A DNA stretch of 64,000 nt from Pirellulaceae bacterium. GTDB taxonomy: Bacteria > Planctomycetota > Planctomycetia > Pirellulales > Pirellulaceae. How positions within the stretch are numbered: the stretch's first letter is position 1; each line of letters opens with the position of its first letter. The DNA is taken from contig DAORMC010000002.1 in assembly GCA_035440305.1 (NCBI GenBank), positions 1,295 to 65,294 on the forward strand. The letters run 5' to 3'. The translations under genes were made by a program, and so were the position numbers. This document shows, one piece after another, positions 1 to 64,000 of the stretch. The notes beneath the pieces were generated by a model. The model was given only the letters and a program-made list of their open reading frames with translations, had not been told where the DNA came from and did not search any database.

Positions 1-71
1 TCGATGATCGCGGTCACCGGGGACAGCGACGACTCTCGTCGAGCTTCCGATCTTCGACGAGGCGCACGCCG

Positions 72-614
72 ATGTCCGAACGGTCCGACTTTCGACAGCC
101 GCCGCAGCGAGACGAGTACTTCGAGTACTACGCGAAGTACGTCGATCGGGTCCCGGAGGGGGATATCCGCGTGCTGCTGGACGAACAGGTCCGAACGCTG
201 CGGGAGCTCTTCGACGGAGTGTCGGAAACGACGGCATCGATCGTGCATCCGCCGTCGACCTGGACCTTGAAGCAGGTGGTCGGCCATCTGATCGACGCCG
301 AACGGATCTTCGCGGAGCGCCTGCATCATTTCGCGATGGGGGATCTGCAGCCGTTACCCGGCATGAACCAGGAGGAGTACGTCGCGCACGCCGACTACGA
401 GACGCCGTCGCTCGCGACGCTGGTCGACGAGTTGGTGCTGCTCCGACAGGCGAACGCCTTGCTGCTGCGGCGTCTGAAGCCGACCGATCTGGCGGCGCGA
501 GGGGAAGCATCGGGGCACCCGGTGACGGTCCGAGCCCTGGCCTGGATGCTCGTCGGGCACATCGAACACCACCTGACGATCGTCCGGCGCCGGCTGGCAG
601 AGAAAGGGGACTGA
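72..614 (+). CDS. DinB-family (DinB_2/YfiT-like) putative metal-dependent hydrolase
   Basis: 180-aa ORF. The His-containing helices 'GHLIDAERIF' and 'VGHIEHHLTIV' and the N-terminal 'YFEYYAKYV' fit the four-helix DinB fold. No competing ORF has recognisable content. Confidence 0.7.
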   Translation: MSERSDFRQPPQRDEYFEYYAKYVDRVPEGDIRVLLDEQVRTLRELFDGVSETTASIVHPPSTWTLKQVVGHLIDAERIFAERLHHFAMGDLQPLPGMNQEEYVAHADYETPSLATLVDELVLLRQANALLLRRLKPTDLAARGEASGHPVTVRALAWMLVGHIEHHLTIVRRRLAEKGD

Positions 615-981
615 CGGAACCCTCGAAGCGGCGTGGCAGGACCGACCGATGGCGTATTGGGCGAGCCCGTTCTTCGTAGGCACGATCATTCGGCATCGGT
701 CGGTCGTGAAGTCGATTGCCGCGAACGGGATTCGCTGCTTACACTCGGCCGATCGAAGTAGGGGCAGACTTCGGTCAGACGGCTCGGCGTCCGGAGACGG
801 AGACCGAACCGGTCGAGATCGTTCGTCGGATGATCGTAAGCGGCCGTGAGCTGTCGCGCGCCGAATCGTGGCAAGTGACGATCTCATGACGCGATCGCCG
901 ACGGCCCCTGTCTCGACTCGGTCTCGGGCTCGAACTCGTCGTTGTTCGGCCCCTCGGCTAACGGCGGACGTGGTGAAGCGC

Positions 982-1614
982 ATGTCGGAATCGGAACCTG
1001 CCGGTGTCGATCAGGAGCAGTTCCTGCAGGAGCTCCTGTCCACCGCACGCCATCGGATCGAACAGGTCTTTCGAGGAGAGGCCGGCGTTTCCCGCGGGGA
1101 CGAGGCACGAATCCGTCAACTGGCGACAGGCCTCCCCACGGATCATCGGGTAACGACTCTCCTGGGTGCGCTGGCGTCGGCCATCATCGAACTCGGGCCG
1201 CAAGCCGATCCGGCCGCGGCTCGTTTGCCCAGCGACGTCGACGCTCTGGCGAGCGAGCTCGTTCGACTCGCCTACAACCGTTGGCAACGGGAGCGTCGCG
1301 CGGGGAATCGAATCCGCCACCAAGCCGAGGTTGGGGAACGCGTCCCCGAGTTCGGCGGAGATTCGCAGGACCCCCGAGCATTGGATTCGCAGCCGACTTC
1401 ATCGGCGCCGCCGGAAATCCATGCACACTTTCGCGACGTCGTTGACCATCTGATGGGGCAGCTCTCCGAAGGCGACCTGCGGATCCTTGTCCTGTTCGCC
1501 GAAGGGCGAACGTTGGGGGAGATCGCAAGTCTCGTCGACTGCCACCGGACCACCATCTCGAGAAAGCTCGACCACTTCGCGGATATCGTCCGTCGCGTGT
1601 CGGCGAAGGACTGA
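982..1614 (+). CDS. HTH protein with a sigma-70 region-4/LuxR-like C-terminus (first gene of the kinase-GTPase operon)
   Basis: ORF 868-1614; I start it at ATG 982 (MSESEP...). The C-terminal 'LSEGDLRILVLFAEGRTLGEIASLVDCHRTTISRKLDHF' is a region-4-type helix-turn-helix. No clear sigma region 2 was seen, so it is not called a true sigma factor. Confidence 0.6.
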   Translation: MSESEPAGVDQEQFLQELLSTARHRIEQVFRGEAGVSRGDEARIRQLATGLPTDHRVTTLLGALASAIIELGPQADPAAARLPSDVDALASELVRLAYNRWQRERRAGNRIRHQAEVGERVPEFGGDSQDPRALDSQPTSSAPPEIHAHFRDVVDHLMGQLSEGDLRILVLFAEGRTLGEIASLVDCHRTTISRKLDHFADIVRRVSAKD

Positions 1615-1696
1615 TGAGCGAGCCTTCGCCGCATCGAGAGGCCCGAGCGATTCTCGTCCGTTCGTCGAGTCCGTCCGTTCCAGATCGGAAGCAGTC

Positions 1697-4600
1697 ATGA
1701 CCGAACCGCGAAGCAAGGAAGAGAGCACGACCGACGATGCCTTTCGATCGCCTTCGAAGCCTACCTTCGCACGACTCTCCCCTTCGCCTGACTCCGACGT
1801 GATCGATTCCGATACCTGGTCGCGACGTTGCGTCGCAGGACTGTCCGAAGACGATCGACGTCGATTCGAACGAGCGTGCGATCAGGGAGAAACGGAGCTG
1901 CGGGGAGGGGCCGCCCTGGAACAGGTCGCCGAGCGGGTCGATGTTTCCGAACCGATTCGGACGCTGGTGCTGCTTGACCTCGCGAAGTGCGCCGTCGAGT
2001 CGATGGCGCGCGAGGCGCGCGACGCCCGAGTCGCCGAGATCCTGAAGACTCTTCCTTCGCTGAGCGGAAACGAGGGAGCGAGGAAGGAACTTGTCGGCTT
2101 CGCGGACGGGTCCGGCGATCGTTCGGACGATACCGAGTCGCCGGTGCTACCTCCGACTCATGAACTCGTCAAACGCCTCCCTTCCCCAGGCTTATCGAAG
2201 CTGTATGTCGCGCGTCGCACGAAGCTCAATCGTCTCGAGTGCCTCAAGCTGGTGAACCTGGCCGAGATATCTCATCGCGAACTGGCCGCTCGAATCGCCG
2301 ATGAGGCCGAGCGCGCCTCGAAGCTGTCCCATCCCGGTCTGGTGCAGATCTTCGATGCCGGCGAAATCGCCGGGCACTGCTTTATCGCGATGGAGTACAT
2401 GAACGGCGGGAGTCTGGCCGATCGGATCTCGGCCGGACCTCTGCCGTGGGAAGATGCGATCCGGATCATCGCGACGGCTGCCAGGGCGCTTGATGCGTTG
2501 CATACCAAGGCCCGGCTGGCTCACGGCGACATCAAGCCGGCCAACCTGCTCTTCACGAGGACGATCGAAGGAGAAGAGCTGATCAAGATCGCCGACTTCG
2601 GTCTCTCGTCCGAGTTGGTCGAACAGGCTCGTGCGACGTCGGGCGAATCCAGGGGATACGTCTTCGGTACCGCCGGGTACGTCGCCCCCGAACTGCTCTC
2701 TTCCGAGGCGCGGGATTCGACCGTACTGCCGTTCGACGATCGGGTCACCGCCGACATCTTTGCACTCGGGGTCACGGCCTACGAAGCGATCAGCGGACGG
2801 CTGCCGTTCCAGACCGGGAGAGCGACCGATCCGTTGGGAGTGCTGAAGCATCCTTTTCGTCCGCTCACCGAACTTGTCCCCGGCGTGCCGAACGTCGTGG
2901 GGTACGCGATTCGTCGCGCCTGTTCGGTCGATCGTCGGGAGCGTTATCTGTCCGCCAAGGAGTTCGCGCGAGCGCTGGAGGGTTGCTTGGCGAATCGGGG
3001 GAGCGGCGCCGTCACTTCAGAGGTCGCTCGAAACGAACCGACGATGAGCATCGATCCCGAAGCGAAGTCATCGAAGCGATTCGGTCATAGGCAGCCGATC
3101 GTCATCATCAGCGCGATTGTCGCAACGGCGATCTGCGCCGCCATCGGTTCGGCGGTCTTCTCCTCGCGGTCGCGAATCGAGACGAGTTCGCAGGACTCCG
3201 CCGAACTCCCGAACGAGTTTTCGGATCTTCGACGAACATCGCCGGCTGTCGTCAGTCGCCCCGAATTGACCTCGGACTCTTCGGATCTGAAGCGACTGAT
3301 GTCGCGAGGTCTCTCGCGCGATAGCGCCGAAGCGGTCCTCGAGGTCAACAATGATTTTCTGGTGGCGCTGCGAGGTTCGTCCGGGTCGAGCTCGGCGGCC
3401 GAAACCGTACTGAACCTGCTGTCGGAGGTGGACGAGTCGCGGATCGGCAGCGAGACGATCGTCGCGAATCCTCAGATCGCCTCGTTTGCCGTCTATTCCG
3501 GGATCGAGTCGCTGCCGGCGTTCCTGCACGCCGTGGCTCATCCGGACGAGGACGAGCATTGCGTGACGAATCTCTGTATCCGGCATCCCGACTCGGCGAC
3601 CGTCGCGTCGTCGGCGATTCTCTGGCTCAGACGCATCGCACCGCTGCGTGCCCTGCAGCGGCAAGGGCTCTACGGCGCGGATGAAGCGCTGCTGCACGCC
3701 TCGGGCGTTCCGGAATACGAAGCTTGGGTCGAGCGGATCCTGGTCGAGCGGATCGACCGCGATCCGGGGCGGACGCTGCAGTGGCTGACGATCTATCTGG
3801 AGACTCATGACGCCATTCGGGCTCGCCTGGAAGATCGGGCGTTCGCGGCATCGTTCCCGAGAACCTGGGAACGATTCGTCGCTCTGGTCGATCGAGACGC
3901 GCGAACGGCCGAGGACTTCGCGATCAACGGCGATGCCTGGAACGTGTTGGCGATGGAGCAGGGGGATCGCCTGATCGACCGACTCGGACTGTTGGCCGCG
4001 CCGATCTTCGCCGGTAGCGAAGCATTGCCGGCCGATCCGGAACTTCGACGTCTCGCGGCGGAGTACCTGTTGGTCGGCTATCGTCCGATCGTCGAGGCAT
4101 TGTCGGATGCCGATCTTCGGCGGAACGGCGATTTCCTGGAGTTGCTTCGCAAGCGTCTGCCGGCCGAGGTCCTGGCGGAGGTCTGCCGACAGATCAACGC
4201 CGAGACGGCGGCCGGAACGGGCCCGGCTACCGCCGCTCGTCTCGCAGGGCTCGGGCGAGATCAGATCGTGGCGGATCTTTCCGGCGAAGACCTGAATCGT
4301 TGGGCAGCCGAGGATCTCGTGCCCCAACTGATCTATCTGCGTCTCGGCCTGAAGCTCGTCACCGGCGACTCGCTCTTCGGCGTCGAGCGGCAGGCGTTGC
4401 TCAAGCAGATCGTGATCGATGTGGTGACCCAGGGAGTGCCGATCGCCGCCAGCCGTCTCGGATTGCCGGTCGATCAAGCCAATGCGTTCGCGCAGCACTT
4501 CCCGATCGGCTACGAGATCGGAGAGAACGCGGTCAAGGATGCGATTCGACGAGAACGACTCGACGCGCTGGTGACGATCGACTCGGCCCCCGAGACCTTG

Positions 4601-5008
4601 GACGACTCCCGGCGACTGCAGACGGAGCTCCACGATCATCTCCGCGAAATCGTCTCGGCCGTGACGTCGCAGCGTGGCGATGTCGTGCTCGACATCACCG
4701 ACAGCATGCGGTTGTGCGAGGGCCTGTCGATCCGAGACGAGCGAGTCCGAGGAGCGTCGACGATAAGGATCGCGAGGTTCCTGCGACTTGCCGACGGACG
4801 CCTTTTCCCCGGCGTCATCACCAAGGACGGAATCTTCGCCGAGGAGACGGTCAAGCAGTTCTTCGACGATCGCTGGATGACGCTCACCTCGAAGAGCGCC
4901 GACGGCAGGAGCAAGGAAGAAGCGTGGCGAGAGTTGGTCTCGGCATGGGTTCTTCTCGGTGCCGGTGGCCTTCTGCCCGCAACCTCAACGACGACGGTGG
5001 AACCATGA
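1697..5008 (+). CDS. Membrane-spanning eukaryote-like Ser/Thr protein kinase (non-RD) with a ~600-aa C-terminal region of unknown function
   Basis: Start chosen at ATG 1697 (MTEPRSKE), preceded by GGAAG. Catalytic loop 'LAHGDIKPANLL' (HGD at 2522-2530), 'IADFGLS' (DFG at 2594-2602), 'GTAGYVAPELL', 'ECLKL' Lys strand. One hydrophobic helix 'IVIISAIVATAICAAIGSAVF' (~3093-3158). Confidence 0.85.
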   Translation: MTEPRSKEESTTDDAFRSPSKPTFARLSPSPDSDVIDSDTWSRRCVAGLSEDDRRRFERACDQGETELRGGAALEQVAERVDVSEPIRTLVLLDLAKCAVESMAREARDARVAEILKTLPSLSGNEGARKELVGFADGSGDRSDDTESPVLPPTHELVKRLPSPGLSKLYVARRTKLNRLECLKLVNLAEISHRELAARIADEAERASKLSHPGLVQIFDAGEIAGHCFIAMEYMNGGSLADRISAGPLPWEDAIRIIATAARALDALHTKARLAHGDIKPANLLFTRTIEGEELIKIADFGLSSELVEQARATSGESRGYVFGTAGYVAPELLSSEARDSTVLPFDDRVTADIFALGVTAYEAISGRLPFQTGRATDPLGVLKHPFRPLTELVPGVPNVVGYAIRRACSVDRRERYLSAKEFARALEGCLANRGSGAVTSEVARNEPTMSIDPEAKSSKRFGHRQPIVIISAIVATAICAAIGSAVFSSRSRIETSSQDSAELPNEFSDLRRTSPAVVSRPELTSDSSDLKRLMSRGLSRDSAEAVLEVNNDFLVALRGSSGSSSAAETVLNLLSEVDESRIGSETIVANPQIASFAVYSGIESLPAFLHAVAHPDEDEHCVTNLCIRHPDSATVASSAILWLRRIAPLRALQRQGLYGADEALLHASGVPEYEAWVERILVERIDRDPGRTLQWLTIYLETHDAIRARLEDRAFAASFPRTWERFVALVDRDARTAEDFAINGDAWNVLAMEQGDRLIDRLGLLAAPIFAGSEALPADPELRRLAAEYLLVGYRPIVEALSDADLRRNGDFLELLRKRLPAEVLAEVCRQINAETAAGTGPATAARLAGLGRDQIVADLSGEDLNRWAAEDLVPQLIYLRLGLKLVTGDSLFGVERQALLKQIVIDVVTQGVPIAASRLGLPVDQANAFAQHFPIGYEIGENAVKDAIRRERLDALVTIDSAPETLDDSRRLQTELHDHLREIVSAVTSQRGDVVLDITDSMRLCEGLSIRDERVRGASTIRIARFLRLADGRLFPGVITKDGIFAEETVKQFFDDRWMTLTSKSADGRSKEEAWRELVSAWVLLGAGGLLPATSTTTVEP

Positions 5009-7542
5009 ACTCAGGTCGGCAGAATCTCGTCTCGGGGCGGCCGAACTCCGCTGCGACAGGAGCAAGACCCTCGAACTCATTCGCCGCGGTCCGACGCATC
5101 GTGCTCTACGGCCGACCGGCATCGGGCAAGACCTGCCTGCTCGCCGCCTTGGCAATGCCTCGGGAGCCGCATCCCGACGGGCACTCGTGCATCTGGGTCT
5201 GCGACAGCCAGACGATCTCGCCTCCGAGCGGCAGTCGCGAGAGCTGGGACGTGAACGACCCGACGGTCGCCAGATTTCTGGGAAAGGAGTGGCTGCAGCG
5301 CGCGATCGACGCGATCTCGGCCGGCGAATTGCCGCGAGCGAATCCGAACGATGCGACTCCGTTTCGGCTGCTGTTCGACGTCACTCAGACGAACGGCCGC
5401 GTTCAGCGCATCGAGATGATCGACTACTCGGGAGAGCTCGTCGATCCGAACCTCTCGGACGACGTATTGGCTCGGAAGCTTCTGAATCATCTCGAGATGG
5501 CGGACGGCATTCTGGTCCTGGCCGAGGCTCCGCGCCGCGACGAACCGCTCTACGAGCTGTATCGCGAGCTGCAGATCCTTCAGCAGGCCCTGGCGTTGGT
5601 GAACGATCGTCGCCGCAAGACCAGTGCCGATCCGATTCCGATCGCCATGTTGCTCAACAAGTGGGATCGGTTCTCGAAGATGGAGGAGTTCGAGAAGGAG
5701 ATCGCTCAGATCGAGGTGCAGGAGTTCATCAATCAGAAGCCGGTCGTGCCGCAGCGAGCGCTCTACAGCGTGCTTCAGTCGCTGGCCGGCTCGCTGCACG
5801 AGACGCCGTTCTCCGAGATCTTTCCGGTCAGCGCGTTCGGCCGGACACGCCGCGAATCGCGCGAGATCGACGGCAAGGTGCGGGAACTGGAACTCCCTCG
5901 CGATCTGGCCCCTCTCCCCTCGTACGGCCTCGAGGATCCCCTTGTCTGGATCAGTCGCCGCACCGATCAGCTCGAGCTGCACGAACTCGAGCAGCGAGCC
6001 GGTCGACTCGCCTTCTGGAAGCTTTGGCAGCTGCCGTCGCGGACCGGGGCGAAAGTCAGCCGCCATGCCGAGGAACTCCGGCGGCGCATGCCGAGCCATC
6101 TTCCGGAAGCTCAGGCCTTGTCGCGCGTGGCCGAACGCGGGAATAAGGCCTTTCGATCCCAGCTCACGACGCTTGCGGCGCTGGTCCTCATGACCGTCGT
6201 CGGGACGGTACAGAGTGCGTTCGTCGTTCACGATTCGATCCGCTATGCGGCCGCCAAGTCGCTGGAGCGGGAACTCGATGCGGGGGCGAATCCGACGTCG
6301 CTGATCACTCCGCTCGACGAATCTTCCGGCTTTCTGGCAACCTATGCTCGCCCGTCATGGCTTCGTCTCGCTTCACAGATACTCGTGGCGTCGCCCGATA
6401 CCGCCCAAGACGTGCATCGACGGCTTTTGGCGGCGATCGAGCACGCGAATCATCTATCGGCAGCGACCAATGAGTTCCGGATCCGCTGCGGCAGCTTGGC
6501 GGCCGAAGCCGAAGCGACTCCCGACCCGGCGAGAGTCCAGGAATTGCTGGAGCAGCTCGAGTCGATGCCGCTTCCGACGGACCCGCTTCTCGCCGATCTG
6601 ACGGGTCAGATCAAGGAGAACGCTGCCGGTCGCGTCCGCGAGCGGATGACGCGGGTGGAGACCGCCGTCGGCACCGAACGACTGACCGCGGCTTACTTCG
6701 CGGACATGCGTGAGGCCCGGCTTCCTGAAGCGGTCGCTCGACTTGAATCGGGCAAGATCCAGTTTCCTGCCGAAGTCGCGCAGCTTCAGGCGAACTTCAG
6801 GAATCAATGGGTGTCGATCCTCCACGCCAAGGTGGTCGAACATGCCAAAGCCGATCGATGGGACTCGATCGAACAGCTGCTCGGAAGAATCCGCAACGAT
6901 AACGGAATGGCGGGATTGGTCGGCGCTCGTGAGGTGACTGCAAGAGTCGACCAGGAGCGGAGTCTGGTCGCCGACTGGCGAGCCGATCGCGCCTATGCTC
7001 GCTGGTTCATCAGCCCGTCGCTCACGTCGGCACAGACCGAAACGCTCGAGTTCGGACGCGACTGGCAGAAACGGACGGTCAAGGAGTGGCTCGCCTACCA
7101 GCAGTTCCTCTCGACCTCCCATTTTTGGCGACTGAAGATCAACCGGTTCACGACGTCGAACACCGGCAGTCTCTTCGATCCCACCGACTACTCCCTGACC
7201 GCCTATCATCAGGAGAACTACATCGGATCTGGCTCGTTCTCGGGTCCGGCGGGTGCGGCTGACGTGACGCTGTACATCGACTGCAACGACGTCGCCGGCC
7301 GCCCCGGTGACCCACTGACGTTCCGATTCAGCGCACGGACCACGAACTGGTTGGTGGAGAACATCTCGTTCCAAGGAGAGCTCAGCGGTGCGGCGATGAG
7401 CTTGACCTCGGAGTCGTGGGTACGGATAAGGACTCCGGCCGATTACCCGAACCCTGAGATTCGCGTGAGACTCGAGCCGGTCGGATTCACGATCCCTTCG
7501 GAACCGCAACTCCCCACCGCACAGGATCCCGACATCCGATGA
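5005..7542 (+). CDS. Membrane-anchored Ras-like (TRAFAC) GTPase with a long helical plus beta-rich C-terminal region
   Basis: ATG 5005 overlaps the kinase stop (ATGA). G1 'GRPASGKT' (5110-5133), G3 'DYSGE' (5422-5436), G4 'NKWD' (5656-5667), G5-like 'VSAF' (~5827-5838). Hydrophobic helix 'LTTLAALVLMTVVGTVQSAFVV' (~6163-6228). The ORF-track extension 4300-5004 overlaps the kinase in another frame and is Arg-rich. Confidence 0.8.
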   Translation: MNSGRQNLVSGRPNSAATGARPSNSFAAVRRIVLYGRPASGKTCLLAALAMPREPHPDGHSCIWVCDSQTISPPSGSRESWDVNDPTVARFLGKEWLQRAIDAISAGELPRANPNDATPFRLLFDVTQTNGRVQRIEMIDYSGELVDPNLSDDVLARKLLNHLEMADGILVLAEAPRRDEPLYELYRELQILQQALALVNDRRRKTSADPIPIAMLLNKWDRFSKMEEFEKEIAQIEVQEFINQKPVVPQRALYSVLQSLAGSLHETPFSEIFPVSAFGRTRRESREIDGKVRELELPRDLAPLPSYGLEDPLVWISRRTDQLELHELEQRAGRLAFWKLWQLPSRTGAKVSRHAEELRRRMPSHLPEAQALSRVAERGNKAFRSQLTTLAALVLMTVVGTVQSAFVVHDSIRYAAAKSLERELDAGANPTSLITPLDESSGFLATYARPSWLRLASQILVASPDTAQDVHRRLLAAIEHANHLSAATNEFRIRCGSLAAEAEATPDPARVQELLEQLESMPLPTDPLLADLTGQIKENAAGRVRERMTRVETAVGTERLTAAYFADMREARLPEAVARLESGKIQFPAEVAQLQANFRNQWVSILHAKVVEHAKADRWDSIEQLLGRIRNDNGMAGLVGAREVTARVDQERSLVADWRADRAYARWFISPSLTSAQTETLEFGRDWQKRTVKEWLAYQQFLSTSHFWRLKINRFTTSNTGSLFDPTDYSLTAYHQENYIGSGSFSGPAGAADVTLYIDCNDVAGRPGDPLTFRFSARTTNWLVENISFQGELSGAAMSLTSESWVRIRTPADYPNPEIRVRLEPVGFTIPSEPQLPTAQDPDIR

Positions 7543-9293
7543 ACGAGGTCGTCGTGATCGCCGCATTGAACTCCGGTCTCCGCGGGCGGCGAGGGCACGT
7601 GACGCTGGTTTCGAACCGACGAGCTGCCGAAGATGCTGCCTCCGAGAGGATCGCCTACATCACCGGCCTGATCAGAATGTCGGTCGAAGGGAGCGATCTC
7701 GGGGCCGAGTTCGTCGCGGGAGACGACTTCCTGATCGGCAAGGACTTCCTCGGAGTCGCCGTTGCCGCGTCTCAGGAAACGTCCCATCGATCCGCGCCAG
7801 AAGTCTTCCTGATCTGGAACTGCCGCACGTCGGGTCTGACGGAGGGGCAGCGCACGCGCGCTCTGGATTGGCTCCGGGAGCTCTCCGGCGATCGTGGAGC
7901 GCTGATCGGCGAGGTCACATCCGGAGCGTCGACCCAAACGGTCGTCTTCTCGGAAACGCTGAGCTCGTGGAGTGCCGCCTACTGCAGTCAACTTCCTGCC
8001 GGAAATGGCCTCCCCAAAACGGCTCACGAATCCGCTCGACTAAACGGATCGCAAGCCTCCGGTGTTCCCTTGCGCTGGACCAAGCTCATCCCCATCGGCG
8101 TTATCCTCGGTCTCGCTATCGGAGGCATCCTCGCGATCGCGAACCTGCCTCCCGGAAGGAAGCCCGAGAACGTGAAGGGAGATCGTTCGGACGAACCGGC
8201 GGCTGGGGATACCGACGAGGCACCGGTCGAATCGCTCGTCACCGATGCGCCGGATATCGATCCGTTCCGAAACTGGCAGGCCGATGCTGCGGCTTTGGAA
8301 CGAGGGTTGGTCGACGAGGCGTTGCCGCTCGACCGTGCCGTTAACGAACTGGCCGCCGTCGTCGACGAGCTGACCCGAGCCTCGTTTCGGAATGATGACG
8401 AGTATCGTCAGGCCTACGACCTGATCGGACGCTCGGCGCGAACGATTCGCGATCGCGTGACCAAGGGGATGGAGGCCGATGCGGACGAACTGCGACGCTC
8501 CCTGGAGTCGCTCCCGAACTTCGAGGACCTGAGAGAGTCGTATGAGACCGCTCGGGCGAAGGACCAGTTGCTCGCCGATCTCGAAGCGACGGTGCGGCCG
8601 CTGCCGATTCCGATGGAGTCGACAGGCGATGTCGAATCGGCGCGAGATGGATTTCTGAGAGAGGTCGAGGCCGCGGTCGTGGCTCGGGCTTCGACGCTGT
8701 TCGCCTCGACGTCCGATCGCGCATCGACAGGCGCCGTGATCGGTTGGTTACTGCGTGCTTCCGAATCGGAGTTCGGCCGGGAACTGGCCGGTTTCGGTTC
8801 GTCTCGACGATTGGGGGGCGTCTTCCGTGCGATTTCGAGACTCGAAACGACCGACGACGTCGAAATCATCGTCACGGCCGATGAGGTACCGTTCGGCCGC
8901 CCGGTGAAGTTCGTTCTGGTCGACGGTGCGGAAGCCGAGTTGGTCTTCTCCGGCGAACCCGAATCGAATCGCGGTGGATTGCAGCGGTTTCCGCAAGAGT
9001 CGGGCCGAGGCCGCTGGACGGTTCGCGGCGTCACTCTGAAGAACCTGTTGGCCTGTCGGCGGATCATCGTCGTTCTGGCGGCTCGCGGTCCGCGGTTCGA
9101 GTTCGAGTTCGATCACCGAGTTCTCGCGAAGGAAACCGGACGGACGCTCTGCCCGTCGATACGTGTCGAAGAGGGACGGTTCGAGGGGCGATGCGAGGTT
9201 CTCCTGCGAGGCGATTCGATGCGACAGGTGTTGGCAGAGATGCACCGCGCATGCGAACTGCCTTCGGACGATTCCGCCGGAGGACCGAACTGA
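7539..9293 (+). CDS. Hypothetical single-pass membrane protein (last gene of the kinase-GTPase operon)
   Basis: ATG 7539 overlaps the GTPase stop (ATGA). It has a ~185-aa N-terminal module, then the helix 'LIPIGVILGLAIGGILAIANL', an acidic linker, a helical region and a beta-rich C-terminus. No motif recognised. Confidence 0.65.
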   Translation: MNEVVVIAALNSGLRGRRGHVTLVSNRRAAEDAASERIAYITGLIRMSVEGSDLGAEFVAGDDFLIGKDFLGVAVAASQETSHRSAPEVFLIWNCRTSGLTEGQRTRALDWLRELSGDRGALIGEVTSGASTQTVVFSETLSSWSAAYCSQLPAGNGLPKTAHESARLNGSQASGVPLRWTKLIPIGVILGLAIGGILAIANLPPGRKPENVKGDRSDEPAAGDTDEAPVESLVTDAPDIDPFRNWQADAAALERGLVDEALPLDRAVNELAAVVDELTRASFRNDDEYRQAYDLIGRSARTIRDRVTKGMEADADELRRSLESLPNFEDLRESYETARAKDQLLADLEATVRPLPIPMESTGDVESARDGFLREVEAAVVARASTLFASTSDRASTGAVIGWLLRASESEFGRELAGFGSSRRLGGVFRAISRLETTDDVEIIVTADEVPFGRPVKFVLVDGAEAELVFSGEPESNRGGLQRFPQESGRGRWTVRGVTLKNLLACRRIIVVLAARGPRFEFEFDHRVLAKETGRTLCPSIRVEEGRFEGRCEVLLRGDSMRQVLAEMHRACELPSDDSAGGPN

Positions 9294-9622
9294 CGCCACG
9301 GAACCGGTTTCCCGCGATGTATCGGGAGCATCCTGGCGATGAGGTCGGCGCTCCACTCGGCTCGTCCTGCCTGACGAGACCGAAGAACGAAGCGAGGATT
9401 CGCGAGAACAACCGACGGAACGCCCGAAGGACCGATCGCGACGACGAGCGGTCCGAACTCGATTCCGGTCCCCTCAACATCCGCAGCCCGTGATGCCGAC
9501 CGCAGCCGGCGATCCCGGACACCCCCTTTCTACGACATTCGTTTCGTGCTTCAATGGGCGCACGTTGACCGACAGCCGGTCGGTCGAGGGCGTTCCGGAA
9601 CTGCGTATCGAACGAGGGGTCC

Positions 9623-11059
9623 ATGAGCGTGCGCGTCGTCGTGGCGGAGGGAGACGGAGTCGGTCCCGAGATCACTCGCGCGGTCCTGAAGATCATCCGC
9701 GCGGCCGAAGCGCCGATCGAATGGGAGCCGATTCGGGTCGGACAGGCGATCTACGAACAGGGAAACACCTCCGGCGTTCCGGCCGATGCCTGGGGAGCGA
9801 TCCGCCGTCACGGCGTGCTCCTCAAGGGGCCGATCACGACGCCGCAGGGGAAGGGCTTCAAGAGCGTCAACGTCACCATCCGCAAGGCGCTCAACCTGTT
9901 CGCCAACGTCCGTCCCTGCAAGGCCTACGCCCCGTTTGTCGCCTCGCCGCATCCCGGCATGAACCTGGTCATCGTCCGCGAGAACGAGGAAGACCTGTAC
10001 GCCGGCATCGAACACCGACAGACCCCCGAAGTCCGGCAGGTCCTGAAGCTGGTGACTCGCCCCGGCTGCGAGAAGATCATCCGCTACGCGTTCGAGTACG
10101 CTCGCGCCTACGGTCGCCGCAAGGTCTCGTGCATGACCAAGGACAACATCATGAAGCAGACCGACGGTCTGTTTCATCAGGTGTTCGACGAGGTCGCGGC
10201 GGAGTATCCCGAGATCGAGGCGAACCATTTCATCATCGACATCGGAGCGGCGCGACTGGCCGCCAGCCCCGAGATCTTCGACGTCATCGTCACGCTCAAC
10301 CTGTACGGCGACATCCTCTCGGACATCGCCGCCCAGATCGCCGGCTCGGTCGGCTTCGCCTCGTCCGCCAACGTCGGCGAGCAGGTGTCGATGTTCGAGG
10401 CGGTGCACGGCTCGGCTCCCGACATCGCCGGACGCGGGATCGCCAATCCGTCCGGCCTGCTGATCGCCGCGACTCAGTTGCTCGTTCACGTCGGCCTTTC
10501 GGAGCAGGCCTCGGTCATCAAGAACGCCTGGCTCCGTACTCTCGAAGACGGCATCCATACCCCCGACGTCCATCGCGAAGCGATCAGCTCGCGCAAGGTC
10601 GGTACCGACGACTTCGCCGAAGCGATCATCGAGCGACTGGGAAGCGAGCCGCGAGTGCTCGAACCGGTCCGCTACCGGACGACGCGTCCGATTCAGGTCA
10701 GCTATCGCACGACGCCGACCGAGCAACGACTGGTCGGCGTCGACGTCTTTCTCGGCTGGGACCAGGAAGGGCGAGACCCGAACGTGCTGGCGGAGCATCT
10801 GCACCGGGCGTCGACCGACACGCTGCGCCTGGGGCTGATCACCAACCGAGGGGTCAAGGTCTACCCCGACGGCCTTCCCGAAACCTTCCGGACCGACCAT
10901 TGGCGTTGTCGCTTCAAGGCCGAGGCGGACGAGATCCCTTACGCACGGGTCATCGAACTGCTGCAGCGAATCGACCAGGCCGGCCTGCGCGTCATCAAGA
11001 CCGAGAACCTCTACACCTTCGACGGCTCGCCCGGCTTCTCGTTGGGGCAGGGGGAATAG
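9623..11059 (+). CDS. icd: Isocitrate dehydrogenase (isocitrate/isopropylmalate dehydrogenase family, long 478-aa form)
   Basis: 'VVVAEGDGVGPEI', 'LLKGPITTP', 'NVTIRKALNLFANVRPC', 'NLVIVRENEEDLYAGIEH', 'LNLYGDILSDIAAQIAGSVG' and 'FEAVHGSAPDIAG' are the canonical family motifs. Confidence 0.9.
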   Translation: MSVRVVVAEGDGVGPEITRAVLKIIRAAEAPIEWEPIRVGQAIYEQGNTSGVPADAWGAIRRHGVLLKGPITTPQGKGFKSVNVTIRKALNLFANVRPCKAYAPFVASPHPGMNLVIVRENEEDLYAGIEHRQTPEVRQVLKLVTRPGCEKIIRYAFEYARAYGRRKVSCMTKDNIMKQTDGLFHQVFDEVAAEYPEIEANHFIIDIGAARLAASPEIFDVIVTLNLYGDILSDIAAQIAGSVGFASSANVGEQVSMFEAVHGSAPDIAGRGIANPSGLLIAATQLLVHVGLSEQASVIKNAWLRTLEDGIHTPDVHREAISSRKVGTDDFAEAIIERLGSEPRVLEPVRYRTTRPIQVSYRTTPTEQRLVGVDVFLGWDQEGRDPNVLAEHLHRASTDTLRLGLITNRGVKVYPDGLPETFRTDHWRCRFKAEADEIPYARVIELLQRIDQAGLRVIKTENLYTFDGSPGFSLGQGE

Positions 11060-11266
11060 CGCACCGAGCGGTCCCGAGCGGACGATTTCCGATGGGGCGG
11101 AGGGGGACGATTCCGGTTTCGCGAACGGCGGTCGGGACGACCGGAGCGGTCCCCCTTGGCAACCGCTCCGGACCGGCCAACGGTAGGAGACCGGTGTTTC
11201 GAACGATTTCGTCTCGGAACGCCGTTCCCGCTTCCGCTCGCTTCCTCCGATCGTCGGACCTCGACC

Positions 11267-11998
11267 ATGAACGGCATCGCGATTCTCGGCGCCTCGGGGA
11301 CCATCGGCAGCGCCGTTGCGCGGCGGCTGGTCGCGGCCGGGCGTCCCGTTCTTCTCGTCGGGCGTGACGCCGAGCGACTTGCACCGCTCGCCGCCGAACT
11401 CGATCAGCCGATGGAGACGGTCGACTTCCGCAGCAGCGCCGATCTCGAAGCGGCTCTCGAGCGACGGATCGCGAGCGGCCTGCAGCTCGGCGGTATCGTC
11501 AACGCCATCGGCTCGGTGCTGCTGAAGGGGGCTCATGCGACGTCGGACGAGGAGTTCCGCGAGACGCTCGAGACGAACCTCTTCACCTCGTTCGCGGCAG
11601 TTCGCGCCGCCGGCAAGCTGCTGCGCTCCACGGGGGGCTCGATCGTCCTCTTCGCCAGTGCCGCCGCCGAGATCGGCATCCAGAATCATGAGGCGATCGC
11701 GGCGGCCAAGGCGGGCGTCATCGGACTCGCACGCTCCGCGGCCGCCACTTACGCCGGCAACGATCTCCGCTTCAACGTCGTCAGCCCCGGTCTGGTCCGG
11801 ACCGAGATGACCAAGCGGATCTGGCAGAATCCCGCTTCGGCCGCCGCCTCCGAATCGATGCACGCCCTGAAGCGTCTGGGCGATCCCGATCAGGTCGCGT
11901 CGCTCGTCCAGTGGCTGGTCGATCCGCAGAACGACTGGGTGACCGGCCAGGTCTTCGGCATCGACGGCGGTCTCGGCCACGTACTCGCTCGTCGGTAG
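11267..11998 (+). CDS. Short-chain dehydrogenase/reductase (SDR)
   Basis: Start at ATG 11267 (MNGIAILGASGTIGSAV = TGxxxGxG Rossmann motif). It also has 'NAIG' and the 'AAAKAG' Y/AxxxK-region equivalent. The ORF-track start at 11156 adds a non-homologous leader. Confidence 0.8.
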   Translation: MNGIAILGASGTIGSAVARRLVAAGRPVLLVGRDAERLAPLAAELDQPMETVDFRSSADLEAALERRIASGLQLGGIVNAIGSVLLKGAHATSDEEFRETLETNLFTSFAAVRAAGKLLRSTGGSIVLFASAAAEIGIQNHEAIAAAKAGVIGLARSAAATYAGNDLRFNVVSPGLVRTEMTKRIWQNPASAAASESMHALKRLGDPDQVASLVQWLVDPQNDWVTGQVFGIDGGLGHVLARR

Positions 11999-12109
11999 CG
12001 TGCGAACGGCGGATGGACGATCCGCCGTCCGAACGGCGACCGGCCGACGCACTCCCTTTCGTCCGCTTCGCTACGGCTCTCGAACGAACGCGATTCTCGC
12101 GAGACGACC

Positions 12110-13366
12110 ATGAGCAATCGACCGGTGGTGATCGTCGGTGCCGGCCTCGCCGGCCTCTCCTGCGCACGCACGCTGCTCGCTCGCGGGATCGACGTCGTCG
12201 TCGTCGAACGGGACGCCCGAGTCGGCGGCCGCGTTCGGACCGATCTGATCGACGGCTTTCGAGTCGACCACGGGTTCCAGGTCCTTCAGACCGCCTATCC
12301 CGAAGCGATCGCGCAGCTCGACTACCGTCGCCTGGACCTGCAACGGTTCGAGCCCGGCGCTCTGATCCGAACCGACTCGCGAACCGTTCGCATGGTCGAT
12401 CCGTGGCGATCCCCGGGCAGCGTGCTGAGCACCTGCTTCAACGGAATCGGTACGCTGGCCGACCGATGGCGTCTGGCTCGGTTGCGGCGCCGTGTGACTC
12501 GCGTCTCGGTCGACGAACTCGAGCGGCAACCCGATCTGCCGACCGCCGAGTACCTGAGTCGCGTGTGCGGGTTCTCGAGCGACATGATCGAGCGGTTCTT
12601 TCGTCCCTGGTTCGCCGGAGTCTTTCTCGAGTCGTCGCTGGGATCGAGTCGCCGATTCTTCGACTTCACCTTTCGGATGTTCGCGACCGGCGATGCGGCG
12701 CTGCCGGCCGACGGCATGCAGGCGATCGCGGAACAGATGGCCGAACCGCTCGGCGCCGAGCGGCTTCGCCTGTCGACCGACATCGCCGAGATCGCACCGG
12801 GGCAGCTGCTGACCGGAGCGGGCGAGCGTCTCGACGCGCGAGCGATCGTCGTCGCGGTCGACGGCTTCGCTGCTCACCGACTCTTGCCGTCGTTCGTCGC
12901 CGCTCCCGAGTTCGGCTCGACCTGCTGCCTGCAGTATGCCGCTCCCGAGCCACCGTTCGCCGGCGCTTGGCTGATGCTCGACGGGACGGGGCGAGGCCCG
13001 ATCAATCATCTGTGCGTTCCGAGCAACGTCGCTCGAAGCTACGCCCCTCAGGGCGAGTCGCTGGTAAGTCTCTCGACCGTCGGGCCGGGTCGAGCGGACG
13101 AGGTCCGGTCGCGGGCTCTCGATCAGGCTCGCGCCTGGTTCGGCGATCAGGTCGACCGCTGGAGACTGCTCGCGAAACAGACGATTCCTCGGGCAGTCCC
13201 TCTGAAACGCGCCGGTTCCGACGCGCCGGGATCGCCGCGTCTGGCGGAGGGACTGTACTGCTGCGGCGACCATCGTCGGGCGCCGTCGATCCAGGGAGCG
13301 CTGGCGAGCGGTCGCGCGGCGGCCGAAAGCCTGCTCGCGGAACTGCGAGGGGCTGCAGCGGCCTGA
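12110..13366 (+). CDS. NAD(P)/FAD-dependent oxidoreductase (amine-oxidase/phytoene-desaturase-like)
   Basis: N-terminal 'VVIVGAGLAGLSCARTLLARGIDVVVVERDARVGGRV' dinucleotide-binding motif, and C-terminal 'GLYCCGDHRRAPSIQGALASG' FAD motif. Confidence 0.85.
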   Translation: MSNRPVVIVGAGLAGLSCARTLLARGIDVVVVERDARVGGRVRTDLIDGFRVDHGFQVLQTAYPEAIAQLDYRRLDLQRFEPGALIRTDSRTVRMVDPWRSPGSVLSTCFNGIGTLADRWRLARLRRRVTRVSVDELERQPDLPTAEYLSRVCGFSSDMIERFFRPWFAGVFLESSLGSSRRFFDFTFRMFATGDAALPADGMQAIAEQMAEPLGAERLRLSTDIAEIAPGQLLTGAGERLDARAIVVAVDGFAAHRLLPSFVAAPEFGSTCCLQYAAPEPPFAGAWLMLDGTGRGPINHLCVPSNVARSYAPQGESLVSLSTVGPGRADEVRSRALDQARAWFGDQVDRWRLLAKQTIPRAVPLKRAGSDAPGSPRLAEGLYCCGDHRRAPSIQGALASGRAAAESLLAELRGAAAA

Positions 13367-13470
13367 GCCGATTCGGTGTTGCGCTCGCACGCGCTCGACC
13401 GCGATCGAATCGAATTCCCGTCGCTGCGGAGGGGGAGGGGCGTTAAGCGGACGAGGGGCTCGCGGTCCGC

Positions 13471-13971
13471 TTGGGGTCGGTGATGCGCACCCTCGGAGGA
13501 TCGATCATGTCCCCTCGGCTCCTCGTTCGTTTGGCTCGCTTTCCGCTCGTCGCTCTGGTCGCGGCCGGGATGGGCTGGTTCGGCCTGGCTCTGATGTATG
13601 CCGGTTCCCCGTACGTGCCGTTGTTCGGCGAGTTCTGGACGAACTACGTCATCGTCGCCAGCATCATTCTCTGGTGCAGCGCGGCGTTCTTCCTGCGAGG
13701 TCGAAGCGTGTCGACCTGGCTCTGGTTCGGAGCGTTGTCGCCGCTGCTGGGGGCATCGCTCGCCGCCCCGCCCGCCGGCTTCGTGTTCATCCTGGCCAAG
13801 GGGTATGTCGCCTTTCCGGTCGGCCTGGCGACCGCGTGGCTCGTCTACCGGATCGATCGTCGCATGTTCGGCAGGCGCCAGACCGATACGTCGACTCCCG
13901 AAGTCTCCGCAGCGAACTCGGACCGAAGCGATCCGGCTCCTCATCCTCAGCTGGCGTTCGCCCCGATCTGA
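13471..13971 (+). CDS. Hypothetical small membrane protein (about 4 hydrophobic helices)
   Basis: Only the hydrophobic-segment pattern supports it ('FPLVALVAAGMGWFGLALMY', 'YVIVASIILWCSAAFFL', 'WLWFGALSPLLGASLAA', 'VAFPVGLATAWLVY'). Start uncertain (13471/13483/13507). Confidence 0.4.
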   Translation: MGSVMRTLGGSIMSPRLLVRLARFPLVALVAAGMGWFGLALMYAGSPYVPLFGEFWTNYVIVASIILWCSAAFFLRGRSVSTWLWFGALSPLLGASLAAPPAGFVFILAKGYVAFPVGLATAWLVYRIDRRMFGRRQTDTSTPEVSAANSDRSDPAPHPQLAFAPI

Positions 13972-14067
13972 ACGCGGTCTCGTTCGGACGAGTTCGAGTC
14001 GGTCGTCGTTGGCGAGAGAAAAGCGGAGCCTACCGACCGAACGACGAGGCCGGACCGACTTCGGCGT

Positions 14068-15690
14068 TCAATCCCGATGCGGAGCGATCTCGATCTCGAT
14101 GCGATGCTCATCCGAGTCGTTGAGATCGATGACTCGGTCGATCCAGAGGACCAGCGACGTTCCGGACGCGTCCTTCTCGTAGCCGCGACGGAAGTCCTTC
14201 CCCTCGATCAGACGCTCGCCGTCGAGCTCCAGGTCGATCGGCGTCCGATCGTCGTTCCATTCGGGAACGACGATCGCCGGGTTGGCGAGCCACATGGTCC
14301 CGTGCAGGTGCTCGTCGTCGTAGATCGCGTCGAGCGCAAAACGAATCGCTTCGGGTCCTGCGTTCGCCCGCGGCACGAGATAGGCCCGCTGGGTCGGATC
14401 GTAGGTCGGCCGGTCGTGCCGACCGGCACTCCCGTTGGGCGAGAGGCGATCGTCGGGCATCTGCAGTTCGGGCGGAACGATCCATGACCAGGCGATCGGC
14501 ATGATGGCGCGTCGAGGATCGGCGCTGTCGGTCATGCCGTGCAGATAGATCTGTTCGATCGTCGTTTCGGTCCGGCGATAATGCCACCAGTTGACCAGGT
14601 GCCCGAGCGCGGCGACGTAGCCGATGTTCGGATCGCCGTAGCCGGTCCAGGTCGCGAACGGAAATCGTCGATCTTCTTCCCAGCCGTAGGGAGTCGCCGC
14701 GACGCCGTAAGGCAATGCGACGACGAACGGTCGGTAGCGCGACTTGGACCGGACGAGCAGGATGTTCGCGTCGCGAAAGTCGCCGAAGTCGCTCGGCGGA
14801 CCTTCGGGCATTTCGTAGGCGATCCCTTGCTCGCGCCCCTCAGGTTCGACCGAACCCGGTTCGTTGCCGAACATCCGGATCAGCGTCAGCGCCGGATCGG
14901 TCTCGAGATCGTCGGTCGGGACATGACCGGCGGGACCGATCACGACTGTCTCCATGAACTCATGAATGACCGCCGGCGGTTCGCGATCGAACCCGAACGG
15001 CCGACTCGATCCGGCCAGACCGCTGTGGATCTTCATGTGGCGGACATGAACGCCGTCGGGATAGATCGTGAACCGCTCCTCGCCCCAATCCCCCTTGCCG
15101 TCCAGGTACGGAGAGTCGGTGGGGAGATCGTCGTGAGCGACCTGGAGTTCGGCGTTGACCAGCGCGTAGCGGACTCGGACGACGACCCGCGCCGGCGACT
15201 GATGCTCGATCCAGACGCGAGCGAACCGCGCTTGCTCGTCCATCCCCGCTTCGAACGACGCGTCGGCTCCGGTCCCGTCCCAGTCGCGCGGATCGTACGT
15301 TTCGGCGGCGAAATGCGCGAACTTCAGCCCGTTCTCGGCGACCTGGCAGAAGTGCCAGGGGAGATCGAACGACATGCCGATCGGCTGCCGGTCGAAGGTG
15401 ACCTTCACCGCGCCGACCAGTCGATCGGGGTCAGGGGGCCGATCGCTGTCGGGCCCTTCGGCCGCGAAGCGAACTTCCCCCGCTTCGGCGTCCGGCGATC
15501 GGGACGGACCGGCGATCTGCGACGCGAGCCGCAAGGAGGTCCCGACGACGATCGTCGCGCCGAGCAGCAATCCGAGCGCGAGGCCGCGGATCGCTCCGGC
15601 TCGCGGGAGCGCACCCTCGAAGCTCGCAAGCCGCCTTCGCATCGTCACGCTCCTCGCCTCGAGCTCGCGTCGTCCGTGGTCGGTGTTCAT
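14068..15690 (-). CDS. Hypothetical secreted/membrane-anchored protein, 540 aa, family not recognised
   Basis: Long ORF with the N-terminal anchor 'GLALGLLLGATIVVGTSL'. It lies 30 bp downstream of, and co-directional with, the esterase gene. Alternative start at ATG 15642. Confidence 0.65.
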   Translation of the reverse strand: MNTDHGRRELEARSVTMRRRLASFEGALPRAGAIRGLALGLLLGATIVVGTSLRLASQIAGPSRSPDAEAGEVRFAAEGPDSDRPPDPDRLVGAVKVTFDRQPIGMSFDLPWHFCQVAENGLKFAHFAAETYDPRDWDGTGADASFEAGMDEQARFARVWIEHQSPARVVVRVRYALVNAELQVAHDDLPTDSPYLDGKGDWGEERFTIYPDGVHVRHMKIHSGLAGSSRPFGFDREPPAVIHEFMETVVIGPAGHVPTDDLETDPALTLIRMFGNEPGSVEPEGREQGIAYEMPEGPPSDFGDFRDANILLVRSKSRYRPFVVALPYGVAATPYGWEEDRRFPFATWTGYGDPNIGYVAALGHLVNWWHYRRTETTIEQIYLHGMTDSADPRRAIMPIAWSWIVPPELQMPDDRLSPNGSAGRHDRPTYDPTQRAYLVPRANAGPEAIRFALDAIYDDEHLHGTMWLANPAIVVPEWNDDRTPIDLELDGERLIEGKDFRRGYEKDASGTSLVLWIDRVIDLNDSDEHRIEIEIAPHRD

Positions 15691-15719
15691 GAGGTCGGCC
15701 GATCGTCCTTAGCGAGCGG

Positions 15720-16949
15720 TCACCGCGTTTCGGCCTTCTTCATCAGTTCGAGATTCGCCTGAGCGAAGGCTCTGCCGACGGCGGCAAGCGTGCGGGCGCA
15801 GCCCAGGTAGTGGTAGCCGCCGTTCGATGCGCCTCGTTTCCAGAGCGCCGCTTCGGCGGGCGAGATCAGTTCCTGTTCGTACTTCCGCACGGACGCATCG
15901 ATCTCTTCGGCCGACATCTTCCCGTCGGCGTTCGCATGCTCCGGGTGTTTCGATTCCAGATACCAGCGCTGCTGTCCGACCTGCTCGTGTTTCCGATCGA
16001 TCGCGCCGAGTTCGTCGGACCAGAACGGAGCGGTCGGCACGGCGATGACGTTGTCGCGAAACTCGGGAAGTTCGGCGACCGAAGCCTGAGCCGCGCGGAA
16101 GTTCCGTTGCGACGCGTCGATCTCGTCGTCGGCGCCACCGATTCCCATGACACCGATCACTACGGGAAGTTGCGGGGCGTCGAGATCCCGGCGGACGTCG
16201 CGGATCAGATGGCCGAGCAGGTCGGCGTACTCGCGATAACCGTCGGGCTTGTCGCCATCGGGATACGACCAGCCGTCGACCAGATCGTTGAACCCCTGGA
16301 ACCAGACGAAGCCGGCCAGCTCGTACCCTCGTGCCGGATCGTAATCCGGAACGACTCGCGGCAGATCTCCGAGCACCTGCTTCACGTGCTCGATCATGTG
16401 CCGATAGAAGACGCCGTTCAGTTCCCGTTCGTGGCGTTCGGCTTCGGCATCCGGATCGAGTCCGCGTTCGCGCCACTGATCTCGGATGAACTGGCTGAAG
16501 ACGCGCGGACCGGCGCTCGGCGGGCGAAAGTCGGTCATCAGACTCCGGCCTCCCCACGCCGTCTTGATGATCAGGATCGGGCCGTCGATCGAGCGCGCCA
16601 TCGTGATGCCGAAGGTCAGCTCGGGACCGATCTTCTCGGTCGAGGCGCCGAAACCGGCGGTCAGCGGACCGACCTGTTCGATGACGTCCGACCAGCCGTC
16701 TCCGGCGCAACCGACCGACGTGATCCGGACTCTCTCGATCACCCTGAACGACCCGTCCTCGGCACGGATGTCGTTCAGCAGTCCGGCGGTCGACGGATCG
16801 TCGGCCAGATAGTCGAGCGTCGAGACGTCGGCATGCCCCTGCATGTTCGACTGACCGGCGAGGATGAAGACCTTCAGCGGTCCCTCGACGCCCGACGCGG
16901 TCGAGGCGAGGGCGAGCAGGCCGAATAGGGAGTGAAGAAGTCGTTTCAT
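15720..16949 (-). CDS. Sialate O-acetylesterase-like carbohydrate esterase (DUF303/SGNH-type)
   Basis: Signal peptide 'MKRLLHSLFGLLALASTASG' followed by 'KVFILAGQSNMQGH', the diagnostic GQSNM block of this esterase family. Confidence 0.75.
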   Translation of the reverse strand: MKRLLHSLFGLLALASTASGVEGPLKVFILAGQSNMQGHADVSTLDYLADDPSTAGLLNDIRAEDGSFRVIERVRITSVGCAGDGWSDVIEQVGPLTAGFGASTEKIGPELTFGITMARSIDGPILIIKTAWGGRSLMTDFRPPSAGPRVFSQFIRDQWRERGLDPDAEAERHERELNGVFYRHMIEHVKQVLGDLPRVVPDYDPARGYELAGFVWFQGFNDLVDGWSYPDGDKPDGYREYADLLGHLIRDVRRDLDAPQLPVVIGVMGIGGADDEIDASQRNFRAAQASVAELPEFRDNVIAVPTAPFWSDELGAIDRKHEQVGQQRWYLESKHPEHANADGKMSAEEIDASVRKYEQELISPAEAALWKRGASNGGYHYLGCARTLAAVGRAFAQANLELMKKAETR

Positions 16950-17234
16950 GCGTCACACGTCACGGAGAAGGAAGAGAGACCGAGTACCGCGTCTCGGTAC
17001 GATCGGCCCGGCAATCGTTCGACGATCACCGTAGCGAGTTTCGACGACGAAGAAACGCCCTCGCCGTCGGCATGGTCCCGTTTCGATTCGATTCGTCCCC
17101 GATCGATCGACCGGTAACCGGCGAAAGCCGTACAACAAAGGGGGCGAGCCGACTGATGGCCGGCGTCGGCGGTCGTATCGGACGTGACGCCGAAGCCGCC
17201 GTCCGACCCTTCGTCCGATTCGGAGACGCCTGAG

Positions 17235-19394
17235 ATGAGTATCGAACGACCGAAGAATCGCCGGGCGTCATCGCTGCGAGGGCTTGTTCCTGCTCTGGTG
17301 TCGACCCTGGTCCTGGCGATACTGCCGGGAGTGCTCCTCGCCGACCGCTTCGCGATCCGCATGACCGATCAGCTGATCGGTTACGCCGAAGTCACCGATC
17401 TCGGCGTCGATTCGCAGTCGGGGATCCGCGAAGTGATCGGCCGTGTTCGCCTGCGGCTCGCTCTGGGCGATCAGGTGCGCGAGATCACGATCGATCAACG
17501 GACGCGCTATGACGATCAGGGAAAGGTCCTCTCGTACCTGTCGCACGGCAGTCAAGGGGAATCCTGGAGCGAGGTCGACGGGCGATTCGACGGGCGAACC
17601 GTCACGATCACGCGCCGTGACGGCACCGGAACCGCTGCCGAGACGACCTCCCAGGAGTTGCCCGAGGACTTCGTGCTGCTCGGCTCGAACGACTTCGGAC
17701 ACTTCGATGCGATCGCTGCGCGGCTCGCCAAGCTCGACGGCGATTCGACCGTGCTGCCGATCTTCACTCCCGAAGGAAACGGCGCGGTCGTCGAACTGCG
17801 CGGGACCCGAATCGCGGCGAGCGAGGGGGATCCTGACGGTTCGCGTCGCTGGGCCTTCGACGACCTGAACGTGGTGATCGATCCGGCAACGGGACGACTG
17901 CTCGCCGTCGAGATCCCCTCCCAGTCGACTCGCATCGAACGAGCCAAGGAGTCGATCGTCGACGAGTTCGGCTCGGCCGCTCCGGTCGATCTGCTCGCGC
18001 GGCACTTCATCCGGAGTCCGGTTCGATTCGATGCCCCGTCTCAGGTGACTCGACTGGTCGTCGATCTGAAGGTCCGCGTCATCGGCTCCGGAATCGAGAA
18101 CCCGACATCGATCCTGACGACTTCGATGCAGGCGTTCGATGGGGAGAAGAAACAGGAACGGATCTCGGGGCGTTTGAGCGTCACGACCGTCGAGCGTCCG
18201 GCTGAGGGCATCGCGCCGTATCCGTCCGAGGAGACCGATCCGGAGCTGCAGCGATATCTGCAACCCGAACCGCTGATCGAATCGGATGCCGACGAGATCG
18301 TCGCGATGGCTCGGTCGATCGTCGATCCGCTGGCCGGCGAATCGTCCGATCGCTGGACCGTGACCGAGGCGATCGGACGCTGGACGTTCCGATCGATTCG
18401 ATATCGGATTGCCGAGACTCCATCGGCGCTGGCGGCACTTCGGAATCTGGAGGGCGATTGCGGTCCGCATGCGACTCTGACCGTCGCGATGCTTCGGTCG
18501 CTCGGAATTCCTGCGCGGTTGGTCGGAGGCCTCATGTACACGCCGTCGTTCGGAGGGAGCTTCGGCCAGCATGCCTGGGTCGAGGTGCATCTGGGCGAGG
18601 CCGGGTGGTTCGCCTTCGATCCGACGACCGGCGAGTTCGATCGCCTCTCGGCGACACATCTGAAACTGTTCGAAGGGATGGGGGGCGTGATTCCCGAGTC
18701 GCTCGAGGTGGTCGAGTTCGCGCCGCACGCCGAACCGACCGCCGCACCTCAGTGGGAGGCGACGCGAGCGTTTCCGTACGAACTCGGAACACGCTATCGC
18801 TACGAGTATCGAGTGGCAGGCGAGGTGCTGGGATCCGAGACGTTTCGGTTCGTCCACGGTGACGACGACTCGATCGTGCTCGAAGCCGACATCGATCTCG
18901 GTGCAGGGCTCACCGCACATCGGTCCCGGGCGAAACTCGTCGCGCGTCGCGACGGGGCGGTCGACCGCTTCGATCGAACGATCGAGGGACTGCTGCGCTC
19001 GACGCTGGAGTGCGAGTTCCGCGATGGGACCGTCGTCGCAAGGAATCGCGCGAACTTGCGAGATCGACGTCTCGAACTTGAAGCCGGACCGGCAACGCGA
19101 TGCTTCGACAACAACCTGATCTCGAGCTTCGCGCTGATGGGATACGGTTGGGTAATGGACAAGGAGGGGGCGTTCGCCGTCGACACGTATCACGCTTCGA
19201 CGATGACGATCCTGCGACTGACCTTTCGAGTCGGACCGCCGAGCGAGCTGGTCTGGGGGGATTCGACCGTCCGCGGACGATGGTGCGATGTGTCTCCGAT
19301 CGAGAACCGCTTTTTCTTCGACTCGCAAGGGCGACTGCTGCGGATCGAGCAGGGGACACTCGTGGTCGAACTCGATCCGGCGGACGGAGGGTAG
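17235..19394 (+). CDS. Transglutaminase-like domain protein, large, membrane-anchored
   Basis: Start at ATG 17235 (the ORF-track start 17184 is GTG). N-terminal anchor 'LVPALVSTLVLAILPGVLL'. Cys-His-Asp core 'EGDCGPHATLTVAMLRSLGIPARLV ... GQHAWVEVHL ... FAFDPT'. Confidence 0.8.
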   Translation: MSIERPKNRRASSLRGLVPALVSTLVLAILPGVLLADRFAIRMTDQLIGYAEVTDLGVDSQSGIREVIGRVRLRLALGDQVREITIDQRTRYDDQGKVLSYLSHGSQGESWSEVDGRFDGRTVTITRRDGTGTAAETTSQELPEDFVLLGSNDFGHFDAIAARLAKLDGDSTVLPIFTPEGNGAVVELRGTRIAASEGDPDGSRRWAFDDLNVVIDPATGRLLAVEIPSQSTRIERAKESIVDEFGSAAPVDLLARHFIRSPVRFDAPSQVTRLVVDLKVRVIGSGIENPTSILTTSMQAFDGEKKQERISGRLSVTTVERPAEGIAPYPSEETDPELQRYLQPEPLIESDADEIVAMARSIVDPLAGESSDRWTVTEAIGRWTFRSIRYRIAETPSALAALRNLEGDCGPHATLTVAMLRSLGIPARLVGGLMYTPSFGGSFGQHAWVEVHLGEAGWFAFDPTTGEFDRLSATHLKLFEGMGGVIPESLEVVEFAPHAEPTAAPQWEATRAFPYELGTRYRYEYRVAGEVLGSETFRFVHGDDDSIVLEADIDLGAGLTAHRSRAKLVARRDGAVDRFDRTIEGLLRSTLECEFRDGTVVARNRANLRDRRLELEAGPATRCFDNNLISSFALMGYGWVMDKEGAFAVDTYHASTMTILRLTFRVGPPSELVWGDSTVRGRWCDVSPIENRFFFDSQGRLLRIEQGTLVVELDPADGG

Positions 19395-19618
19395 TCGAAG
19401 CGGCAGAAGCGATTCGCGTCAGCGGAGATGTCGACCACGACCGTCGATCGATCGGGGTCCCTGACGCGCTACGCTCACCTCGACGAACCCTTCGCGCTTC
19501 GAGGTCTCTCCTCCGCTTCGTCCCCCTCGGCTACGATCGAAGCGTTCTTGAATGACACGGAGCGGCGGTTTCGCGGCGGGACGTCGGTCGTCTGCTTCGA
19601 GGTGACGGGGTAACGGTC

Positions 19619-20353
19619 ATGTGCGTCCGGAAGCAGTTTCACGGCGGGCTTGCTCTGTCGTTGATCACGTTGTTGCCGGGGTGCGGTGAGCCGGCGGTCG
19701 CTCCTTCGTCGAACGACTCCGCGAGCCTGCCGCCGAGCGCTGCCCAGGAGCGCCCCGACGTCTCCGCTCCGTCGTCCGATCGCCGCGCTGCCGACTGGGC
19801 CAGACAGTTCGGCGGAACGCTCGTGCTGACTCTCGACGGACGCCCCGTCGAACTGGCTGCTGATCAGCCGCTCCCTTCGGCGGCCTTCTTCGTGCGCGAG
19901 ATCCGATTTCCGGAGGGGACCGTCGCCGTCGACGATGCGGGATTGAGCAACGTCGCGTCGCTGACCGATCTGCGAGTCCTCGAGATCCGCGGTTCTTCCG
20001 TCACCGATGCCGGCGTGGAACGACTGAGCGCGGTTCGGACGCTCGAGCGGATCAACCTCCATGCCACGCACGTGACCGATCGGTCGCTCGAAGTCCTGGC
20101 CTCTCTGCCGAACCTGAACGACCTGGATGTCGGCTGGAACCGATCGATCACCGATGTCGGCCTCCGATCGATCGTCCGCATGAAGTCGCTCCGGAATCTG
20201 AACCTCTTCGAAACGGCGATCACCGCGTCCGGGCTCGATGAGCTCGCGACCCTGTCGAACCTCGAGTGGCTCGACCTGACCGACCACCATCCTTCACCGT
20301 CGACTCTCGAAGCGATTCGCGCGGCCAATCCCGGCGTGACGATCGAACTCTGA
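19619..20353 (+). CDS. Leucine-rich-repeat lipoprotein
   Basis: Lipobox-like 'LITLLPGCGEP', then about 24-aa LRRs ('LTDLRVLEIRGSSVTDAGVERL', 'LPNLNDLDVGWNRSITDVGLRSI', 'LRNLNLFETAITASGLDEL'). Confidence 0.7.
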   Translation: MCVRKQFHGGLALSLITLLPGCGEPAVAPSSNDSASLPPSAAQERPDVSAPSSDRRAADWARQFGGTLVLTLDGRPVELAADQPLPSAAFFVREIRFPEGTVAVDDAGLSNVASLTDLRVLEIRGSSVTDAGVERLSAVRTLERINLHATHVTDRSLEVLASLPNLNDLDVGWNRSITDVGLRSIVRMKSLRNLNLFETAITASGLDELATLSNLEWLDLTDHHPSPSTLEAIRAANPGVTIEL

Positions 20354-20454
20354 GCGACATCGTCGACTCGGCGAAACGTACCGAGCCGACTCCGCCGAAT
20401 CGGTCGACGGACCGATCGTCGTGACTTCCGACCGTCCGGCCTAAGGAGATCTTC

Positions 20455-22737
20455 GTGGGTCCACGTGCTTGGAATCGTCGGCGCTTTATTCAGGCATCAG
20501 CCGGTGCGGTGGTGGCCGGCGCGGTCGTCGGGGGTGAGGCGTCGACCGACGGCGGTTCGGTTCGGTCCGAGTCGTATCCGTTTCTGACGGCCGATCGGGA
20601 CTTCGTCGGCGTCGATCCGCCCGATTGGGTTCTCGACGGAGCGGTGAAGGTCTTTCTGCCGCTCGACGACCTCGAGGCGATCTCTCGCGCCTCGGAACTC
20701 GGAGCGACGGTGCTTCATGCCGGAGGACCGGAGCTCTACCATCCGCTCCGTCGAGACGATCCGAACTCGGGCCTTACGCCGCGGGTGCGCGAGCCGCTGG
20801 CGGCCGGCATTGCGCACGCGAAGTCGCTCGGGATGCGCGTCGTGGTCGGCGTTTCGCCGTACGCACCGATCGAGATCGTGCGCGCCAATCCCGAATGGAT
20901 TCATCATCCGACCGACGATCCCGCTCATCGCGAACGCGTCTCGCTCGATCTGACTCTCCCCGAGAACATCGCCGTTCGGTCATTGCCGCTGAACACGCCG
21001 TACGGCGACTGGGCGATCGAGGCGTTGTGCGAGCTGATGGCAGATCTCGGCTTCGACGGCGTTTCGTTCGACGGCTGCTACCATCACCCGATCAACTTCA
21101 GTCCGTTCGAGCGCCAGGCGTATCGCGAAACGACCGGCCGCGAACTCCCGGAACGGATCGATCTGGCCGACGAGGCGTATCGCATCTATCTGCTCTGGGC
21201 CGACGAGCAGCTCGAAGACTGGTACCGACGCCTCGGCCGACGACTGCGCGAGACGAACCCCGAGGGGGCGATCTATACCTGGACGACGAACGCCGGGCGG
21301 TACGGGCACTTCCTGACGAGCCCGCGCGTCATGTCGGCTCGAATGAACCGTCTGATCGACTGCCCCGTGCAGGAATGGTGGCTGGATGAGGTGAATCTCG
21401 GCGCGACGGTCGTTCCGTACTTCGGCGCCGCGTACGTTCGCGCCGTCGCGGGGGGGCGAGTCGGCGCGAGCGAACCGTACCTGATGTCGCGAGGGAATCC
21501 GTACTCGACCGACAGCTTTCCGCCGCACGAACTGATCGTCCGCTGTCTGGGAGCGATGACGAACGGATCGTTCACGCCGCTGGCGCAGATGGCCGGTCCC
21601 GAAGCGACAAAGGCCGCACTCGTCGAGATCGCCGCGCGCCGCGACTGGTTCGTCCGTCTGGAAGCGGAACCGTGGTGTGCGCTGCTGGTCAGCGAAGCGA
21701 CTCGGCAGTTCTACGCCTACGGCAACGTCGTCGATCGTTGGCTGTCGCACGCGCTCGGCGTCTTCCGCGTCGGGATGGAAGAACATCTGCCGGCGACGCT
21801 GATCACCGAGCAGGATCTCGATCCCGAACGACTGGCTCGCTATCGAGTCCTGGTCCTGCCGAACGTCGCCTGTCTGAGCGATGCGCAGTGCGAGACGATT
21901 CGGCAGTATGTTCGTGCCGGCGGAGGCCTGGTCGCGACGTGCGAGACGTCGTTGTGCGACGAACTCGGACGTTCGCGAGGGGACTTCGCGCTGGCCGATC
22001 TGTTCGGCGCAAGTTACGCGGGACGAGCGACCGGCGACTCGCGGCCGCGCGAGATCGACGCGAACTTCCGGATCGCGATCGACGACCGCTACTGGGCTCA
22101 GCGGAGTCACGCCGGCGCGTTCCGCTTCTCGGACCATGCCGACTCGATCTTCGCGACCGATCCGCGGCTGAAGCATCTGGTCCCCGGACTCCAGGCGACG
22201 TTCAAGGGGCCGATGATCCGCACGACCGAGTTCGGCGGTGGCATGCGGCCGGCGCTGATGTACTTTCCCGAGGGAGTGCGCGAGGCGTTTCCTTGCGCCG
22301 CGACCGGCGAGTACGGGGCCGGGCGAGTCGTCTACTTCGGCGCGGGAATCGACGCGGCGCTCTTCGACTACGCCTTTCCCTATCAGCGCGTGATGCTGAC
22401 TCGCGCCCTGCAGTGGGTCGCCCGTGAGCCGTACGCGATCGAGGTGCGGGGCCCGATGTGCGTGCAGTCGACGTTCTGGAAGCAAGGAAACCGCATCATC
22501 GTTCACTTGTGGAACGGACTGAACACGTCGTCGGATCATGGACGCCAGGAGGTCGAAGTTCCGCTGCGCGAAGAGGCGATCGAGATCCACGGCGTCGAAC
22601 TGCGGATCCGCGGACGAGGGTTCCGGTCGGCGGTCGCCCAACCGGGAGAGGTCGTACTGCCGCTGCAGCACGACGGCGAGACGACGGTCATCACCGTTCC
22701 GCCGATCGCCGTCCACCGGGCGATCGTGCTGGAGTAG
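20455..22737 (+). CDS. Tat-signal protein, putative glycoside-hydrolase-like with a GATase1-like (beta-galactosidase trimerisation-type) C-terminal domain
   Basis: GTG 20455 is preceded by AAGGAG (20443-20448). Twin-arginine leader 'NRRRFIQASAGAVVAG'. 'FDGVSFDGCYHHP' suggests a TIM-barrel, and 'YRVLVLPNVACLSDAQCETIRQYVRAGGGLVAT' resembles the GH42 trimerisation/GATase1 fold. The functional call is tentative. Confidence 0.6.
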   Translation: MGPRAWNRRRFIQASAGAVVAGAVVGGEASTDGGSVRSESYPFLTADRDFVGVDPPDWVLDGAVKVFLPLDDLEAISRASELGATVLHAGGPELYHPLRRDDPNSGLTPRVREPLAAGIAHAKSLGMRVVVGVSPYAPIEIVRANPEWIHHPTDDPAHRERVSLDLTLPENIAVRSLPLNTPYGDWAIEALCELMADLGFDGVSFDGCYHHPINFSPFERQAYRETTGRELPERIDLADEAYRIYLLWADEQLEDWYRRLGRRLRETNPEGAIYTWTTNAGRYGHFLTSPRVMSARMNRLIDCPVQEWWLDEVNLGATVVPYFGAAYVRAVAGGRVGASEPYLMSRGNPYSTDSFPPHELIVRCLGAMTNGSFTPLAQMAGPEATKAALVEIAARRDWFVRLEAEPWCALLVSEATRQFYAYGNVVDRWLSHALGVFRVGMEEHLPATLITEQDLDPERLARYRVLVLPNVACLSDAQCETIRQYVRAGGGLVATCETSLCDELGRSRGDFALADLFGASYAGRATGDSRPREIDANFRIAIDDRYWAQRSHAGAFRFSDHADSIFATDPRLKHLVPGLQATFKGPMIRTTEFGGGMRPALMYFPEGVREAFPCAATGEYGAGRVVYFGAGIDAALFDYAFPYQRVMLTRALQWVAREPYAIEVRGPMCVQSTFWKQGNRIIVHLWNGLNTSSDHGRQEVEVPLREEAIEIHGVELRIRGRGFRSAVAQPGEVVLPLQHDGETTVITVPPIAVHRAIVLE

Positions 22738-22987
22738 GCAACCCGGCTATTACCCCTGTCTGTCGTTGCTGCGCAGAGACGATCGGAGGATCCTCGAGCT
22801 GATCGAGCGGCCGAACTCCGTCCTGGCGAGCGGGTAGCGAAAGGAACTCTCTCCACTTCATAATCGCCGACGCGATTGCCGCGGCGGCGTCGTGGATCGC
22901 TGCGGGTCGGCGATTCCCTCTCGAGCCGTCGTCCACGATCGAGCGGTCGATCCGTTCGATCCTGCAGATCGCCTCTCGGCGTTCTCG

Positions 22988-25810
22988 ATGTCACGCACCT
23001 GTTGTCCGTATAGGCTCTCGATGACGCGATCCTGTTCGACCGTCGTATCGAGTTTCCTGCTGGCGCTCGGACTGTCGGTCCTTCCTCCTTTCGTCCTGCC
23101 CGGGGCGGCTCAGACGCTGACCGAACGATTGAAGCAGGAAACGCCGGCCGAACTGGCCGAGGCCGCTCGTCGCGAAGGGGATGCGATTCGCGGGGCGGTG
23201 ATCTTCGCTCGATCGGATCAGGGATGCGCCGGCTGCCATTCGTCGGGCGGAGTCGATCAGGTCGGGCCGGACCTGAGTCGACTGCCGAGCGATCGGACCG
23301 ACGAGGGGCTGATCGAGTCGATTCTGGAGCCGTCGCGGATCCTGCGAGAGGGGTTCGCGACGACGATCGTCACGACGATCGACGGCAACTCGATCGCGAT
23401 TCGTACGGTAGCGAAGGATGACGCTCGCCTGGTCGGTCGCGAGATCGCTCCCCCTTATCGGCGTCGCGAGTTCCTGGCGGCTGAGATCGAGGCGATCGAG
23501 ACGAGCTCCGTCTCGTCGATGCCCGACTCGCTCCCGAACGCGCTGAAGAACCGCGGAGAGTTTCTCGATCTGGTCCGATACCTGATCGAACTGCGCGATC
23601 GCTCCGCCGCGAACGACGTCGCGGAACGAAGCGAGCCGCTGCGTCGCGAAATCGATCGGACGACGCTCGGCCTGAACCTGATCGATCGCCTCGGTTGTCG
23701 CTCCTGCCACACGATCGAGGCGTGGGAGCGATACGCGGTCGGAGCGATCACCGCCGATCGAGCACCGCGGCTCGAGCAGGTGGCTCATCGTGTCGATCGA
23801 TCGTGGCTCGAGTCGTTCTTGCTGGCGCCCGAGTCGACGCAACCGGGAACCGCGATGCCCGATCTTCTGAAGGGGCTGGCCGACGACGAGCGCGAGAGTG
23901 CGGTCGACGATCTGGTCAGTTTCCTGATCGCCCAGGGAGATCGCCCCTTTCGCCGCGATCCGGTCGATGCCGAAGCGGCTCATCGCGGTGAGGAGATCTT
24001 TGCGCTCGTCGGCTGTGTCGCCTGTCACGCGCCGCGCGACGCGATGGGACGAGAGCTACCGACTCCCGACTCGGTGCCCCTCGGGTCGATCGCACCGAAG
24101 TACTCGATCGAGTCGCTGACGGAGTTCCTCGAGCATCCGCATGAGGTCCGGCCTGCCGGGCGGATGCCCGACCTGCAGCTCGACCACTTCGAAGCGTCGG
24201 CGATCGCGAACTACCTGCTGCAGGAGCAGCAGCCCGCCGACCTCGCCGGCGCAGAAATCGACCGAGCGGCGGTGGCGCGAGGCGAAGCGAGGTTCCGGTC
24301 GCTCGGCTGCTCGCGCTGCCATGATCTGATCCCTGCCGAGCCGGCGCCGCCGATTCCGATCGAACGAATCGACCGAGGGTGTCTCGGCGGCGAAGGGGGA
24401 CCTTGGCCGCACTACACGTTGTCCGACGACGAGCGTGTGCTGATCGCCGAGGTGCTGACGAGCGAGGCGGACGAGCCGAGCAAAAGCCGCCGGATCGAGT
24501 TCGCGATGGCGACGCTCGGTTGCCTGGCTTGCCATGAACGGGACGGCTTGGGGGGAGTGACGTCGGCTCGAGATCACTTCTTCCAGACGTCCGACATCAA
24601 TCTGGGGCCGCAGGGACGACTCCCTCCGAGCCTGACGAACGTCGGCGACAAGCTGCGCCCCGAATGGCTCCGCCAAGTGCTCGTCGGCGGCCGTTCGATT
24701 CGTCCCTACATGGCGACTCGGATGCCGCGATTCGGCGCCGAGAATGTCGAAGGCCTGCTGACGCTGTTCGCCGAAGTCGACGATCGCCCCGCTCGCGAGC
24801 GCTCGACTCCCCAAGACGAATCCGAGACGCGCCGCGTGGGGCATGAGCTGGCGGGGAATACCGGCCTGAACTGCATCGCCTGTCATACGTTTCGTCTGGA
24901 ACCGTCCGAGACGATGTCGGCGGTCGATCTGACCGAGATGGCCGAGCGGCTGCAGCGAGATTGGTTCGAGGAGTTCCTGAAGGCCCCTCAGCGATTTCAC
25001 CCCAACACCGTGATGCCGTCGTTCTGGCCCGGCGGGCGGGCGATCCGGACCGAAATTCTCGACGGCGATACCGACCGCCAGATCGAAGCACTTTGGGTCT
25101 ATCTGGACGAAGGGCGTCAGGCGAATCCCCCTCGCGGACAGAAGCGCGAACCGCTTCGGCTGACGGCCGGCGACGTCGCGGTGATGCTGCGTCGCTCGTA
25201 CCCGGATGTGGGCAAGCGCGGAATCGGAGTCGGCTTGCCGTCGGGAATCAATTACGTTTGGGACGCCGAAGGGATGCGTCTGGCGCTGCTCTGGCATGGC
25301 GACTTTGCCGACCCGGCCGGAGTCTGGCTCGGCCAAGGGCACGGCAATGTCCGACCTCTCGGCACCGAGGTGGTGAAGTTGCCTGCCGGTCCCGAACTGC
25401 AGTACGCCCGGCGCCCGTGGCAGCCGGAACAGGGGCGTCCGAGCGAGCCGCGGTTCGACGGCTACACGCTGGATGCCGAGCGTCGACCGACCTTTCGTTG
25501 CGCCGTCGGCGAACTCGAGGTGACCGATTCGATTCGCGAGTCGATGCGCCCGGACGGTCGCGTCGGTCTGACGCGCACGCTCACCTTTTCCGGAACCCTG
25601 CCCGACGAACCGTTGACGTTTCGATTGGCGGTCGGAACGAAAATCGAGCCGGTGGACGGGGAGGGTTTCGCGATCGACGATCGCTGGCGCGTCTCGGTGG
25701 TCGAGGGGCCGGAGGTCGAACGGACGACCGACGGCGACGCGATCTCGTTGCGACTGACGGTCGATCGCGCGGCGCTCGAACGCCCCTGGATCATCGACTA
25801 CGACTGGTGA
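22988..25810 (+). CDS. Multi-heme c-type cytochrome domain protein (six CxxCH motifs)
   Basis: CAGCH, CRSCH, CVACH, CSRCH, CLACH and CIACH are spread through the protein. Signal/anchor 'VVSSFLLALGLSVLPPFVLPGAAQ'. Start at ATG 22988 or 23021. Confidence 0.8.
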   Translation: MSRTCCPYRLSMTRSCSTVVSSFLLALGLSVLPPFVLPGAAQTLTERLKQETPAELAEAARREGDAIRGAVIFARSDQGCAGCHSSGGVDQVGPDLSRLPSDRTDEGLIESILEPSRILREGFATTIVTTIDGNSIAIRTVAKDDARLVGREIAPPYRRREFLAAEIEAIETSSVSSMPDSLPNALKNRGEFLDLVRYLIELRDRSAANDVAERSEPLRREIDRTTLGLNLIDRLGCRSCHTIEAWERYAVGAITADRAPRLEQVAHRVDRSWLESFLLAPESTQPGTAMPDLLKGLADDERESAVDDLVSFLIAQGDRPFRRDPVDAEAAHRGEEIFALVGCVACHAPRDAMGRELPTPDSVPLGSIAPKYSIESLTEFLEHPHEVRPAGRMPDLQLDHFEASAIANYLLQEQQPADLAGAEIDRAAVARGEARFRSLGCSRCHDLIPAEPAPPIPIERIDRGCLGGEGGPWPHYTLSDDERVLIAEVLTSEADEPSKSRRIEFAMATLGCLACHERDGLGGVTSARDHFFQTSDINLGPQGRLPPSLTNVGDKLRPEWLRQVLVGGRSIRPYMATRMPRFGAENVEGLLTLFAEVDDRPARERSTPQDESETRRVGHELAGNTGLNCIACHTFRLEPSETMSAVDLTEMAERLQRDWFEEFLKAPQRFHPNTVMPSFWPGGRAIRTEILDGDTDRQIEALWVYLDEGRQANPPRGQKREPLRLTAGDVAVMLRRSYPDVGKRGIGVGLPSGINYVWDAEGMRLALLWHGDFADPAGVWLGQGHGNVRPLGTEVVKLPAGPELQYARRPWQPEQGRPSEPRFDGYTLDAERRPTFRCAVGELEVTDSIRESMRPDGRVGLTRTLTFSGTLPDEPLTFRLAVGTKIEPVDGEGFAIDDRWRVSVVEGPEVERTTDGDAISLRLTVDRAALERPWIIDYDW

Positions 25811-25966
25811 CCCTGCTGCCGACAAGCGGATCGAACGCGGGACCTCAGGGGCGAACCTGACGATCGGACTTCGGAGAGCGAGCGACGCATGCGACGAAAC
25901 CGGACCGATGAACGTGCATGGACGAACGTCGGGAACTTTCTCGGCCGATCGACTCGCGCCGAACGA

Positions 25967-27457
25967 ATGGCGATCGGACGAAGCGTTCTTCTCGCGCTGA
26001 TCGGGTGCGGTCTGTCGACGATCGGCGCCGGGGCGCAGCCGTTGGGGGACACGTGGGGGACGGCGGAACGGGAAGCGGAATACTACCGGATCGTCGATCT
26101 GCCGATTCCCGAGGGGATGGCGCTCGAGGCAGGGAGCCTCGAGGCGATGCCGGACGGTCGACTGGCGATCGGCACTCGGCGCGGCGACCTGCTGTTGGTC
26201 GACGGGGCCTTCGACGAGCACCCGCAACCTCGCTTCCGAACGTACGCGAGCGGGCTCGACGAACTGCTGGGCCTGGCTTGGCGCGACGAGGCGTTCTGGG
26301 TCTGCCAACAGACCGAAGTGACTCGCATCCGCGACCTCGACGGCGATGGCCAGGGGGACGAGTTTCGGACGTTGGGCGACGGCTGGGGCTTCAGCCACTA
26401 CCACGAGTTCGCGTTCGGATCGAAGCCGGATGCCGAAGGAAACATCTGGGTCGCGCTCTGCCTGAGCGAGTCGTACGAGGCCAAGGTGCCTTATCGCGGC
26501 TGGTGCGTGAAGGTGACTCCCGACGGGCGGACGTTGCCGGTCTGCAGCGGCATCCGAAGTCCCTGCGGTATCGGCCCGAACGAGCACGGCGTGATGTTCT
26601 ATGCCGAGAGCCAAGGTCCGTGGAACGGTTCCTGCTCGCTGAAGGTGCTGCAACAGGGAGGCTTCATGGGGCATCCGGCCAGTTACGCCTGGTATGACCT
26701 GACCGACGCCTTGGGACCGAAGCCGCCCGAACCGGAGAGCGGTTCGCGCATCGAGACGCAACGCGAGCGCGTCCCGCAATTGGTTCCGTACGCCGTCGTC
26801 TTTCCTTACATCCGGATGGGGCGTTCGATCTCGGGCTTTACGATCGATCGGACCGGCGGACGATTCGGACCGTTCGAGAATCAGATCTTCATCGGCGACT
26901 TCAGCTTGAGCGTCGTGATGCGAGCGACGACCGAGCAGGTCAACGGCGTCTGGCAGGGAGCCTGCTATCCGTTCCGCGAAGGACTCGCGACCGGGCTGCT
27001 CGCCTGCGAGTTCACTCCGGCGGGCGATCTGATCGTCGGCGGGACGAACCGCGGTTGGCCGGTCCGCGGTCCGAAGGCCTACGCGCTGCAGCGTCTGGAC
27101 TGGACCGGCAAGACGCCGTTCGAGATCGAACGGATCACCGCCGCCAGCGACGGCTTCGACATCGAGTTCACGCTACCGGTCGATCCCGAGACGGCGTCTC
27201 GTCCCGAAGCCTATCGCCTGGGGACGTTCACGCACGTCTATCAGCAGGGCTACGGAAGTCCGGAAGTCGATCGGACCGTGCCGAAAGTCAGCCGTGCGAC
27301 GGTGAGCGACGACGGTCGACGGGTGCATCTGACGGTCGACGGTCGGGTGAAAGGGCATGTGCACGAGTTCGACCTTTCTCCGTTGCGTTCGGCCGACGGA
27401 GAATCGCTGCTGCACGTCGACGCCTATTACACGCTGAACGAGATCCCACGCGAGTGA
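25967..27457 (+). CDS. Secreted beta-propeller-like protein (sugar-dehydrogenase-like fold suspected), partner of the upstream cytochrome
   Basis: Start at ATG 25967 (MAIGRSVLLALIGCGLSTIGAGA signal). Repeated beta-strand blocks ('RLAIGTRRGDLLLVDG', 'GNIWVALC', 'GVMFYAESQGPWNGS', 'GDLIVGGTNRGW'). The family assignment rests on context and pattern only. Confidence 0.6.
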   Translation: MAIGRSVLLALIGCGLSTIGAGAQPLGDTWGTAEREAEYYRIVDLPIPEGMALEAGSLEAMPDGRLAIGTRRGDLLLVDGAFDEHPQPRFRTYASGLDELLGLAWRDEAFWVCQQTEVTRIRDLDGDGQGDEFRTLGDGWGFSHYHEFAFGSKPDAEGNIWVALCLSESYEAKVPYRGWCVKVTPDGRTLPVCSGIRSPCGIGPNEHGVMFYAESQGPWNGSCSLKVLQQGGFMGHPASYAWYDLTDALGPKPPEPESGSRIETQRERVPQLVPYAVVFPYIRMGRSISGFTIDRTGGRFGPFENQIFIGDFSLSVVMRATTEQVNGVWQGACYPFREGLATGLLACEFTPAGDLIVGGTNRGWPVRGPKAYALQRLDWTGKTPFEIERITAASDGFDIEFTLPVDPETASRPEAYRLGTFTHVYQQGYGSPEVDRTVPKVSRATVSDDGRRVHLTVDGRVKGHVHEFDLSPLRSADGESLLHVDAYYTLNEIPRE

Positions 27458-27532
27458 ACGCCGCAGACGCCTTCGCGTCTCTCTCCTCACCCGCCAGCCC
27501 GCCGCACCCGCCAGCCCGCAGCGTCAGCAAGG

Positions 27533-27644
27533 GGTCTCCGTGCCCTCCGGTCCCCGTGCCCTCAGGTCTCCGTGCCCTCCGGTCCCCGTGCTCCCCGGTC
27601 CCCGTGCTCCCCGGTCTCCGTGCCCTCAGGTCCCCGTGCCCTCC
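27533..27644. repeat. Tandem repeat, 7 x 16 bp (GGTCYCCGTGCYCYCM)
   Basis: Units at 27533, 27549, 27565, 27581, 27597, 27613 and 27629, read directly. It is preceded by 'cagcccgcagcgtcagcaagg' (27511-27532), which is the other half of the 37-bp unit at 31170-31334. Confidence 0.9.
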
Positions 27645-27776
27645 CGTGTCTCGCCCCGACAACGCTGCGACCGGTGACCGTCGCGCATCGGCCCAATCGT
27701 TCGACTTTCTCGGAAGCGAGCGACTCGACTAAGATGGAACGGTGTATTCCCGCCCGAACCGTCCGGAGTCGAAACG

Positions 27777-29225
27777 ATGAGTCGAACGCCTCGCATCACG
27801 CGGCGCACCTTGCTGCGCGGAACCGGAGCTGCCTTGGCGCTCCCGTGGCTCGATGCGATGGCTCCTTCGCTGGCGCGAGGCGATTCGAGTGACGCCGCAG
27901 GCAAGCCGCCGGTCCGACTCGCCTTCTTCTATGTCCCCAACGGCGTGCACATGCCGGCGTGGCGTCCGCCGACCGTCGACGAGTCGCAGGTCACCGTCCA
28001 TGCCGAGGGGCGTCGCGAGCATTCTCTCGAGACGCTCCCCGAGATCCTCCAGCCGCTCGACTCGGTCAAGGATCGAGTCGTCCTGATCAGCGGCCTCGCA
28101 GCCGATCATTGCCACAGCAACACCGCGGCGCATGAGCCGGCGGGGGGCGGCTTCTTGGTCGGTGCGCCGTGCAAGCATTCCGAGGAGCCGGAAGTCGGCG
28201 GCATCTCGGTCGACCAGCTGCTGGCGCGCGAGGTGGGGATGCACACGCCGGTCGACAGTCTGGCGCTCGGCATCGATCCGGGGCACCGCGGCGATCACGG
28301 CTACAGCGGCACCTACATGTCGCACATCTCGTGGCGCAGCCGGACGACGCCCGCGTCGCTCGATCTCAATCCCAAGGTTCTCTACGAACGGCTCTTCGGT
28401 TCGCGACGCCTGCGCCGTCCCGACTGGAACCGCTCGTCGACCGATCGGCTGACTGCGAGCGATTCGATCGACGCGAGCATTCTCGATCTGGTTCGCGAGG
28501 ATGCGGCGACGCTGCAGCGTCAACTCGGCTACGAGGATCGTCGCAAGCTCGCCGAGTACCTGGAAGGGCTGCACGGCATCGAGCGGCGGATCGCGATCAC
28601 CGAGCGCGATGCCCACTCGCACCATCAGGACGCCTTCTCGGCCGATCCGACCGCCGATGCCGACGAACGAGAGATCGCGCCGCTGATCATTCCGGAAGGG
28701 AAGGGGATTCCGAGCGTCTACGGCGACCATGTCGAACTGATGCTCGACATCCTGACGCTTGCCTTCCGCACCGACACGACTCGGGTCGCGTCGTTCCTGT
28801 TCTCGTACGAGAAGTCGGGGCGATCGTATCCCGAGATCGGCGCGCCGGGATCGCATCACAGCACGTCGCACCATCAGGACAAGGCCGAGAACCACGCCGA
28901 ACTGACGAAGATCAATCGGCATCATATGGAGCTGTTCGCTCGCATGCTCGAGCGGATGGCGGCGATTCCCGAAGGAGACGGCTCGCTGCTCGACAACGTC
29001 CTGATTCTCTACGGCTCGGGGATCAGCGACGGCAATCGCCACAACCATGACGATCTGCCGATTCTGGTTGCCGGCGGAGCGGGAAAGAGCCTGCGAGGAG
29101 GGCGGCATCTGGCGCTCGAATCCAAGACGCCGATCTGCAATCTCTATCTCGAGATGCTGCATCGCGCCGGCCTGCCGATCGAACGATTCGGCGACAGCAC
29201 CGATCTGCTCGGCGGATTGAGCTGA
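27777..29225 (+). CDS. DUF1552 domain-containing protein (Tat-signal)
   Basis: Characteristic N-terminus 'RITRRTLLRGTGAALALPWLDAM'. Size and position next to a DUF1592-family gene match the known planctomycete gene pair. Confidence 0.8.
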   Translation: MSRTPRITRRTLLRGTGAALALPWLDAMAPSLARGDSSDAAGKPPVRLAFFYVPNGVHMPAWRPPTVDESQVTVHAEGRREHSLETLPEILQPLDSVKDRVVLISGLAADHCHSNTAAHEPAGGGFLVGAPCKHSEEPEVGGISVDQLLAREVGMHTPVDSLALGIDPGHRGDHGYSGTYMSHISWRSRTTPASLDLNPKVLYERLFGSRRLRRPDWNRSSTDRLTASDSIDASILDLVREDAATLQRQLGYEDRRKLAEYLEGLHGIERRIAITERDAHSHHQDAFSADPTADADEREIAPLIIPEGKGIPSVYGDHVELMLDILTLAFRTDTTRVASFLFSYEKSGRSYPEIGAPGSHHSTSHHQDKAENHAELTKINRHHMELFARMLERMAAIPEGDGSLLDNVLILYGSGISDGNRHNHDDLPILVAGGAGKSLRGGRHLALESKTPICNLYLEMLHRAGLPIERFGDSTDLLGGLS

Positions 29226-31168
29226 TGCTCCCGAAACGTTGCCGTCCTCTGCGTTCGATCGTCGCGGCGACGCTGGTCGCTCTCGTGATGACGATCGCTA
29301 CAGGCGATGCCTCGGGCCAGGAGGACGATTCGCTCTCGTGGGATCGGAAGATCCACGGTCTCGTCGGCCGCTACTGCGTGCATTGTCATGACGGCGACGA
29401 TCCGAGCGGGAACGTCGATCTGACCGCCGAACATCCCGGTCAGATCCGCGAGCAGTTCGAGACGTGGCAGAACGCCCTCCAGGCACTGCGCGACGAAGCG
29501 ATGCCTCCGGACGACGAACGCCAGCCGAGTGCCGAAGAGCGCGATCTGATGATCCGTTTCCTCGAGTCGACGCTGCTGGAACTTGACTGCGACCAGGTCG
29601 ACGATCCGGGGCGCCCGATCCTCCGCCGTCTGAATCGGACCGAGTACGACCTGACGGTGCTCGACCTCACCGGCCTCGACCTGCGACTGGCCGATTCGTT
29701 CCCGCCCGACCCCAGCAGTTACGGATTCGACAACAACGGCGATGCGCTGACGCTCGCGCCGGTCCAGGTCGAGCAGTACGATCTGGCGGCCCAGCAGATC
29801 GTCGCCGCGCTGCTGGCCGGGAGTCCCGACGCCGACGATCCGAGCGATGCGTCGGTCGAGGCGTTTCGGCGCCTGTTCGCTCCGGCGCTCGACGACCGAG
29901 GAGCCTGGTCGCTCGACGATCCCGAATCGGCCGCTCGCGCGATCCTGTCCGACTTCGCGACGCGAGCCTATCGTCGGCCGGTCGAGCCGGAGCAGAGCGA
30001 GCGGTTGATGACGATCTTCCGTCGGGCTCGCGAAGCGGAGCGTCCGTTTCCCGATTCGATCGGCCTGGCGCTGCGCGGCATTCTCATCTCGCCGCGCTTC
30101 CTGATTCGGATCGAGCGGACCGAGCCCGATGCGATCGAGCCCTATCCGGTCGATCCGTATGATCTGGCGAGTCGCCTGAGCTACTTCCTGTGGAGTCGTC
30201 CTCCCGATGCGGCGCTGCTGGAGCGAGCGGCCGACGGCTCGTTGCAGGATCCCGAGGTGCTGCGAGCCGAGACGCTTCGGATGCTCCGTGACGATCGGAG
30301 CGATGCGCTGGTCGAACACTTCTTCGGCCAGTGGCTCGACCTGCGAGCCGTCGCGACGCATCAGCCCGACCGGGAGCGATTCCCGGAGTTCGACGAGGCG
30401 TTGCGGGGCTCGATGCTGGCCGAAACGCGCGCGGTGCTCGCCGAGATGATCCGCGAGGATCGTCCGTATGTGACGATCCTGGACGCCGACTTTACCTATG
30501 TCGATGCGAGACTGGCGCAGCTGTACGGACTGGAGGGAGAGTTCGACGAGCGGCTGACGCGGGTTTCGCTGACCGATCGTCGACGAGGAGGGGTGCTCAC
30601 CAGCGCCGCACTCCTGATGACGCAATCCGATCCGCAGCGAGTCAACGTGCCGCGGCGAGGGAACTTCATCGCAGGACGGATCCTCGGATCGCCTCCGCCC
30701 CCACCGCCCCCCGACGTACCGCCGCTGGACGAGGCGACGGCCGACGACGGCTCGCTGACGCTCCGCGAACGGTTCGAGCGGCATCGGAGTCGTCCCGAGT
30801 GCATGGGCTGTCACTCGAAGATCGATCCGCTCGGCTTTGCGCTGCAGAACTTCGATGCGATCGGGCGATGGAACGACGTCGAAGCGGGCAAGCCGATCGA
30901 TGCCTCGGGGACGCTCCCCGACGGCCGTTCGTTCGACGGCCCTGAGGCGTTCAAGGAGCTGTTACTGGCGGAACGCGAGACGTTCGCGCGGACGTTGTCC
31001 GAGAACCTGCTGATCTACGCCCTCGGCCGAGGGCTGCATCCGAGCGATCGCTGCACGATCGATCGGATGCTCGAAGCGAGTCGCGAGAAGGAGGGTGCGT
31101 TCTCGGAACTGATCGTCCAGATCGTGCTGAGTCGCCCGTTCCGCTATCGAAGGAATCCGGAAGACTGA
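29225..31168 (+). CDS. DUF1592/DUF1588/DUF1585-family protein with an N-terminal planctomycete cytochrome-c (PSCyt-like) motif
   Basis: The ATG overlaps the upstream stop by 1 nt (TGATG at 29223-29227). 'YCVHCHDGDDPSGNVDL' near the N-terminus and 'PECMGCHSKIDPLGFALQNFDAIGRW' near the C-terminus. Confidence 0.8.
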   Translation: MLPKRCRPLRSIVAATLVALVMTIATGDASGQEDDSLSWDRKIHGLVGRYCVHCHDGDDPSGNVDLTAEHPGQIREQFETWQNALQALRDEAMPPDDERQPSAEERDLMIRFLESTLLELDCDQVDDPGRPILRRLNRTEYDLTVLDLTGLDLRLADSFPPDPSSYGFDNNGDALTLAPVQVEQYDLAAQQIVAALLAGSPDADDPSDASVEAFRRLFAPALDDRGAWSLDDPESAARAILSDFATRAYRRPVEPEQSERLMTIFRRAREAERPFPDSIGLALRGILISPRFLIRIERTEPDAIEPYPVDPYDLASRLSYFLWSRPPDAALLERAADGSLQDPEVLRAETLRMLRDDRSDALVEHFFGQWLDLRAVATHQPDRERFPEFDEALRGSMLAETRAVLAEMIREDRPYVTILDADFTYVDARLAQLYGLEGEFDERLTRVSLTDRRRGGVLTSAALLMTQSDPQRVNVPRRGNFIAGRILGSPPPPPPPDVPPLDEATADDGSLTLRERFERHRSRPECMGCHSKIDPLGFALQNFDAIGRWNDVEAGKPIDASGTLPDGRSFDGPEAFKELLLAERETFARTLSENLLIYALGRGLHPSDRCTIDRMLEASREKEGAFSELIVQIVLSRPFRYRRNPED

Positions 31169-31169
31169 C

Positions 31170-31334
31170 GGTCCCCGTGCCTCCCAGCCCGCAGCGTCAG
31201 CAACGGGCCCCCGTGCCTCCCCAGCCCGCAGCGTCAGCAAGGGGTCCCCCGTGCCTCCCAGCCCGCAGCGCCAGCAAGGGGTCACCGTGCCTCCCAGCCC
31301 GAAGCGCCAAGCGCAGGGGTCCCCGTGCCTTCGG
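31170..31334. repeat. Tandem repeat, about 4.5 x 36-38 bp (GGTCCCCGTGCCTCCCAGCCCGCAGCGTCAGCAAGG)
   Basis: Units at 31170-31205, 31206-31242, 31243-31279 and 31280-31317, plus a partial unit at 31318-31334. The array starts 2 nt after the stop codon of the DUF1592 gene. Confidence 0.9.
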
Positions 31335-31649
31335 CAACAGAAAGGCTGCGACCGGGGGCGGTCGCACGACGAACGTGGCCGCGGGCACTCCGTGCCCGAG
31401 GGTAGGTTTCGCTCGGACGCCGATCGCGCTTCGAGGCTGGTCAGGTATCGCAGCGAAGCCTTGCCTCGGCCACGGAAGTTCGGACCTGCCACCGCGGTCG
31501 GTCGCACTACGTCGCAGCGATCGACGAACGACAAGGCGAAGCTGCGGGGGCCGCCCACAAACACTTTGAAGCTCGGTAAACCAAGATGCCGGCCCAGTCA
31601 GCTTCAGCCATCCGTTATGCCAAACTCTGACTGACGAACAATGGAACAC

Positions 31650-32864
31650 CTACACTGACTTGAGCTCCTCAAAATGTGTAGTTGCATGGGCGAGATCCAG
31701 TCGGGGAAACTTGTACTGCGAATTTGAATCGCGGACAAACCGATCTAGGGCCAGAACCACAAAGCTGCGCGGATCGCTTATCCCAACTGGAAACCCTGTG
31801 ACGTGGCAATTTTTACCGTTAAGCAACTCTGTGTTAAGCCCCCAGGACTGGCCTTTCGCCTCGACGAGCTTAAGCATGGGGGTCTCGCAGATATAAGTTA
31901 GCGGCGTCATGGCCAAACCATCATTTTGCCCAGTGAAAAGAACGCAACGCATGCGAAGGGGCTCAGCGTTGCGTGGCAACAGCCACGTGAAGAACGCATC
32001 TGGCGCAACTGGCTTTCTTATTATTACGCTTTGGTCCACAACGAAATAGTGGCACAATTCCTTACTTGACGGCATGGGCTGGGACTGAAAACGCGAAGGC
32101 CCCTCAGTCCAGCGCTCGGCAAAAAGCGTAGCCTGATAGTGAATCGTCAATAGCCCGGTTAACTTGTAAAACTGCTCAAGTACGTCGTGATCGCGTGTCA
32201 ATATTGTAGTATTCCTGCCGGCAGCAAGGGTAACCATGGCAGCCGTCGCGACCAGCTCTTCATCCGTGAAAACATTCGCGCCAACGGAAATCTCTCGCTG
32301 ACCTTTCCGAAAGATATGGAAATCTCGTTCGTTGCCCGCTTTTTGAAAGAGCGTGTTTAGCTCCTCCGATGAAGGCTGGCGACCCTGATTCGCGACGAAT
32401 TCATCGACGAAGGACTGTGCTCTTCGCTTCCTTTCTGCGAGGACGTTAACATACCAGTTTCGAAATACTCCGCATGGCACTCCCCACGCAGCATCTTCAT
32501 CAAAAAGGATCGTGGAGCTGACCGCCTCCTTGGCGTCATTGAAGACGGGAACCATGTGTCCGTTGTAGAACGGATTTGACCTCCAAGGCAAAAGTTCCTT
32601 CCAAACACCGGTGGTCATCGTAATGCGTTTCTGCCCGAGCGCGTCCCAAACGGTTTGCTTAACTTGATGGTCTGTGAAGAAGTTCGTATCAAGAAAGTAG
32701 TCGTGAGTGTCCTGGTCACCGGCGATGAATTCGGCTACCTGATCATAAGACACATGGAGCTTCTCCTGAACCAGCGGATAAAAAAGGCGATGTGGCGCAG
32801 TTCCGGCTGGCCGGGGCTGGGTCTTCTCAAGGATGAATCGGATCGTTTGGCTTTGCCTGGGCAT
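31650..32864 (-). CDS. PIN-like nuclease-fold protein with an unrecognised ~165-aa C-terminal domain, in a low-GC insertion
   Basis: Start at ATG 32864 (MPRQSQT); the 32924 start would overlap the upstream gene. The acidic PIN signature is read in order: 'YFLDTNFF', 'GVWKELLPW', 'FTDEELVATAAM', 'TTILTRDHDVLEQF'. It is the only long ORF in the low-GC stretch. Confidence 0.65.
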   Translation of the reverse strand: MPRQSQTIRFILEKTQPRPAGTAPHRLFYPLVQEKLHVSYDQVAEFIAGDQDTHDYFLDTNFFTDHQVKQTVWDALGQKRITMTTGVWKELLPWRSNPFYNGHMVPVFNDAKEAVSSTILFDEDAAWGVPCGVFRNWYVNVLAERKRRAQSFVDEFVANQGRQPSSEELNTLFQKAGNERDFHIFRKGQREISVGANVFTDEELVATAAMVTLAAGRNTTILTRDHDVLEQFYKLTGLLTIHYQATLFAERWTEGPSRFQSQPMPSSKELCHYFVVDQSVIIRKPVAPDAFFTWLLPRNAEPLRMRCVLFTGQNDGLAMTPLTYICETPMLKLVEAKGQSWGLNTELLNGKNCHVTGFPVGISDPRSFVVLALDRFVRDSNSQYKFPRLDLAHATTHFEELKSV

Positions 32865-32877
32865 CGTGATTTCCGGC

Positions 32878-34071
32878 TCATGTGATTCGCCTGTGGGCCA
32901 TCGCTGTCGGAGTCTGCGCGGCACAACCGAGGCGTCTTGCCTTGATCCGGCAGTACGGCGGGAGCGTATCGGCGAGGTGGGCGATCGATCCGCATGGAGC
33001 CCAGACGTCGCTTCGCAACGGTTCGTGGAATCCCTCGATCACGAACCCGACTCGGCAGAGTTCTCCGAGGAGCGTTCCGAGCGAGTGCGCGAACTCGATC
33101 GTCTCGGGTTCGCGGAGCGGGCTGATCGTCCCCTTGCCCTCGTCGCCGATCGACGGCAACACGGTCCGCCGATCGAGTTCGTATCGTTCGCGCTGCGGAT
33201 TCCAGACGGCTCGAAGCGCTTCCGGCATCTTATGCTGCGACACGTACGAGCCGCCGGTTCGGAGCACGCGATGCACCTCGCGATACGCCGTCGTCACGTC
33301 GGGCAGATAGCTGGTCAGGACCGGCTGAACGACGATGTCGATCGACTCGGATTCGATCATGGTCAGGGCGTCGGCCGAGGCGACGAACGACCGAAGAGAA
33401 ATCCCGAGCCTGTCCGCCTGACTCCGATCCCGCTCCAGCTGACTCGGACTCAGATCGACTACCGTCACGATCGCGCCGGCCATCGCGTACAGCGCCGCAT
33501 GAGTTCCACCCGCTCCGCCGAGCAGCAACAGTCGCTTCCCGTCGAGCCGTTCGTCGCGGAGCCACGGATCGAGTCCCGCGACGGCCTGCTCGCGAGTCAA
33601 TTCGGGAATCGTTTCGGCCGCGAAGCGAGGATCGTTCGACAGCCGGTCCCACGCGATCCGGTTCCGCTCGATCGCCATCGCCCGATCGACGAATGTCTCG
33701 TCGGATGCGGTCATCAGCGCCGCGACCGCTTCGGCAAGCGTCGGCGGATCCCCCGTTTCGAGTCGACGCTGAACCAATTCGATCGGACTTGCGATCCGGC
33801 CGGCGAGTTCGATGCGCGGGGGAACCGGTTCTCGAAGACCGACCCATCGCGCTCCCGCCCCCCGGCACAGCATCTCGCCCAGCCGAAATCCGACGGCGAC
33901 CGCCAGGCTCCCGAGCCCCTCGTCATCCGAACCGGCACACGCCGTCTCGATCAGCCGGTCCAACTCGGCGACCGTCTGCGGAGCGGGCAAGTGCAGCTGC
34001 CGAGCGATGTCGTCGACGCCGGCCGCGACGGCTCGGATCGTCCGCAGATGATCAGGATCGACGGCACTCAT
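32878..34071 (-). CDS. Class I SAM-dependent methyltransferase with a ~170-aa N-terminal extension
   Basis: Start at ATG 34071 (MSAVDPD). Motif I 'RLLLLGGAGGTHAALYAMAGAIVTVVDLS', post-I acidic residue, and 'IDIVVQPVLTSYLPD ... VLRTGGSYV'. Confidence 0.8.
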   Translation of the reverse strand: MSAVDPDHLRTIRAVAAGVDDIARQLHLPAPQTVAELDRLIETACAGSDDEGLGSLAVAVGFRLGEMLCRGAGARWVGLREPVPPRIELAGRIASPIELVQRRLETGDPPTLAEAVAALMTASDETFVDRAMAIERNRIAWDRLSNDPRFAAETIPELTREQAVAGLDPWLRDERLDGKRLLLLGGAGGTHAALYAMAGAIVTVVDLSPSQLERDRSQADRLGISLRSFVASADALTMIESESIDIVVQPVLTSYLPDVTTAYREVHRVLRTGGSYVSQHKMPEALRAVWNPQRERYELDRRTVLPSIGDEGKGTISPLREPETIEFAHSLGTLLGELCRVGFVIEGFHEPLRSDVWAPCGSIAHLADTLPPYCRIKARRLGCAAQTPTAMAHRRIT

Positions 34072-34341
34072 GGTCCGGATTCGACGAGGGACTCGGTCAT
34101 GGCGTCCGAACGGTTCGGACGTTCGGCTCGCCGCTACTCTACCGTCCGCCTCGTCGGTGCTGACGATCGGATTGCGGGAACCGGCAGGGAAGGGGACCGG
34201 AAACGCGAAAGCACCTTCCTGCCACTCACGCCGAACTTGAATGTCGACCTGATGGCCGTCACGCTGACGATCGCTCGACGAATCGAATGACGCGATGCGA
34301 GTCGATCGAGCCGAACATACGCAACGAACCGGAGACGAGCG

Positions 34342-34839
34342 ATGCAGATTCCCGAACCGAGTCCCGAACATCTCTGGCTATCGCGACTGGTCGGCGAGTG
34401 GACGATTCGCGGCGAGTACCGGATGGGCCCCGATCAGCCGACGACCGAAACGACCGGTCGCGAATCGGTTCGATCGCTCGGCAAGCTCTGGACGATCGGC
34501 GAGTGGTTCAGCGGCGGCGATGCCGCCGAATGCGATTCGATCATGACGCTCGGTTTCGATCCGCGGCAAGACCGCTTCGTCGGCACCTTCGTCACCGGCG
34601 CAATGACGCATCTCTGGCCCTACGTAGGGACCCTCGATCCCGAATCGAGACGTCTGACGCTCGACTCGGAGGGGCCGGACTTTCTGGGCGGAAAAGGGAT
34701 GAGTCGCTATCAGGACATCATCGAGTTCCAGGACGATGACCATCGGACGCTGACCGCTCGCGTGCTCGGCTCGGATGGAGAATGGCGAACGTTCATGACG
34801 ACGCATGCCCGACGAATCCGAAACGACTCGAACGTCTGA
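34342..34839 (+). CDS. DUF1579 domain-containing protein
   Basis: 165 aa. 'PEPSPEHLWLSRLVGEWTIRGE' at the N-terminus and the overall size match the DUF1579 family pattern. Confidence 0.7.
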   Translation: MQIPEPSPEHLWLSRLVGEWTIRGEYRMGPDQPTTETTGRESVRSLGKLWTIGEWFSGGDAAECDSIMTLGFDPRQDRFVGTFVTGAMTHLWPYVGTLDPESRRLTLDSEGPDFLGGKGMSRYQDIIEFQDDDHRTLTARVLGSDGEWRTFMTTHARRIRNDSNV

Positions 34840-34994
34840 CCTTCAGGTCCGAAAGCGGCGGCCTCACGCGGGACGTCGAACGCTCATGACGGCCGCTGGC
34901 TCCGGGGGGCGGCTCGATACATACTCGCGGTGGCCGACGAGCGATCGATCGGATCAGTCGTGGTTTCGCTGGATGGGTATCGGGGAGTTCGGAC

Positions 34995-36416
34995 GTGAAC
35001 GGACGGGTCTTCGCATCGACGGGTTCGGACCGACCTCGCGAATCGGGCGAGGCGATCGGCCTCGCCCGGCTCGGTCGATGGTCGCTGCTGCTGGCGACCT
35101 TGATCGGCTGCTCGGAACCCAACGCCTATCAGCCTCCCCCGCCACCGACCGTTTCGGTCGCTCTGCCGGTTCGAGCGACGGTCGTCGACTATCTCGAGGA
35201 GGTCGGCACGACCGAGGCGGTGGAGCGCGCCGAGATTCGGGCGCGCGTTCGCGGTGTCCTGGTCGAGCAGCTCTTCGAGCCCGGTAAGGAAGTCACCGCG
35301 GGGAGCCCGCTGTTCCGGATCGAACGAGCCGAGTACGAAGCGGCTCGCGATGCCGCTCGGGCCGCGGTCGACGGCGCCGAGGCGAACCGCGCCGCGGCTG
35401 TCGCGTCGATCGCCGTGGCCGATGCGGGGCTGCAGGAGGTCGCTGCCGCCGTCGAGCAGACCGAAGCCGAATTCGCTCGCCAGGAACGACTGCTCGCCGA
35501 GCGATCGACTTCGCCGAGCGAGCGGGATCGAGCCAAGGCCGCTCGCGATTCGGCTCTCGCGCAGCGTCAGAGCTTCGAGGCGCGACGACGAGCGGCGGAG
35601 GCGGATCAGCTGAAGGCCGAGGCGGCGATGTCTCAGGCGGCGGCCGAACTCCAGCGGGCAGAACTCGATCTGACCTACACCGAGGTGACCGCCACGATCG
35701 GCGGCAAGATCACCGTCTCGGACATCAAGCTCGGCAACCTGGTCGAACCGGGCGATCGTCTGGCGACCATCGTCCGTCCGACGCCGATCTGGACTCGTTT
35801 TCGAGTCGACGAACGGACCGTCCTGGCGCTCGAGGCGATGCGACGCCGCAACGGCGAGCAGCGCGATCTGCGCGACATCCCGGTCGGACTGCAGCGTGCC
35901 GGCGATCGCGAGTTCCCGATCGCCGGGCATCTGGATTACGTCGACCAGGAGGGAATCGATCGGAGTACCGGAACGCTCGAGGTTCGGGCGCTCTTTCCGA
36001 ACGAGGAAGGTCTGCTGATGCCGGGCCTGTTCGTGCGACTTCGCGTGCCGATCGGTCGCTTCGAGAACGCGCTGCTGGTACCGGCGACCGCGGTCGGGCG
36101 CGATCCGATCGGAACCTATCTGCTGGTCGCGATCGACGGCAAGGTGCAACGCCGCTCGGTCGAGACCGGACCGAAGGTCGGTCCGCTGATCGTGATCCGC
36201 AGCGGCGTCGAGGCGAACGACCAGGTGATCGTCGACGGTCTGCAGCGCGCCCGCCCCGGAGCCGAAGTAACGACCGAGCTGAAGACGCTCCCGGCACCAC
36301 AAGGGGACGAGTCGACCGACGTCGAAGCGAACGGTTCGCCCGGCGCTTCCGACTCGGTCGCTCCTCCCGCCGGCGCCTCGGCTCCCGTCTCGAGCGCGAA
36401 CGAGTCGAATGCCTGA
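34995..36416 (+). CDS. Efflux RND transporter periplasmic adaptor (membrane-fusion protein)
   Basis: Lipoprotein-like 'LLLATLIGCSEP'. It has a long coiled-coil hairpin (AAAVASIAVADAGLQE ... AEADQLKAEAAMSQAAAELQRAELDL), 'TYTEVTATIGGKI' and 'PATAV' blocks. It sits directly upstream of the RND permease. Confidence 0.85.
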   Translation: MNGRVFASTGSDRPRESGEAIGLARLGRWSLLLATLIGCSEPNAYQPPPPPTVSVALPVRATVVDYLEEVGTTEAVERAEIRARVRGVLVEQLFEPGKEVTAGSPLFRIERAEYEAARDAARAAVDGAEANRAAAVASIAVADAGLQEVAAAVEQTEAEFARQERLLAERSTSPSERDRAKAARDSALAQRQSFEARRRAAEADQLKAEAAMSQAAAELQRAELDLTYTEVTATIGGKITVSDIKLGNLVEPGDRLATIVRPTPIWTRFRVDERTVLALEAMRRRNGEQRDLRDIPVGLQRAGDREFPIAGHLDYVDQEGIDRSTGTLEVRALFPNEEGLLMPGLFVRLRVPIGRFENALLVPATAVGRDPIGTYLLVAIDGKVQRRSVETGPKVGPLIVIRSGVEANDQVIVDGLQRARPGAEVTTELKTLPAPQGDESTDVEANGSPGASDSVAPPAGASAPVSSANESNA

Positions 36417-36536
36417 TTGCGACTCGACCGAGTCATGCGGCTGATCGGCAAGGCCACCGATCGGCAATGCCTCCGAACGGCCGGCGATCCGCCGAGCCCT
36501 CCGTATCCCGAACCATCTCCCGCTGGGATTCCGACC

Positions 36537-39500
36537 GTGTCCCGATTCTTCATTCGGCGTCCGATCTTCGCGTCGGTGATCTCGATCGTGATCGTGATCG
36601 CAGGACTCGTCGCTCAGAGCTCGCTTCCGGTCGCGAAGTACCCCGAAATCTCGCCGCCGACCGTTCAGGTCCGCGCGATCTATCCGGGCGCGAATGCGCG
36701 CGTCGTCGCCGAGACGGTCGCGGCCGTGATCGAGAAGGAGGTGAACGGCGTCGAAGGGATGCTCTACATGTCGTCGGTCAGCGGCGACGACGGGTCGTAC
36801 GTCCTGACGGTCACCTTCGACATCGGCGTCGATCTCGACATGGCGACCGTGCTGGTTCAGAACCGAGTCGCGATCGCCGAATCGCGGCTCCCCGAAGAAG
36901 CGCGTCGCCAGGGAGTGACGACCAAGAAGCAGTCGACCGCCATTCTGCAGTTCGTGGCCCTTGTTTCGGATCGCCCCGAGCACGACGGTCTCTTTCTGAG
37001 CAACGTCGCGCTTCGCGAGATCCGAGACGAACTGACTCGGATCGATGGTGTCGGCGACGTGGTCGTGTTCGGAGTCGGCGACTACGGCATGCGAGTCTGG
37101 CTCGATCCGCCCAGGCTACGAGCCCTTTCGCTGACCGCCGGCGACGTCGTCGCCGCCATTCGCGAGCAGAACGTGCAGGTGGCGGCCGGCCGTATCGGTC
37201 AGCCCCCGGCCCCCGACGGCACCCCCTACGAACTGACGGTCAACACGCGCGGGCGACTGACCGAGGCCGAGGAGTTCGCCGACCTGATCGTCAAGTCAGG
37301 TTCCGATGGCCAGACGGTCCGTGTCCGCGACGTTGCGCGCGTCGAACTGGCAGCGCAGAATCTCCGCTACGCGTCGAAGTTCCGCGGCCAGCCGAGCGCG
37401 TCGCTGGCGATCTATCAGCTGCCGGGAGCCAACGCGCTCGATGTGGCGGCCGAGGTGCGGCGAACGATGGAGCGACTGGCGACCGGATTGCCGGAAGGGG
37501 TCAGCTATCGGATTCCGTTCGACAGTACCGCCTTCGTCAACGCCGCGATCTCGGAGGTCTACGTCACGCTGTTCCAGGCGGTGGCCCTCGTCGTACTGGT
37601 GATCTTCGTCTTTCTGCAGGATTGGCGCACCACGCTGATTCCGTGCGCCGCCATTCCGGTGTCGCTGATCGGCATCTTCGCCGTGATGGCGGGGGTCGGC
37701 TACTCGATCAACATGATCACGCTGTTCGGAGTCGTCTTGGCGATCGGCATCGTCGTCGACGATGCGATCGTGGTGGTCGAGAACGTCGCGCGACTGATCG
37801 ACTCGGGCATGAAACCTCGTGACGCCGCGGAACGAGCGATGGAAGAGATCACCGGACCGGTGATCGCCACGACGCTGGTCCTGCTGGCGGTCTTCATTCC
37901 GACCGCCTTTCTCGGCGGGATCGTCGGCCAGCTCTATCGTCAGTTCGCGCTCACGATCTCGGGAGCGGTGGTGATCAGCACGATCAACGCGCTCACGCTG
38001 AGTCCCGCACTCTGCGGTCTGCTGATGCGTCCGACACCGAAACGGAAGTTCTTCCTGTTCGAACGCTTCGATCGGGCCTTCGACGTCGCGGCGAACGGCT
38101 ACGAGCGACTGACCCGAGTCGTGTTGCGGAAGATCGGCGTGACGATGGTCCTCTTTCTCGCGCTGCTGATGCTGACCGGTTGGGGCTTCGGGCGTCTGCC
38201 GACCGGGTTCCTGCCGACGGAGGATCAGGGTTACTGCTTCATCAATCTGCAGCTCCCCGATGCCGCGTCGCTCGAACGGACCGAAGGGGTGCTCGAACAG
38301 GTCGAAGCGGCTCTGGGCAAGACGCCGGGAGTGCGGGATTGGCTGACGATCGGCGGCTACTCGATGCTCAGCGGCACGAGCGCCAGCAATTCGGGCTTCG
38401 CGCTCGTGATCTTCGAGCCGTGGGACGAACGGACGTCTCCCGAGACGCGACAGGAAGCGATCGTGGGGCAACTGCGTCGTTCGCTCTCGACGATCCGCGG
38501 CGGCATCGGAATCGCCTTCACGCCGCCGCCGATCGACGGCTTGGGAAACGCCGGCGGCTTTCAGCTGCAGATTCTCGATCGGAGCGATCTCGGGCCGGTC
38601 GAACTCGCCAAGCTCGCTCGCGAAATGGTCGACGACGGCAATGCCCAGTCGGGCCTCCGCAATCTGAACACGACGTTCCGCGCCACCGTTCCGCAGCTCT
38701 ATGTCGATGTCGATCGGACCAAGGTCAAGTCGCTCGACGTACCGCTCGACCAGGTCTTCGCGACGCTGCAGACCAGTCTCGGATCGTCCTACGCCAACGA
38801 CTTCAATGCGTTCGGTCAGACGTATCAGGTGCGGGTCCAGGCGGATCACGGTTATCGAGCCGAACCGGAGGATATCCTGCGTCTGGATGTCCGGAGTCGC
38901 TCGGGAGCGATGATTCCGCTCGGGGCCCTGGCCGAGGTGCGCGACGATTTCGGTCCTCAGTCGATCGTCCGCTACAACAACGCACCGAGCGCCGCCGTGA
39001 CCGGCGAACCGGCTCCCGGACGCAGTTCGGGGCAGGCGATGGACCTGATGGAGCAGATGGCCGAAGCGAAGTTTCCGTCCGGGGTCGGCTATGCCTGGAC
39101 CGGCATGGCCTTCCAGGAACGTGAGGCGGGATCGCCGCTGGGGATCTTCGCCCTCGCCGTCGTCTTCGTCTTTCTGGTCCTCGCGGCTCAGTACGAGAGC
39201 TGGTCGATGCCGGCGGCGGTGATCGCCGTCGTTCCGCTGTCGGTGCTCGGAGTCGTCGTGGCGCTGGCGACCGGCGGCATGGACAACAACACCTACACCC
39301 AGATCGGCATCGTGCTCCTGGTGGCCCTCGCCAGCAAGAACGCGATTCTGATCGTCGAGTTCGCGGCCGAAGAGCGACGGCGAGGACTGTCGATCATCGA
39401 AGCGGCCGCCAACGCGGCTCGATTGAGATTCCGCCCGATCCTGATGACCGCGCTTTCGTCGGTCCTGGGATTCCTGCCGCTGCTGACTGCGAGCGGAGCG

Positions 39501-39743
39501 GGAGCGGCGAGTCGTCAGGCGGTCGGCGCGGCGGTGGTCGGTGGAATGATCGCCGCGATCGTCTTTTCGCTCGCGTTCGTCCCCGCCTTCTTCGTCGTCT
39601 TCCGGCGTGAAGGAGGGACCGGCGAGGGAGAGCGAACCTCACCGTCGCCCGACATGCCCGATGCCGATTCGCGAAGGGACGAAACGAAGGAGGCTGACGC
39701 GAAGGAAACCGACCATCCGGAGGTTTCGGCGGCGACCGCTTGA
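36537..39743 (+). CDS. Efflux RND transporter permease (AcrB/HAE1-like)
   Basis: '[44 protein letters not shown]' is the canonical AcrB N-terminus, so I start at in-frame GTG 36537 (alternatives 36417/36435). It has 12-TM architecture and '[13 protein letters not shown]'. Confidence 0.9.
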   Translation: [1068 protein letters not shown]

Positions 39744-39765
39744 GTTTCGGCGATCGATCGCCCCT

Positions 39766-40446
39766 TCAGTTCCAGCGAAGCGGCTTGCCGCGCAGCCATC
39801 CGATCAGGATCGCCGAAAACATCAGCAACAGCGGGAGCAGCAACAGCAACAGCGGGATCGCGACGACGGCGAGCGCCGCGATCGGCCAACCGAGGGCGCG
39901 GAGAGCGATGCTCGAGGGGATCGCGATCGGCGGGATCAGCAGCGGCAGTCGGATGTCACGGCGCGCGACGAGAACCGAGACGATGTCGGATCGGTTCTTC
40001 AGGACGGAGCGCAGCAACCAGAGCCAAAGCAGACTCATTGCGATCCAGCCGAGTCCCGTCAGACCGAACAGAATCCAGCGCACGATCACGGCCGACGTTG
40101 CGGCGTCCTGGTCGGGACCGATCATCGCATCGAGTAACGCGGCGCGATCGGCGGCGATAATCCCGACCGCGAACAGGAGTGACGCCGCTCCGTTGGCAGC
40201 GATCAGCCGCCCGAGACTCCCGCCGCCGACGATCGCACTCCAGGGGAGAAGCAGGCCGGCGATGCGGTTGCGCCAGGTCACGCTCCCGACCGTCGAGCCT
40301 CTGAGCAGCAGTCCGCCGATCGCCACCTGAGTGACGATCAGCAACCCGCTGATCACGAGACCGAACGGCAATCCGAGGGCGCGCACGAGCAACAGCGGCA
40401 CCAGCGCCTGGGCAGCGATCGCGGCGGCAATCAGGACGAATCCCAC
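39766..40446 (-). CDS. Hypothetical polytopic membrane protein
   Basis: Hydrophobic throughout. Start set at GTG 40446, because upstream codons run into the hairpin-repeat region. No motif recognised. Confidence 0.4.
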   Translation of the reverse strand: MGFVLIAAAIAAQALVPLLLVRALGLPFGLVISGLLIVTQVAIGGLLLRGSTVGSVTWRNRIAGLLLPWSAIVGGGSLGRLIAANGAASLLFAVGIIAADRAALLDAMIGPDQDAATSAVIVRWILFGLTGLGWIAMSLLWLWLLRSVLKNRSDIVSVLVARRDIRLPLLIPPIAIPSSIALRALGWPIAALAVVAIPLLLLLLPLLLMFSAILIGWLRGKPLRWN

Positions 40447-40457
40447 ACGCGGCTCCG

Positions 40458-40739
40458 AATTGGCGTAACGCGACCGCCCCCGGTCGCACCGGATTGGCGT
40501 AGTGTCCCCAAGTCCCGTCAGGGACGGCCGACAGTAGCCCACCGTTTATCGGTGGGTCTCGTCTCGCCAAAGAGCGTCCGCGAGTCCCGAAAGGGACGCA
40601 AGAACCCGAACGACGAACGAGTCTCTGCCGTCCGACAATTCACCGTCTGTCGTCCCTTTCGGGACTTCGAGTAAAGGGTGACGCGACTCCGTTCCCGGCG
40701 ATGAATCGCCGGGCTATTTTCTGTCGTCCCTATCGGGAC
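40458..40739. repeat. Cluster of short GC-rich palindromic (REP-like) hairpins
   Basis: gcgaccg-ccccc-ggtcgc (40470-40488); gtccc-gtca-gggac (40512-40525); cccaccg-tttat-cggtggg (40538-40556); gtccc-gaaa-gggac (40584-40597); gtccc-tttc-gggac (40652-40665); cccggcg-atgaat-cgccggg (40694-40713); gtccc-tatc-gggac (40726-40739). 'attggcgta' occurs twice (40458, 40492). Confidence 0.8.
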
Positions 40740-40933
40740 TCACCGGAGCGGCCCGTACGAACGGTGGACTTGTTGCCGCTCAAACGACGACGTGCCAACG
40801 GCGCTCGCACGAATGCGACCGACGTCGGTCGCACCTGCATCTTCACCGATACGGCTGATCAGGAGCCGTTCCTTGTCTCGATGCGGAGCCGAGACAAGGA
40901 ACGGCCTAAGCGAGTCGCTCGAAGAGACCTTGG

Positions 40934-42364
40934 TCAGCGATCGATCGGCAGTCCGGCCGCTTCGGTGAAACGATCGAATGCGGCTCGCAGCGCCGTGTAG
41001 TGCACCGTTCGGACGACCGCGGCAGGACCGGCCTTCTCGACGGCAGCCGTGACTTCACGATCGGTCAGCACGACCGGCGAGGCCGCGAGTCCGCGGGCGA
41101 CCGTCAGCAGTTCCGCTTGGCCCGCAGGAAGCTCGGCGGTTCCGGCGATCAGCGCCTCGATCGCTTCAGGGCTCTCGCCGGCCGCGAGCAATTCGTTGCG
41201 AGCGTTGCCGAGAGCGTACCAGGCGGCATCCTGATGGGCGACCACCAGATCGATCCGCGTCCGCAGAAGAGGATCGAGTTCGAGATCGCGCGCCGCGAGG
41301 AACGCCGCGATCGTGTTCCGCCCCGCCACCGGAAACGGGGCGATCAGTCGGACCCAAGCAGGCAGCGGTCGATCGGCGAACGCATCGCGCAACGACTCGT
41401 CCAGCATCCCTCGCGCTTCGTCCTCGCTCGGTAACGGCAGTCGCGCCGTGCGGGTCTCGGCGGCCTTCAGCCCTTCCGCCATCCTCTCGGCGGTCAGTAC
41501 GGGGCGACCGAACGAGGTGGGGCGAATCGCACCGTCGATCGGCGTCGAGGTTTCAGCGACGACTCGTGACAGCCCCTCCGCGAATTCGTCCGAGGTAGGA
41601 GTCAGATAGCTGTGAGCCTCCCCCGTATCGCCGCCGAAGTTTCCCCCGGTCGATGCCTGCGGGACGCCGATTCCCTCCTTCCATCGATTGATCGCATTGT
41701 TGCCTGCGACCGACATCACAATCTCGATGATCTGCAGGTCGGTGTAATGCTTGCGACAGGCATCGATCTCCGCTTCGCAGGATCGATGCGGCTCGAGCGT
41801 CAGACGACGCGCCAAGGCGAATGCTGCCTGTTCGTTCTCGGGAAATCGACTCCAGTCCTGATCCAGACAGGCGAGCTGATCCTCGGTCATTCCGGCCGCC
41901 AGCAGCTTCGATTCCTGATGTCCCAGACAGTACTGACAGTTGTTCGCACGCGAGGCGATCCAGAAGAGTCGAGTCTTGAAGGGATAGTCGAGGCTCAGAA
42001 CCGGATCCGGCTCGATCGTGAATCGGGCCGGCGCTCCGGGACGCGAGGCAGGACTCCCGGCGAACGCCAGGTAACCGCGGATGTCCGCCGACGACAGATA
42101 GCTGCTTCGCAGCCGACCTTCGTAGCCGCGCGAGCGAGGATCGGCTGCGCCTTCGTCCGCCGATTCGGGCGGCAACGGGATCCGCGGGGTGCGCTGCTTC
42201 ATCTCCTCGAGCAGACGCTTCATCTCGGGACGGGTCAACGGAGTCGGTCGAGGGATCTCGTCCGCCTCTTGAGCGACCGTCAGCGACGCGGAAGCACTCA
42301 ACGAGAACAGGAGCAGCCCGACGGAGAGCGAACGAACGAAACGAGGGAATCGAACCTGGCGCAT
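40934..42364 (-). CDS. AhpD-like/carboxymuconolactone-decarboxylase-family protein, secreted (one CxxC domain plus one Cys-less domain)
   Basis: Start at ATG 42364 (MRQVRFPRFVRSLSVGLLLFSLSASASLTVAQE signal). 'FWIASRANNCQYCLGHQESKLLAAGMTEDQL' carries the CxxC..H redox signature. The second half 'VAHQDAAWYALGNARNELL' is a Cys-less repeat. Confidence 0.75.
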   Translation of the reverse strand: MRQVRFPRFVRSLSVGLLLFSLSASASLTVAQEADEIPRPTPLTRPEMKRLLEEMKQRTPRIPLPPESADEGAADPRSRGYEGRLRSSYLSSADIRGYLAFAGSPASRPGAPARFTIEPDPVLSLDYPFKTRLFWIASRANNCQYCLGHQESKLLAAGMTEDQLACLDQDWSRFPENEQAAFALARRLTLEPHRSCEAEIDACRKHYTDLQIIEIVMSVAGNNAINRWKEGIGVPQASTGGNFGGDTGEAHSYLTPTSDEFAEGLSRVVAETSTPIDGAIRPTSFGRPVLTAERMAEGLKAAETRTARLPLPSEDEARGMLDESLRDAFADRPLPAWVRLIAPFPVAGRNTIAAFLAARDLELDPLLRTRIDLVVAHQDAAWYALGNARNELLAAGESPEAIEALIAGTAELPAGQAELLTVARGLAASPVVLTDREVTAAVEKAGPAAVVRTVHYTALRAAFDRFTEAAGLPIDR

Positions 42365-42583
42365 GACGCTACCTTCCGAAAGGAGACGAAGTCGGACAAG
42401 GCCTACGGTGGGACGACCGCAAAGGGCGACGCGAAAGGAAGCGACGCCGCCGTGCGATCGAACAGGCGAACGCCGATGGGGAGGCGCCGCGGGATGCCAA
42501 CCGAGGAACGGAGTTCCGATCGGTATCGTCGAGCGGGGGCGCAGCACGAGCCGAGCCGTACCGAGCGAGGTCGACGAAACCGC

Positions 42584-43066
42584 TCAGCGAGCCGCCTGAG
42601 GCGGACGCCAGATGCGGCGAGCAACGCCCGTAGAAAGAAGCGAGTTCCGTTCCGAGGCGATCGTTCCGACGCGAGGCTCCGCGTCGGGATCGCGATTCAC
42701 GACGGCCTCGTTGCCCGACGACTCCCGCCGCTCGTCCCCGCCGCCGCGAGGAACCGAGATCCCCTCGGGAGAAGACCGACGACAGGTCAGACCGCGGCAG
42801 CGCAGCGTACTTTCCGACTCGCTTGTCGGCTCATCCACGAACGCTCGTCGGAGCATCGCCGACAGTTCCGGAAGCTCCGCGGACGAGCGTGGCGATGCGT
42901 CGAACGGAAGCGGCACACCTCGGTCATCGAGCAGGATGACATGATTGCCGCAGCGAGCCTGGGCCTCGGAACTGCCGTACGCCACGACCAGTCCGATCAG
43001 CAAGCAGCCGATGACTCGTCCATGGCGAGCAAGCAGGGGCGCAGTGTTCGATCGGCAAGGGAACAT
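42584..43066 (-). CDS. Small secreted 3-Cys protein, unnamed family (paralog of 49196-49663)
   Basis: Signal-like 'VIGCLLIGLVVAYGSSEAQA'. The blocks 'CGNHVILLDDRGVPLP', 'LRCRGLTCR' and C-terminal 'RIWRPP' are shared with the 49196 ORF through synonymous-divergent DNA, which supports real coding. Confidence 0.55.
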   Translation of the reverse strand: MFPCRSNTAPLLARHGRVIGCLLIGLVVAYGSSEAQARCGNHVILLDDRGVPLPFDASPRSSAELPELSAMLRRAFVDEPTSESESTLRCRGLTCRRSSPEGISVPRGGGDERRESSGNEAVVNRDPDAEPRVGTIASERNSLLSTGVARRIWRPPQAAR

Positions 43067-43202
43067 CGTATCCGCCGAGCGTCTGACGGTCGTCGCTTCA
43101 CTCGAACGACAAGTCCGGGCTTCGGTCTGCTACGCCCGCTCGCCCCGAACGGTTCGCTGCGGCGATCCGCAGGTTCGATACGATTCGCCCGGCCGATCCG
43201 TT

Positions 43203-44498
43203 TCAGTCGAGTCGCGCCTCGAAGGGGACGGTGACTCCGGGGAGCATCCGTGGAGATACGATCTCGAGCTTCGGCAGATCGCCGAACGAGCCCCCCTCGT
43301 CGGCAACGATCTCCACGGTCCGGGATTCTCCGGGGAGCAGATCGCGCAGCGATCGTTCTGCCTTTCGTCCGTCGACGGTGACGAACGCATCGTACGGGAT
43401 CGGGGCGATGCCGACGTTCGCGACGACGATGCGAGCCGTCGTCTCGTTCGCCTCGAACCGCTCGATCCGAAAGCGATAGCCGCAGGCGAGACCGGCCGCT
43501 GCTAGACGCTCGTCGGACTGATGCTCGGGCTGAGCGTCGGCGATGATGAAGCTCAGATGGAACTTCGCGGCCTGCGTCTCGAACGGGATGCCGTGAGGTC
43601 CCGTGGGGGCGAGAGCCAGACGCTGATCGCGCGGCTCGAAGAAGCTGAACTCGCCCCCCGCCGGCGCACGTCGCCATCGCTCCTCGCCGAACGCTCGCCA
43701 ATTGGGGGCATTCTCTTCGGCATGACGCTTGTGATTGAACGAGTCGTCGAACAGGCCGAATCCCAGATTCGCGATCCGCTCGTCGCTGGCGAGCGGACTC
43801 CAGTCGTTCGCCGCATCGACCGACACCATCCAGCGCGTCTCGATCAGCACTCGATCGAGATGCTCGGCGAATCGACGCTGGAACTCGAGCGACGGGAAGG
43901 TCTCTCCGAGACGCATCGGTCCGTCGTAGATGTGGTACTCGGACCAGAGACCGAAGCCGACCTGCAGATACGCCAGGCGCGGATCGCGGTCATATCGTTC
44001 CGCGAACCGCTCGAAGAACTCGAGGACGAAGGCCGGCAGGGCAGGGTGCGACCAATCGGGAAACTCCGTCGGCTCTCCTTCGCTCTCGGCACGGACGGTC
44101 CGGTAACCGTCGAGCCCCGTTACCGAAGCGGGAACTCCGGTCCGCTTCCCGACGTACGTGTCGTACCAGCGGAGCACGAGCTGATGGCGTCTCGCTGCCG
44201 CCTGCTCGAGCAATCGTTCGACCGGACTCCAGTCGTAGTCGCCGCGCGCGTCGACGACCGCGGCATACGGCAGATAGGCGAACTCGAGCGAGACCGGGGC
44301 TCGTTCGATCGCCTCGTTGTCCTGCCAGAGCACCAAGCCGGTCAGCGGCTGAGGTGCGACCACGTCGCTGCGAAGCGGAATCGGCCGGAGCGGCGCCCGA
44401 TCTTGCGGATCGTCGTTCGACCTCGCGGCCGCCGAGCCCATGATCAGTACCGAAGCGAACAGACTCGCTCGAACGATTCCGGCATACGAACGCATCAC
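43203..44498 (-). CDS. Secreted hypothetical protein (glycoside-hydrolase-like suspected; family not confidently recognised)
   Basis: Signal 'ASLFASVLIMGSAAARS'. 431-aa ORF with good length and no better competing frame. 'LVLWQDN ... SLEFAYLPY ... LVLRWYDTYVG' is reminiscent of DUF4832-type proteins, but this is unverified. Confidence 0.6.
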   Translation of the reverse strand: MMRSYAGIVRASLFASVLIMGSAAARSNDDPQDRAPLRPIPLRSDVVAPQPLTGLVLWQDNEAIERAPVSLEFAYLPYAAVVDARGDYDWSPVERLLEQAAARRHQLVLRWYDTYVGKRTGVPASVTGLDGYRTVRAESEGEPTEFPDWSHPALPAFVLEFFERFAERYDRDPRLAYLQVGFGLWSEYHIYDGPMRLGETFPSLEFQRRFAEHLDRVLIETRWMVSVDAANDWSPLASDERIANLGFGLFDDSFNHKRHAEENAPNWRAFGEERWRRAPAGGEFSFFEPRDQRLALAPTGPHGIPFETQAAKFHLSFIIADAQPEHQSDERLAAAGLACGYRFRIERFEANETTARIVVANVGIAPIPYDAFVTVDGRKAERSLRDLLPGESRTVEIVADEGGSFGDLPKLEIVSPRMLPGVTVPFEARLD

Positions 44499-44657
44499 CG
44501 CTCCTCCGATCGATCGCGTCGTTCGACTCGGCGCGAACTTGCCGAGTCGATCGAGGTGCCACGGTAGCGCAACGGATCGATGCCGCCAAGGGCGGAGCGA
44601 ATCTCGTATGTCGTCGGCGTCTTGAAGTGAGGCGATTCCCGAGCCATCGCAGTCCAG

Positions 44658-44730
44658 TCGCCCGTCCAGGAATCGAACCTGGTCCGACGGCTTCGGAGGC
44701 CGTCATGCGAATCCGACACAACCACGAGCG
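44658..44730 (-). tRNA. tRNA-Arg(CCG)-like
   Basis: Reverse complement: CGCTCGT GG TTGT GTCGGATTC GCAT G ACGGC CTCCGAA GCCGT CGGA CCAGG TTCGATT CCTGG ACGGGCG A. The acceptor, anticodon and T arms are good. The D-arm is weak (T10.T25, G8), the first pair is C1-G72, and there is no encoded CCA. Confidence 0.55.
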
Positions 44731-44770
44731 AACGACGTCGGCGGGGGGCGCCGATGGCGCAACCCCCAAG

Positions 44771-44843
44771 CGTCCCCGATGGGATTCGAACCCACGATCT
44801 CCTGCGTGACGGGCAGGCGAGCACTCCGCTGCTCCACGAGGAC
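44771..44843 (-). tRNA. tRNA-Asp(GTC)
   Basis: Reverse complement: GTCCTCG TG GAGC AGCGGAGT GCTC G CCTGC CCGTCAC GCAGG AGATC GTGGG TTCGAAT CCCAT CGGGGAC G. All four arms pair. The anticodon loop reads C-C-GTC-A-C, so position 33 is C, not U. Confidence 0.7.
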
Positions 44844-44894
44844 CGATCGGACAATGACGTTCGAACTCGGAGGGATCGAACTCGGTTTCGGAAG

Positions 44895-44966
44895 TGGGCC
44901 GGGAGGCGCTCGAATCCTCGTCTGCGGTGTTTCAGACCGCCGCTGGACCATCTCAGCTACCGGCCC
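44895..44966 (-). tRNA. tRNA-Phe(GAA)
   Basis: Reverse complement: GGGCCGG TA GCTG AGATGGTC CAGC G GCGGT CTGAAAC ACCGC AGAC GAGGA TTCGAGC GCCTC CCGGCCC A. The acceptor, D and anticodon arms are canonical. The T-stem has A53.G61 instead of G-C. Confidence 0.65.
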
Positions 44967-44974
44967 CGAAACGC

Positions 44975-45012
44975 GACAAGGCCCGGCATCGCACGCGACA
45001 CCGGGCCTTGTC
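44975..45012 (-). terminator. Perfect 12-bp stem-loop (possible terminator or processing hairpin upstream of tRNA-Phe)
   Basis: gacaaggcccgg (44975-44986) / ccgggccttgtc (45001-45012) with a 14-nt loop. On the minus strand only a short TTT follows, so intrinsic-terminator function is uncertain. Confidence 0.3.
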
Positions 45013-45306
45013 GAGGAACGGCAAGGACTCGCCCGAGTCATGAGTGCAGCGAAAGGGGATCGAACGACTGCCGCCGGCGAACGATGTCGAATCGACGGTT
45101 CGGCAACCGCGTTGGTCGATCGTTCATCATCGAATCCGTCCTCCGTTCGTCCGACGAGCGAATCTCGTCGGGCGATGATCAGACGCGTCGAGCGACCGAT
45201 CGGTTCGCGCCGGATTCGGTGCGGCGGTCGGATTCTTGCCCGGCGAGCGAACGGATTTCGGCCGCAGGGTCGAACTCCCTCCGCCCGATCGGCTCCGAAG
45301 GCCGGT

Positions 45307-45786
45307 TCAATCGAGCCACTGCCGGACGATCGCTTCGACTTCCTCGCCGTCGAGCGTTTCGTGAGCCGAGAGTTCGTCGACGATCGCAGCCAGCGCCGCC
45401 CAGTGACGATCGCGGCGGAGCGACCGGTACAACTCGGCGGTGACCTGTTCGAGATAGGCCAGACGCCGGCGCTCGTCGGGGACCAGTGTCGACGCGGCTT
45501 CCCAGGCGACCCTCCAATCCGCTGCCCATTCGGCGACGAACCCCGGATGATACGGCTCGCCCGTGTGGATCATCTCGGCGACCGGGCCGGCCAACGCCAC
45601 GAGCACGATGCTCTCGCGGCGGCGGCGCTCGGGAAACCGCTCCGAAGGCCAGGCGACCTGAATGTCGGCGTGGCGAGCCGGCCCATCGTCACGGTCCGGG
45701 TCGATCGTCACCGACAGCACCTCGGCGCCGCAGACGATCGCCATCAGGGCATGTCCCGCTTCGTGATGTGCCGAGAGGTCGTCCAT
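45307..45786 (-). CDS. Stand-alone peptidase-M41-like (FtsH protease-domain-like) zinc metalloprotease, 159 aa
   Basis: 'SAHHEAGHALMAIV' (HEXXH in FtsH-like context), 'LSVTIDP' and 'VALAGPVAEMIHTG' parallel the FtsH blocks 'YHEAGHA', 'KVTIIPRG' and 'LYGGRLAEEI'. There is no AAA+ domain and no TM segment. Confidence 0.7.
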   Translation of the reverse strand: MDDLSAHHEAGHALMAIVCGAEVLSVTIDPDRDDGPARHADIQVAWPSERFPERRRRESIVLVALAGPVAEMIHTGEPYHPGFVAEWAADWRVAWEAASTLVPDERRRLAYLEQVTAELYRSLRRDRHWAALAAIVDELSAHETLDGEEVEAIVRQWLD

Positions 45787-45876
45787 CGGTTCTCCCGTCG
45801 TGCCGCCGTTCCTGAGCGTCGTCTCGAGCCGGTTCGGGCAGGCGCGAGGCTAATCTGATACTCGGCGGGAGTGCGA

Positions 45877-45927
45877 TCGGGAATCCCGGATTCCCGACGC
45901 GACCGGTCGGGAACATGATCCCGACCG
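45877..45927. promoter_or_regulatory. Two inverted repeats sharing the half-site TCGGGAA/TTCCCGA in the divergent M41-like/ECF-sigma intergenic region
   Basis: IR1 is TCGGGAA-tcccgga-TTCCCGA (45877-45897). IR2 is TCGGGAA-catg-ATCCCGA (45907-45924), extendable to the 9-bp arms cggtcggga/tcccgaccg (45904-45927). Confidence 0.3.
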
Positions 45928-45989
45928 ATTTTCTCTCGATCCCGCGAATCGCGACGTGACGATCGTTCCTCGGCGGCAACCGACGACTC

Positions 45990-46592
45990 GTGAGCCTCTC
46001 CTTCGACCCTTCCGTGACCGACGATTCGACGCTGATTCGACTGGCCTTGGCCGGTTCCCGAGCAGCGTTCGAGGGGCTCGTGCGCGCGCATCACGGGGCG
46101 GTCCGATGGCAGCTGCTCCGCACGCTTCGCGACGCTGCCGCCGCCGACGACCTGGCTCAGGAGGTCTTTCTGCACGCCTTTCGCCACCTCGATCGCTTTC
46201 GGGGCGACGAATCGATCCGCCCCTGGCTGATCGGCATTGCCAGAAACAAGGCGAAGGAATTCGTCCGAGCCGAAGTCCGTCGGAAGGGGCGCGAACAGGG
46301 ACCGTTGGCGATGCTGCTCGCTCGGTGGCGAGCCGAACGGCTGGAGGAAGGGACGGACGAAGCCGAGGAGTACGAACGGAATCTCGCTCGGCTGCGCGAC
46401 TGTATCGGAGCTCTGGCTCCGCGCAGCCGTCAGGTGATCGAGGAGCATTACTTCCGATCGCGCACGCTCGAGTCGCTCGGGCAGACTTGGGGCTGCACCG
46501 GAGGAGCGCTGCGGATGCTGCTGCTGAGAATCCGCAAGACCCTCGGGGAATGTCTGCAACGAGGGCCGGACAAGGCGAGGACGCATCGATGA
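45990..46592 (+). CDS. ECF (extracytoplasmic function) RNA polymerase sigma-70 family factor
   Basis: GTG start. Region 2 'DDLAQEVFLHAFRHLDRFRGDESIRPWLIGIARNKAKEF' and region 4 'SRQVIEEHYFRSRTLESLGQTWGCTGGALRMLLLRIRKTL'. Confidence 0.9.
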   Translation: MSLSFDPSVTDDSTLIRLALAGSRAAFEGLVRAHHGAVRWQLLRTLRDAAAADDLAQEVFLHAFRHLDRFRGDESIRPWLIGIARNKAKEFVRAEVRRKGREQGPLAMLLARWRAERLEEGTDEAEEYERNLARLRDCIGALAPRSRQVIEEHYFRSRTLESLGQTWGCTGGALRMLLLRIRKTLGECLQRGPDKARTHR

Positions 46593-48133
46593 ACTCGCGC
46601 GAACTGACCGAATTGCTGTCGCGAGTCGCCGCCGATCAGGCGTTGAGCGACGACGATCAGGCATCGATTCTCGAGCAGATCAAGCAGCGCCCCGAACTGC
46701 GGCGGCTTCTGACGATCGATCTCGAGATCGACAGCTTGCTGGTCGCCGCAGCGACCTTCGATCGGACCGCCGAATCGTTCGTCGCCGCAACGATGGAGCG
46801 GCTCGCAGAGACGGGCGTTGAATCGGTCGACGCGACGTCGCCGACGAACGCCGCCGAACCGCGAATCGCGCCGAGTCCGATCGTCGAACCGCCGCGAGCC
46901 TCCGAAACGACGCATCCCTTGGGACCGCGCTCGGCCGAGCCGCCGCGCACCGCCGAACCGCACATCGTGCCTCGCGGAGCGCCGACCTCCGGAACGATTC
47001 CGACTCGCCGTCGTCGAGCCGGCGGCCGGACCGAGCGTCTGATCGCACTCGCCGCGGTGATCGCGATCCTGCTGGGGATCGGCTGGCTGCTGCGCAACGA
47101 ACTCGGCTGGAACCGTTCTCCGAATCGATCCACGCCGATCGCTCGACAACGACTCGATCGCGCGGCGCCGCTCCCGCACCGGTCGCTGCCGGACCTGCCG
47201 AGCGAAGATCCCGGTTTCGCCTATGTGACCGCCTCGCGCGACGCGGTCTGGGAGACGCCTCATGAGGACGGTGATCGACTTTCGTCCGGCCTCGTCCGAT
47301 TGTCGTCGGGTGAGGCGACGATCCGTTTCGACAAGGGGACCGCGGCGCGGCTGGTCGGACCGGCGACGCTCGATCTTCGCGATCCCGATGAGGTCCGATT
47401 GGTCCACGGAAAGGTCAGCGTCGCGGTTCCGCCTCAGGCGATCGGCTTCACCGTCGTGACTCCGGTCGGCCGAGTCGTCGATCTCGGGACCGAGTTCGAT
47501 GTGGCGGTCGAAGCATCGGGGACGACCGAGACGCTGGTCCGCAGCGGCAAGGTGATCTTCCGGCCTCAACATGGAAGCGAGCCGCCGGGGCGCTCGATCG
47601 AACTGACGGCGGAGGGGATGAATCGCTCGGTCGCTTCGATTCCCGAGGTCGACCTCGCGGCGACGACCTTTCTTCCGGTATCGACCGCCGTCCATGGTCG
47701 CCGAGGAACCTTCTTCGGCGTGATCAGCGCCGGAGGAAGAACGCTGGAGTTCGACTCGCCCGACGAATATCTCGCCTATCGCGATCGCGTCTTTGGCGAA
47801 CTCGTCGCGGCTCCGGCCGACTTCGAACGCGCCTGGTCCGAGATGGTCCGAGCGATGGCGTTCGGCGGCGGAATGACGATCGACGGCGGCGCGGGACCGA
47901 ACCCTGTTCAAGGGATGGGGAACTTCCGTTCGCGCAGCATCTCGGTGACGGTCGACGGCCGGAGCATTTCGATCACCGAATCGAGTCGTGACGGCATTCG
48001 TGTCGTCATCGACGAACCGATCGACGGCAAGCGTCGCGAGACGGTGGTGACGGCGACCGATCCCGACGATCTGGCGACTCGCAGCGCCGAAGCGCGAGCG
48101 TTGTACGACCGCTATCTGGGAAGCGGGGAGTAG
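46589..48133 (+). CDS. Anti-sigma factor, FecR-domain, single-pass membrane protein
   Basis: ATG 46589 overlaps the sigma stop (ATGA). TM helix 'LIALAAVIAILLGIGWLL'. FecR-like beta-region 'SGEATIRFDKGTAARLVGPATLDLRDPDEVRLVHGKVSV ... GTEFDVAV ... LVRSGKVIF'. The ORF-track start 45956 is a spurious extension across the sigma gene. Confidence 0.8.
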   Translation: MNSRELTELLSRVAADQALSDDDQASILEQIKQRPELRRLLTIDLEIDSLLVAAATFDRTAESFVAATMERLAETGVESVDATSPTNAAEPRIAPSPIVEPPRASETTHPLGPRSAEPPRTAEPHIVPRGAPTSGTIPTRRRRAGGRTERLIALAAVIAILLGIGWLLRNELGWNRSPNRSTPIARQRLDRAAPLPHRSLPDLPSEDPGFAYVTASRDAVWETPHEDGDRLSSGLVRLSSGEATIRFDKGTAARLVGPATLDLRDPDEVRLVHGKVSVAVPPQAIGFTVVTPVGRVVDLGTEFDVAVEASGTTETLVRSGKVIFRPQHGSEPPGRSIELTAEGMNRSVASIPEVDLAATTFLPVSTAVHGRRGTFFGVISAGGRTLEFDSPDEYLAYRDRVFGELVAAPADFERAWSEMVRAMAFGGGMTIDGGAGPNPVQGMGNFRSRSISVTVDGRSISITESSRDGIRVVIDEPIDGKRRETVVTATDPDDLATRSAEARALYDRYLGSGE

Positions 48134-48304
48134 CGTCGGAGGTCACCGGAGGCGCGGTCGCCTGATCCCGCTTCCGAAGTTTCTTCGGATCGGGGCGTGA
48201 CGACGGTTCGGCGACGGCAACCGAACGGTGGAACGGGACGCGAGCACCAAGGAGTGCGATCGCCGACCACTTTTCGACCGCCCACGTACGCAAGGAACCG
48301 ATCG

Positions 48305-48901
48305 ATGAACGCGCGACGAACGAAGTCGAAGAAGCCCTGGCTGTTGGCGGCGGCGATGTCGCTCCCGCTGCTCGCCGCCGGCACCGCTCCGGCTCAGCAG
48401 TCCGGATCGACGCAGCAGCAAGGATCGCAGTCGAGCGGAACGGTGATCCGAAGCGGATCCTCCTCGTCGAGCTCCGGCGGATCGTCGTCGGCCATGGCGG
48501 GTGGCATGGCAGGGGGCATGGCCGGCGGCAACGCGGGGGGCTTTGCGGGCGGGGGAGCCGGCTTTCCGAACGGACTGAACCTGCAGGAACTGATGCGTCA
48601 GCAGGGGTTGCCGCAGGAGTTCCCGGGCGTGATGCAGCAGAGCGGGGCTTCGAGTCGGAGCGTGTCGATCAGCGAGAACGGCCGGACGGTCGCGATCACC
48701 GAGTCGAGCGACGCGGGGATCACGGTGACCGTCACCGAGACGATCGACGGCGAAGAGCGCAAGACGGAGGTCAAGGCTCCGAACAAGGAAGAACTGCGGA
48801 AGAAGAACGCCGAGGCGTATCGGCTGTACCAGCGCTACATGAAGGACCCGGCCGAGATGCACGAGATGATCCGCCGGATGATGGAGGGGATCGACGGCTA
48901 G
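48305..48901 (+). CDS. Secreted Gly/Ser-rich protein sharing a C-terminal module with the upstream anti-sigma factor
   Basis: Start at ATG 48305 (MNARRTKSKKPWLLAAAMSLPLLAAGTAPAQQ signal). It has 'MAGG' low-complexity repeats, and its C-terminal 60 aa align to the anti-sigma C-terminus. Confidence 0.65.
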   Translation: MNARRTKSKKPWLLAAAMSLPLLAAGTAPAQQSGSTQQQGSQSSGTVIRSGSSSSSSGGSSSAMAGGMAGGMAGGNAGGFAGGGAGFPNGLNLQELMRQQGLPQEFPGVMQQSGASSRSVSISENGRTVAITESSDAGITVTVTETIDGEERKTEVKAPNKEELRKKNAEAYRLYQRYMKDPAEMHEMIRRMMEGIDG

Positions 48902-48955
48902 CGCGAACGAAGCTTCGCTCCGCTCACGAGCCGGCTGGGGGCGATTGCCTTACCG

Positions 48956-48993
48956 AACGCGCGGCGCTCGACGACCCGAGAGCGCCGCGCGTT
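48956..48993 (+). terminator. Perfect 14-bp stem-loop 55 nt after the 48305-48901 stop
   Basis: aacgcgcggcgctc (48956-48969) / gagcgccgcgcgtt (48980-48993) with a 10-nt loop. There is no clear T-run afterwards, so it may be a terminator or an RNA-stability element. Confidence 0.4.
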
Positions 48994-49195
48994 GCGGCAA
49001 TCACGCCTGGCACGACTTGCCGCCGTTGCGGACGAATTTTTATCGCGGCGTTCGAAATCCGATTGCGACGTTTCGGGAATCGAAGAATAATCCCGGATGT
49101 TCCGAACAGCTCATCGCCGATGTGCGTAACGAGCCCAACGGCTCGCTCGGTACCGTCGCTACGGATCGCGTGCCGCTCTTCTTTCGGTCGTCGCC

Positions 49196-49663
49196 ATGTC
49201 GTCCGCCGCTCATCACCCCCCGACTCGTTGCCGGATGCTGTTCCGGGCGGTCGTGGCGTTGTTGGGCTTCGGCGGCGGGATACTGACGAACGACACCGTC
49301 GCGGCTCAGTGCGGTAACTACGTCCTGTTCGTCGACGACGAAGGACGGCCGTTGCCGATGGGCCATCATCTGGCCGAACATCCGGCGGACGAGCTGTCGA
49401 AGCGGCATCCGCTGTCGGCCGATGCGGACGGCAGCGATCCGACGCTCCCCTGTCACGGCATTCATTGCCGACAGGGAAAGCAACCGACGATTCTCCCGCC
49501 CGCTCCGCCTCAGGAGCAGCGCCGCGAACTCTCGACTCCTTCGATCGGCACGGCACATCCGATCGAGGAGCCTTCCGTCGGTGAATTCCGACGTCTTGCG
49601 GAGCCGCCGCTCGTTCGGCAGCTCGTCATCTCGCGCCCCTGGCGCCCACCCGAATCGCTCTGA
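49196..49663 (+). CDS. Small secreted 3-Cys protein, unnamed family (paralog of 42584-43066)
   Basis: Signal-like 'MLFRAVVALLGFGGGILTNDTVAAQ' (alternative start ATG 49235). It shares the blocks 'CGNYVLFVDDEGRPLP', 'LPCHGIHCR' and C-terminal 'RPWRPP'. Confidence 0.55.
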   Translation: MSSAAHHPPTRCRMLFRAVVALLGFGGGILTNDTVAAQCGNYVLFVDDEGRPLPMGHHLAEHPADELSKRHPLSADADGSDPTLPCHGIHCRQGKQPTILPPAPPQEQRRELSTPSIGTAHPIEEPSVGEFRRLAEPPLVRQLVISRPWRPPESL

Positions 49664-50096
49664 GTCGATTCGGGAAGGGGATTGCGCGCTTCGTTCGTCG
49701 ATCGATCGTCAGCCCTTGCGCCGGACTCCGCCGCCACCTCGAGCGACGGAGCGGCTCGAGTCGCTCGGATTCGATCGATCCGATCAGCATGACGTGAACG
49801 TTCGTTCGCAGACGTCCGCAACGGACGCTCTTCGACGATCAGCTGCGTTCGTGCGTCGCGTTCCGAACGAGCACGCTCGTCCTCTCTCGACCTGATCCGT
49901 GCGCGCGATTTCGTGCGTGCGCCCTCTTGGTCATCGCTGCGCAGCGAAAGCTGCGCGTTCGCCCGAAAGTCGATCGCCATGCGATCGGCAACCTTCGGGC
50001 GTCCCCCGAACTCGTCCCGACTCGGTCTCACGGCCCACTGCGTCGCCGTCCGACCGGTTCCGTTCTCATCGTCGCCGATCCATCGGAGTCCTCATC

Positions 50097-51068
50097 ATGT
50101 CGAGTCGTTCGTTTCGTTCGCGGACCGGCTTCACGCTGGTCGAGCTGTTGGTGGTGATCGCCATCATCGGTGTTCTGATCGCCCTGCTGCTTCCCGCCGT
50201 GCAGATGGCTCGCGAAGCGGCTCGCCGCACGAGCTGTGCCAACAACCTGAAGCAGATGGGGTTGGCGCTGCACATGTACCACGACAATCAGGGAGCCTTT
50301 CCGCCGGGGAACTACGGCGATCAGGGCTTCACCGGTTTCTCGCTCCACGCGTTGCTGCTGCCGTATGTCGAACAGTCGACGGTCTACGACCAGATCGACT
50401 TCCGCTTCAACTACCTGCATCCGAACAACGATGCGGTGCGGAACCGGAGTCTTCAGGTCTTCCTGTGCCCGAGCGATCCGGTGAAGTTGCCGTCCGGACT
50501 CGGCGGTCGAAACAACTACTACGGCAACTGCGGCGTCGGCATCCTCTTCTCCGGCATCTCGCCGACGAACCCCGCCGATCCGAACTACGGCATGCCGGGT
50601 TCCGACGGCGTCTTCTACCGCAACAGCGCCACGACCTTCGGCATGCTCTCCGACGGAAGCAGCAACACCGTCGCCTTCTCCGAGAAGTGCTCCGGTGACG
50701 GCTCGAACGGCATCTCGTCCAAGACCGACACGTTCGCGCCGGGAACGTACCCGTCGACTCCTGATCAGGCGCTGGCGGATTGCCGAGCGGTCGACGTCAC
50801 GAACCTCTCGCGGCAAGGAGTCTCGAACGTCGGCGCGCCGTGGCTCTGGGCCTACCACTCGACGACTCTCTACTGGCACACCGCGCCGCCCAACGAGCGA
50901 TCGTGCATGTATCCCCCCGGCCGCATCATGACGACCGCCAGCAGCGGTCATCCGTCGATCGTCCAGTCGGCGATGTGCGACGGCAGCGTTCGCCCGGTCG
51001 CTAACGGCGTCAACCTGGCGACGTGGCGAGCGATGGGCACGCGATCCGACGGCGACCTCACCAACTGA
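50097..51068 (+). CDS. DUF1559 domain protein with a prepilin-type N-terminal cleavage/methylation motif (H-X9-DG family)
   Basis: '[53 protein letters not shown]' is the hallmark N-terminus. The C-terminal '[18 protein letters not shown]' is the H-X9-DG block. Confidence 0.9.
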
Positions 51069-51088
51069 TGACGGCAGGAGATCGGTTC

Positions 51089-51514
51089 ATGTTTTCCGCT
51101 TGCTGCGTGATTCCCTGCCCGGCACGACGTCCGGTCGTGATCCGTTCGGCCCTGGCGATCCTGTTGCTCGGCACCGTGGCCGCGATCGGTTGCGGCGGCC
51201 GCGGAGCCGATGCCTATCCGCTCGATCAGCCGCAAGCCGAAGCGGCTCTGCGCGCCTGGCTCGATCACTGGAAGTCGGGAAAGTCTCCCGACGGCCTGAA
51301 CGACGTCCGCCCCGGCCTGGTCGTCGGTGATGTCGACTGGAACTCCGGTGCGAAGCTGAAGGACTACACCATCGCCGAGACCGGCTTCTCGGACGGGACC
51401 AACTGGCATATCGCCGTAACGCTCGAGCTCGAGCGATCCGGCGCATCGGCCGAGAAGTCCGAGATCACCTACGTCGTCGGAACCAGCCCGGTCGAGACGA
51501 TCTTCCGCAAGTGA
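51089..51514 (+). CDS. Small hypothetical lipoprotein downstream of the DUF1559 gene
   Basis: ATG 51089 is preceded by GGCAGGAG. Lipobox 'LLGTVAAIGCGG'. 141 aa, no motif recognised. Confidence 0.55.
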   Translation: MFSACCVIPCPARRPVVIRSALAILLLGTVAAIGCGGRGADAYPLDQPQAEAALRAWLDHWKSGKSPDGLNDVRPGLVVGDVDWNSGAKLKDYTIAETGFSDGTNWHIAVTLELERSGASAEKSEITYVVGTSPVETIFRK

Positions 51515-51572
51515 ATTCCACCCGGGCTCGCGACTTGCCGTCAGGCGATCGCGGCCGATCAGGAGAAGATTG

Positions 51573-54023
51573 ATGGTCGTTCGCATGTCATGCGCGTCGA
51601 ACGTCGCGCGAGGGATCCCTCGCGCTCTTGCCCTCGGGGTGCTCGCGACGGTCGGATTCGTCGCAGGCCGCGCCGAAGGAGCCTTGCAGGAGGAGGGTCT
51701 GCCGATCGTCCCGGCGACTCGTACCGAAGAGAAGACGGCACTCGAACTGCTGAAGCAGCGTTCGCCGCGACTGCCGGTCGACGGCGAGGCATCGGTCGTC
51801 ATCAACGGGCGGGCTCGGCGACAGTATCTGCCGCCGAGTTGGACCGCCGCCGACTTCAAGGACGATCCGACGATGAGTCTCGATCCGACCTTCAAGATCC
51901 GGATCTTCTGGATCGTCTCGCGCGCCAACGACTGTCACTACTGCCTGGGACACCAGGAGGTGAAGTTGTCGGCGGCCGGAGACACCGAGGACGAGATCGC
52001 TCGGCTGGACTGCGACTGGGAAGCGTTCGATCCGGCATCGCGAGCGGCGTTCGCTTATGCCCGCGCGGCGACGCTCGATCCCGCCTCGGTCGACCAGGCG
52101 ATGATCGACGAACTGCGGAAGCACTACGACGCGCGACAGATCGTCGAGATCGCGCACGTCGTGGCGATGTTCAACTCGGTCAATCGCTGGACCGATGCGC
52201 TCGGTCTCCCGCAGGACGATCGGATGCGCGACCACGACGTCCGCTTCGATACCCCGACCTCGCCGCAGTATGCCGACGTCCGATCGCTCGTCGCGCCGCT
52301 CGACCGCGGGCCGGTCGATGCGCCACCGGACTCGGACGAGACGGAGCGGGGATTGGCCGAGGCGCTCCGTCGCCGATCGCTGCTTGACGATCCGGGGGTG
52401 CCGGGAGCGGCAGCCGACGGTCCGGCGTGGGTGCGTGCCTGGAGTTGCTTTCCCGAGGTCGGCGCAGCGGCAATCGCTGCGCGACGCGATCAGCTCGAAG
52501 GGACGGAGTTCGATCACGAACTCGCGGCGGTGATCGCGAGGACGACCGCCAAGCGAAATCGGGCCTGGTATGCGTTCGGTACCGCCGAACGCCGACTGAG
52601 CGAACTCGGCTGGAGCGCCGACCGGCGCCGCTTGTTGGATGATCCCAACGCGATCGAACGAGCCGATCTCGCGGCGGTGGTCCGATTCGCGACGCGACTG
52701 ACTCGCCGCCCCGAGCGGATCGGCGATGACGACATCGCGGCACTCCGTCTGCACTTCGACGACGTGACCGTAGCGCGGATCGTCTTCGTCGCGGGGGCAT
52801 CGAACCAGTTCGACCGGTTCACCGAAACGCTGCGACTCCGACTGGAAGAGCCGATCGACTCGACCGAGGCGGATCGCGCAGACTCGGCGGCCGAACTGAC
52901 CGACGAAGCGAAGCAGGCGCTCGAGCGTCTGGCCGATCTTCCTGACGATTCGGAAGCGGGCCTCATGCGCGATGCGATCCTGTCCGGCAGTCGGCTCGGT
53001 CCGGGAGAAGGCTGGTTCGGTGTTGCGGTGACTCGCTCGCGGTACGACTGGCCGGCGGTCGTCGCCGCTTGGGATGCGGACGCGAACGGTCGACTGCAGC
53101 GCAACGAACTGGCGCTCGACGATACCGACTTCGCGCGGATCGATCGGAATCGGGATGGCGAGATTACGGAAGACGATCTGAATCCGGAGCCTCGCGAACC
53201 GGGGGACGGCCTGCGGGAAATGGTCCGACGCTTGGATGCGGACGGAGACGGTCGACTGACCGCCGGCGAGTTCGACACGCTACGCGATCGACTGATCGGC
53301 GCCGCGATGGAGAACGCTCCGAAGCGATCGGTCCTGGCGGGCAATGCCGGCTGGATGACGGTCGACGAGCTGCGAGGCACGCTGCTGCCGCCGGCGACCG
53401 GACGCTCCGGCCCGAACGACATGCCGACGGCGTCGACGCTGATCGTGGCACTCGATCGTCAGGAGATCGGAGCGCATGATCCGGGGCCTTCGCTCGGCGA
53501 TCTCGCGCCGGACTTCGACGAACCGACGCTCGGAGGGGGGCGCTTCGTGCTGTCCGACGGACTTGCCGAACGGCCGACCGTCGTCGTGCTGGGCAACTTC
53601 ACCTGCGGTCCCTTTCGATCGCAGGCGGGGAACCTCCACCGCCTGTTCGAACGCTACTCGGACCGATTCCGTTTCGTGATGATCTACGTACGCGAAGCGC
53701 ATCCGACCGGCGGCTGGAGCATGGAACGGAATCGCCATCAGGGGGTCGAGATCGAACAGCCGGCCGATGATGCCGAGCGTCGCGCGGTCGCCGAACGCTG
53801 CGCGGCGCACTTGGGATTCGAGATCCCGGTCATCGTCGACGGCATCGACGATCGTCTCGGCAAAGCGTTCAGCGGGATGCCGGCTCGGCTGTACCTGATC
53901 GACCGCCAAGGGAAGGTCGCCTTCAAGAGCGGTCGAGGTCCGTTCGGATTCGACGTCTCGGCGCTCGAGTCGGCGATGGTGTTCGAGCTGTTGAACGGGA
54001 ACGGCAGCACGACGGAGGAGTGA
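51573..54023 (+). CDS. Multidomain secreted redox protein: AhpD-like CxxC domain + Cys-less AhpD-like repeat + three EF-hand loops + thioredoxin-fold deiodinase-like domain
   Basis: ATG 51573 lies 6 nt after AGGAGA. 'FWIVSRANDCHYCLGHQEVKLSAAGDTEDEI' (51901-51990). EF loops 'DADANGRLQRNE', 'DRNRDGEITEDD' and 'DADGDGRLTAGE' (53073-53270). 'VVVLGNFTCGPFRSQ ... VMIYVREAHP' is the deiodinase-like/Trx-fold signature, with Cys rather than Sec. Confidence 0.8.
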   Translation: MVVRMSCASNVARGIPRALALGVLATVGFVAGRAEGALQEEGLPIVPATRTEEKTALELLKQRSPRLPVDGEASVVINGRARRQYLPPSWTAADFKDDPTMSLDPTFKIRIFWIVSRANDCHYCLGHQEVKLSAAGDTEDEIARLDCDWEAFDPASRAAFAYARAATLDPASVDQAMIDELRKHYDARQIVEIAHVVAMFNSVNRWTDALGLPQDDRMRDHDVRFDTPTSPQYADVRSLVAPLDRGPVDAPPDSDETERGLAEALRRRSLLDDPGVPGAAADGPAWVRAWSCFPEVGAAAIAARRDQLEGTEFDHELAAVIARTTAKRNRAWYAFGTAERRLSELGWSADRRRLLDDPNAIERADLAAVVRFATRLTRRPERIGDDDIAALRLHFDDVTVARIVFVAGASNQFDRFTETLRLRLEEPIDSTEADRADSAAELTDEAKQALERLADLPDDSEAGLMRDAILSGSRLGPGEGWFGVAVTRSRYDWPAVVAAWDADANGRLQRNELALDDTDFARIDRNRDGEITEDDLNPEPREPGDGLREMVRRLDADGDGRLTAGEFDTLRDRLIGAAMENAPKRSVLAGNAGWMTVDELRGTLLPPATGRSGPNDMPTASTLIVALDRQEIGAHDPGPSLGDLAPDFDEPTLGGGRFVLSDGLAERPTVVVLGNFTCGPFRSQAGNLHRLFERYSDRFRFVMIYVREAHPTGGWSMERNRHQGVEIEQPADDAERRAVAERCAAHLGFEIPVIVDGIDDRLGKAFSGMPARLYLIDRQGKVAFKSGRGPFGFDVSALESAMVFELLNGNGSTTEE

Positions 54024-54157
54024 CGCCGGTCGGTTTCGGGAAGAGAGGAGTGCGAGTCACGACCGAGTCGAACGACCAGGTCCGCTCGTGCCTTCTCGCT
54101 TCGCTCCGATTGCCTTGCGCTCGCTCGGAAACGACGGGCGACTTTCGGGAGACGGCC

Positions 54158-55405
54158 ATGACGGCGTTCGTCGAATTGCCGGACGACGCGAGCGCGTGGC
54201 GTCTGTTGCCCGAGACGACGGTCGGCGGCGAGGGACCGTTGCCGACGTGGGCGCGCGCTCTGGCGCCGCACCTCCCTCGGACCGCAGCGGCGATGCTTCA
54301 GCTGGATGCCGCGCATCGGAGAAAGGGGCTCGGCAATCCGATCCTGCGAGCCAAGTTGCGTTGGGTCGTCGCGCGAGAGAACCGTTGCGGCTACGCGATG
54401 GAGACGGCGGTTGCCGATCTGCGTCGGGCCGGCGCATCGGAAGAGTCGATCGCGCGACTGGTGGCGGGCCCCGACGGCTGGTCCGAAGCGGATCGCGACT
54501 CGTTCGAACTGGTGCGGTGTCTGACGATCGATGCGCCGTCATTGCCCGACGATCTGTTCGAACGGGTGCGGCGTCGCTTCGGCGATCGGACCGTCGCCAG
54601 GATGGTGCTGTTGGCCGCCTACGGCAACTTTCAGGACCGCTGGCTGCTCGGCCTCGGACTGCCGCTGGAGGCCGAGGGGCCGTTGCCGCCGATCGTCGCG
54701 GAGTTCGTCGCAGGGACGCTCCAGCTGGAACCGCATACGCCGTCACCGGCGCGGCGGATCCGGCTCGCTACGGCGATCGGCGACGGAAGGGGGAAGCGAA
54801 CGAGTCGCTTCGCGGAAGCGTTTCGGGAACTGCAACGTCGACTGGAGCGGCAACGAGGAGCGCCTCCTCGCCTGCCGGTTCCGCGCTGGCAGGAGGTCGC
54901 GGATCAGCTTCCGGCCGCGATGGCCAGTCGCCCGACTCGCATCATCTGGAATCTGATGACGTTCGGTTACGCCGCGGACCTGCAGATCCCTTGGGCGATC
55001 GCGACGCGGACGCACTGGGCCGAGCGTCCCGAGGATCGGATTCTCGAGGAACTGCTCTTCTGGATCCAGACGCATACCGTCGGCTGCAACTACTGCATGG
55101 GGCACTGCGAGATGCTGCTCGAGCTCTCCGGCCTCGGCTCGGACGAAGTCGCCGAGTTGCTGCGTCAGTTGGCGAACGACGACTGGACCGGCTTCGATCC
55201 GGCCGAGCGGCGCGCGTTCGGTTTGGCCCGCAAGCTGACCGGCCGTCCGTGGGAACTGACGGCCGACGACTTCGGGACGCTGGCGACCGACTACGGCCCG
55301 ACCGACGCGATGTCGCTCTTCTGGTGGCTCTGCCGCGGGCTCTACATGACCCGCATCAGCGACGGCTTCCGCCTGCCGCTGGAACGCGAGAACGTCTTCG
55401 CGTAG
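54158..55405 (+). CDS. AhpD-like/carboxymuconolactone-decarboxylase-family protein (degenerate N-terminal repeat plus a CxxC repeat)
   Basis: Start at ATG 54158 (MTAFVELPDD). 'LRWVVARENRCGYAMETAVADL' is the degenerate repeat, and 'FWIQTHTVGCNYCMGHCEMLLELSGLGSDE' carries CxxC..H. Confidence 0.7.
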   Translation: MTAFVELPDDASAWRLLPETTVGGEGPLPTWARALAPHLPRTAAAMLQLDAAHRRKGLGNPILRAKLRWVVARENRCGYAMETAVADLRRAGASEESIARLVAGPDGWSEADRDSFELVRCLTIDAPSLPDDLFERVRRRFGDRTVARMVLLAAYGNFQDRWLLGLGLPLEAEGPLPPIVAEFVAGTLQLEPHTPSPARRIRLATAIGDGRGKRTSRFAEAFRELQRRLERQRGAPPRLPVPRWQEVADQLPAAMASRPTRIIWNLMTFGYAADLQIPWAIATRTHWAERPEDRILEELLFWIQTHTVGCNYCMGHCEMLLELSGLGSDEVAELLRQLANDDWTGFDPAERRAFGLARKLTGRPWELTADDFGTLATDYGPTDAMSLFWWLCRGLYMTRISDGFRLPLERENVFA

Positions 55406-55423
55406 CCGACGGTAATCCGCGTC

Positions 55424-56311
55424 TCAGCCCAGATGCTCGCGGAAGAACTCGATCGTGCGACTCCAGGCGAGCTTGGCTGCCGCTTCGTCGTAGCGCGGCG
55501 TCGTGTCGTTGTGGAAGCCGTGGTTCGCGCCGGGATAGACGTGCGCGGTGAACGCCTTCCCCTGGTCGGTCATCGCCTGCTCGAAGGCGGGAGCGTTGGC
55601 GATGATCCGCTGGTCGTTCTCGGCATTGTGGATCAGCAGCGGCGCCTTGATCTTCGGGACATCCTCGAGCGCCGGCTGACTTCCGTAGAAGGGTACGCCC
55701 GCATCGAGAACGTCAGGAATCCGGACCGCCAGCTGATAGACGACTCCGCCGCCGTAGCAGAAGCCGACGGCGCCGACCTTGCCGGTCGAACGCGGATGCG
55801 TATCGAGCCATTTCGCGCCGGCGATGAAGTCGCGCAGCATCTCGTCCCGATCCCGCCGGGCCTGCATCGCACGCCCCTCGTCGTCGTTGCCGGGGTAGCC
55901 GCCGAGCGGGGCGAGCGCGTCGGGAGCGAGCGCCACGAACCCGGCGACCGCCAACCGTCGCGCGACATCCTCGATGTACGGATTCAGCCCTCGGTTCTCG
56001 TGGATCACCAGCACCGCCGGAAACTTCTCGCCCGCCGCCGGATAGGCGAGCAGCCCCTTCATCTCGCCCGCCCCCTCGGGACTCTCGTAGGTCGCTCGCT
56101 CGACGACGATCCGCGCGTCATCGGGAGCGACCTCCTGAGCCCAGGCATAGTTGGGAGTCAGACTGGCCAGCAACGCCTCGACCGTCATGCCGCCGACGGC
56201 GAACGCACCGAGACGCCGGATATAGTCGCGTCGATCCAGCCGCCCGTGAGCGTAGTCGTCGTAGAGATCGAGGACCTGGCGGTCGAACTCCGAAGCGTGC
56301 TTGCGTCGCAT
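55424..56311 (-). CDS. Dienelactone hydrolase family protein
   Basis: Start at ATG 56311 ([10 protein letters not shown]). '[35 protein letters not shown]', nucleophile block '[11 protein letters not shown]', and '[11 protein letters not shown]'. Confidence 0.85.
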
Positions 56312-56472
56312 GGTCGGTCGTCTCCGGGAACCTGAGGGAGGGAACTCGCGCTGCCGACGGCTCGAATGCCTCCGCCGGAGCGTACGTCGATTGTGCCCCA
56401 ATCGCGACGACGACGCACCCCGCATCCCAGCCGAAACGGCCGAGCCCTCGACGTTTCCGACGAACCGATCGC

Positions 56473-56503
56473 TTTCGGGAACTCGCATCGCGATTCGCCC
56501 GTC
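56473..56503 (+). promoter_or_regulatory. Candidate ECF-type promoter (TTTCGGGAAC-N17-CGTC) upstream of 56582-57826
   Basis: GGAAC is at 56478-56482, followed by a 17-nt spacer and CGTC at 56500-56503, about 80 nt before the ATG. The motif is short and could occur by chance. Confidence 0.25.
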
Positions 56504-56581
56504 TCAGACCACCGATGGCGGTACGAACCGGTCGTTGCGTCTCTCGTTGCGTCGCTTGCTTCGTCCCAGGAGTCTCCACCG

Positions 56582-57826
56582 ATGTCCCTGCTCTCGCTCG
56601 CTTCGCTCGGATCCGCTCGATCGGACCGCGACGTATCCCGAGGCAACGCGGCTCGGTTCGGCCTGCGCACCGTCGGTCTCGTTCTGTTCGCCTTGGCCGC
56701 CGGTTCGGCGGTGGGACGAAGCGCAGCGCAGGAAGGATGGGGCCCGATCGTCGACGGACTTCGCTGCCGAGTCGTGCCGGTCGAGGCGAGCATGTCGGAA
56801 GAGGCGATCGAACCGTCCGCGGTGGTACGCAAGTTTCGGCGATTCGATCAGGTCGCGTTCGTCGTCGAGGTCGAGAACGCCTCCGACTCGCCTGTGATGC
56901 TGCTCGACACGCGTTATGGAGACAGCTTCGGCGAAGCTTCCGGAGATCCGAACTCGGATTGGTCGGGGCAATATCTGTTCGAGATCCGCTATCGCGATGC
57001 GGCAGGGAAGACGATCGCGATCCCCGAGACGACCGTCATCGACGCGAACATGGTCCTCGGCTCGACCGCCATCGCGACGGTCGAACCGAGGGCGACGCAT
57101 CGATTCCTGCTCCGCCCCGAAAAGTGGCTGTCGAGTCTGTCGCGCGATCCGGGAGCGGGAACGTTCACGGCCGAAGTGATCTATCGCGGCATGCCGGAGC
57201 GAGTGAAGACGCGATTGCGAGAGTACCGAGACGATTCGGCCGGCCTGAATGCGTGGTCCGGCGAACTGATCGGCACGAGCGAACCGTTCGAGATCGAAAT
57301 GGCGGACGAACGGAGGATCGCTTGGGGACCTGCGGCCGACGGCATCGAAGCGGGGCTCGAAATCGTCCCGTCGCGAGACATCCCGTTCGGCTCGAAGTCG
57401 AAGCTCAGGTTGCATCTGAAGAACGTGTCGGACGGTCCGCTGAACCTCTCGGGACATCTCTGGCAATCGGAGTTGCCGATCGAGGCGATCGATGCCGAGG
57501 GAAAGTCGGTCGACGTCTCGACGGCCTGGTATTCGGGCTGGACATTGTCGGCCGGCTATATGCTGCAGCCCGGCGAGGTGGCGACCTTCGATGCAGGCAA
57601 TCTGGGGCTGGCTGCCGATGCGACTCAGGCCGAGGCGTTCGAGCATGTGACGAACCGCAAGATGATCGTGCCGCCGGGGAAGTACCGGATCCGATCGATG
57701 ACCTCGTTCGGTGCCTCGCCGATCCTGCAGGATGGCGAAGGGAACGTGCTCATTCCGCGGGAGGGGGACTGGCAGGGAAAGATCGAGACGGGGTGGCTCG
57801 AGTTCGAGACGGGGCATCCGCAATGA
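56582..57826 (+). CDS. Hypothetical secreted protein with two related ~190-aa beta-rich repeats
   Basis: Start at ATG 56582. Anchor/signal 'VGLVLFALAAGSAVGRSAAQ'. The repeats open with 'GWGPIVDGLRCRVVPVE ... VEVENASDSPVML' and 'AWGPAADGIEAGLEIVP ... LHLKNVSDGPLNL'. Confidence 0.6.
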   Translation: MSLLSLASLGSARSDRDVSRGNAARFGLRTVGLVLFALAAGSAVGRSAAQEGWGPIVDGLRCRVVPVEASMSEEAIEPSAVVRKFRRFDQVAFVVEVENASDSPVMLLDTRYGDSFGEASGDPNSDWSGQYLFEIRYRDAAGKTIAIPETTVIDANMVLGSTAIATVEPRATHRFLLRPEKWLSSLSRDPGAGTFTAEVIYRGMPERVKTRLREYRDDSAGLNAWSGELIGTSEPFEIEMADERRIAWGPAADGIEAGLEIVPSRDIPFGSKSKLRLHLKNVSDGPLNLSGHLWQSELPIEAIDAEGKSVDVSTAWYSGWTLSAGYMLQPGEVATFDAGNLGLAADATQAEAFEHVTNRKMIVPPGKYRIRSMTSFGASPILQDGEGNVLIPREGDWQGKIETGWLEFETGHPQ

Positions 57827-57977
57827 CCGGACTCCACTCCCGACCGGCGTCTCGCGTCGCTCACCCCGCTTCGCTCGGCCGAACGGATCGACGAGAATCG
57901 TCCTTCGTGTCGCGAGGGCCATCGCGAGGTTCGAGGGTCCTTCCGCGACGCGGTGACGCCAGCGCCGAGGCTGTCCG

Positions 57978-58472
57978 ATGCATGTCGATTCGCCGATCGA
58001 TCGATCGGGACTGTCCGCCGAAGAACTCCGCCGTTCGCTGAGTGCCGAGTTGGCGGCGTTGTGGACGGGGGAACGAGACCTGATCGCCAACTGCGCCAAT
58101 ACCGCGGCCGTTCTCTACCACGCCTTGGCCGATCTGAACTGGGCCGGCTTCTATTTCCTGAAGGGGAACGACCTGGTCCTCGGCCCGTTTCAGGGGAAGC
58201 CGGCTTGCGTCCGGATCGGACCGGGTCGGGGAGTCTGCGGCGCGGCGGCCGCTCGTCGCACGACGCTGATCGTGCCGGATGTCCATCGATTCCCCGATCA
58301 CATCGCCTGCGACTCGGCCTCGAACTCCGAGATCGTGGTCCCGATGCTCGTCGGCGAGCGACTGATCGGCGTGCTCGACATCGACAGCCCGAAGTTCGAT
58401 CGCTTCACCACCGCCGACGGTCAGTGGCTCGAATCGATCGTTGCCGGCCTGCTGTCCGCGTCCGAGGTCTGA
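57978..58472 (+). CDS. msrC: GAF-domain protein, free methionine-(R)-sulfoxide reductase-like (MsrC/YebR family)
   Basis: 'WAGFYFLKGNDLVLGPFQGKPACVRIGPGRGVCGAAA ... LIVPDVHRFPDHIACDSASNSEIVVPM ... IGVLDIDSP' matches the YebR/fRMsr pattern, including the conserved Cys residues. Confidence 0.8.
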   Translation: MHVDSPIDRSGLSAEELRRSLSAELAALWTGERDLIANCANTAAVLYHALADLNWAGFYFLKGNDLVLGPFQGKPACVRIGPGRGVCGAAAARRTTLIVPDVHRFPDHIACDSASNSEIVVPMLVGERLIGVLDIDSPKFDRFTTADGQWLESIVAGLLSASEV

Positions 58473-58589
58473 ACCGACTCGGGGTGTTCGAGCGGCGTCC
58501 CGGTCGAAACCTCTCGCCCGCGAAGGACAGGCAGGCGAGAACGAGTCGCGTCACGTTGCTCGCGACTCTTATTGGTCACCGTATCGACG

Positions 58590-60287
58590 TCACTCCGAGG
58601 CCTCGGCCGACTCCGCCGTGACGTAGAAGTTCCGATCGACCTCGAACGACTCGATCGGCATCTCGAGCTTCAGCTCCTGCCAGCTCTCGGTCGGCGCGAT
58701 CCGGCGTTCGGTGCCGTCGATCGTCACGTCGATCGGCATCGCGAACCCCTCGACCACGTTCTCCCATCGATAACGCAAGGTATTCCCGTCGATCGAGTAG
58801 GTCAGCTGCGGCACGTCGGTCGTTCTCAGGTACTGCTCGAAGAAGGCCTTCAGATCGAGCCCCGTCCGTTCGGACAAATACCCCTCGATCTCGACCGTCG
58901 TCACCGTCCGATGCCGATAGGTCTCGTTCATGCCTCGCAGGATCGAACGCCACGTCGCGTCGTCGTTCAGGAGATGCCGGAGCGTGTGCAGCAGGTTGCC
59001 TCCTTTGTAGTACATGTCCCCTGATCCCGACTCGTTCCGATCGTAGGTGCCGATGATCGGGCGATCGTTGCGGATCAGGCGTCGGCAGCCGATGACGTAA
59101 TCCTGCGCCTGCTTCTCGGAGAAGTGGTACTCGACGAACAGGTTCTCGGAGTAGTTCGTGAACCCTTCGTGAATCCACATGTCGGCGGCGTCCTTCATCG
59201 AGACGTTGTTGCCGAACCACTCGTGCCCCGACTCGTGCACGATGATGAAGTCGAACAGGAATCCGACTCCGGTCCCGCTCAGATCGCGTCCGCCGTAACC
59301 GTTGCGGAAGCCGTTGCCGTAGGTGACCGAACTCTGGTGCTCCATGCCGGGATACGGCACTTCGACCAGCTTGTAGCCGTCCTCGTAGAACGGATACGGA
59401 CCGAACCAGTGCTCGAACGCGGCCAGGGTCCGAGGCGCCTCGCGGAAGTGCTCGCGGGCCACCTCCAGATGATCTCTCAGCACCCAGTACTCGAGATCGA
59501 GGGTGCCCGCTTCCCCTTCGAACGTGTCGCCGAAGCGGACATAGTCGCCGAGATTCAGGTTGACGCAGTAGTTGTTGATCGGCTGAGTCACTAGCCAGCG
59601 GTAGGTTCGCGTTCCGTCCTCGGCCGGCTCGGTCGTCTCGAACAACCGCCCGTTGCCGATCGCGACCAGGTCGGCCGGAACGGTGTAGTGCATCTCCATG
59701 CCGTCGTCTGGTTCGTCGTAGCCGTGGTCCTTGTTCGGCCACCAGATGCTTGCGCCGATCCCCTGACAGGTCGTGACGACGAACGGCTTGCCGTTCTCAT
59801 CCCGTTTCCAACTCAGCCCACCGCTCCACGGAGGATTGGCGCTTTCGGTCGGAGTGCCTCCGTAGGCGACGACGATCTCGTGGTCGGCGCCGACCTCGAG
59901 CGGTGCGGGGAACTCGACCCAACAGACGTTCCCCTCGCGTTCGAACAGCAGTGCCGCGCCGTCGAAATCGATGCTCCGGATCTCCATCGGCTGCTGCAGA
60001 TCGATCTGCATGCGGTCGCCCGGCTGGAGCACGCGGAAGCGGATCGTGTTGGTCCCTTCGAGAGATCGCTTCTCGACGTCGACCCGGACCTCGAGTCGAT
60101 AGTGGCGCAGGTCCCACCAGGCTCGCTCCGGCGTGATCGCCCCGCGAAGCTCGTCGGGCGATCGCTCGTCGGTCGTCGGCCCGTTCGCCGCGACCGGTTC
60201 GTCGGCAGCTGCCGGGAAGATCATCGACGCGAACAGAACGAGGATGACCGAGCGACCGGTCAGCGTCAGGGAGTTCGAACGGAGCAT
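58590..60287 (-). CDS. M1-family zinc metallopeptidase (aminopeptidase N-like), secreted
   Basis: Start at ATG 60287 (MLRSNSLTLTGRSVILVLFASMIFPAAA signal). 'VHESGHEWFGNNVSMKDAADMWIHEGFTNY' is HEXXH-X18-E. A GxMEN-equivalent 'YPGMEHQS' lies upstream of it. Confidence 0.9.
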   Translation of the reverse strand: MLRSNSLTLTGRSVILVLFASMIFPAAADEPVAANGPTTDERSPDELRGAITPERAWWDLRHYRLEVRVDVEKRSLEGTNTIRFRVLQPGDRMQIDLQQPMEIRSIDFDGAALLFEREGNVCWVEFPAPLEVGADHEIVVAYGGTPTESANPPWSGGLSWKRDENGKPFVVTTCQGIGASIWWPNKDHGYDEPDDGMEMHYTVPADLVAIGNGRLFETTEPAEDGTRTYRWLVTQPINNYCVNLNLGDYVRFGDTFEGEAGTLDLEYWVLRDHLEVAREHFREAPRTLAAFEHWFGPYPFYEDGYKLVEVPYPGMEHQSSVTYGNGFRNGYGGRDLSGTGVGFLFDFIIVHESGHEWFGNNVSMKDAADMWIHEGFTNYSENLFVEYHFSEKQAQDYVIGCRRLIRNDRPIIGTYDRNESGSGDMYYKGGNLLHTLRHLLNDDATWRSILRGMNETYRHRTVTTVEIEGYLSERTGLDLKAFFEQYLRTTDVPQLTYSIDGNTLRYRWENVVEGFAMPIDVTIDGTERRIAPTESWQELKLEMPIESFEVDRNFYVTAESAEASE

Positions 60288-60524
60288 CGTCGGGAGCGCC
60301 TCATCGCAAAGAAACACGGACCGGCCGCAGGGACCTCGGCCGCCGATCAGCATAGCCGGGGAAGCGGCGCGGAGCAGGGTGCATCGCGACCGAGACCTCG
60401 CGCCGGGCCGCGGCGGTTCACCACGTTGCGGTTGCGCCCCACGAACGCCTGCGACGTCGCGAACGCCGAGCGATGGTATGATCGCGACGAGCCGAACGCG
60501 ATCGCGAACGGCCGGAGTCGAACG

Positions 60525-61739
60525 ATGGGCAGCTGCACCGCGACAACGACGGCGTCGACGACGAACGGACGCTACCTCGAGCGTCGAAGAGCCACCGTCG
60601 ACTTGTCAGCGATCCCCGTCGCGATCCCCGTGGCGATCTGCGTCGCCCTGCTGCTCGCTTCGATCTCGGCCCCTTCGATGGCCGCGCAGGATGACGATGC
60701 GGCGGAACGGCGAGTCACCTTCACGATCCGGAACCGGTTTCTGCCGAGTCCCGGGACCGAGTCGATCACGTGGACGACCTTGATACCGACGACGATCCCC
60801 GATCGACAGCTCGTTCACCGGATCGACTACTCGCACCGCCCTCAGCGAATCTTCCGACGCCACGGCAACACCTATGCCACGTTCGAACTGAAGGAACCGC
60901 GAGGCCCGGTCGTGATCGACATCACGGTGACCGCCGATCTCCTGCGAGGCGATCTGCGAACCGTCTCGGCACGACGCGTACGGAGCGACGACGCAGACGC
61001 CGGTCGGGACCTGACGTCGCCTCCTGATGATGTTCCCTACGAAGTCACCCCCTCCGACTATTCCGGCCGAAGCGATACCGGCGCGAATGACGCGTCTCCC
61101 GAAGGCACCACAACTTCGGATGACGCTTCCGCCGAGTCGCTGCGTCTCGACGCGTGGCTGGTAAGCGAGAAGTACCTGGAAGCGGACGATACGGCGATCC
61201 GCGAAGCGATCGACGCGATCGATCAGCCGGAGCCGCTCGATCGGGTTCGAGCGATCCTGGCTCTCGTCGGCGAACGGCTGCGCTACGTCGGCTTCCAGGA
61301 GGAATCGCTCGGAGCGGCGAGAGCGTTCGAGGAGCGACGCGGGGACTGCTCGGAGTTCGCCGATCTGTTCGTCGCCGCTTGTCGAGCGGCCGGACTTCCG
61401 GCACGCACCTGTGACGGCTTGCTGATCGCTCCCGTGCCCACCGGAGACACGGCGCGTCACAAGTGGGCCGAGGTCTATCTGACAGAGGTCGGCTGGGTCG
61501 AAGTCGACCCGCTGCGGATCGCCAAACGTACGGCGACGCTGCACCGCATGCCGAACGAATACCTGCGGCTGTCTCATCTGCGCAACGACAGGACGCTCAA
61601 CGGCTACGAAGTCGCCTACTACCGGTACCGAGGCGAACCGATCGAGTTCGAGAACGAGTTGTTGCTGCACGATCCGGCCGAGCTCGACGACCGTTCCGAT
61701 CAGGAGCGACGCCGTGGCTCGCCCGAGTCGGATCGTTGA
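60525..61739 (+). CDS. Transglutaminase-like domain protein, secreted
   Basis: Start at ATG 60525. Signal/anchor 'IPVAIPVAICVALLLASISAPSMAAQ'. Core 'RRGDCSEFADLFVAACRAAGLPAR ... RHKWAEVYL ... WVEVDP'. The ORF-track start 59688 runs antisense through the M1 peptidase gene. Confidence 0.75.
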   Translation: MGSCTATTTASTTNGRYLERRRATVDLSAIPVAIPVAICVALLLASISAPSMAAQDDDAAERRVTFTIRNRFLPSPGTESITWTTLIPTTIPDRQLVHRIDYSHRPQRIFRRHGNTYATFELKEPRGPVVIDITVTADLLRGDLRTVSARRVRSDDADAGRDLTSPPDDVPYEVTPSDYSGRSDTGANDASPEGTTTSDDASAESLRLDAWLVSEKYLEADDTAIREAIDAIDQPEPLDRVRAILALVGERLRYVGFQEESLGAARAFEERRGDCSEFADLFVAACRAAGLPARTCDGLLIAPVPTGDTARHKWAEVYLTEVGWVEVDPLRIAKRTATLHRMPNEYLRLSHLRNDRTLNGYEVAYYRYRGEPIEFENELLLHDPAELDDRSDQERRRGSPESDR

Positions 61740-61796
61740 CGCTCGTCGCTCCCGCCGCAGCCGCCCCTCTTTCCCTGACGACCGGAGTCAAGCCTG

Positions 61797-63443
61797 ATGC
61801 GTCACCGAACGTTGATGACGTCGCTTTGCAGGATCGTCGTCCTGATCGCTCTCGCCGTCGGACCGATCGCTGCGGTCGCCGCCGACGAGCCGGCCGAGCT
61901 GCGGGTGATGACCTGGAACATCTGGAAGGGAGGACGTCAGGACGGCGACGAGATCGGGCCGCGCAAGGTGATCGAGACGATTCGCGAGAGCGGTGCCGAG
62001 ATCGTCGCGCTGCAGGAGACCTACGGATCGGGAGAGCGGATCGCGGACGAACTCGGGTATCGTTTCCATCCTCGCGGCACCAACGTTTCGATCCTCAGTC
62101 GCCATCCGATCGTCGAGGACCTGTCGGTCTTCGAGGAGTTCAAGTGCGTCGGAGGACTCGTCGAGCTGCCTGACGGAAAGCGGATCGCGTTCTACTCGAT
62201 CTGGCTCCCCTATGCCGCCGAGATCTGGGAAGCGGGAACGCGCGATGTCGCCGACGTCGATCGGATGCTCGCCGCCTGTGCGCCGTCGGCAGTCGATCTG
62301 GCGGCGATCCGCGAGGCGATCGATCGACGACTGAGCGATCCGAAGTACGACGGCGTGCCGATCGTGATCGCCGGCGACTTCAACTCGATGTCGCATCTGG
62401 ACTATTCGGCCGTCGCCCGTGACGACTATCGGGTCGAGGTCGATTGGCCGACCTCTCGCGTCCTGGGCGATGCGGGGTATCGCGACGCCTGGCGCGAGTG
62501 CCGTCCGACGATCGATCGCGCCGCCGATCGGACCTGGACGCCTCGGTTTCCCGATCAGGAGCAGGATCGGATCGATTTCGTCCATTACCGCGGCGGATCG
62601 CTGCGGGCGGTCGAGGCGCGACGAATCGACGATCATCCCGATCGGTTCCCATCGGACCATGCCGCCGTCACCATCGACTTTCGCTTCGATCGCCTGCCCC
62701 GCGACGAAGTGCCGCTGAGACTCGCGACCTACAACATCCGGCACGGCGAAGGGAACGACCGCCGAGTCGATCTCGAGCGCACCGCAGCGGTGCTCGACGA
62801 ACTGAAACCTGATTTCGTCGGCCTGCAGGAAGTCGATCTCGGTGCGGGACGAAGCGGGAGCGTCAATCAACCGCGGGAGCTCGGTCGCATGCTCGGCATG
62901 CATGCCGCCTTTGGTTCGTTCATGGACTTCCAGGGGGGGCGATACGGCATGGCGATCCTGTCGAAGCATCCGCTGACCGATGTGCGGGCTCTGCGATTGC
63001 CCGACGGAAACGAACCGCGCATCGCGCTTTTGGCGACGGCGCGACTGCCGAATGATCGGACCGTCACCGTCGTCAACGTCCATTTCGACTGGGTCGACGA
63101 CGATCGCTTTCGCTTCGCTCAGGCCCAGGCGGTGGCCGACGAACTCCGCAGGCTCGATCGGCCGTTCGTCCTGCTGGGCGACTTCAACGACACTCCCGAG
63201 TCGCGCACGATCGAGCTTTTTCGCGAATTGGCGATCGAAGCGGACAAGCCGCAGGACGATTCGTTTACCTTCTCGGCGCAGCGTCCGGTGCAGGAGATCG
63301 ATTTCGTCCTGTTCGATCGGAAAGCGAACTGGCAGATCGATTCGGTCCGCGTGATCGACGAACCGATGGCGTCGGATCACCGGCCGGTGCTGGTCGAAGC
63401 GCGACTGTTGCCCGATCCGACCGACTCCGGCAGCGGGAACTGA
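61797..63443 (+). CDS. Tandem endonuclease/exonuclease/phosphatase (EEP) domain protein, secreted
   Basis: Signal 'LCRIVVLIALAVGPIAAVAA'. Domain 1 is 'LRVMTWNIWKGG ... IVALQE ... IAGDFNS ... PSDHAAV'. Domain 2 is 'LRLATYNIRHGEG ... FVGLQEVD ... LLGDFND ... ASDHRPV'. Confidence 0.85.
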   Translation: MRHRTLMTSLCRIVVLIALAVGPIAAVAADEPAELRVMTWNIWKGGRQDGDEIGPRKVIETIRESGAEIVALQETYGSGERIADELGYRFHPRGTNVSILSRHPIVEDLSVFEEFKCVGGLVELPDGKRIAFYSIWLPYAAEIWEAGTRDVADVDRMLAACAPSAVDLAAIREAIDRRLSDPKYDGVPIVIAGDFNSMSHLDYSAVARDDYRVEVDWPTSRVLGDAGYRDAWRECRPTIDRAADRTWTPRFPDQEQDRIDFVHYRGGSLRAVEARRIDDHPDRFPSDHAAVTIDFRFDRLPRDEVPLRLATYNIRHGEGNDRRVDLERTAAVLDELKPDFVGLQEVDLGAGRSGSVNQPRELGRMLGMHAAFGSFMDFQGGRYGMAILSKHPLTDVRALRLPDGNEPRIALLATARLPNDRTVTVVNVHFDWVDDDRFRFAQAQAVADELRRLDRPFVLLGDFNDTPESRTIELFRELAIEADKPQDDSFTFSAQRPVQEIDFVLFDRKANWQIDSVRVIDEPMASDHRPVLVEARLLPDPTDSGSGN

Positions 63444-63531
63444 TCGACGAACGTCGCGACGATCGGGCGCCCGACGGCGGGCACCGGCCATCCCCAGATC
63501 CTCTTCACTTCCGAACGGATCGTCCCTCGCG

Positions 63532-64000
63532 ATGTTCGATGCGTTGGCGGTGACGGTTCGGATCCTCGCGAATCCGATCTCCAATGCGCTGCAGAAGCGA
63601 CTGATGCGCGCCGGAGCGGATGCGCGAGGTGTCATCGCGACGACTCACGCTCTGCTGAGTCTGATGCTGCTGCCGGCGGTGCCGTTTCTGGCGAGCGATC
63701 TGCCGAGCGGTCGGTTCCTGCTGATCGTCGGTGCGTGTGCGGCGCTCGCAGTCGCCGGCAACGCGATGCTGGTCGAGGCGCTGTCGACGATGGACCTTTC
63801 GCTCGTCGGTCCGATCAACGCCTACAAGCCGATCGTCAGTCTGATCATCGCCTGGGTCCTGATCGGCGAGACGGCCGGAGTCGGTGATCTGCTCGGTATC
63901 GGCCTGATCACGATCGGCAGTTGGCTGATCGTCGTTCGGCAACCGGGAGCGACACGGCGTCAGACCTGGCGGGCGTTGCTGCGCGATCGCGGAGTTCGCC
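63532..64000 (+). CDS. EamA/DMT-family transporter-like membrane protein (5' partial; runs off the window end)
   Basis: My own translation from ATG 63532: 'MFDALAVTVRILANPISNALQKRL ... LSLVGPINAYKPIVSLIIAWVLIGETAG ... GIGLITIGSWLIV'. There is no stop before 64000. The hydrophobic-helix pattern and 'GE' block are DMT-like. Confidence 0.45.
   Translation, partial: MFDALAVTVRILANPISNALQKRLMRAGADARGVIATTHALLSLMLLPAVPFLASDLPSGRFLLIVGACAALAVAGNAMLVEALSTMDLSLVGPINAYKPIVSLIIAWVLIGETAGVGDLLGIGLITIGSWLIVVRQPGATRRQTWRALLRDRGVR

What the first reader, a model, noticed from the sequence alone, without database searches (positions are those of the whole stretch)
982..9293. Translationally coupled HTH / Ser-Thr kinase / membrane GTPase / membrane-partner operon with no named-system match
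There are four same-strand genes (982-1614, 1697-5008, 5005-7542, 7539-9293). The kinase stop TGA (5006-5008) overlaps the GTPase ATG (5005-5007). The GTPase stop (7540-7542) overlaps the next ATG (7539-7541). These two ATGA junctions imply obligate co-expression. Each of the three large products has one central hydrophobic helix. That helix separates a recognisable or compact N-terminal module from a 350-600-aa C-terminal region in which I find no known motif. A eukaryote-like kinase hard-wired to a Ras-like GTPase and an HTH protein looks like a self-contained signalling module, or an NTPase-centred surveillance/conflict module. I cannot map it onto any named system.
Basis: partly seen in the sequence, partly recalled or inferred. 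Interest (0 to 1): 0.75.

Follow-up and report, generated by a model that had tools for sequence, protein, structure and literature searches.

The report
Kinase-linked three-part membrane GTPase module
Four adjacent genes in a Pirellulaceae genome encode an undescribed membrane-spanning GTPase assembly (periplasmic sensor-like protein, dynamin-like GTPase, small regulator) that this lineage has fused to a protein kinase and paired with a sigma-like factor; the three-protein core recurs in several bacterial phyla and its role is unknown.

Summary
Four same-strand genes lie at the stated coordinates, both junctions read ATGA, and each large product has one strong transmembrane helix.

It is a three-protein module:
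- A: the C-terminal half of the kinase, which elsewhere is a free periplasmic protein of about 640 aa.
- B: the GTPase.
- C: the partner.

I found A-B-C, sometimes with a fourth protein D or a second C, in about 60 loci. They come from Planctomycetota, Verrucomicrobiota, giant sulfur bacteria, Competibacteraceae and Desulfobacterota. The kinase fusion and the upstream gene occur mainly in one Planctomycetota clade. The upstream gene is a divergent ECF-like sigma protein.

- The model of B has a cytoplasmic G domain with invariant DYSGE and NKWD motifs. It gives weak DO-GTPase hits and its best fold matches are dynamin, atlastin and GBP. A transmembrane helix, a helical ectodomain and a C2-like sandwich follow.
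- C is a tail-anchored cytoplasmic domain with longin-like topology and an invariant Gln/Arg/Glu loop. Its start overlaps or closely follows B's stop in most loci.
- A, C and D match no Pfam family and no solved structure by sequence.

Most likely this is a GTP-gated trans-envelope switch that here signals through kinase to sigma. A conflict system or a membrane-remodelling machine remains possible. It is a new variant of GTPase-centred multi-component systems.

The parts
982..1614 (+). g1: divergent ECF-like sigma/HTH protein (210 aa). It has a conserved 'LVRLAYNRWQRERR' helix (sigma region 2.4-like) and a sigma-70 region 4 HTH at about aa 153-199.
   Evidence: Searches give sub-threshold hits to Sigma70_r4_2, HTH_38 and TIGR02937. 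Across 9 family members, 8 hit TIGR02937 (best 2e-11) and 6 hit Sigma70_r4. The gene is found only upstream of kinase-fused A proteins.
1697..2146 (+). g2 N-terminal domain (aa 1-150). It is conserved only in the kinase-fused clade and matches no known family.
   Evidence: An iterated HMM finds it in 12 ORFs, all of them kinase::A fusions. There is no Pfam hit.
2162..3049 (+). g2 Hanks-type Ser/Thr kinase domain (aa ~156-451). It is a non-RD kinase (HGD) with Lys, DFG and APE present and a degenerate Gly-rich loop.
   Evidence: Pfam Pkinase scores 115 bits. PADLOC and NCBIfam hits are confined to this domain. The motif alignment of 10 clade members is.
3098..3154 (+). g2 transmembrane helix (aa 468-486)
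   Evidence: Kyte-Doolittle mean 2.42.
3254..5005 (+). g2 C-terminal 'A' domain (aa ~520-1103), predicted periplasmic. It is homologous to free-standing proteins of 600-690 aa encoded upstream of the GTPase in other phyla.
   Evidence: phmmer and an iterated HMM find 64 ORFs. The alignment is A4. There is no Pfam or PDB sequence match. Free-standing forms carry an N-terminal TM anchor or a lipobox.
5005..5008 (+). ATGA junction: g2 stop overlaps g3 start
   Evidence: The overlap is not conserved in relatives.
5089..5904 (+). g3 ('B') cytoplasmic G domain (aa ~29-300). Motifs: P-loop G36-T43, invariant D140-Y-S-G-E144, LVLAEAP (E174 invariant), N218-K-W-D221 and S276-A-F-G279. An insertion spans aa 51-119.
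   Evidence: Alignment A1 of 41 sequences. AF2 model with mean pLDDT 87.7. 25 of 41 members give weak DO-GTPase1 hits. Foldseek top hits are dynamin, atlastin and GBP.
6172..6228 (+). g3 transmembrane helix (aa 390-408, inside a long helix at aa 367-425). The invariant Asp410 follows it.
6292..7113 (+). g3 periplasmic helical bundle (aa ~430-703)
   Evidence: AF2 model. The region is conserved full-length in relatives.
7120..7479 (+). g3 C-terminal beta-sandwich (aa ~706-825) with a C2-like fold, followed by a conserved 'P.LP.W' tail
   Evidence: Foldseek hits to C2 domains of cPLA2, Itch, NEDD4L, E-Syt1 and dysferlin, with E 6e-4 to 3e-3 and target-normalised TM-score (TMt) about 0.5-0.6. Alignment.
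7539..7542 (+). ATGA junction: g3 stop overlaps g4 start. A tight junction here is found in most relatives.
7539..8003 (+). g4 ('C') cytoplasmic N-domain (aa 1-155). Topology is beta-beta-alpha-beta-beta-beta-alpha-alpha (longin-like). Q79, R84 and E88 are invariant in and just after the hairpin loop.
   Evidence: Alignments A3 and A6. AF2 model with pLDDT about 80-95 in this domain. Foldseek gave no significant hit, but 9 of the top 50 are longin-domain subunits of GTPase regulators.
8085..8141 (+). g4 transmembrane helix (aa 183-201)
   Evidence: Kyte-Doolittle mean 2.56. Some relatives end right after this helix and are tail-anchored (L011, L016).
8142..9290 (+). g4 periplasmic tail (aa 202-584). 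It is lineage-specific, hypervariable in length and sequence across the family, and modelled with low confidence.

Best explanation
The cassette encodes a Planctomycetota-specific elaboration of an undescribed three-protein inner-membrane GTPase module, A-B-C.

**Shown**
- A, B and C are encoded together across several phyla.
- B carries every G motif, invariant across the family.
- The B and C genes are tightly joined in most loci.
- In the window's clade, A is fused behind a Hanks kinase, and a sigma-like gene precedes it.

**Inferred topology**
- A is periplasmic, held by a TM anchor or as a lipoprotein.
- B has its G domain in the cytoplasm, and its helical bundle and C2-like sandwich in the periplasm.
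- C has a longin-like domain in the cytoplasm, anchored by a C-terminal helix and followed by a variable periplasmic tail.

**Inferred mechanism**
1. The periplasmic parts of A and B, and C's tail where present, form a sensor for some state or ligand of the cell envelope.
2. That state is coupled through the single-pass helices to B's GTP cycle. The cycle probably involves G-domain dimerisation, as in dynamin- and GBP-type GTPases.
3. C's cytoplasmic domain sets the cycle, acting as GAP, GEF or effector platform. The invariant Arg84/Gln79/Glu88 loop is the candidate catalytic or contact element.
4. In this clade the kinase on A's cytoplasmic end reads the same assembly. It phosphorylates the ECF-like sigma protein g1, as in known kinase-regulated ECF groups. 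The envelope signal thus becomes a transcriptional response.
For: **Synteny**
- The order sigma-like, kinase::A, B, C recurs in about 10 distinct loci at 24-59% identity.
- A-B-C or A-D-B-C is found in 22 further genome loci.
- In the reciprocal search that started from A, 23 of 26 informative metagenome loci carry B downstream.
- The GTPase-domain tree puts the kinase type in one Planctomycetota clade.

**Kinase link is recurrent**
- In L058 a zf-HC2, a kinase and a B-type G domain are fused in one protein, next to a membrane B.

**Protein B**
- The G motifs are invariant and the model is confident.
- Its best fold matches in two independent libraries are Sey1p, GBPs, bacterial DLPs, EHD2 and giant-virus dynamins and atlastin.

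**Protein C**
- Q79, R84 and E88 are invariant over 50 sequences.
- The N-domain is confident and has longin order of secondary structure.
- The minimal forms are tail-anchored.
- The B-C junction is tight in 36 of 45 loci.
- D-type loci carry tandem C and C' genes.

**Protein A is periplasmic**
- It lies after the TM helix of a cytoplasmic kinase. Free forms have a signal-anchor or a lipobox.
- D has a signal peptide.

**g1 is sigma-like**
- 8 of 9 family members hit TIGR02937.
- ECF groups regulated by direct Ser/Thr phosphorylation, without an anti-sigma factor, are established (PMC7826278).

**Kinase**
- The catalytic residues are conserved across the clade.
Against: - No interaction, ligand or phosphotransfer has been shown. 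Every mechanistic step is inferred.
- The longin assignment of C rests on topology and on non-significant Foldseek hits (best E 0.5).
- A has no recognisable fold or catalytic signature, and I could not model it.
- In the majority of loci there is no kinase or sigma, so the output of the core module is unknown.
- g1 lacks a clearly recognisable sigma region 2.1-2.2, and all its hits are below family cut-offs.
- The kinase Gly-rich loop is degenerate in the whole clade.
- I found no conserved promoter motif upstream of g1.
Confidence: 0.42

Rival explanations
1. It is an anti-phage or other conflict system of the GTPase-centred ternary kind, a membrane-embedded cousin of the DO-GTPase-GAP1 systems. 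On this reading the periplasmic parts detect an invader or envelope damage. The GTPase sets a threshold. The variable tail of C, or an unidentified partner, acts as effector.
For: - 25 of 41 B relatives give weak hits to DO-GTPase1 and 23 of 41 to DO-GTPase2. The invariant DxxGE fits the 'conserved glutamate in Walker B' of that family.
- The layout parallels DO-GTPase systems: a mostly helical component, then the GTPase, then a downstream partner with a conserved N-part and a hypervariable C-part.
- Distribution is sparse and patchy across distant phyla. Giant sulfur bacteria carry several paralogues.
- One locus lies next to Cas3 (L013).
- The cassette has somewhat lower GC3 than its housekeeping neighbours.
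- GBPs, which are among the best fold matches, are immune GTPases.
Against: - Pfam detected no GAP1, GASH or FNIII component and no recognisable effector domain in 27 C, 32 A or the D proteins.
- PADLOC matched nothing but the generic kinase domain.
- The flanks are ordinary metabolic and housekeeping genes, not defence islands.
- Solo paralogues sit at fixed housekeeping positions such as coaD-tig-clpPX-lon and lgt-pdxA.
- No relatives were found in phage records or IMG/VR, and only one distant relative on a plasmid.
- A sigma-factor output is unusual for abortive-infection systems.
Confidence: 0.25
2. It is a membrane-remodelling or tethering machine, a bacterial counterpart of atlastin/Sey1p, GBP or dynamin. 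On this reading B's G domains dimerise on the cytoplasmic face. The periplasmic C2-like sandwich grips lipid or the outer membrane. Together they shape or hold envelope invaginations.
For: - Sey1p, GBP1/2/5, the Campylobacter DLP pair, EHD2 and giant-virus dynamins and atlastin are the best whole-chain fold matches in PDB and BFVD.
- The C-terminal sandwich matches lipid-binding C2 domains.
- Carriers are enriched in lineages with elaborate envelopes. These are Planctomycetota and Verrucomicrobiota, and giant sulfur bacteria, for which envelope-derived internal vesicles are reported (invaginated planctomycete membranes are mentioned in the abstract of PMC8567305).
- Solo B paralogues co-occur with a full module in the same assemblies, which is compatible with heterotypic G-domain pairs.
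Against: - Whole-chain TM-scores are low (0.15-0.25), and no dynamin, GBP or atlastin sequence family is hit. The similarity may be only 'G domain plus long helices'.
- B has one TM helix, so G domain and C2-like domain lie on opposite sides of the membrane, unlike any dynamin-family protein I know.
- The module is rare within Planctomycetota: tens of loci among 185,579 species genomes, which is a lower bound. It therefore cannot explain a phylum-wide trait.
- It also occurs in Competibacteraceae and Desulfobacterota.
- The recurrent kinase and sigma coupling points to signalling.
Confidence: 0.15
3. It is the inner-membrane core of an envelope-spanning transport or biogenesis apparatus. It would be analogous in layout to TssM/IcmF, which has a cytoplasmic NTPase, a helical periplasmic domain and a C-terminal beta domain. 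TssM pairs with TssL/DotU, a tail-anchored cytoplasmic domain with an optional periplasmic extension.
For: - B and C have an architectural parallel to TssM and TssL (the comparison itself is from my own knowledge of T6SS).
- Most of the mass is periplasmic: A, the B ectodomain, D and the C tails.
- One B relative gave a weak IcmF-related_N hit (E 0.008).
Against: - No secretion-system genes (sheath, tube, secretin, ATPases) lie in any neighbourhood examined.
- The IcmF hit comes from a single sequence at a chance-level E-value.
- C's N-domain is alpha/beta, not the helical TssL fold.
Confidence: 0.08
4. The genes are merely adjacent and have no joint function.
For: Only the weak point that the kinase-GTPase overlap is not conserved and depends on the choice of start codon.
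Against: Gene order is conserved across phyla at low sequence identity. Fusions recur (kinase::A, and kinase::G domain in L058). B-C junctions are tight in most loci.
Confidence: 0.02

Closest known systems
DO-GTPase / GAP1 GTPase-centric conflict systems (Kaur, Burroughs, Iyer, Aravind, eLife 2020; PMC7159879)
   Same: - TRAFAC GTPase with an invariant Glu in the DxxGE Walker B motif.
- Sub-threshold Pfam hits to DO-GTPase1 and DO-GTPase2 in most family members.
- The partner is encoded immediately downstream of the GTPase, with a constant N-part and a variable C-part.
- An additional, largely helical conserved component.
- Membrane association.
- Paralogous GTPase copies in some genomes.
   Different: - No GAP1-N/M/C, GASH or FNIII domains are detectable.
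- No zinc ribbons.
- B is a single-pass protein with a ~430-aa periplasmic ectodomain.
- C is a tail-anchored longin-like domain.
- No recognisable effector.
- The neighbourhoods are not mobile or defence-like.
- There is a kinase-plus-sigma variant.
Dynamin superfamily membrane GTPases (atlastin/Sey1p, GBPs, bacterial DLPs, EHD)
   Same: - Best fold matches in both structure libraries.
- A G domain followed by long helical bundles.
- Membrane-anchored.
   Different: - No sequence-family membership.
- Canonical NKxD rather than the dynamin or GBP G4 variants.
- The G domain is smaller (about 270 aa).
- One TM helix places a C2-like domain on the far side of the membrane.
- It depends on two or three dedicated partner proteins.
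Kinase-regulated ECF sigma factors (ECF43, ECF59-62 and similar; Vibrio EcfP-PknT)
   Same: - A sigma-like protein is encoded next to a membrane Hanks kinase that has an extracytoplasmic domain.
- No anti-sigma gene is present.
- This arrangement is common in Planctomycetes.
   Different: - g1 has only a partial, divergent sigma-2 region and falls below all family cut-offs.
- The kinase's sensor domain is itself a subunit of a GTPase module, which I did not find reported for these ECF groups in the one classification paper I could read (PMC7826278).
GTPase plus longin/roadblock regulator pairs (MglA-MglB; Rag-GATOR1/Ragulator; SRbeta-SRalpha SRX domain)
   Same: - A small alpha/beta platform domain is encoded or assembled with a GTPase.
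- The conserved Arg lies on a hairpin loop, as I recall for the NPRL2 arginine finger.
- Tandem C and C' genes recall heterodimeric longin or roadblock pairs.
- SRbeta is also membrane-anchored.
   Different: - The fold assignment is not statistically supported here.
- C is membrane-anchored with a periplasmic tail.
- No sequence similarity to any of these.

Membership tests
DO-GTPase/GAP1 system | GTPase belongs to the DO-GTPase family (Pfam PF19975 or PF19993 at the gathering score) | tested here: inconclusive
   The window protein scores 18.0 and 18.3 bits against a cut-off of 27. 25 and 23 of 41 relatives give weak hits, best E 3.5e-6. The matches cover only the stretch from Walker B to G4.
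DO-GTPase/GAP1 system | Conserved glutamate in the Walker B motif | tested here: met
   D140-Y-S-G-E144 is invariant in 41 sequences. The definition was read from PMC7159879. Which glutamate that paper means is my interpretation.
DO-GTPase/GAP1 system | GAP1 protein (GAP1-N1 or N2, M and C domains) downstream of or fused to the GTPase | tested here: not met
   None of the 27 downstream partners hits any GAP1 model at E<=0.1. The predicted structure is a ~155-aa alpha/beta domain plus a TM helix.
DO-GTPase/GAP1 system | GASH helical protein or FNIII-repeat protein as third component | tested here: not met
   32 A proteins give no GASH or FNIII hit.
DO-GTPase/GAP1 system | Variable effector domains (nucleases, TIR, peptidases and the like) | tested here: not met
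   No effector-type Pfam domain appears in A, B, C or D or in recurrent neighbours. C's tail is hypervariable but unassignable.
Dynamin superfamily | Sequence membership (Dynamin_N, GBP or atlastin families) | tested here: not met
   No such Pfam, NCBIfam or PDB-sequence hit for the protein or its 41-member profile.
Dynamin superfamily | G domain plus helical stalk architecture | tested here: met
   Top Foldseek hits are Sey1p (5.8e-5), GBP5, GBP2, GBP1, DLP1/2 and EHD2 in PDB, and giant-virus dynamins and atlastin-like proteins (4e-6 to 6e-5) in BFVD. Whole-chain TM-scores are only 0.15-0.25.
Dynamin superfamily | Dimerisation-stimulated GTP hydrolysis and membrane remodelling | not testable with these tools
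   Needs biochemistry.
Hanks-type Ser/Thr protein kinase | Pkinase domain above threshold with catalytic Lys, HxD...N, DFG and APE | tested here: met
   115 bits against a cut-off of 31.7. The motifs are conserved in 10 clade members. The Gly-rich loop is degenerate and the window protein has HGD rather than HRD.
PD-T4-6 (and other PADLOC kinase models) | Match beyond the generic kinase domain | tested here: not met
   Nearly all PADLOC hits end at aa 430-490, the end of the kinase domain. One PD-T4-6 model runs on to aa 577. None covers the A domain from about aa 592.
ECF sigma factor (kinase-regulated groups) | Sigma-2 and sigma-4 domains above family thresholds | tested here: inconclusive
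   The window protein scores 22.4 bits on TIGR02937 (cut-off 42.9), covering model positions 65-154 only. 8 of 9 relatives hit it, best 2e-11. Sigma70_r4 is hit by 6 of 9 and Sigma70_ECF by 3 of 9.
ECF sigma factor (kinase-regulated groups) | Adjacent Ser/Thr kinase and no anti-sigma gene | tested here: met
   This holds in all loci of the clade. The definition comes from PMC7826278.
Longin domain | beta-beta-alpha-beta-beta-beta-alpha-alpha fold with significant structural match | tested here: inconclusive
   The order of secondary structure fits. The best Foldseek E is 0.5. The Lokiarchaeal longin 8yqg_B gives target-normalised TM-score (TMt) 0.50 at probability 0.33. 9 of the top 50 hits are longin subunits of GATOR1, TRAPP and similar complexes.
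C2 domain | Eight-stranded C2 sandwich; Ca2+/lipid-binding loops | tested here: inconclusive
   Fold matches have E 6e-4 to 3e-3 and target-normalised TM-score (TMt) 0.4-0.6. One relative gives Pfam C2 at E 0.021. The binding loops were not examined.

The most novel reading that the evidence does not exclude
The A-B-C module is a prokaryotic membrane-dynamics machine assembled from the same parts list as eukaryotic trafficking. Those parts are a dynamin/atlastin/GBP-like membrane GTPase, a C2-like lipid-binding sandwich and a longin-like regulator, in places under Hanks-kinase control. On this reading it shapes or monitors envelope invaginations and internal vesicles in bacteria with complex cell plans (Planctomycetota, Verrucomicrobiota, giant sulfur bacteria).
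Probability: 0.12. Interest if true: 0.9.

Novelty: new variant of a known kind. Interest (0 to 1): 0.68.

Why it matters
- Three of the four component families (A, C, D) match no Pfam family and no solved structure by sequence. The fourth (B) is only marginally linked to a family that has itself been predicted computationally and not characterised.
- The module joins a membrane GTPase to a dedicated tail-anchored regulator and a large periplasmic partner. In one clade it shows a natural fusion that ties it to Ser/Thr-kinase and sigma-factor signalling.
- If the switch model holds, this would be a type of trans-envelope signalling in which a GTPase, rather than a histidine kinase or an anti-sigma factor, sits at the centre.
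- If the remodelling reading holds, it bears on how bacteria with complex envelopes organise their membranes.
- The analysis yields testable handles: Arg84/Gln79/Glu88 of C, the DYSGE/NKWD motifs of B, and the kinase-sigma pair.

Tried and rejected
- **Word-seeded homologue searches for the partner.** Using the single sequence and then a 27-sequence profile, I found only the protein itself and one relative. An exhaustive search seeded with that relative (P0047) gave the alignment used for modelling.
- **Profile searches of A, B and C against PDB sequences.** Only chance-level hits.
- **A compared with the B ectodomain.** No relationship (hhalign E 0.38).
- **B's C-terminal sandwich compared with C's C-terminal region in the window clade.** No relationship. 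In Haliovirga the two ectodomains are clearly paralogous (blastp 1.8e-14).
- **My guess that a conserved ~180-aa downstream protein in sulfur-bacterial loci is TerD-like.** Pfam did not support it, so I dropped it.
- **Sigma-70 promoter and terminator scan of 500-9800.** Nothing above the shuffled expectation.
- **Search for a shared motif upstream of g1 in 9 loci.** None found.
- **Phage and virus relatives of B.** None in INPHARED or IMG/VR.
- **Metagenome scan with the 32-sequence A alignment.** Rejected for lack of conserved columns. It was repeated with a 12-sequence subset.
- **Literature.** The Jogler 2012 paper and the supplements of the ECF classification were not available. I could not test whether g1 belongs to the ECF60 group described as having a divergent sigma-2.

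Full report
**1. Observation**

The four ORFs are present on the + strand at 982-1614, 1697-5008, 5005-7542 and 7539-9293. The junctions read CCATGAAC and CGATGAAC, so both are ATGA stop/start overlaps. Each large product has one strongly hydrophobic 19-residue segment: kinase aa 468-486, GTPase aa 390-408, partner aa 183-201.

An identical GTPase is on record from a Pirellulaceae MAG, so the window is planctomycetal. That record starts the gene 32 codons later, at '(M)LYGRPASGKT'. This start would delete strand beta1 and residues conserved in all relatives. I therefore accept the ATG at 5005.

The kinase/GTPase overlap is particular to this genome; relatives have gaps of 6-80 nt. The GTPase/partner junction is tight in 36 of 45 loci, and 14 of those have exact 4-nt or 1-nt overlaps.

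**2. First annotation**

- g2 has a significant Hanks kinase domain (Pkinase 115 bits). PADLOC, NCBIfam and Pfam hits cover only that domain.
- g3 has G1, G3 and G4 motifs and only sub-threshold hits to DO-GTPase1 and DO-GTPase2.
- g4 matches nothing.
- g1 gives weak HTH and sigma-70 region 4 hits.

**3. The conserved unit**

A homologue search with the GTPase found 45 clusters of proteins of about 830 aa. Neighbourhoods of seven of them gave two patterns. One was the same four-gene order. The other was a GTPase standing alone in gammaproteobacterial contigs.

I then fetched 76 loci from species-representative genomes using the GTPase alignment. I searched their ORFs with iterated HMMs built from the four window proteins.

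The C-terminal half of the kinase (aa ~520-1103, 'A') has homologues in 64 ORFs. Most are free-standing proteins of 600-690 aa, with an N-terminal membrane anchor or lipobox, encoded just upstream of the GTPase ('B'). The N-terminal ~160 aa of g4 ('C') is conserved downstream of B.

Fifty loci had enough flanking sequence, and three of them are duplicates. They fall as follows:

| Arrangement | Loci |
|---|---|
| A-B-C | 14 |
| A-D-B-C | 8 |
| sigma-like + kinase::A-B-C (including the window) | 9 |
| B alone | 16 |
| Irregular or degraded | 3 |

D is a protein of about 330 aa with a signal peptide and two C-terminal TM helices.

The reciprocal test started from A in metagenomes. It gave 23 loci with B downstream, many of them with D and with tandem C and C'. 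Three loci had solo A, and four were uninformative truncated contigs.

Carriers are:
- Planctomycetota: Pirellulaceae, Planctomycetaceae, Gemmataceae including Zavarzinella formosa DSM 19928, Isosphaeraceae, Tepidisphaeraceae;
- Verrucomicrobiota;
- giant sulfur bacteria: Thiomargarita, Parabeggiatoa, Thioploca, Marithrix, Achromatium;
- Competibacteraceae and Desulfobacterota.

A neighbour-joining tree of G domains places the kinase type in one Planctomycetota clade, with one Tepidisphaeraceae outlier. The solo B genes form paralogue clades inside the sulfur bacteria. At least six assemblies with a solo B also carry a full module on another contig. The solo genes sit at fixed housekeeping positions: coaD-tig-clpPX-lon for B and lgt-pdxA for A.

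A distant B plus C-like pair without A occurs on a Haliovirga megaplasmid.

**4. The proteins**

*B.* The 41-sequence alignment has invariant G36, G41, K42, D140-Y-S-G-E144, D167, E174, K219, D221, S276 and G279, plus D410 just after the TM helix.

The AlphaFold2 model has mean pLDDT 87.7. It shows, in order:
- a G domain at aa ~29-300, with an insertion at aa 51-119;
- juxtamembrane helices;
- a long TM-containing helix;
- a helical bundle at aa 430-703;
- a beta-sandwich at aa 706-825.

Foldseek against PDB ranks Sey1p, GBP5, GBP2, GBP1, the Campylobacter DLP pair, EHD2 and RNF112 for the whole chain. It ranks C2 domains for the sandwich. Against viral models the top hits are giant-virus dynamins and an atlastin-like protein. 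Whole-chain TM-scores are low, so this is similarity of architecture and not proof of membership.

By sequence, 25 of 41 members touch DO-GTPase1 and 23 of 41 touch DO-GTPase2, all weakly.

*C.* The conserved part is a ~155-aa N-domain followed by the TM helix. The rest varies from nothing (L011, L016) to about 500 aa.

An exhaustive search seeded with one consensus-like member found 52 representatives. In the resulting 50-sequence alignment, Q79, R84 and E88 are invariant.

The model is confident for the N-domain. Its order of elements is beta-beta-alpha-beta-beta-beta-alpha-alpha, which is the longin order. The invariant residues lie in and just after the hairpin between the last two long strands.

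Foldseek found nothing significant. Nine of the 50 best hits are chains that I recognise as longin-domain subunits of GATOR1, TRAPP and a Lokiarchaeal Roadblock-Longin protein. This is a lead, not a result.

*A.* The family is well conserved, with invariant Trp, Pro, Gly, Lys and Asp positions. It has no Pfam or PDB match and is unrelated to B. I could not model it.

*g1.* Eight of nine family members hit the ECF sigma superfamily model, best 2e-11. Six hit Sigma70_r4. The N-terminal part keeps only a region 2.4-like helix.

*Kinase.* The catalytic Lys, the HxD...N loop, DFG and APE are conserved in ten clade members. The Gly-rich loop is degenerate.

*A second fusion.* In L058, a zf-HC2 motif, a kinase and a soluble B-type G domain form one protein. 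It lies upstream of a 1307-aa membrane B. This links kinases to the GTPase independently and gives a literal double-GTPase arrangement.

**5. Topology**

This section is inference. The kinase and the G domain need nucleotides, so they must be cytoplasmic. A follows the kinase's TM helix, and free-standing A has a signal-anchor or a lipobox, so A is periplasmic. D has a signal peptide. Minimal C proteins end at the TM helix, so the N-domain is cytoplasmic. Most of the mass of the assembly is therefore periplasmic, with a GTPase and its small partner on the inside.

**6. Mechanism**

I favour a GTP-gated trans-envelope switch. The ectodomains of A and B sense an envelope state or ligand. B's nucleotide cycle is set by C's cytoplasmic domain. 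In this clade, the kinase fused to A relays to the sigma-like g1, as in ECF groups regulated by direct phosphorylation (PMC7826278).

Rivals:
- **A conflict system related to DO-GTPase-GAP1.** It shares GTPase motifs and a three-part layout, is patchily distributed, and has one Cas3 neighbour. Against it: GAP1, GASH, FNIII and effectors are absent and the contexts are ordinary.
- **A membrane-remodelling machine.** Supported by the fold matches, the C2-like domain and carriers with complex envelopes. Against it: the split topology and the rarity of the module.
- **A TssM/TssL-like structural core.** This is a layout analogy only.

**7. Context and novelty**

The flanks in the window are DinB, isocitrate dehydrogenase, SDR, an oxidoreductase, transglutaminase-like proteins, cytochrome c, an RND pump and a canonical ECF sigma. 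There are no mobile-element or defence genes.

GC3 of the cassette is 0.71-0.77, against 0.78-0.86 for its immediate neighbours (DinB, IDH, SDR, oxidoreductase). That is a weak signal at most, because two other genes measured in the window are at 0.76-0.77.

No phage or virus relatives were found.

In the library available I found no paper describing this module. The nearest described kind is the computationally defined DO-GTPase systems.

I rate it a new variant of GTPase-centred multi-component systems, with three unassigned protein families.

Noticed in passing
window 40694-40740 (+): Rfam match to the Acido-Lenti-1 sRNA family (49.5 bits, gathering score 37), in an intergenic stretch next to the RND pump genes.
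   Followed up: no
window 44657-44966 (-): Cluster of three tRNA genes: Arg-CCG, Asp-GTC and Phe-GAA.
   Followed up: no
window 51573-54023 (+): An 816-aa protein that combines a CMD domain, EF-hands and an iodothyronine-deiodinase-like domain. This is an unusual combination for a bacterium.
   Followed up: no
window 32001-34371: G+C dips to 0.598 over 32001-34000. A 497-aa minus-strand ORF at 32878-34371 carries a methyltransferase domain only in its C-terminal half.
   Followed up: partly
window 5005-5101; public protein P0001: The public annotation of the GTPase starts 32 codons downstream of the ATG at 5005. This cuts off strand beta1 of the G domain and is probably a mis-called start.
   Followed up: yes
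L058 308-6537 (Pirellulaceae MAG): One protein fuses a zf-HC2 anti-sigma-like motif, a Ser/Thr kinase and a soluble B-type G domain. It is followed by a 1307-aa membrane GTPase whose ectodomain holds about five tandem ~100-aa helical repeats.
   Followed up: partly
L013 205-12982 (Zavarzinella formosa DSM 19928): The GTPase-partner pair has no A gene within 8 kb upstream. It lies next to a divergently oriented Cas3 helicase-nuclease gene and a 772-aa gene that matches no Pfam family.
   Followed up: partly
L085 6944-10370 (Haliovirga abyssi megaplasmid): A distant GTPase (707 aa) sits next to a 433-aa partner with the same layout. Their ectodomains are paralogous to each other (blastp 1.8e-14). 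There is no A gene, and the neighbours are housekeeping genes.
   Followed up: yes
L007/L022, L008/L062, L038, L043, L048, L061 and L104, L111, L115: Giant sulfur bacteria carry solo paralogues at fixed chromosomal positions. Solo GTPase genes lie between coaD and tig-clpP-clpX-lon on one side and prmA on the other. Solo A genes lie between lgt and pdxA.
   Followed up: partly
L021, L034, L035, L037, L040, L081 (downstream of C): In sulfur-bacterial loci two more genes recur after C. One encodes a 220-320-aa protein with an N-terminal TM helix and the other a ~180-aa soluble protein. Neither has a Pfam match. L021 and L034 also have about 4 kb of inserted small genes between A and B.
   Followed up: partly
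L015, L018, L024 (about 800-3900, minus strand): A second, canonical pair of ECF sigma and Ser/Thr kinase genes is transcribed divergently just upstream of the cassette in three related loci.
   Followed up: no

What the first reader, a model, noticed from the sequence alone, without database searches (positions are those of the whole stretch)
5005..7542. 845-aa membrane-anchored GTPase carrying all five G motifs
G1 GRPASGKT (5110-5133), G3 DYSGE (5422-5436), G4 NKWD (5656-5667) and a G5-like VSAF are in the correct order and spacing for a Ras-like/TRAFAC G domain. The domain is followed by a hydrophobic helix (~6163-6228). After that comes a ~440-aa tail that is first helical and then beta-rich ('TLYIDCNDVAGRPGDPLTFRFSARTTNWLVENISFQGEL'). 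Small-GTPase domains tethered to a membrane by a downstream helix are familiar from eukaryotic GIMAP/atlastin-type proteins. They are uncommon as annotated bacterial families.
Basis: seen in the sequence. Interest (0 to 1): 0.7.

Follow-up and report, generated by a model that had tools for sequence, protein, structure and literature searches.

The report
Membrane-anchored large GTPase in kinase operon
The ORF is a real membrane-anchored GTPase, but it is a large, dynamin-shaped G protein distantly related to the 'DO-GTPase' family rather than a Ras-like one, and it sits at the centre of an uncharacterised three-protein membrane module that this planctomycete has wired to a Ser/Thr kinase and a DNA-binding protein.

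Summary
They are invariant across 30 homologues of 21-59% identity. No conserved G2 threonine exists, and the motif spacing fits a ~300-aa large G domain, not a Ras-like one.

An AF2 model (pLDDT 86) places each motif at the end of its expected strand. Fold searches in PDB and BFVD rank GBP, atlastin and dynamin GTPases first. The only recurrent Pfam signal is sub-threshold DO-GTPase1/2, including that family's Walker-B glutamate (DYSGE).

One conserved hydrophobic helix with a K/R-rich N-flank predicts a cytoplasmic G domain. A ~290-aa helical region and a C2-like beta-sandwich would lie outside.

The gene is translationally coupled (ATGA overlaps) in an operon: sigma4-like HTH protein, Ser/Thr kinase-TM-'X' domain, GTPase, TM protein 'D'. 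Of 45 species-representative loci with both flanks readable, 27 carry X-G-D and 15 carry G alone. They span Planctomycetota, Verrucomicrobiota, Desulfobacterota-type MAGs and giant sulfur bacteria. X and D have no Pfam or PDB relatives, and GAP1, the defining DO-GTPase partner, is absent.

Best reading: the GTPase is the switch subunit of a transmembrane envelope-signalling module. This is a new variant of a known kind. The function is inferred, not shown.

The parts
982..1614 (+). H: ~210-aa protein with a C-terminal sigma-70 region-4-like HTH. It is the first gene of the cassette. The ORF opens at GTG 868, but homology starts at M39 (nt 982).
   Evidence: Homologues lie directly upstream of the kinase in 10 distinct loci. 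All Pfam hits are sub-threshold: HTH_38 6.7e-5, Sigma70_r4_2 2.3e-3 (7.6e-6 in a homologue), Sigma70_ECF in 2 of 5 members.
1697..5008 (+). K-X: receptor-type Hanks Ser/Thr kinase. The probable ATG is at 1697; the ORF is open from TTG 1487. The stop codon overlaps the GTPase start (ATGA).
   Evidence: Pkinase E 5.9e-33. The HGDIKPANL, DFG and APE motifs are present. The junction sequence is shown.
2162..3046 (+). Kinase catalytic domain (residues 226-520 of the 1173-aa ORF).
3098..3160 (+). Transmembrane helix of K-X (IVIISAIVATAICAAIGSAVF).
   Evidence: Kyte-Doolittle 19-residue mean 2.42.
3263..5005 (+). X domain (~580 aa), predicted extracytoplasmic. It has conserved Trp residues and a C-terminal W-x-x-N-x-S-A-W-W-L motif. 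Elsewhere it occurs as a stand-alone protein with an N-terminal membrane anchor, encoded upstream of the GTPase.
   Evidence: A local HMM covers residues 593-1173. Of 53 GTDB loci with a readable upstream flank, 36 carry X. N-terminal anchors and the C-terminal motif are shown. There is no Pfam or PDB relative.
5005..7542 (+). G: the 845-aa membrane-anchored GTPase. This is the finding.
5089..6009 (+). Large G domain (residues ~29-335). G1 is at nt 5110-5133, G3/Walker B with Glu (DYSGE) at 5422-5436, G4 (NKWD) at 5656-5667, G5 (SAF) at 5830-5838, and a conserved GLEDP at 5926-5940.
   Evidence: Invariant columns. Strand and motif register in the AF2 model. Sub-threshold DO-GTPase1/2 hits. Foldseek ranks the dynamin superfamily first.
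6163..6228 (+). Single transmembrane helix (residues 387-408), lying within a long predicted helix (367-425). Invariant D410 follows it.
   Evidence: Kyte-Doolittle mean 2.14. The hydrophobic peak is conserved in 30 of 30 homologues, with a K/R-rich N-flank.
6232..7113 (+). All-helical region (residues ~410-703), predicted extracytoplasmic. Its length varies between lineages; it is expanded by repeats in L055.
   Evidence: AF2 secondary structure. Alignment gaps and insertions. The 1307-aa paralogue is shown.
7120..7479 (+). C-terminal 8-strand beta-sandwich with a C2-like fold (residues 706-825). A conserved P-x-x-P-x-L-P tail follows.
   Evidence: AF2 model. Foldseek hits to C2 domains of NEDD4L, Itch, cPLA2, E-Syt and perforin, with target-normalised TM-score 0.43-0.63 and prob ~1.0. 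The tail motif is visible.
7539..9293 (+). D: 584-aa single-pass membrane protein. Its start overlaps the GTPase stop codon (ATGA). The conserved N-domain of ~170 aa (nt 7539-~8050) is predicted cytoplasmic, the TM helix is at nt 8085-8147, and the C-terminal region is variable (helical, then beta-rich).
   Evidence: Junction sequence. The D family is present downstream of G in 36 of 55 readable GTDB loci. Alignment A4 has Q79 and L112 invariant and P11 and R84 at >=90%. Some members end within 5 residues of the TM helix. No Pfam or PDB relative.

Best explanation
**What it is**

The ORF encodes a real GTP-binding protein anchored in the cytoplasmic membrane. It has:
- a ~300-aa cytoplasmic large G domain, a divergent relative of the DO-GTPase family with dynamin/GBP/atlastin-like overall architecture;
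- three short helices, then one transmembrane helix;
- an extracytoplasmic ~290-aa helical region tipped by a C2-like beta-sandwich.

**What it belongs to**

It is the central subunit of a conserved three-protein membrane module.
- X is a ~600-aa ectodomain held by an N-terminal anchor.
- G is this GTPase.
- D is a ~170-aa cytoplasmic domain followed by a TM helix and a variable ectodomain.

In this Pirellulaceae genome and its relatives, X is fused behind a Hanks-type Ser/Thr kinase. A sigma4-like HTH protein is encoded first in the operon.

**Proposed mechanism**

Every step here is inferred.
1. The ectodomains of X and G (and D) form an envelope- or periplasm-facing sensor.
2. Changes there are relayed through the TM helices to the G domain. 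The G domain cycles GTP/GDP, probably by nucleotide-dependent dimerisation as in dynamin-type and DO-type GTPases. The Walker-B Glu144 and/or invariant Arg53 would act in catalysis.
3. The cytoplasmic domain of D acts as the G domain's regulator or effector.
4. The nucleotide state gates the adjacent kinase, as in a split Roc-kinase arrangement.
5. The kinase phosphorylates the HTH/sigma-like protein to change transcription.

**Shown versus inferred**

Shown here: the motifs and their conservation, the fold prediction, the gene order and its conservation, the fusions, and the hydrophobic segments. Inferred: GTP hydrolysis, topology, physical contacts, direction of signalling, and output.
For: **G domain**
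- G1, G3, G4 and G5 are invariant across 30 homologues and correctly placed on the AF2 strands.
- DO-GTPase1 and DO-GTPase2 are the only recurrent Pfam families, matching 20 and 17 of 30 members.
- The family's hallmark Walker-B glutamate is present (PMC7159879).
- Foldseek ranks GBP/RNF112 (PDB) and dynamin/atlastin/GBP (BFVD) first.

**Topology**
- All 30 homologues have a hydrophobic segment at the same alignment position, and the N-flank is usually richer in K/R than the C-flank.
- D has 3.4 K/R on its N-flank against 1.95 on its C-flank. Some D proteins end within 0-5 residues of the TM helix, so the N-domain must be cytoplasmic.
- X follows a TM helix both when fused to the kinase and when stand-alone, in 31 of 37 cases.

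**Module**
- ATGA start/stop overlaps join K-X to G and G to D.
- The same H, K-X, G, D order occurs at 29-59% GTPase identity in Pirellulales-type metagenome contigs and in a Tepidisphaeraceae genome.
- Of 45 GTDB species-representative loci with both flanks readable, 27 have X and D, 15 have neither, and only 3 have one of the two.

**Kinase link**
- K-X fusions occur in 10 distinct loci.
- A Pirellulaceae locus encodes an HxxxCxxC-kinase-G-domain fusion next to a full-length G and a D.
- The window kinase keeps the catalytic HGD, DFG and APE motifs.

**Not a mobile or defence context**
- The flanks are DinB, isocitrate dehydrogenase, SDR and amine oxidase genes.
- There are no relatives on IMG/VR viral contigs.
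- The only plasmid hit is a chromid carrying housekeeping genes.
Against: - Nothing has been tested biochemically. GTP binding, topology and the contacts between subunits are all predictions.
- No G2 threonine is conserved, so the catalytic mechanism is unclear.
- Every DO-GTPase Pfam score is below the gathering cut-off. The window protein scores 18 bits and the best relative 26.9, against a cut-off of 27.
- Foldseek TM-scores to GBP and dynamin are low (0.14-0.29), so the similarity is architectural and local, not a global superposition.
- The fold of D is unknown because the AF2 model failed (pLDDT 37.6). The fold of X was not modelled. Their roles as regulator and sensor are therefore guesses.
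- Most X-G-D loci outside Planctomycetota have no kinase and no HTH gene. Kinase-to-transcription output cannot be the ancestral function of the module.
- 15 of the 45 loci have G alone.
- The HTH protein is only weakly sigma-like.
Confidence: 0.45

Rival explanations
1. It is a conflict or immunity system of the 'GTPase-centric' type described for DO-GTPases. G would be a threshold-setting switch. On sensing an invader at the envelope, it would deploy a membrane-acting effector, for example the C2-like domain, the variable D ectodomains or the F7 protein. The kinase would add a regulatory layer.
For: - DO-GTPases are the nearest sequence family.
- PMC7159879 describes GAP1-N2-type systems in planctomycetes and verrucomicrobia. 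These have TM-anchored GTPases carrying beta-sandwich domains beyond a C-terminal TM helix, and an actinobacterial theme with protein kinases.
- The post-TM regions of D vary greatly in length, from 0 to 515 residues, and the G helical region shows lineage-specific expansions.
- The taxa involved (filamentous or giant sulfur bacteria, PVC) are ones the paper links to such systems.
Against: - GAP1, the defining constant partner, is absent. No GAP1-N, -M or -C hit appears in any of 42 D or 36 X sequences.
- No recognisable effector domain (nuclease, TIR, peptidase, SLATT, FGS and the like), no FNIII component and no zinc ribbon occur in the loci examined.
- Gene content is constant rather than effector-variable.
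- The flanks are housekeeping genes, not defence islands.
- PADLOC matches only the generic kinase domain.
- There are no viral or mobile-plasmid copies.
Confidence: 0.2
2. It is a dynamin/atlastin/GBP-like mechano-GTPase that tethers, shapes or repairs membranes. G-domain dimerisation would be coupled through the helical bundle and TM helix to an ectodomain whose C2-like tip binds a second membrane, either the outer membrane or an invagination. X and D would be cofactors.
For: - Both structure libraries rank dynamin-superfamily proteins first.
- The G domain is large (~300 aa) and is followed by helices and a membrane anchor.
- The C-terminal sandwich resembles lipid-binding C2 domains.
- The phyletic pattern is Planctomycetota, Verrucomicrobiota, Thiomargarita, Beggiatoa-type bacteria, Achromatium and Magnetococcales. 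By own knowledge these lineages have unusual envelopes or internal membranes.
- Stand-alone G genes sit in stable housekeeping synteny, in three loci next to SLT, RlpA-like and PBP5 cell-wall genes.
- DO-GTPases have been suggested to act in membrane stress (PMC11237479).
Against: - No sequence match to Dynamin_N or GBP Pfam models appears in any member.
- TM-scores are low.
- The single TM helix puts the bulk of the non-G part outside the cytoplasm. This differs from atlastin (two TM helices, all else cytosolic) and from BDLP (paddle insertion).
- Repeated fusion and linkage to a kinase and an HTH protein point to signalling.
- The link between phyletic pattern and endomembranes is an impression, not a test.
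Confidence: 0.2
3. The N-terminal domain is not a working GTPase. It would be an ATPase or a nucleotide-binding pseudo-enzyme that merely scaffolds the kinase complex.
For: - No conserved switch-I threonine.
- A few homologues give stray sub-threshold P-loop hits to ABC_tran, AAA_24, AAA_28 or nSTAND6.
Against: - Those hits occur in 1-3 members each and, where the extent is listed (P0041), cover only the P-loop region.
- NKxD has K219 and D221 invariant, and the SA(F/L)G motif is conserved. Both argue for guanine specificity.
- Walker A Lys, Walker B Asp and Glu144 are invariant over 21-59% identity, which is unlike decaying pseudo-enzymes.
- The fold search returns GTPases only.
Confidence: 0.05

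Closest known systems
DO-GTPases (Pfam PF19975 DO-GTPase1, PF19993 DO-GTPase2) of the 'GTPase-centric' systems of Kaur, Burroughs, Iyer and Aravind 2020 (PMC7159879), especially the GAP1-N2 type
   Same: - It is the only sequence family that recurs in scans of the homologues (20 and 17 of 30).
- It shares a TRAFAC-type G domain with a conserved Glu after Walker B DxxG.
- Some described members are membrane-anchored and carry beta-sandwich domains beyond a C-terminal TM helix.
- They occur in planctomycetes and verrucomicrobia, and one theme is linked to protein kinases.
- Paired paralogous GTPases are seen here too. They are adjacent in L055, and giant sulfur bacterium MAGs carry one clustered plus one solo copy.
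   Different: - All scores are below Pfam's gathering cut-off.
- No GAP1 partner was found.
- There are no N-terminal zinc ribbons, no N-terminal TM helices, no FNIII component and no variable effector genes.
- The partners here are two families (X and D) with no Pfam model.
- The context is housekeeping, not island-like.
Dynamin superfamily large GTPases: GBP1/2/5, RNF112, atlastin, dynamin
   Same: - They are the best structural matches in both libraries. PDB hits have E 2.5e-5 to 1e-3. BFVD dynamin, atlastin-like and GBP hits have E 2e-6 to 8e-4.
- The G domain is ~300 aa with insertions, and helical bundles follow it.
- The protein is membrane-attached.
   Different: - No sequence-profile match.
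- TM-scores are only 0.14-0.29.
- The G4 motif is a canonical NKxD.
- A single TM helix is followed by a large predicted extracytoplasmic region ending in a C2-like sandwich.
- The gene is operonic with a kinase.
ROCO proteins (Roc GTPase-COR-kinase, e.g. LRRK2 and bacterial Roco). A functional analogy from own knowledge, not tested here.
   Same: A GTPase and a protein kinase are coupled in one signalling unit. Here they are adjacent, translationally coupled genes. In L055 they are fused in one polypeptide.
   Different: - No Roc or COR Pfam match.
- The domain order in the L055 fusion is kinase then GTPase.
- The components here are membrane-embedded with ectodomains.
ECF-type sigma factors controlled by Ser/Thr kinases (ECF43-like groups common in Planctomycetes; EcfP-PknT of Vibrio). 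From own knowledge; PMC7826278 was listed but not read.
   Same: A small sigma4-HTH protein is encoded immediately upstream of a membrane Ser/Thr kinase.
   Different: - The H protein reaches no sigma-factor Pfam threshold, and Sigma70_ECF matches only 2 of 5 members weakly.
- Known pairs do not include a GTPase or the X and D components.
C2 domains (NEDD4L, Itch, cPLA2, extended synaptotagmin, perforin)
   Same: The C-terminal 8-strand sandwich superposes with target-normalised TM-score 0.43-0.63 and Foldseek probability ~1.0.
   Different: - No Pfam C2 hit, and only 6-15% identity.
- Ca2+- and lipid-binding residues were not examined.
- Its predicted location is outside the cytoplasm.

Membership tests
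P-loop GTPase, TRAFAC class | Walker A / G1 GxxxxGK[ST] | tested here: met
   GRPASGKT is at residues 36-43. G36, G41 and K42 are invariant and T43 is at >=90% in 30 homologues.
P-loop GTPase, TRAFAC class | Walker B / G3 DxxG at the end of a strand | tested here: met
   D140-Y-S-G143 is invariant and follows strand 133-140 in the AF2 model.
P-loop GTPase, TRAFAC class | Guanine-specificity motif G4 [NT]KxD | tested here: met
   NKWD is at residues 218-221. K219 and D221 are invariant, while N varies to T, D or S in some homologues. The motif follows strand 213-218.
P-loop GTPase, TRAFAC class | G5 SA[KL]-like motif | tested here: met
   In S276-A-F-G279, S276 and G279 are invariant. The motif follows strand 270-274.
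P-loop GTPase, TRAFAC class | Conserved switch-I threonine (G2) | tested here: not met
   No conserved Thr or Ser lies between helix alpha1 and the strand before Walker B. Only R53 and P110 are invariant there.
P-loop GTPase, TRAFAC class | Antiparallel strand next to the Walker-B strand | tested here: inconclusive
   DSSP shows a hairpin-like pair of strands (120-127 and 133-140) just before DYSGE. Model coordinates and sheet order could not be inspected.
DO-GTPase (PF19975 / PF19993) | Profile match above Pfam's gathering score (27 bits) | tested here: not met
   The window protein scores 18.0 and 18.3 bits. The best of the nine homologues whose bit scores were listed scores 26.9, and that protein also gave the lowest E-value among all 30 members. 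At E<=0.05, 20 and 17 of 30 members match.
DO-GTPase (PF19975 / PF19993) | Conserved glutamate in or after the Walker B motif | tested here: met
   E144 in DYSGE is invariant. The feature is as defined in PMC7159879.
DO-GTPase (PF19975 / PF19993) | Adjacent GAP1 protein (GAP1-N1/N2, -M, -C) | tested here: not met
   No GAP1 model is hit by the downstream protein family (42 members), by the X family (36 members) or by the window proteins. Sensitivity is limited to that of HMMER.
DO-GTPase (PF19975 / PF19993) | Two paralogous GTPases in the system (in 38% of described systems) | tested here: not met
   The 64-kb window holds only one copy. Pairs occur elsewhere: adjacent in L055, and as a clustered plus a solo copy in the same MAGs.
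DO-GTPase (PF19975 / PF19993) | N-terminal zinc ribbon(s) (in 60% of described members) | tested here: not met
   No cysteine lies N-terminal to the G domain; the first 60 residues hold a single Cys, C44, just after the P-loop. The first 26 residues are predicted disordered.
DO-GTPase (PF19975 / PF19993) | Variable effector genes or domains in the neighbourhood | tested here: not met
   The neighbourhoods are X, (F3), G, D, (f1, F7) and, in Planctomycetota, H plus a kinase. No known effector domain was found.
Dynamin superfamily (dynamin / GBP / atlastin) | Sequence-profile match to Dynamin_N or GBP families | tested here: not met
   Neither family appears for any of the 30 members at E<=0.05. 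A profile search of PDB sequences gave no GTPase hit better than E ~2.
Dynamin superfamily (dynamin / GBP / atlastin) | Large G domain followed by a helical bundle; structural similarity | tested here: inconclusive
   Dynamin-superfamily proteins rank first in PDB and BFVD with probability ~1.0, but TM-scores are 0.14-0.29 and rmsd is 17-41 A. A G-domain-only model was not made.
Dynamin superfamily (dynamin / GBP / atlastin) | Nucleotide-dependent G-domain dimerisation that stimulates hydrolysis | not testable with these tools
   This needs biochemistry or multimer modelling.
   No AIG1 or GBP/atlastin Pfam hit. There is one TM helix at residues 387-408 followed by ~440 residues. The positive-inside pattern predicts that this region is extracytoplasmic.
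Ras-like small GTPases (Ras / Rho / Roc / MglA) | ~170-200-aa G domain matching the Ras, Roc or small_GTP profiles | tested here: not met
   There is no Ras or Roc Pfam hit. TIGR00231 small_GTP scores 15 bits against a cut-off of 42.5 and covers only the P-loop. The G domain is ~300 aa with motif spacing 104/78/58.
C2 domain | 8-strand beta-sandwich of the C2 fold | tested here: met
   Eight strands lie between residues 706 and 825. Foldseek target-normalised TM-score to C2 domains is 0.43-0.63.
C2 domain | Sequence-family match, and Ca2+- or lipid-binding loops | not tested
   No Pfam C2 hit at E<=0.1. The loop residues were not analysed.

The most novel reading that the evidence does not exclude
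X-G-D is a previously undescribed transmembrane GTPase machine that lacks GAP1.
- It is a single-pass, dynamin-shaped large GTPase whose ectodomain pairs with a dedicated ~600-aa extracytoplasmic partner (X). Its G domain is served by a membrane-anchored cytoplasmic partner (D).
- It would be a bacterial counterpart of receptor-coupled G-protein/kinase signalling, or of atlastin/GBP-type membrane tethering.
- It is found mainly in PVC bacteria and giant sulfur bacteria, and has been wired to Ser/Thr kinases by gene fusion.
Probability: 0.3. Interest if true: 0.8.

Novelty: new variant of a known kind. Interest (0 to 1): 0.6.

Why it matters
Bacterial signalling across the membrane is known mostly through histidine kinases, anti-sigma factors and Hanks kinases. 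A GTPase that is itself a single-pass membrane protein with a large ectodomain, genetically locked to a receptor kinase, would be a different wiring principle. It would also be a prokaryotic parallel to eukaryotic GTPase-kinase modules.

The work defines three protein families that no Pfam model covers: X, D and this branch of G. It also gives their consistent gene order across at least four phyla, so the system can now be tested. A cultured carrier exists (Zavarzinella formosa DSM 19928), and a distant G-plus-D-like pair is present in Haliovirga abyssi.

The structural similarity to dynamin, GBP and atlastin, and the occurrence in bacteria with unusual envelopes, also make it a candidate for envelope or endomembrane biology.

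If it turns out to be a derived DO-GTPase conflict system, it would still show that the family can operate without GAP1.

Tried and rejected
1. **Ras/Roc/MglA, Era, septin and AIG1 placement.** No Pfam or NCBIfam support.
2. **KAP/AAA/ABC ATPase reading.** Only stray P-loop-only hits in 1-3 homologues. Rejected because NKxD and SAxG are invariant.
3. **Profile search of PDB sequences** with the GTPase family, the D N-domain and the X domain. Nothing significant.
4. **D or X as a diverged GAP1.** Per-member Pfam scans found no GAP1 or any other consistent family.
5. **D as a Roadblock- or longin-like regulator.** This idea came from the beta-beta-alpha-beta-beta-alpha pattern. The AF2 model built from the only five admissible sequences failed (pLDDT 37.6). 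No fold search was run on it, so the idea is neither supported nor excluded.
6. **More D homologues.**
   - Two word-index searches returned only the identical protein.
   - An exhaustive phmmer search of 1.84 billion representatives returned four real relatives.
   - Local HMM iteration on the fetched loci was what recovered the family, with 47 members.
7. **G and D ectodomains as paralogues.**
   - True in Haliovirga (32% identity over 228 aa, E 2e-14).
   - Not detectable in the window (hhalign probability 3%) or in 35 other pairs (best E 0.01).
8. **Defence-system libraries.** PADLOC matches only the generic kinase domain.
9. **Phage or plasmid carriage.** None on IMG/VR contigs. There was one chromid hit among 72,556 plasmids.
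10. **Promoter and terminator scan of nt 500-9800.** No sigma-70-like site. Two terminator-like hairpins lie inside D, fewer than the shuffled expectation. Uninformative.
11. **Literature.** Searches for a prior description of this operon found only the general DO-GTPase paper and one mention in the PSP paper.

Full report
**1. The observation**

The ORF 5005-7542 (+) exists and encodes 845 aa. Its codon-position GC (0.65/0.47/0.77) fits coding sequence in this 65% GC window.

- GRPASGKT: residues 36-43, nt 5110-5133.
- DYSGE: residues 140-144, nt 5422-5436.
- NKWD: residues 218-221, nt 5656-5667.
- VSAF: residues 275-278.
- Hydrophobic helix: residues 387-408, nt 6163-6228.
- The quoted beta-rich peptide starts at residue 755.

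The same protein is deposited as a hypothetical protein of a Pirellulaceae MAG. That record starts 32 residues later, at a GTG codon (813 aa). The ATG at 5005 is the better start. It forms an ATGA overlap with the upstream stop codon, and it keeps the conserved strand before the P-loop.

The motifs are not chance matches. In 30 homologues of 21-59% identity these positions are invariant: G36, G41, K42, D140-Y-S-G-E-L145, K219, D221, R222, S276 and G279. Also invariant are R53, P110, D167, E174, L309, E310 and D410.

An AlphaFold2 model built on that alignment has mean pLDDT 85.9. It puts each motif at the C-terminal end of the strand where a GTPase would carry it.

- No conserved G2 threonine exists, so 'all five G motifs' is an overstatement.
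- The spacing (104, 78 and 58 residues between successive motifs) fits a ~300-aa large G domain with insertions, not a Ras-like one.

**2. The protein itself**

*Curated libraries.* None places it.
- Pfam gives only sub-threshold DO-GTPase1 (18.0 bits) and DO-GTPase2 (18.3 bits), against a cut-off of 27.
- NCBIfam gives a P-loop-only small_GTP hit at 15 bits against a cut-off of 42.5.
- PADLOC gives nothing meaningful.

*Scans of the homologues.* DO-GTPase1 matched 20 of 30 and DO-GTPase2 matched 17 of 30. No other GTPase family recurred, and ATPase families appeared in 1-3 members through the P-loop only. The best score in the family is 26.9 bits, still under threshold.

*The DO-GTPase family.* Kaur et al. 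2020 defined it as a TRAFAC family with a conserved glutamate in Walker B (PMC7159879). Here that glutamate is the invariant E144 of DYSGE.

*Structure searches.* A profile search of PDB sequences found nothing. Fold searches did give a consistent answer.
- In PDB, Foldseek ranks GBP5, GBP1, GBP2 and RNF112 first for the N-terminal half. C2 domains come first for the C-terminal sandwich, with target-normalised TM-score 0.43-0.63.
- In BFVD it ranks giant-virus dynamin-family, atlastin-like and GBP proteins first.
- TM-scores for the G part are low (0.14-0.29). This is an architectural resemblance, not membership.

*Domain layout from the model.*
- Disordered residues 1-26.
- G domain, ~29-335.
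- Three helices.
- A long helix (367-425) that contains the hydrophobic stretch.
- An all-helical region to residue 703.
- An 8-strand sandwich, 706-825.

*Topology.* All 30 homologues have a hydrophobic peak at the same alignment position (Kyte-Doolittle 19-residue mean 1.41-2.59). The N-flank is usually richer in K/R than the C-flank. This predicts that the G domain is inside and the C-terminal ~440 residues are outside. It is a prediction only.

**3. The surroundings**

*The window operon.* The gene is the third of four co-directional genes.
- **H** (nt 982-1614) is a ~210-aa protein with a sigma-70 region-4-like HTH. All its Pfam hits are sub-threshold.
- **K-X** (nt 1697-5008) is a Hanks-type Ser/Thr kinase (Pkinase 5.9e-33). 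Its HGD, DFG and APE motifs are intact. A TM helix (nt 3098-3160) and a ~580-aa C-terminal domain follow; I call that domain X.
- **G** (nt 5005-7542) is the GTPase.
- **D** (nt 7539-9293) has a conserved ~170-aa N-domain, a TM helix (nt 8085-8147) and a C-terminal region that is helical and then beta-rich.

The K-X/G and G/D junctions are ATGA overlaps. The flanking genes are metabolic: DinB-family upstream, then isocitrate dehydrogenase, SDR and amine oxidase downstream.

*The same order elsewhere.* H, K-X, G, D recurs on contigs carrying homologues at 33-38% identity. It also recurs in a Tepidisphaeraceae genome at 29% identity.

*Species-representative genomes.* A scan of GTDB representatives returned 76 loci. 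The record titles name these groups:
- Planctomycetota: Gemmataceae (including the cultured Zavarzinella formosa DSM 19928), Isosphaeraceae, Pirellulaceae, Planctomycetaceae and Tepidisphaeraceae.
- Verrucomicrobiota.
- Thermodesulfobacteriota and 'Deltaproteobacteria' MAGs.
- Giant and filamentous sulfur bacteria: Thiomargarita, Ca. Parabeggiatoa, Thioploca, Marithrix and Achromatium.
- Magnetococcales and Competibacteraceae.
- A few MAGs carry surprising labels and may be mis-binned.

*The conserved core.* I called ORFs in all loci, clustered them and iterated local HMMs. The core is X, then G, then D.
- Stand-alone X proteins are ~600-690 aa and have an N-terminal membrane anchor.
- X proteins end in a conserved W-x-x-N-x-S-A-W-W-L motif.
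- D always has its N-domain followed by a TM helix. What follows the TM ranges from 0-5 residues to 515 residues.

*Co-occurrence.* Among 45 loci with both flanks readable, 27 have X and D, 15 have neither, 2 have X only and 1 has D only. This near all-or-none pattern argues that the three work together.

*Lineage variants.*

| Variant | Where seen |
|---|---|
| H + K-X + G + D | Planctomycetota; 10 distinct loci, including the window |
| X + F3 (~350 aa) + G + D | Planctomycetota (incl. Gemmataceae), Verrucomicrobiota and a few proteobacterial MAGs |
| X + G + short D | Desulfobacterota-type MAGs |
| X + G + D + f1 + F7 | Sulfur bacteria |

*Solo G genes.* These lie among housekeeping genes: coaD-like, trigger factor and prmA, and in three loci SLT, RlpA-like and PBP5 genes. 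Several sulfur-bacterium MAGs carry one clustered and one solo G.

*A fusion.* In a Pirellulaceae MAG (L055) a 720-aa protein joins an HxxxCxxC motif, a kinase domain and a G domain. A 1307-aa full-length G and a D follow it.

*Partner families.* None of X, D, F3 or F7 has a Pfam family, even when 36 X and 42 D sequences were scanned one by one. None has a relative among PDB sequences.

*Mobility.*
- No relative lies on IMG/VR viral contigs.
- The single plasmid hit is a housekeeping-gene-bearing chromid of Haliovirga abyssi.
- It carries a 707-aa G-like protein with DFAGEL, TKWD, SAFG and one TM helix. A 433-aa TM protein follows it.
- In that organism the post-TM regions of the two proteins are paralogous (32% identity over 228 aa, E 2e-14).
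- This is not detectable in the window or in 35 other pairs.

**4. How it most likely works**

*What is shown.*
- A conserved guanine-type P-loop domain.
- One conserved hydrophobic helix in each of K-X, G and D. The bulk of K-X and G, and a variable part of D, lie on the C-terminal side of it.
- Tight and widely conserved gene linkage.
- Repeated fusion of X, and once of a G domain, to a Ser/Thr kinase.

*What I infer from that.*
- G is the nucleotide-dependent switch of a membrane complex. Its outer face is formed by X and the ectodomains of G and D. Its inner face is formed by the G domain, the D N-domain and, in Planctomycetota, the kinase.
- The D N-domain has an invariant Gln (Q79) and a nearly invariant Arg (R84). 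It is the natural candidate for a GAP-, GEF- or effector-like partner, but its fold is unknown because the AF2 model failed (pLDDT 37.6).
- In the window's version the likely output is kinase activity towards the sigma4-like H protein. This is by analogy with kinase-controlled ECF sigma factors and with Roc-kinase coupling in ROCO proteins. Both analogies come from my own knowledge and were not tested here.

I put about 0.85 on the identity and anatomy, and about 0.45 on the signalling mechanism as a whole. The kinase-free X-G-D loci show that kinase output is a lineage-specific addition. The ancestral role of the core remains open.

**5. Rivals**

*A DO-GTPase-type conflict system (0.2).*
- For: this is the nearest sequence family. 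Kaur et al. describe membrane-anchored versions with beta-sandwich ectodomains in planctomycetes and verrucomicrobia, and kinase-linked versions in actinobacteria. The D ectodomains are variable.
- Against: the defining GAP1 partner, zinc ribbons, FNIII proteins and variable effectors are all absent. The contexts are housekeeping ones.

*A dynamin/atlastin-like membrane tether or remodeller (0.2).*
- For: it fits the fold-search ranking, the C2-like tip and the odd phyletic pattern.
- Against: it does not fit the single-TM topology or the kinase and HTH linkage.

*A non-GTPase or pseudo-enzyme reading (0.05).* The invariant catalytic and specificity residues argue against it.

**6. Comparison with known families, and novelty**

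*How it works versus what it is.* It works like a membrane-anchored molecular-switch GTPase. It is not a demonstrable member of any curated family. Membership tests gave these results:
- DO-GTPase: fails the Pfam threshold and the GAP1 criterion, but meets the Walker-B Glu criterion.
- Dynamin, GBP and atlastin: fail at the sequence level and are inconclusive at the structure level.
- Ras, Roc and GIMAP: fail.

*Novelty.*
- I found no paper describing this operon.
- I therefore class it as a new variant of a known kind: a GAP1-less, single-pass, ectodomain-bearing branch of DO-like large GTPases.
- It comes with two new partner families and a lineage-specific kinase and HTH output.
- Interest is 0.6. 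The anatomy and conservation are solid and the system can be tested, but the function is inferred and a related class was already predicted computationally.

Noticed in passing
L055:308-2470 and L055:2614-6537 (uncultured Pirellulaceae MAG): A 720-aa protein fuses an N-terminal HxxxCxxC motif (resembling a zinc-binding anti-sigma motif; recalled from memory, not tested), a Ser/Thr kinase domain and a TM-less G domain of this family. It is followed by a 1307-aa G whose helical ectodomain is expanded by tandem repeats, and then by D.
   Followed up: partly
L084:7944-11370 (Haliovirga abyssi chromid pHIC, NZ_AP027060.1): A distant G-like protein (707 aa) is followed by a 433-aa TM protein. The post-TM regions of the two are paralogous (32% identity over 228 aa, E 2e-14). 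This hints that G and D ectodomains may share an origin. It was not detectable in any other locus.
   Followed up: yes
L039:8492-9031, L034:11060-11599, L033:12621-13169 and others (sulfur-bacterium loci): F7 is a highly conserved ~180-aa protein at the end of the X-G-D-f1 clusters of giant sulfur bacteria. Its consensus (…WTTAADFDLAA…GLIYF…) reminded me of TerD-type beta-sandwich proteins, but it has no Pfam hit at E<=0.5.
   Followed up: partly
L040:6900-7988, L068:7004-7957 and 10 other loci: F3 is a ~350-aa protein family encoded between X and G in Gemmataceae, Verrucomicrobiota and some other genomes. It has a hydrophobic segment near the C-terminus and no Pfam hit. It may occupy the place that the kinase has in the window type.
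   Followed up: partly
L021, L037, L042, L047, L058, L059 and others (Thiotrichaceae): Solo paralogues of the GTPase sit in conserved synteny with coaD-like, trigger factor and prmA genes. In L049, L058 and L059 they also lie next to lytic transglycosylase (SLT_2), an RlpA-like DPBB protein and PBP5. The same MAGs also carry a separate X-G-D cluster.
   Followed up: partly
window 5005 versus 5101: The public annotation of this protein (NCBI, 813 aa) starts at GTG V33. That start would remove most of strand beta1 before the P-loop. The ATG at 5005, which overlaps the kinase stop codon, is the more likely start.
   Followed up: yes
window 31650-32924 (-): A 424-aa ORF has atypical codon-position GC (GC3 0.58, against 0.7-0.85 for its neighbours). 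It may be recently acquired DNA, or not a real gene.
   Followed up: no
window 17184-20353 (+): A transglutaminase-like membrane protein (736 aa) is followed by a 244-aa leucine-rich-repeat protein. Neither is related to the cassette.
   Followed up: no
L002:16023-19472: In one homologous locus a second large Ser/Thr kinase with TPR repeats, together with an ECF-like sigma gene, lies 3-4 kb downstream of the cassette.
   Followed up: no

Follow-up and report, generated by a model that had tools for sequence, protein, structure and literature searches.

The window analysed here is a 64,000-nt stretch from a Pirellulaceae bacterium (GCA_035440305.1, contig DAORMC010000002.1, positions 1,295-65,294), and it contains a low-GC block of 1.37 kb (~31550-32930; 52% GC vs 65% elsewhere in the window) whose only real gene encodes a putative PIN-like nuclease of 404 aa (31650..32864, minus strand, stop codon at 31650-31652). 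This ORF, which the original prediction had named as the single long one in the block, is confirmed by the ORF list, and we place its start at the ATG at 32864, not at an upstream GTG at 32924, because homologues share an 'MP(K/R)Q' start. The sharp drop in base composition claimed at the outset was borne out by sliding-window analysis: the gene has a GC content of 0.519 against a mean of 0.653 for all other 1215-bp windows (sd 0.014, minimum 0.615; z = -9.3), no second comparable dip occurs anywhere in the 64 kb, and the earlier hand counts (31/60, 26/60, and 40/60) proved exact on recounting. GC3 is 0.58, compared with 0.73 for the adjacent methyltransferase gene, and the codon-usage comparison proposed as a check marks the gene as atypical, at a distance of 0.157 from resident genes that lie 0.04-0.11 from one another.

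Upstream of the PIN-like gene and co-directional with it lies a resident class-I SAM methyltransferase gene (32878..34371, minus strand; Pfam Methyltransf_11, E = 1.4e-12), with the predicted spacing of 13 bp between its stop codon and the PIN-like start; the true methyltransferase start is probably internal, because tblastn homology to the relatives L020 and L021 begins at residue 133. The opposite flank of the insertion site is formed by a resident, convergent DUF1592/PSD-family gene (29225..31168, plus strand; Pfam PSD4, PSCyt3, PSD2, PSD3, and PSD5), with orthologues in L019, L020, and L021. The DUF1592 and methyltransferase genes are convergent in L021, with overlapping stop codons and no PIN-like gene, and convergent in L020, where an unrelated outer-membrane-barrel gene occupies the PIN-like position. 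Because these relatives, although distant (43-60% amino-acid identity), keep the two genes tail to tail without the PIN-like gene, we agree with the proposal that the gene was inserted; relatives carrying the same gene at the same GC, named in advance as counter-evidence, were not what we found, as L020 and L021 both lack the gene at the syntenic site. The right junction falls at ~32930, where methyltransferase homology is lost 17 codons before the stop and GC changes: the similarity shared with L020 and L021 stops at residue 480 of 497 (these two relatives terminate '...IKARR(R)'), and GC climbs from 0.54-0.60 to 0.66-0.68 over 32835-32910. The stretch 32865..32931 (minus strand), which takes in the 5′ leader and the insertion's right junction, overlaps the window-specific 17-codon tail and stop of the methyltransferase gene (32878-32931). 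A low-GC 3′ trailer (31550..31649, minus strand) bounds the foreign block on the left, with GC of 0.46-0.58 in 50-bp windows vs 0.62-0.78 leftwards.

Resident GC-rich intergenic repeats (31173..31511, no strand) comprise a 37-bp tandem array (31173-31330; 4.3 copies by TRF) and two palindromic hairpins at 31347-31366 and 31487-31506, the first of which has a terminator-like score for the minus strand; the repeat finder assigned families D1, D3, and I1 to this region. The array ends 319 bp from the PIN-like stop codon, correcting the ~230 bp first given. Since both the array and the first hairpin recur at 98% identity in a contig that lacks the PIN-like gene (L019), the repeats probably lie outside the acquired DNA. 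L019 is 98% identical to the window up to 31371 and carries a different gene beyond; we left it unused as an empty site because its partner switches exactly at the repeated hairpin at a coverage of 2, and the contig may be chimeric. A scan of the genome collection with the methyltransferase as query found no relative. A CRISPR-like reading of the array was rejected, as the copies run head to tail and spacers are absent, and a 150-aa ORF abutting the PIN-like stop codon (31197-31649, minus strand), which runs through the GC-rich repeats, was dismissed as non-coding.

As originally stated, no integrase, transposase, or small partner ORF adjoins the gene; nor does a tRNA gene, the nearest being 12 kb off. 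Classical mobile-element marks (integrase/transposase, terminal inverted or direct repeats, attC site, or tRNA target) were found nowhere in the window for the low-GC block, and a repeat search returned none that bracket it. No Rfam RNA was detected in 30500-34500, folding of the 3′ region was not significant (z = -1.5), and the neighbourhood of the window copy contains no defence or mobility genes. We recognised no promoter of its own and no strong ribosome-binding site for the gene in the window; its position immediately after the methyltransferase gene makes read-through transcription from that gene probable. The same features, together with the missing partner gene and a relative frameshifted into three ORFs (L006), might indicate a decaying or inactive foreign remnant with no current function in the host genome. 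However, the copy in the window is not truncated and has all the residues that are invariant in the family, and purifying conservation is strong across 610 homologous clusters, which makes a remnant extremely improbable.

Invariant acids, an AlphaFold model, and Foldseek comparisons point to a PIN-like catalytic domain at residues ~50-255 (32100..32717, minus strand). The four PIN motifs that had been predicted ('LDTNFF', 'VWKELL', a third-aspartate motif, and 'ILTRDHDV') are present at residues 58, 87, 199, and 221, and the putative catalytic residues D59 (32688-32690), E90 (32595-32597), D201 (32262-32264), and D225 (32190-32192; all codons on the minus strand) are conserved in 100% of 98 family representatives with pairwise identity of at most ~50%. 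In the model of the 404-aa protein (pLDDT 87, pTM 0.88), D59 follows strand 1, E90 lies in helix 3, D201 is at the N-terminus of helix 5, and D225 follows strand 4. The resulting order (strand1-D, helix-E, strand3, insert, D-helix, strand4-TxD) places the acids where the PIN superfamily (CL0280) has them, with T223-R-D225 as the (T/S)xD motif.

Taken singly, none of the sequence or structure matches to PIN families reaches statistical significance. The best-probability Foldseek matches in two libraries were VapC (3zvk_B, probability 0.89, TMt 0.47), PRORP (7e8k_D, TMt 0.35, E = 0.073), and a Medusavirus PIN protein (probability 0.94), with E-values of 0.058-0.075 and none ≤ 0.001; an insert of ~70 aa probably degrades structural alignment to PIN proteins. 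An hhalign comparison of the family with Shigella VapC paired D7/E42 with D59/E90 in the right register (E = 0.059), and a harvest of diverse VapC from PDB alignments gave only near-identical Shigella entries. Profile searches gave no significant match to any CL0280 clan model, and no member individually matches PIN_12. Below threshold, the family consensus matched PIN_12 over model positions 2-171 of 172 (E = 0.043, 14.7 bits, gathering cut-off 32), and relatives or the consensus matched PIN (E = 0.41), PIN_4 (0.14), PIN_10 (0.18), and, weakly, CARF_PIN; the weak PIN and PIN_12 matches, the two with reported positions, begin at strand 1. No Pfam, NCBIfam, PHROG, or PADLOC model matches the window protein (best PADLOC, ApeA, E = 0.065), and neither the protein nor the profile found anything when searched against PDB sequences. 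We nevertheless regard the claim of a PIN-like fold as supported by the canonical positions of the invariant acids and the PIN proteins among the best-probability, if not significant, Foldseek matches. Of the outcomes set against it beforehand, neither was seen: the model is PIN-like and the product falls into no characterised RNase family.

The family resembles DUF4935, described as having an N-terminal PIN domain, a helical insert, an alpha/beta C-terminal region of unknown nature, monocistronic genes, and no known function (PMC5499597). By that published description, the suggested DUF4935-type architecture is present here (~350-400 aa, conserved acids, long helical insert, alpha/beta C-terminus, monocistronic), and the consensus aligns across the whole PIN_12 (PF16289) model. 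However, at 14.7 vs 32 bits the match is far under the Pfam cut-off, and the long insert follows strand 3 here and strand 2 there. VapC (Shigella 3TND and Rickettsia VapC2 3ZVK) shares the predicted PIN fold, an equally ordered set of four acidic residues that would ligate metal, and the motifs 'LDTN...', '...EL', and '(T/S)xD', and provides best-probability structural matches. Yet VapC is ~130 aa without insert or C-terminal domain, whereas the family protein has 404 aa and both.

The insert within the PIN domain (residues ~125-197; 32274..32492, minus strand) is modelled as four helices (129-142, 144-160, 166-175, and 179-194) and includes the invariant residues Y138 and R145 (in 'YYVNLLxxRKR') as well as a 'GRxP(T/S)xxE' turn. 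An insert of ~130 aa had been predicted; its presence holds, but its size does not, since E to third D spans ~110 aa and the extra helices ~70 aa. Similarly, the C-terminal region that had gone unrecognised indeed has no fold match in the PDB, but it measures ~150 aa rather than ~165 aa because the last PIN helix extends to residue 254. It forms an alpha/beta domain (residues 256-404; 31653..32099, minus strand) with conserved C307, E327, K337, G342, N352, H354, D374, and D390, for which a domain-only model reached pLDDT 77. Foldseek against the PDB gave this domain no credible match (best E = 0.56, TM < 0.25; probabilities mostly ≤ 0.15, the highest 0.33 on a 53-column match), and neither Pfam nor PDB sequences matched it.

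Weak Sigma70_r3 matches occur in 8/98 members and were placed on the insert motif by a family consensus scan. This weak likeness of the helix-turn motif to sigma-70 region 3 would suit a DNA-acting, FEN/NYN-like nuclease in repair, recombination, or restriction, perhaps cooperating with neighbouring modification enzymes; the PIN-like superfamily takes in DNA flap nucleases (PMC5499597). The co-directional methyltransferase gene 13 bp away, a methyltransferase gene adjacent to the homologue in L009, and restriction-type genes near those in L010 and L023 agree with such a role. However, the adjacent methyltransferases are class-I enzymes of small-molecule/protein type (Methyltransf_11/23), lack homology from locus to locus, and occupy the site even where the PIN-like gene is missing, and the fold matches belong to the VapC group, not the FEN group. 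Action on DNA is therefore, in our judgement, distinctly unlikely.

An exhaustive profile search found 610 homologous clusters, every assignable one planctomycete, whereas word-indexed homologue searches badly under-count the family (16-20 proteins). We conclude that this is an uncharacterised, apparently Planctomycetota-restricted family of ~400 aa. Among 185,579 species representatives, a scan with a narrow peptide pattern from a closer alignment (A2) found 3 loci. Neither a scan of viral contigs nor tblastn searches of phage and plasmid sequences yielded a homologue. When the window is compared with 11 other loci, homology is confined to the PIN-like gene, flank alignments for five loci showed no conserved DNA upstream or downstream, and in 9/11 loci the gene lies 3-12 GC points under its flanks, at 0.50-0.56 regardless of host GC.

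Neither a partner gene nor a shared flank is conserved across 15 independent contexts, in keeping with the claim of a lone gene, and the small ORFs that follow the gene in L001, L012, L013, and L006 show no relationship among themselves. Defence genes lie within ~5 kb in 5/15 contexts, a small sample with no matched background: a ScoMcrA_N protein and BREX (L023), an MmeI-type restriction-modification enzyme (L010), a TIR_2 protein (L013), a SMODS operon (L017), and HNH_2 (L007). Mobility genes occur in 4/15, with excisionase-like HTH_17 genes in L013, a resolvase in L017, a phage integrase in L015, and a DDE transposase at the P0014 locus. Several homologues occupy housekeeping contexts, as in L009, where the gene follows groES-groEL. 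The suggested PADLOC analysis (PADLOC-DB 2.0) of 98 members gave neither a model match, the window protein included, nor a recurrent one.

Housekeeping neighbours and phylum restriction might instead suggest an RNA-processing or regulatory nuclease of the HARP/PRORP type, acting in rRNA/tRNA maturation, whose low GC reflects protein or mRNA constraint and not foreign origin. The planctomycete minimal RNase P (7E8K) has a PIN-like metallonuclease fold, belongs to the same phylum, and is a low-significance structural match, and the uniform GC of the gene across hosts could be intrinsic. However, HARP is a housekeeping enzyme of ~200 aa without insert or C-terminal domain and with a lower TMt than VapC (0.35 vs 0.47), whereas the 404-aa protein has two extra modules and its gene is patchy, foreign in composition, and missing at the syntenic position of both L020 and L021. 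Synteny is kept in 0/15 contexts, the narrow-pattern scan recovered few loci, and GC3 is lowered too, beyond GC2; we consider a housekeeping role very unlikely.

The gene might also be a selfish or addictive PIN toxin, neutralised by its own C-terminal domain or by a small RNA or peptide, and persisting as a spreading cassette or DNA stabiliser. The PIN fold is classically that of VapC toxins, some homologues have mobility genes nearby, and the gene-sized, low-GC islet has tight borders and recurs in unrelated sites. However, VapC is always accompanied by an adjacent antitoxin gene, usually upstream, and we found neither a conserved antitoxin-sized ORF on either side nor a compact toxin of ~130-150 aa: only 13 bp separate the start from a 497-aa methyltransferase ORF, and the protein is three times as large as VapC. 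With no Rfam RNA, terminal repeats, or conserved flanks either, we hold the toxin reading to be unlikely, if worth keeping in view.

The interpretation we favour, at roughly even chances, is a horizontally acquired, monocistronic PIN-like gene encoding a stand-alone conflict nuclease, either defensive or abortive-infection-like, in planctomycetes. Like single-gene nuclease systems for defence or abortive infection, it is solitary, couples a putative nuclease to accessory domains, and has atypical composition and variable location, and several homologues sit beside BREX, restriction-modification, TIR, or SMODS genes, making the defence or abortive-infection role first proposed a plausible hypothesis; the family differs from that class in lacking a PADLOC match and in the window copy lying outside defence islands. 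We envisage that the gene entered between two convergent resident planctomycete genes and that its N-terminal half, a predicted VapC-group PIN-like domain, would hold Mg2+ or Mn2+ through D59, E90, D201, and D225. From this arrangement we infer metal-dependent nuclease activity, with RNA as the most likely substrate for cleavage. The four-helix insert, with Y138 and R145, may sit near the active site and help select substrates, and the C-terminal domain could serve in regulation, target sensing, or as a dimer interface. The nuclease may be kept inactive by its own accessory domains and, once freed on infection, would shut down host and phage RNA.

Phage defence has been little studied in planctomycetes, and the ~610 clusters of this family fall outside every curated protein-family and defence model. 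A defence nuclease would mean a single-gene system specific to the phylum, with a new fold in its accessory or sensor part; an ordinary toxin or dispensable RNase would leave a more modest result, a well-delimited case in which one gene was acquired horizontally. The family also gives a handle on DUF4935/PIN_12, without known function since its description in 2017. The gene recurs as a tightly delimited low-GC islet at unrelated sites (right after groEL, or after a methyltransferase stop codon) without accompanying mobility genes.

Tandem fusions of two modules, found in ~25/150 listed relatives, provide a natural experiment separating catalytic from structural residues, as their second module is selectively inactivated. 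Module 1 retains all four acids in these relatives (n=25), and module 2 has lost E90 (2/14), D201 (7/25), D225 (11/25), or D227 (1/25). A second module without catalytic acids implies a dimeric enzyme and, judging from these sequences, the PIN-like protein most likely works as a dimer, as VapC toxins do. It is possible, though we offer this only tentatively, that the family is a hitherto unrecognised, Planctomycetota-specific single-protein anti-phage system of the abortive-infection kind, in which a PIN nuclease with a helical cap and a new-fold sensor acts as a homodimer or as an active/dead fused pair and travels as a bare low-GC cassette without mobility machinery. Module 2 of the fusions keeps Y138, R145, T223, C307, E327, and K337.

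The reading of the ORF at 31650–32864 (−) as a lone, horizontally acquired gene for a PIN-like nuclease, put forward in the original prediction, is supported by our analysis. A single sharp trough in the composition profile, where GC falls from 0.65–0.70 to 0.51–0.54 between ~31550 and 32900, holds just one long minus-strand ORF according to the ORF list. GC of this PIN gene is 0.519, against a mean of 0.653 (sd 0.014, minimum 0.615) for all windows of 1215 bp lying wholly outside the gene (z = −9.3 vs. the rest of the window), which confirms the drop first claimed from three hand counts, all exact on recount. Third-position GC is 0.58 vs. 0.73 in the adjoining methyltransferase gene, and the codon-usage check called for at the time likewise marks the gene as atypical, with a distance of 0.157 to seven resident genes compared to 0.04–0.11 among those genes. 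Because homologue N-termini match at ‘MP(K/R)Q..’, the ATG at 32864 was taken as the start of the gene, 13 bp from the TGA of the co-directional methyltransferase ORF (32878–34371, −), as predicted. The surroundings are of planctomycete type, with PSD/PSCyt (DUF1592), DUF1552 and DUF1579 genes and an RND pump. A 150-aa GTG ORF abutting the PIN stop codon (31197–31649, −) was judged non-coding, since it runs through GC-rich repeats and is rich in Arg, Pro and Gly.

To compare the site with relatives, we used the DUF1592 protein as query against metagenomes and obtained three loci. In one (L021), the DUF1592 orthologue (60% identity, ending at 724) and the methyltransferase orthologue (43% identity, 721–1839, opposite strand) lie tail to tail, their stop codons overlapping (721–724), with no space for a further gene; in another (L020), the pair is split by an unrelated outer-membrane beta-barrel gene (2825–3529). 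The PIN gene is therefore missing between the two flanking genes in both relatives, at 43–60% amino acid identity. Homology of the window methyltransferase to its relatives ends at residue 480 of 497, and the last 17 codons of its ORF are found in the window only, the relatives terminating in ‘...IKARR(R)’, which places the right junction at ~32930, coinciding with the GC change. On the left, the GC profile puts the edge of the block at ~31550–31575. The third locus (L019, 1–2973) matches window positions 30037–31371 at 98% identity, a stretch that takes in the tandem array and the 31347–31366 hairpin, so both elements are resident DNA; past this first hairpin it carries an Sde182_NH-like gene in place of the PIN gene. 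Given its coverage of 2 and the switch at a repeated palindrome, L019 was not relied on as an empty site, and its break at the hairpin is either a strain-level rearrangement at a repeat or a chimeric assembly. Scans of the window found neither mobility genes (integrase or transposase) nor a tRNA gene with the low-GC block, and no direct repeats at its flanks or inverted repeats at its termini; the ORF list and repeat search thus agree with the earlier remark that no integrase or transposase is visible. The DUF1592–methyltransferase junction is variable (empty in L021, a beta-barrel gene in L020, the PIN gene in the window), and this junction between convergent genes may be a recurrent landing site. 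The 5′ end of the methyltransferase ORF itself is probably over-extended, as homology starts at residue 133 and the L021 protein has 372 aa.

No Pfam, NCBIfam, PHROG or PADLOC model matched the window protein, nor did any PDB sequence; of the proposed comparison with DefenseFinder- or PADLOC-type models, the PADLOC part was run, and PADLOC does not cover the family. A word-indexed search retrieved 16 relatives only, and an exhaustive profile search of 1.84 billion cluster representatives retrieved 610 at E ≤ 0.001 and 316 at E ≤ 1e-30. Named genomes with the gene are Pirellulales, Rhodopirellula and other Planctomycetota MAGs, and metagenomic contigs with homologues show neighbours typical of planctomycetes; the family is apparently unclassified and planctomycete-restricted. 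Each locus has a single copy, and what the window shares with 11 other homologue loci is limited to the gene, with unalignable flanks. Gene GC lies 3–12 points under that of the flanks in 9 of 11 independent loci and is constant at 0.50–0.56 across host GC of 0.535–0.65; the trough is gene-sized in L009 and L001 as well. The closest genome-borne homologue (53% identity; L009, a Pirellulales MAG, 7572–12202) forms such a gene-sized low-GC islet; groES-groEL ends ~130 bp before it, and a convergent class-I methyltransferase gene lies ~30 bp away. We consider horizontal acquisition of the PIN gene highly likely. The methyltransferase neighbour in L009 is a second such case, not homologous to that of the window.

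From 16 sequences, AlphaFold gave a confident model (pLDDT 87, pTM 0.88). In it, a strand (55–58) leads to D59, two helices to a second strand (80–83), and a helix ending at E90 to more helices; a strand at 119–121 is followed by four extra helices (129–194), a helix at 200–215 with D201 at its beginning, and a strand at 219–223 running into T223-R-D225 and a long helix up to residue 254. As modelled, this is the canonical PIN order plus an insert. D59, E90, D201 and D225, together with Y138 and R145, are 100% invariant across 98 single-module representatives. Foldseek gave no match at E ≤ 0.001 for the model, and its best-probability matches were all PIN proteins (VapC 3zvk_B, probability 0.89 and TMt 0.47; 6sd6; 5ecw; PRORP 7e8k_D), with a Medusavirus PIN-domain protein (probability 0.94) in the viral library. 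Sub-threshold sequence matches were to PIN_10 and PIN_4 in individual members, to CARF_PIN in a PADLOC scan of members, and, for the family consensus against Pfam, to PIN (E = 0.41) and PIN_12/DUF4935 (E = 0.043, model positions 2–171 of 172); matches of this kind were to PIN-clan models exclusively. In an hhalign comparison with Shigella VapC (3TND_A, E = 0.059), D7/E42 pair with D59/E90. With the invariant tetrad, the element order of the model and these converging weak matches, none of them a significant score by itself, the proposed PIN-like fold is very likely, and the protein is likely to be a nuclease. A VapBC module was ruled out, as an antitoxin is absent and the protein is three times as large as a VapC, and identity with HARP was also rejected.

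The insert contains an invariant ‘YYVNLLxxRKR’ helix and a ‘GRxP(T/S)xxE’ turn. Eight of the 98 members match Sigma70_r3 weakly, the best at E = 0.0016, and in the family consensus the match falls on this turn; we read it as motif resemblance only. In the C-terminal domain (256–404), which the original prediction had not recognised, C307, E327, K337, G342, N352, H354, D374 and D390 are conserved; modelled by itself (pLDDT 77), it likewise found no credible match in the PDB (best E = 0.56). Side variants of the architecture include an N-terminal extension in the homologue P0039 (residues ~50–70) with a ‘CPCGSGKTLQDCC’ motif, which we take to resemble the SEC-C metal-binding motif, and a 150-aa C-terminal extension in P0045 (residues 430–582).

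This architecture agrees closely with DUF4935 (PF16289, now PIN_12) as published: proteins of ~350 aa whose N-terminal PIN-like domain has a long helical insert and whose C-terminal alpha/beta region lacks structural homologues, encoded by monocistronic genes and of unknown function (PMC5499597). In the literature found, that report alone treats DUF4935 as a family and gives the PF16289 accession, the name occurring otherwise in just one Pseudomonas genome paper. The suggested DUF4935-type affiliation therefore holds for architecture and fails at the Pfam threshold; being under that threshold, the family was not filed as a DUF4935 member. It is probably a distant sister that, by analogy, would be DUF4935-like in how it works.

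Two-module proteins of ~800 aa account for ~25 of the best 150 of 610 representatives (P0017, P0018, P0020–P0027 and others; loci L012 and L023). The four acids and D227 are present in module 1 without exception. Module 2 retains E90 in 2/14, D201 in 7/25, D225 in 11/25 and D227 in 1/25, along with Y138, R145, T223, C307, E327, K337, G342 and N352. This large loss of acids while other residues are kept suggests that the acids matter for catalysis and not for folding, and the tandem of an active and a degenerate module points to a dimer as the functional unit, here a fused active/dead pair; we regard dimeric action as moderately probable. At a further locus (L006, 7538–9713), a tandem family gene is broken into three ORFs (168, 257 and 234 aa); the cause is either pseudogenisation or erroneous frameshifts in the contig sequence.

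The homologue loci share no conserved partner gene, and their small downstream ORFs are mutually unrelated, in line with the predicted lone gene. Some homologues have defence or mobile-element neighbours: a ScoMcrA_N protein 26 bp downstream with BrxA/B/C 3 kb off (L023), the tandem member P0018 being directly upstream of a ScoMcrA_N protein and BREX cluster; an MmeI-type restriction-modification enzyme (L010); a TIR_2 protein and HTH_17 genes (L013); a SMODS operon and resolvase (L017); HNH_2 (L007); a phage integrase (L015); and a DDE transposase close by (P0014). Neighbours are ordinary at the other homologues, the window copy included, and a scan and tblastn found none on phages, plasmids or viral contigs. 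The protein is a tentative candidate for a defence or abortive-infection role.

The 37-bp tandem array noted earlier near the gene is present (31173–31330, 4.3 copies, GC-rich, intergenic), at 319 bp from the stop codon and not the ~230 bp first stated. A palindromic hairpin (TGCGACCGGGGGCGGTCGCA-like) follows in two copies (31347–31366 and 31487–31506), and a related 16-bp array of seven copies, with ‘CCCCGTGCC(C/T)TCC’ in common, lies at 27533–27644 after a gene ending at 27457. These GC-rich intergenic repeats are placed directly 3′ of gene ends and look like a genome-specific REP-like family. Two features are unrelated to the PIN gene: an Rfam match to the Acido-Lenti-1 sRNA (40694–40740, +), which at 49.5 bits exceeds the gathering threshold, and three clustered tRNA genes, Arg-CCG, Asp-GTC and Phe-GAA (44657–44966, −).
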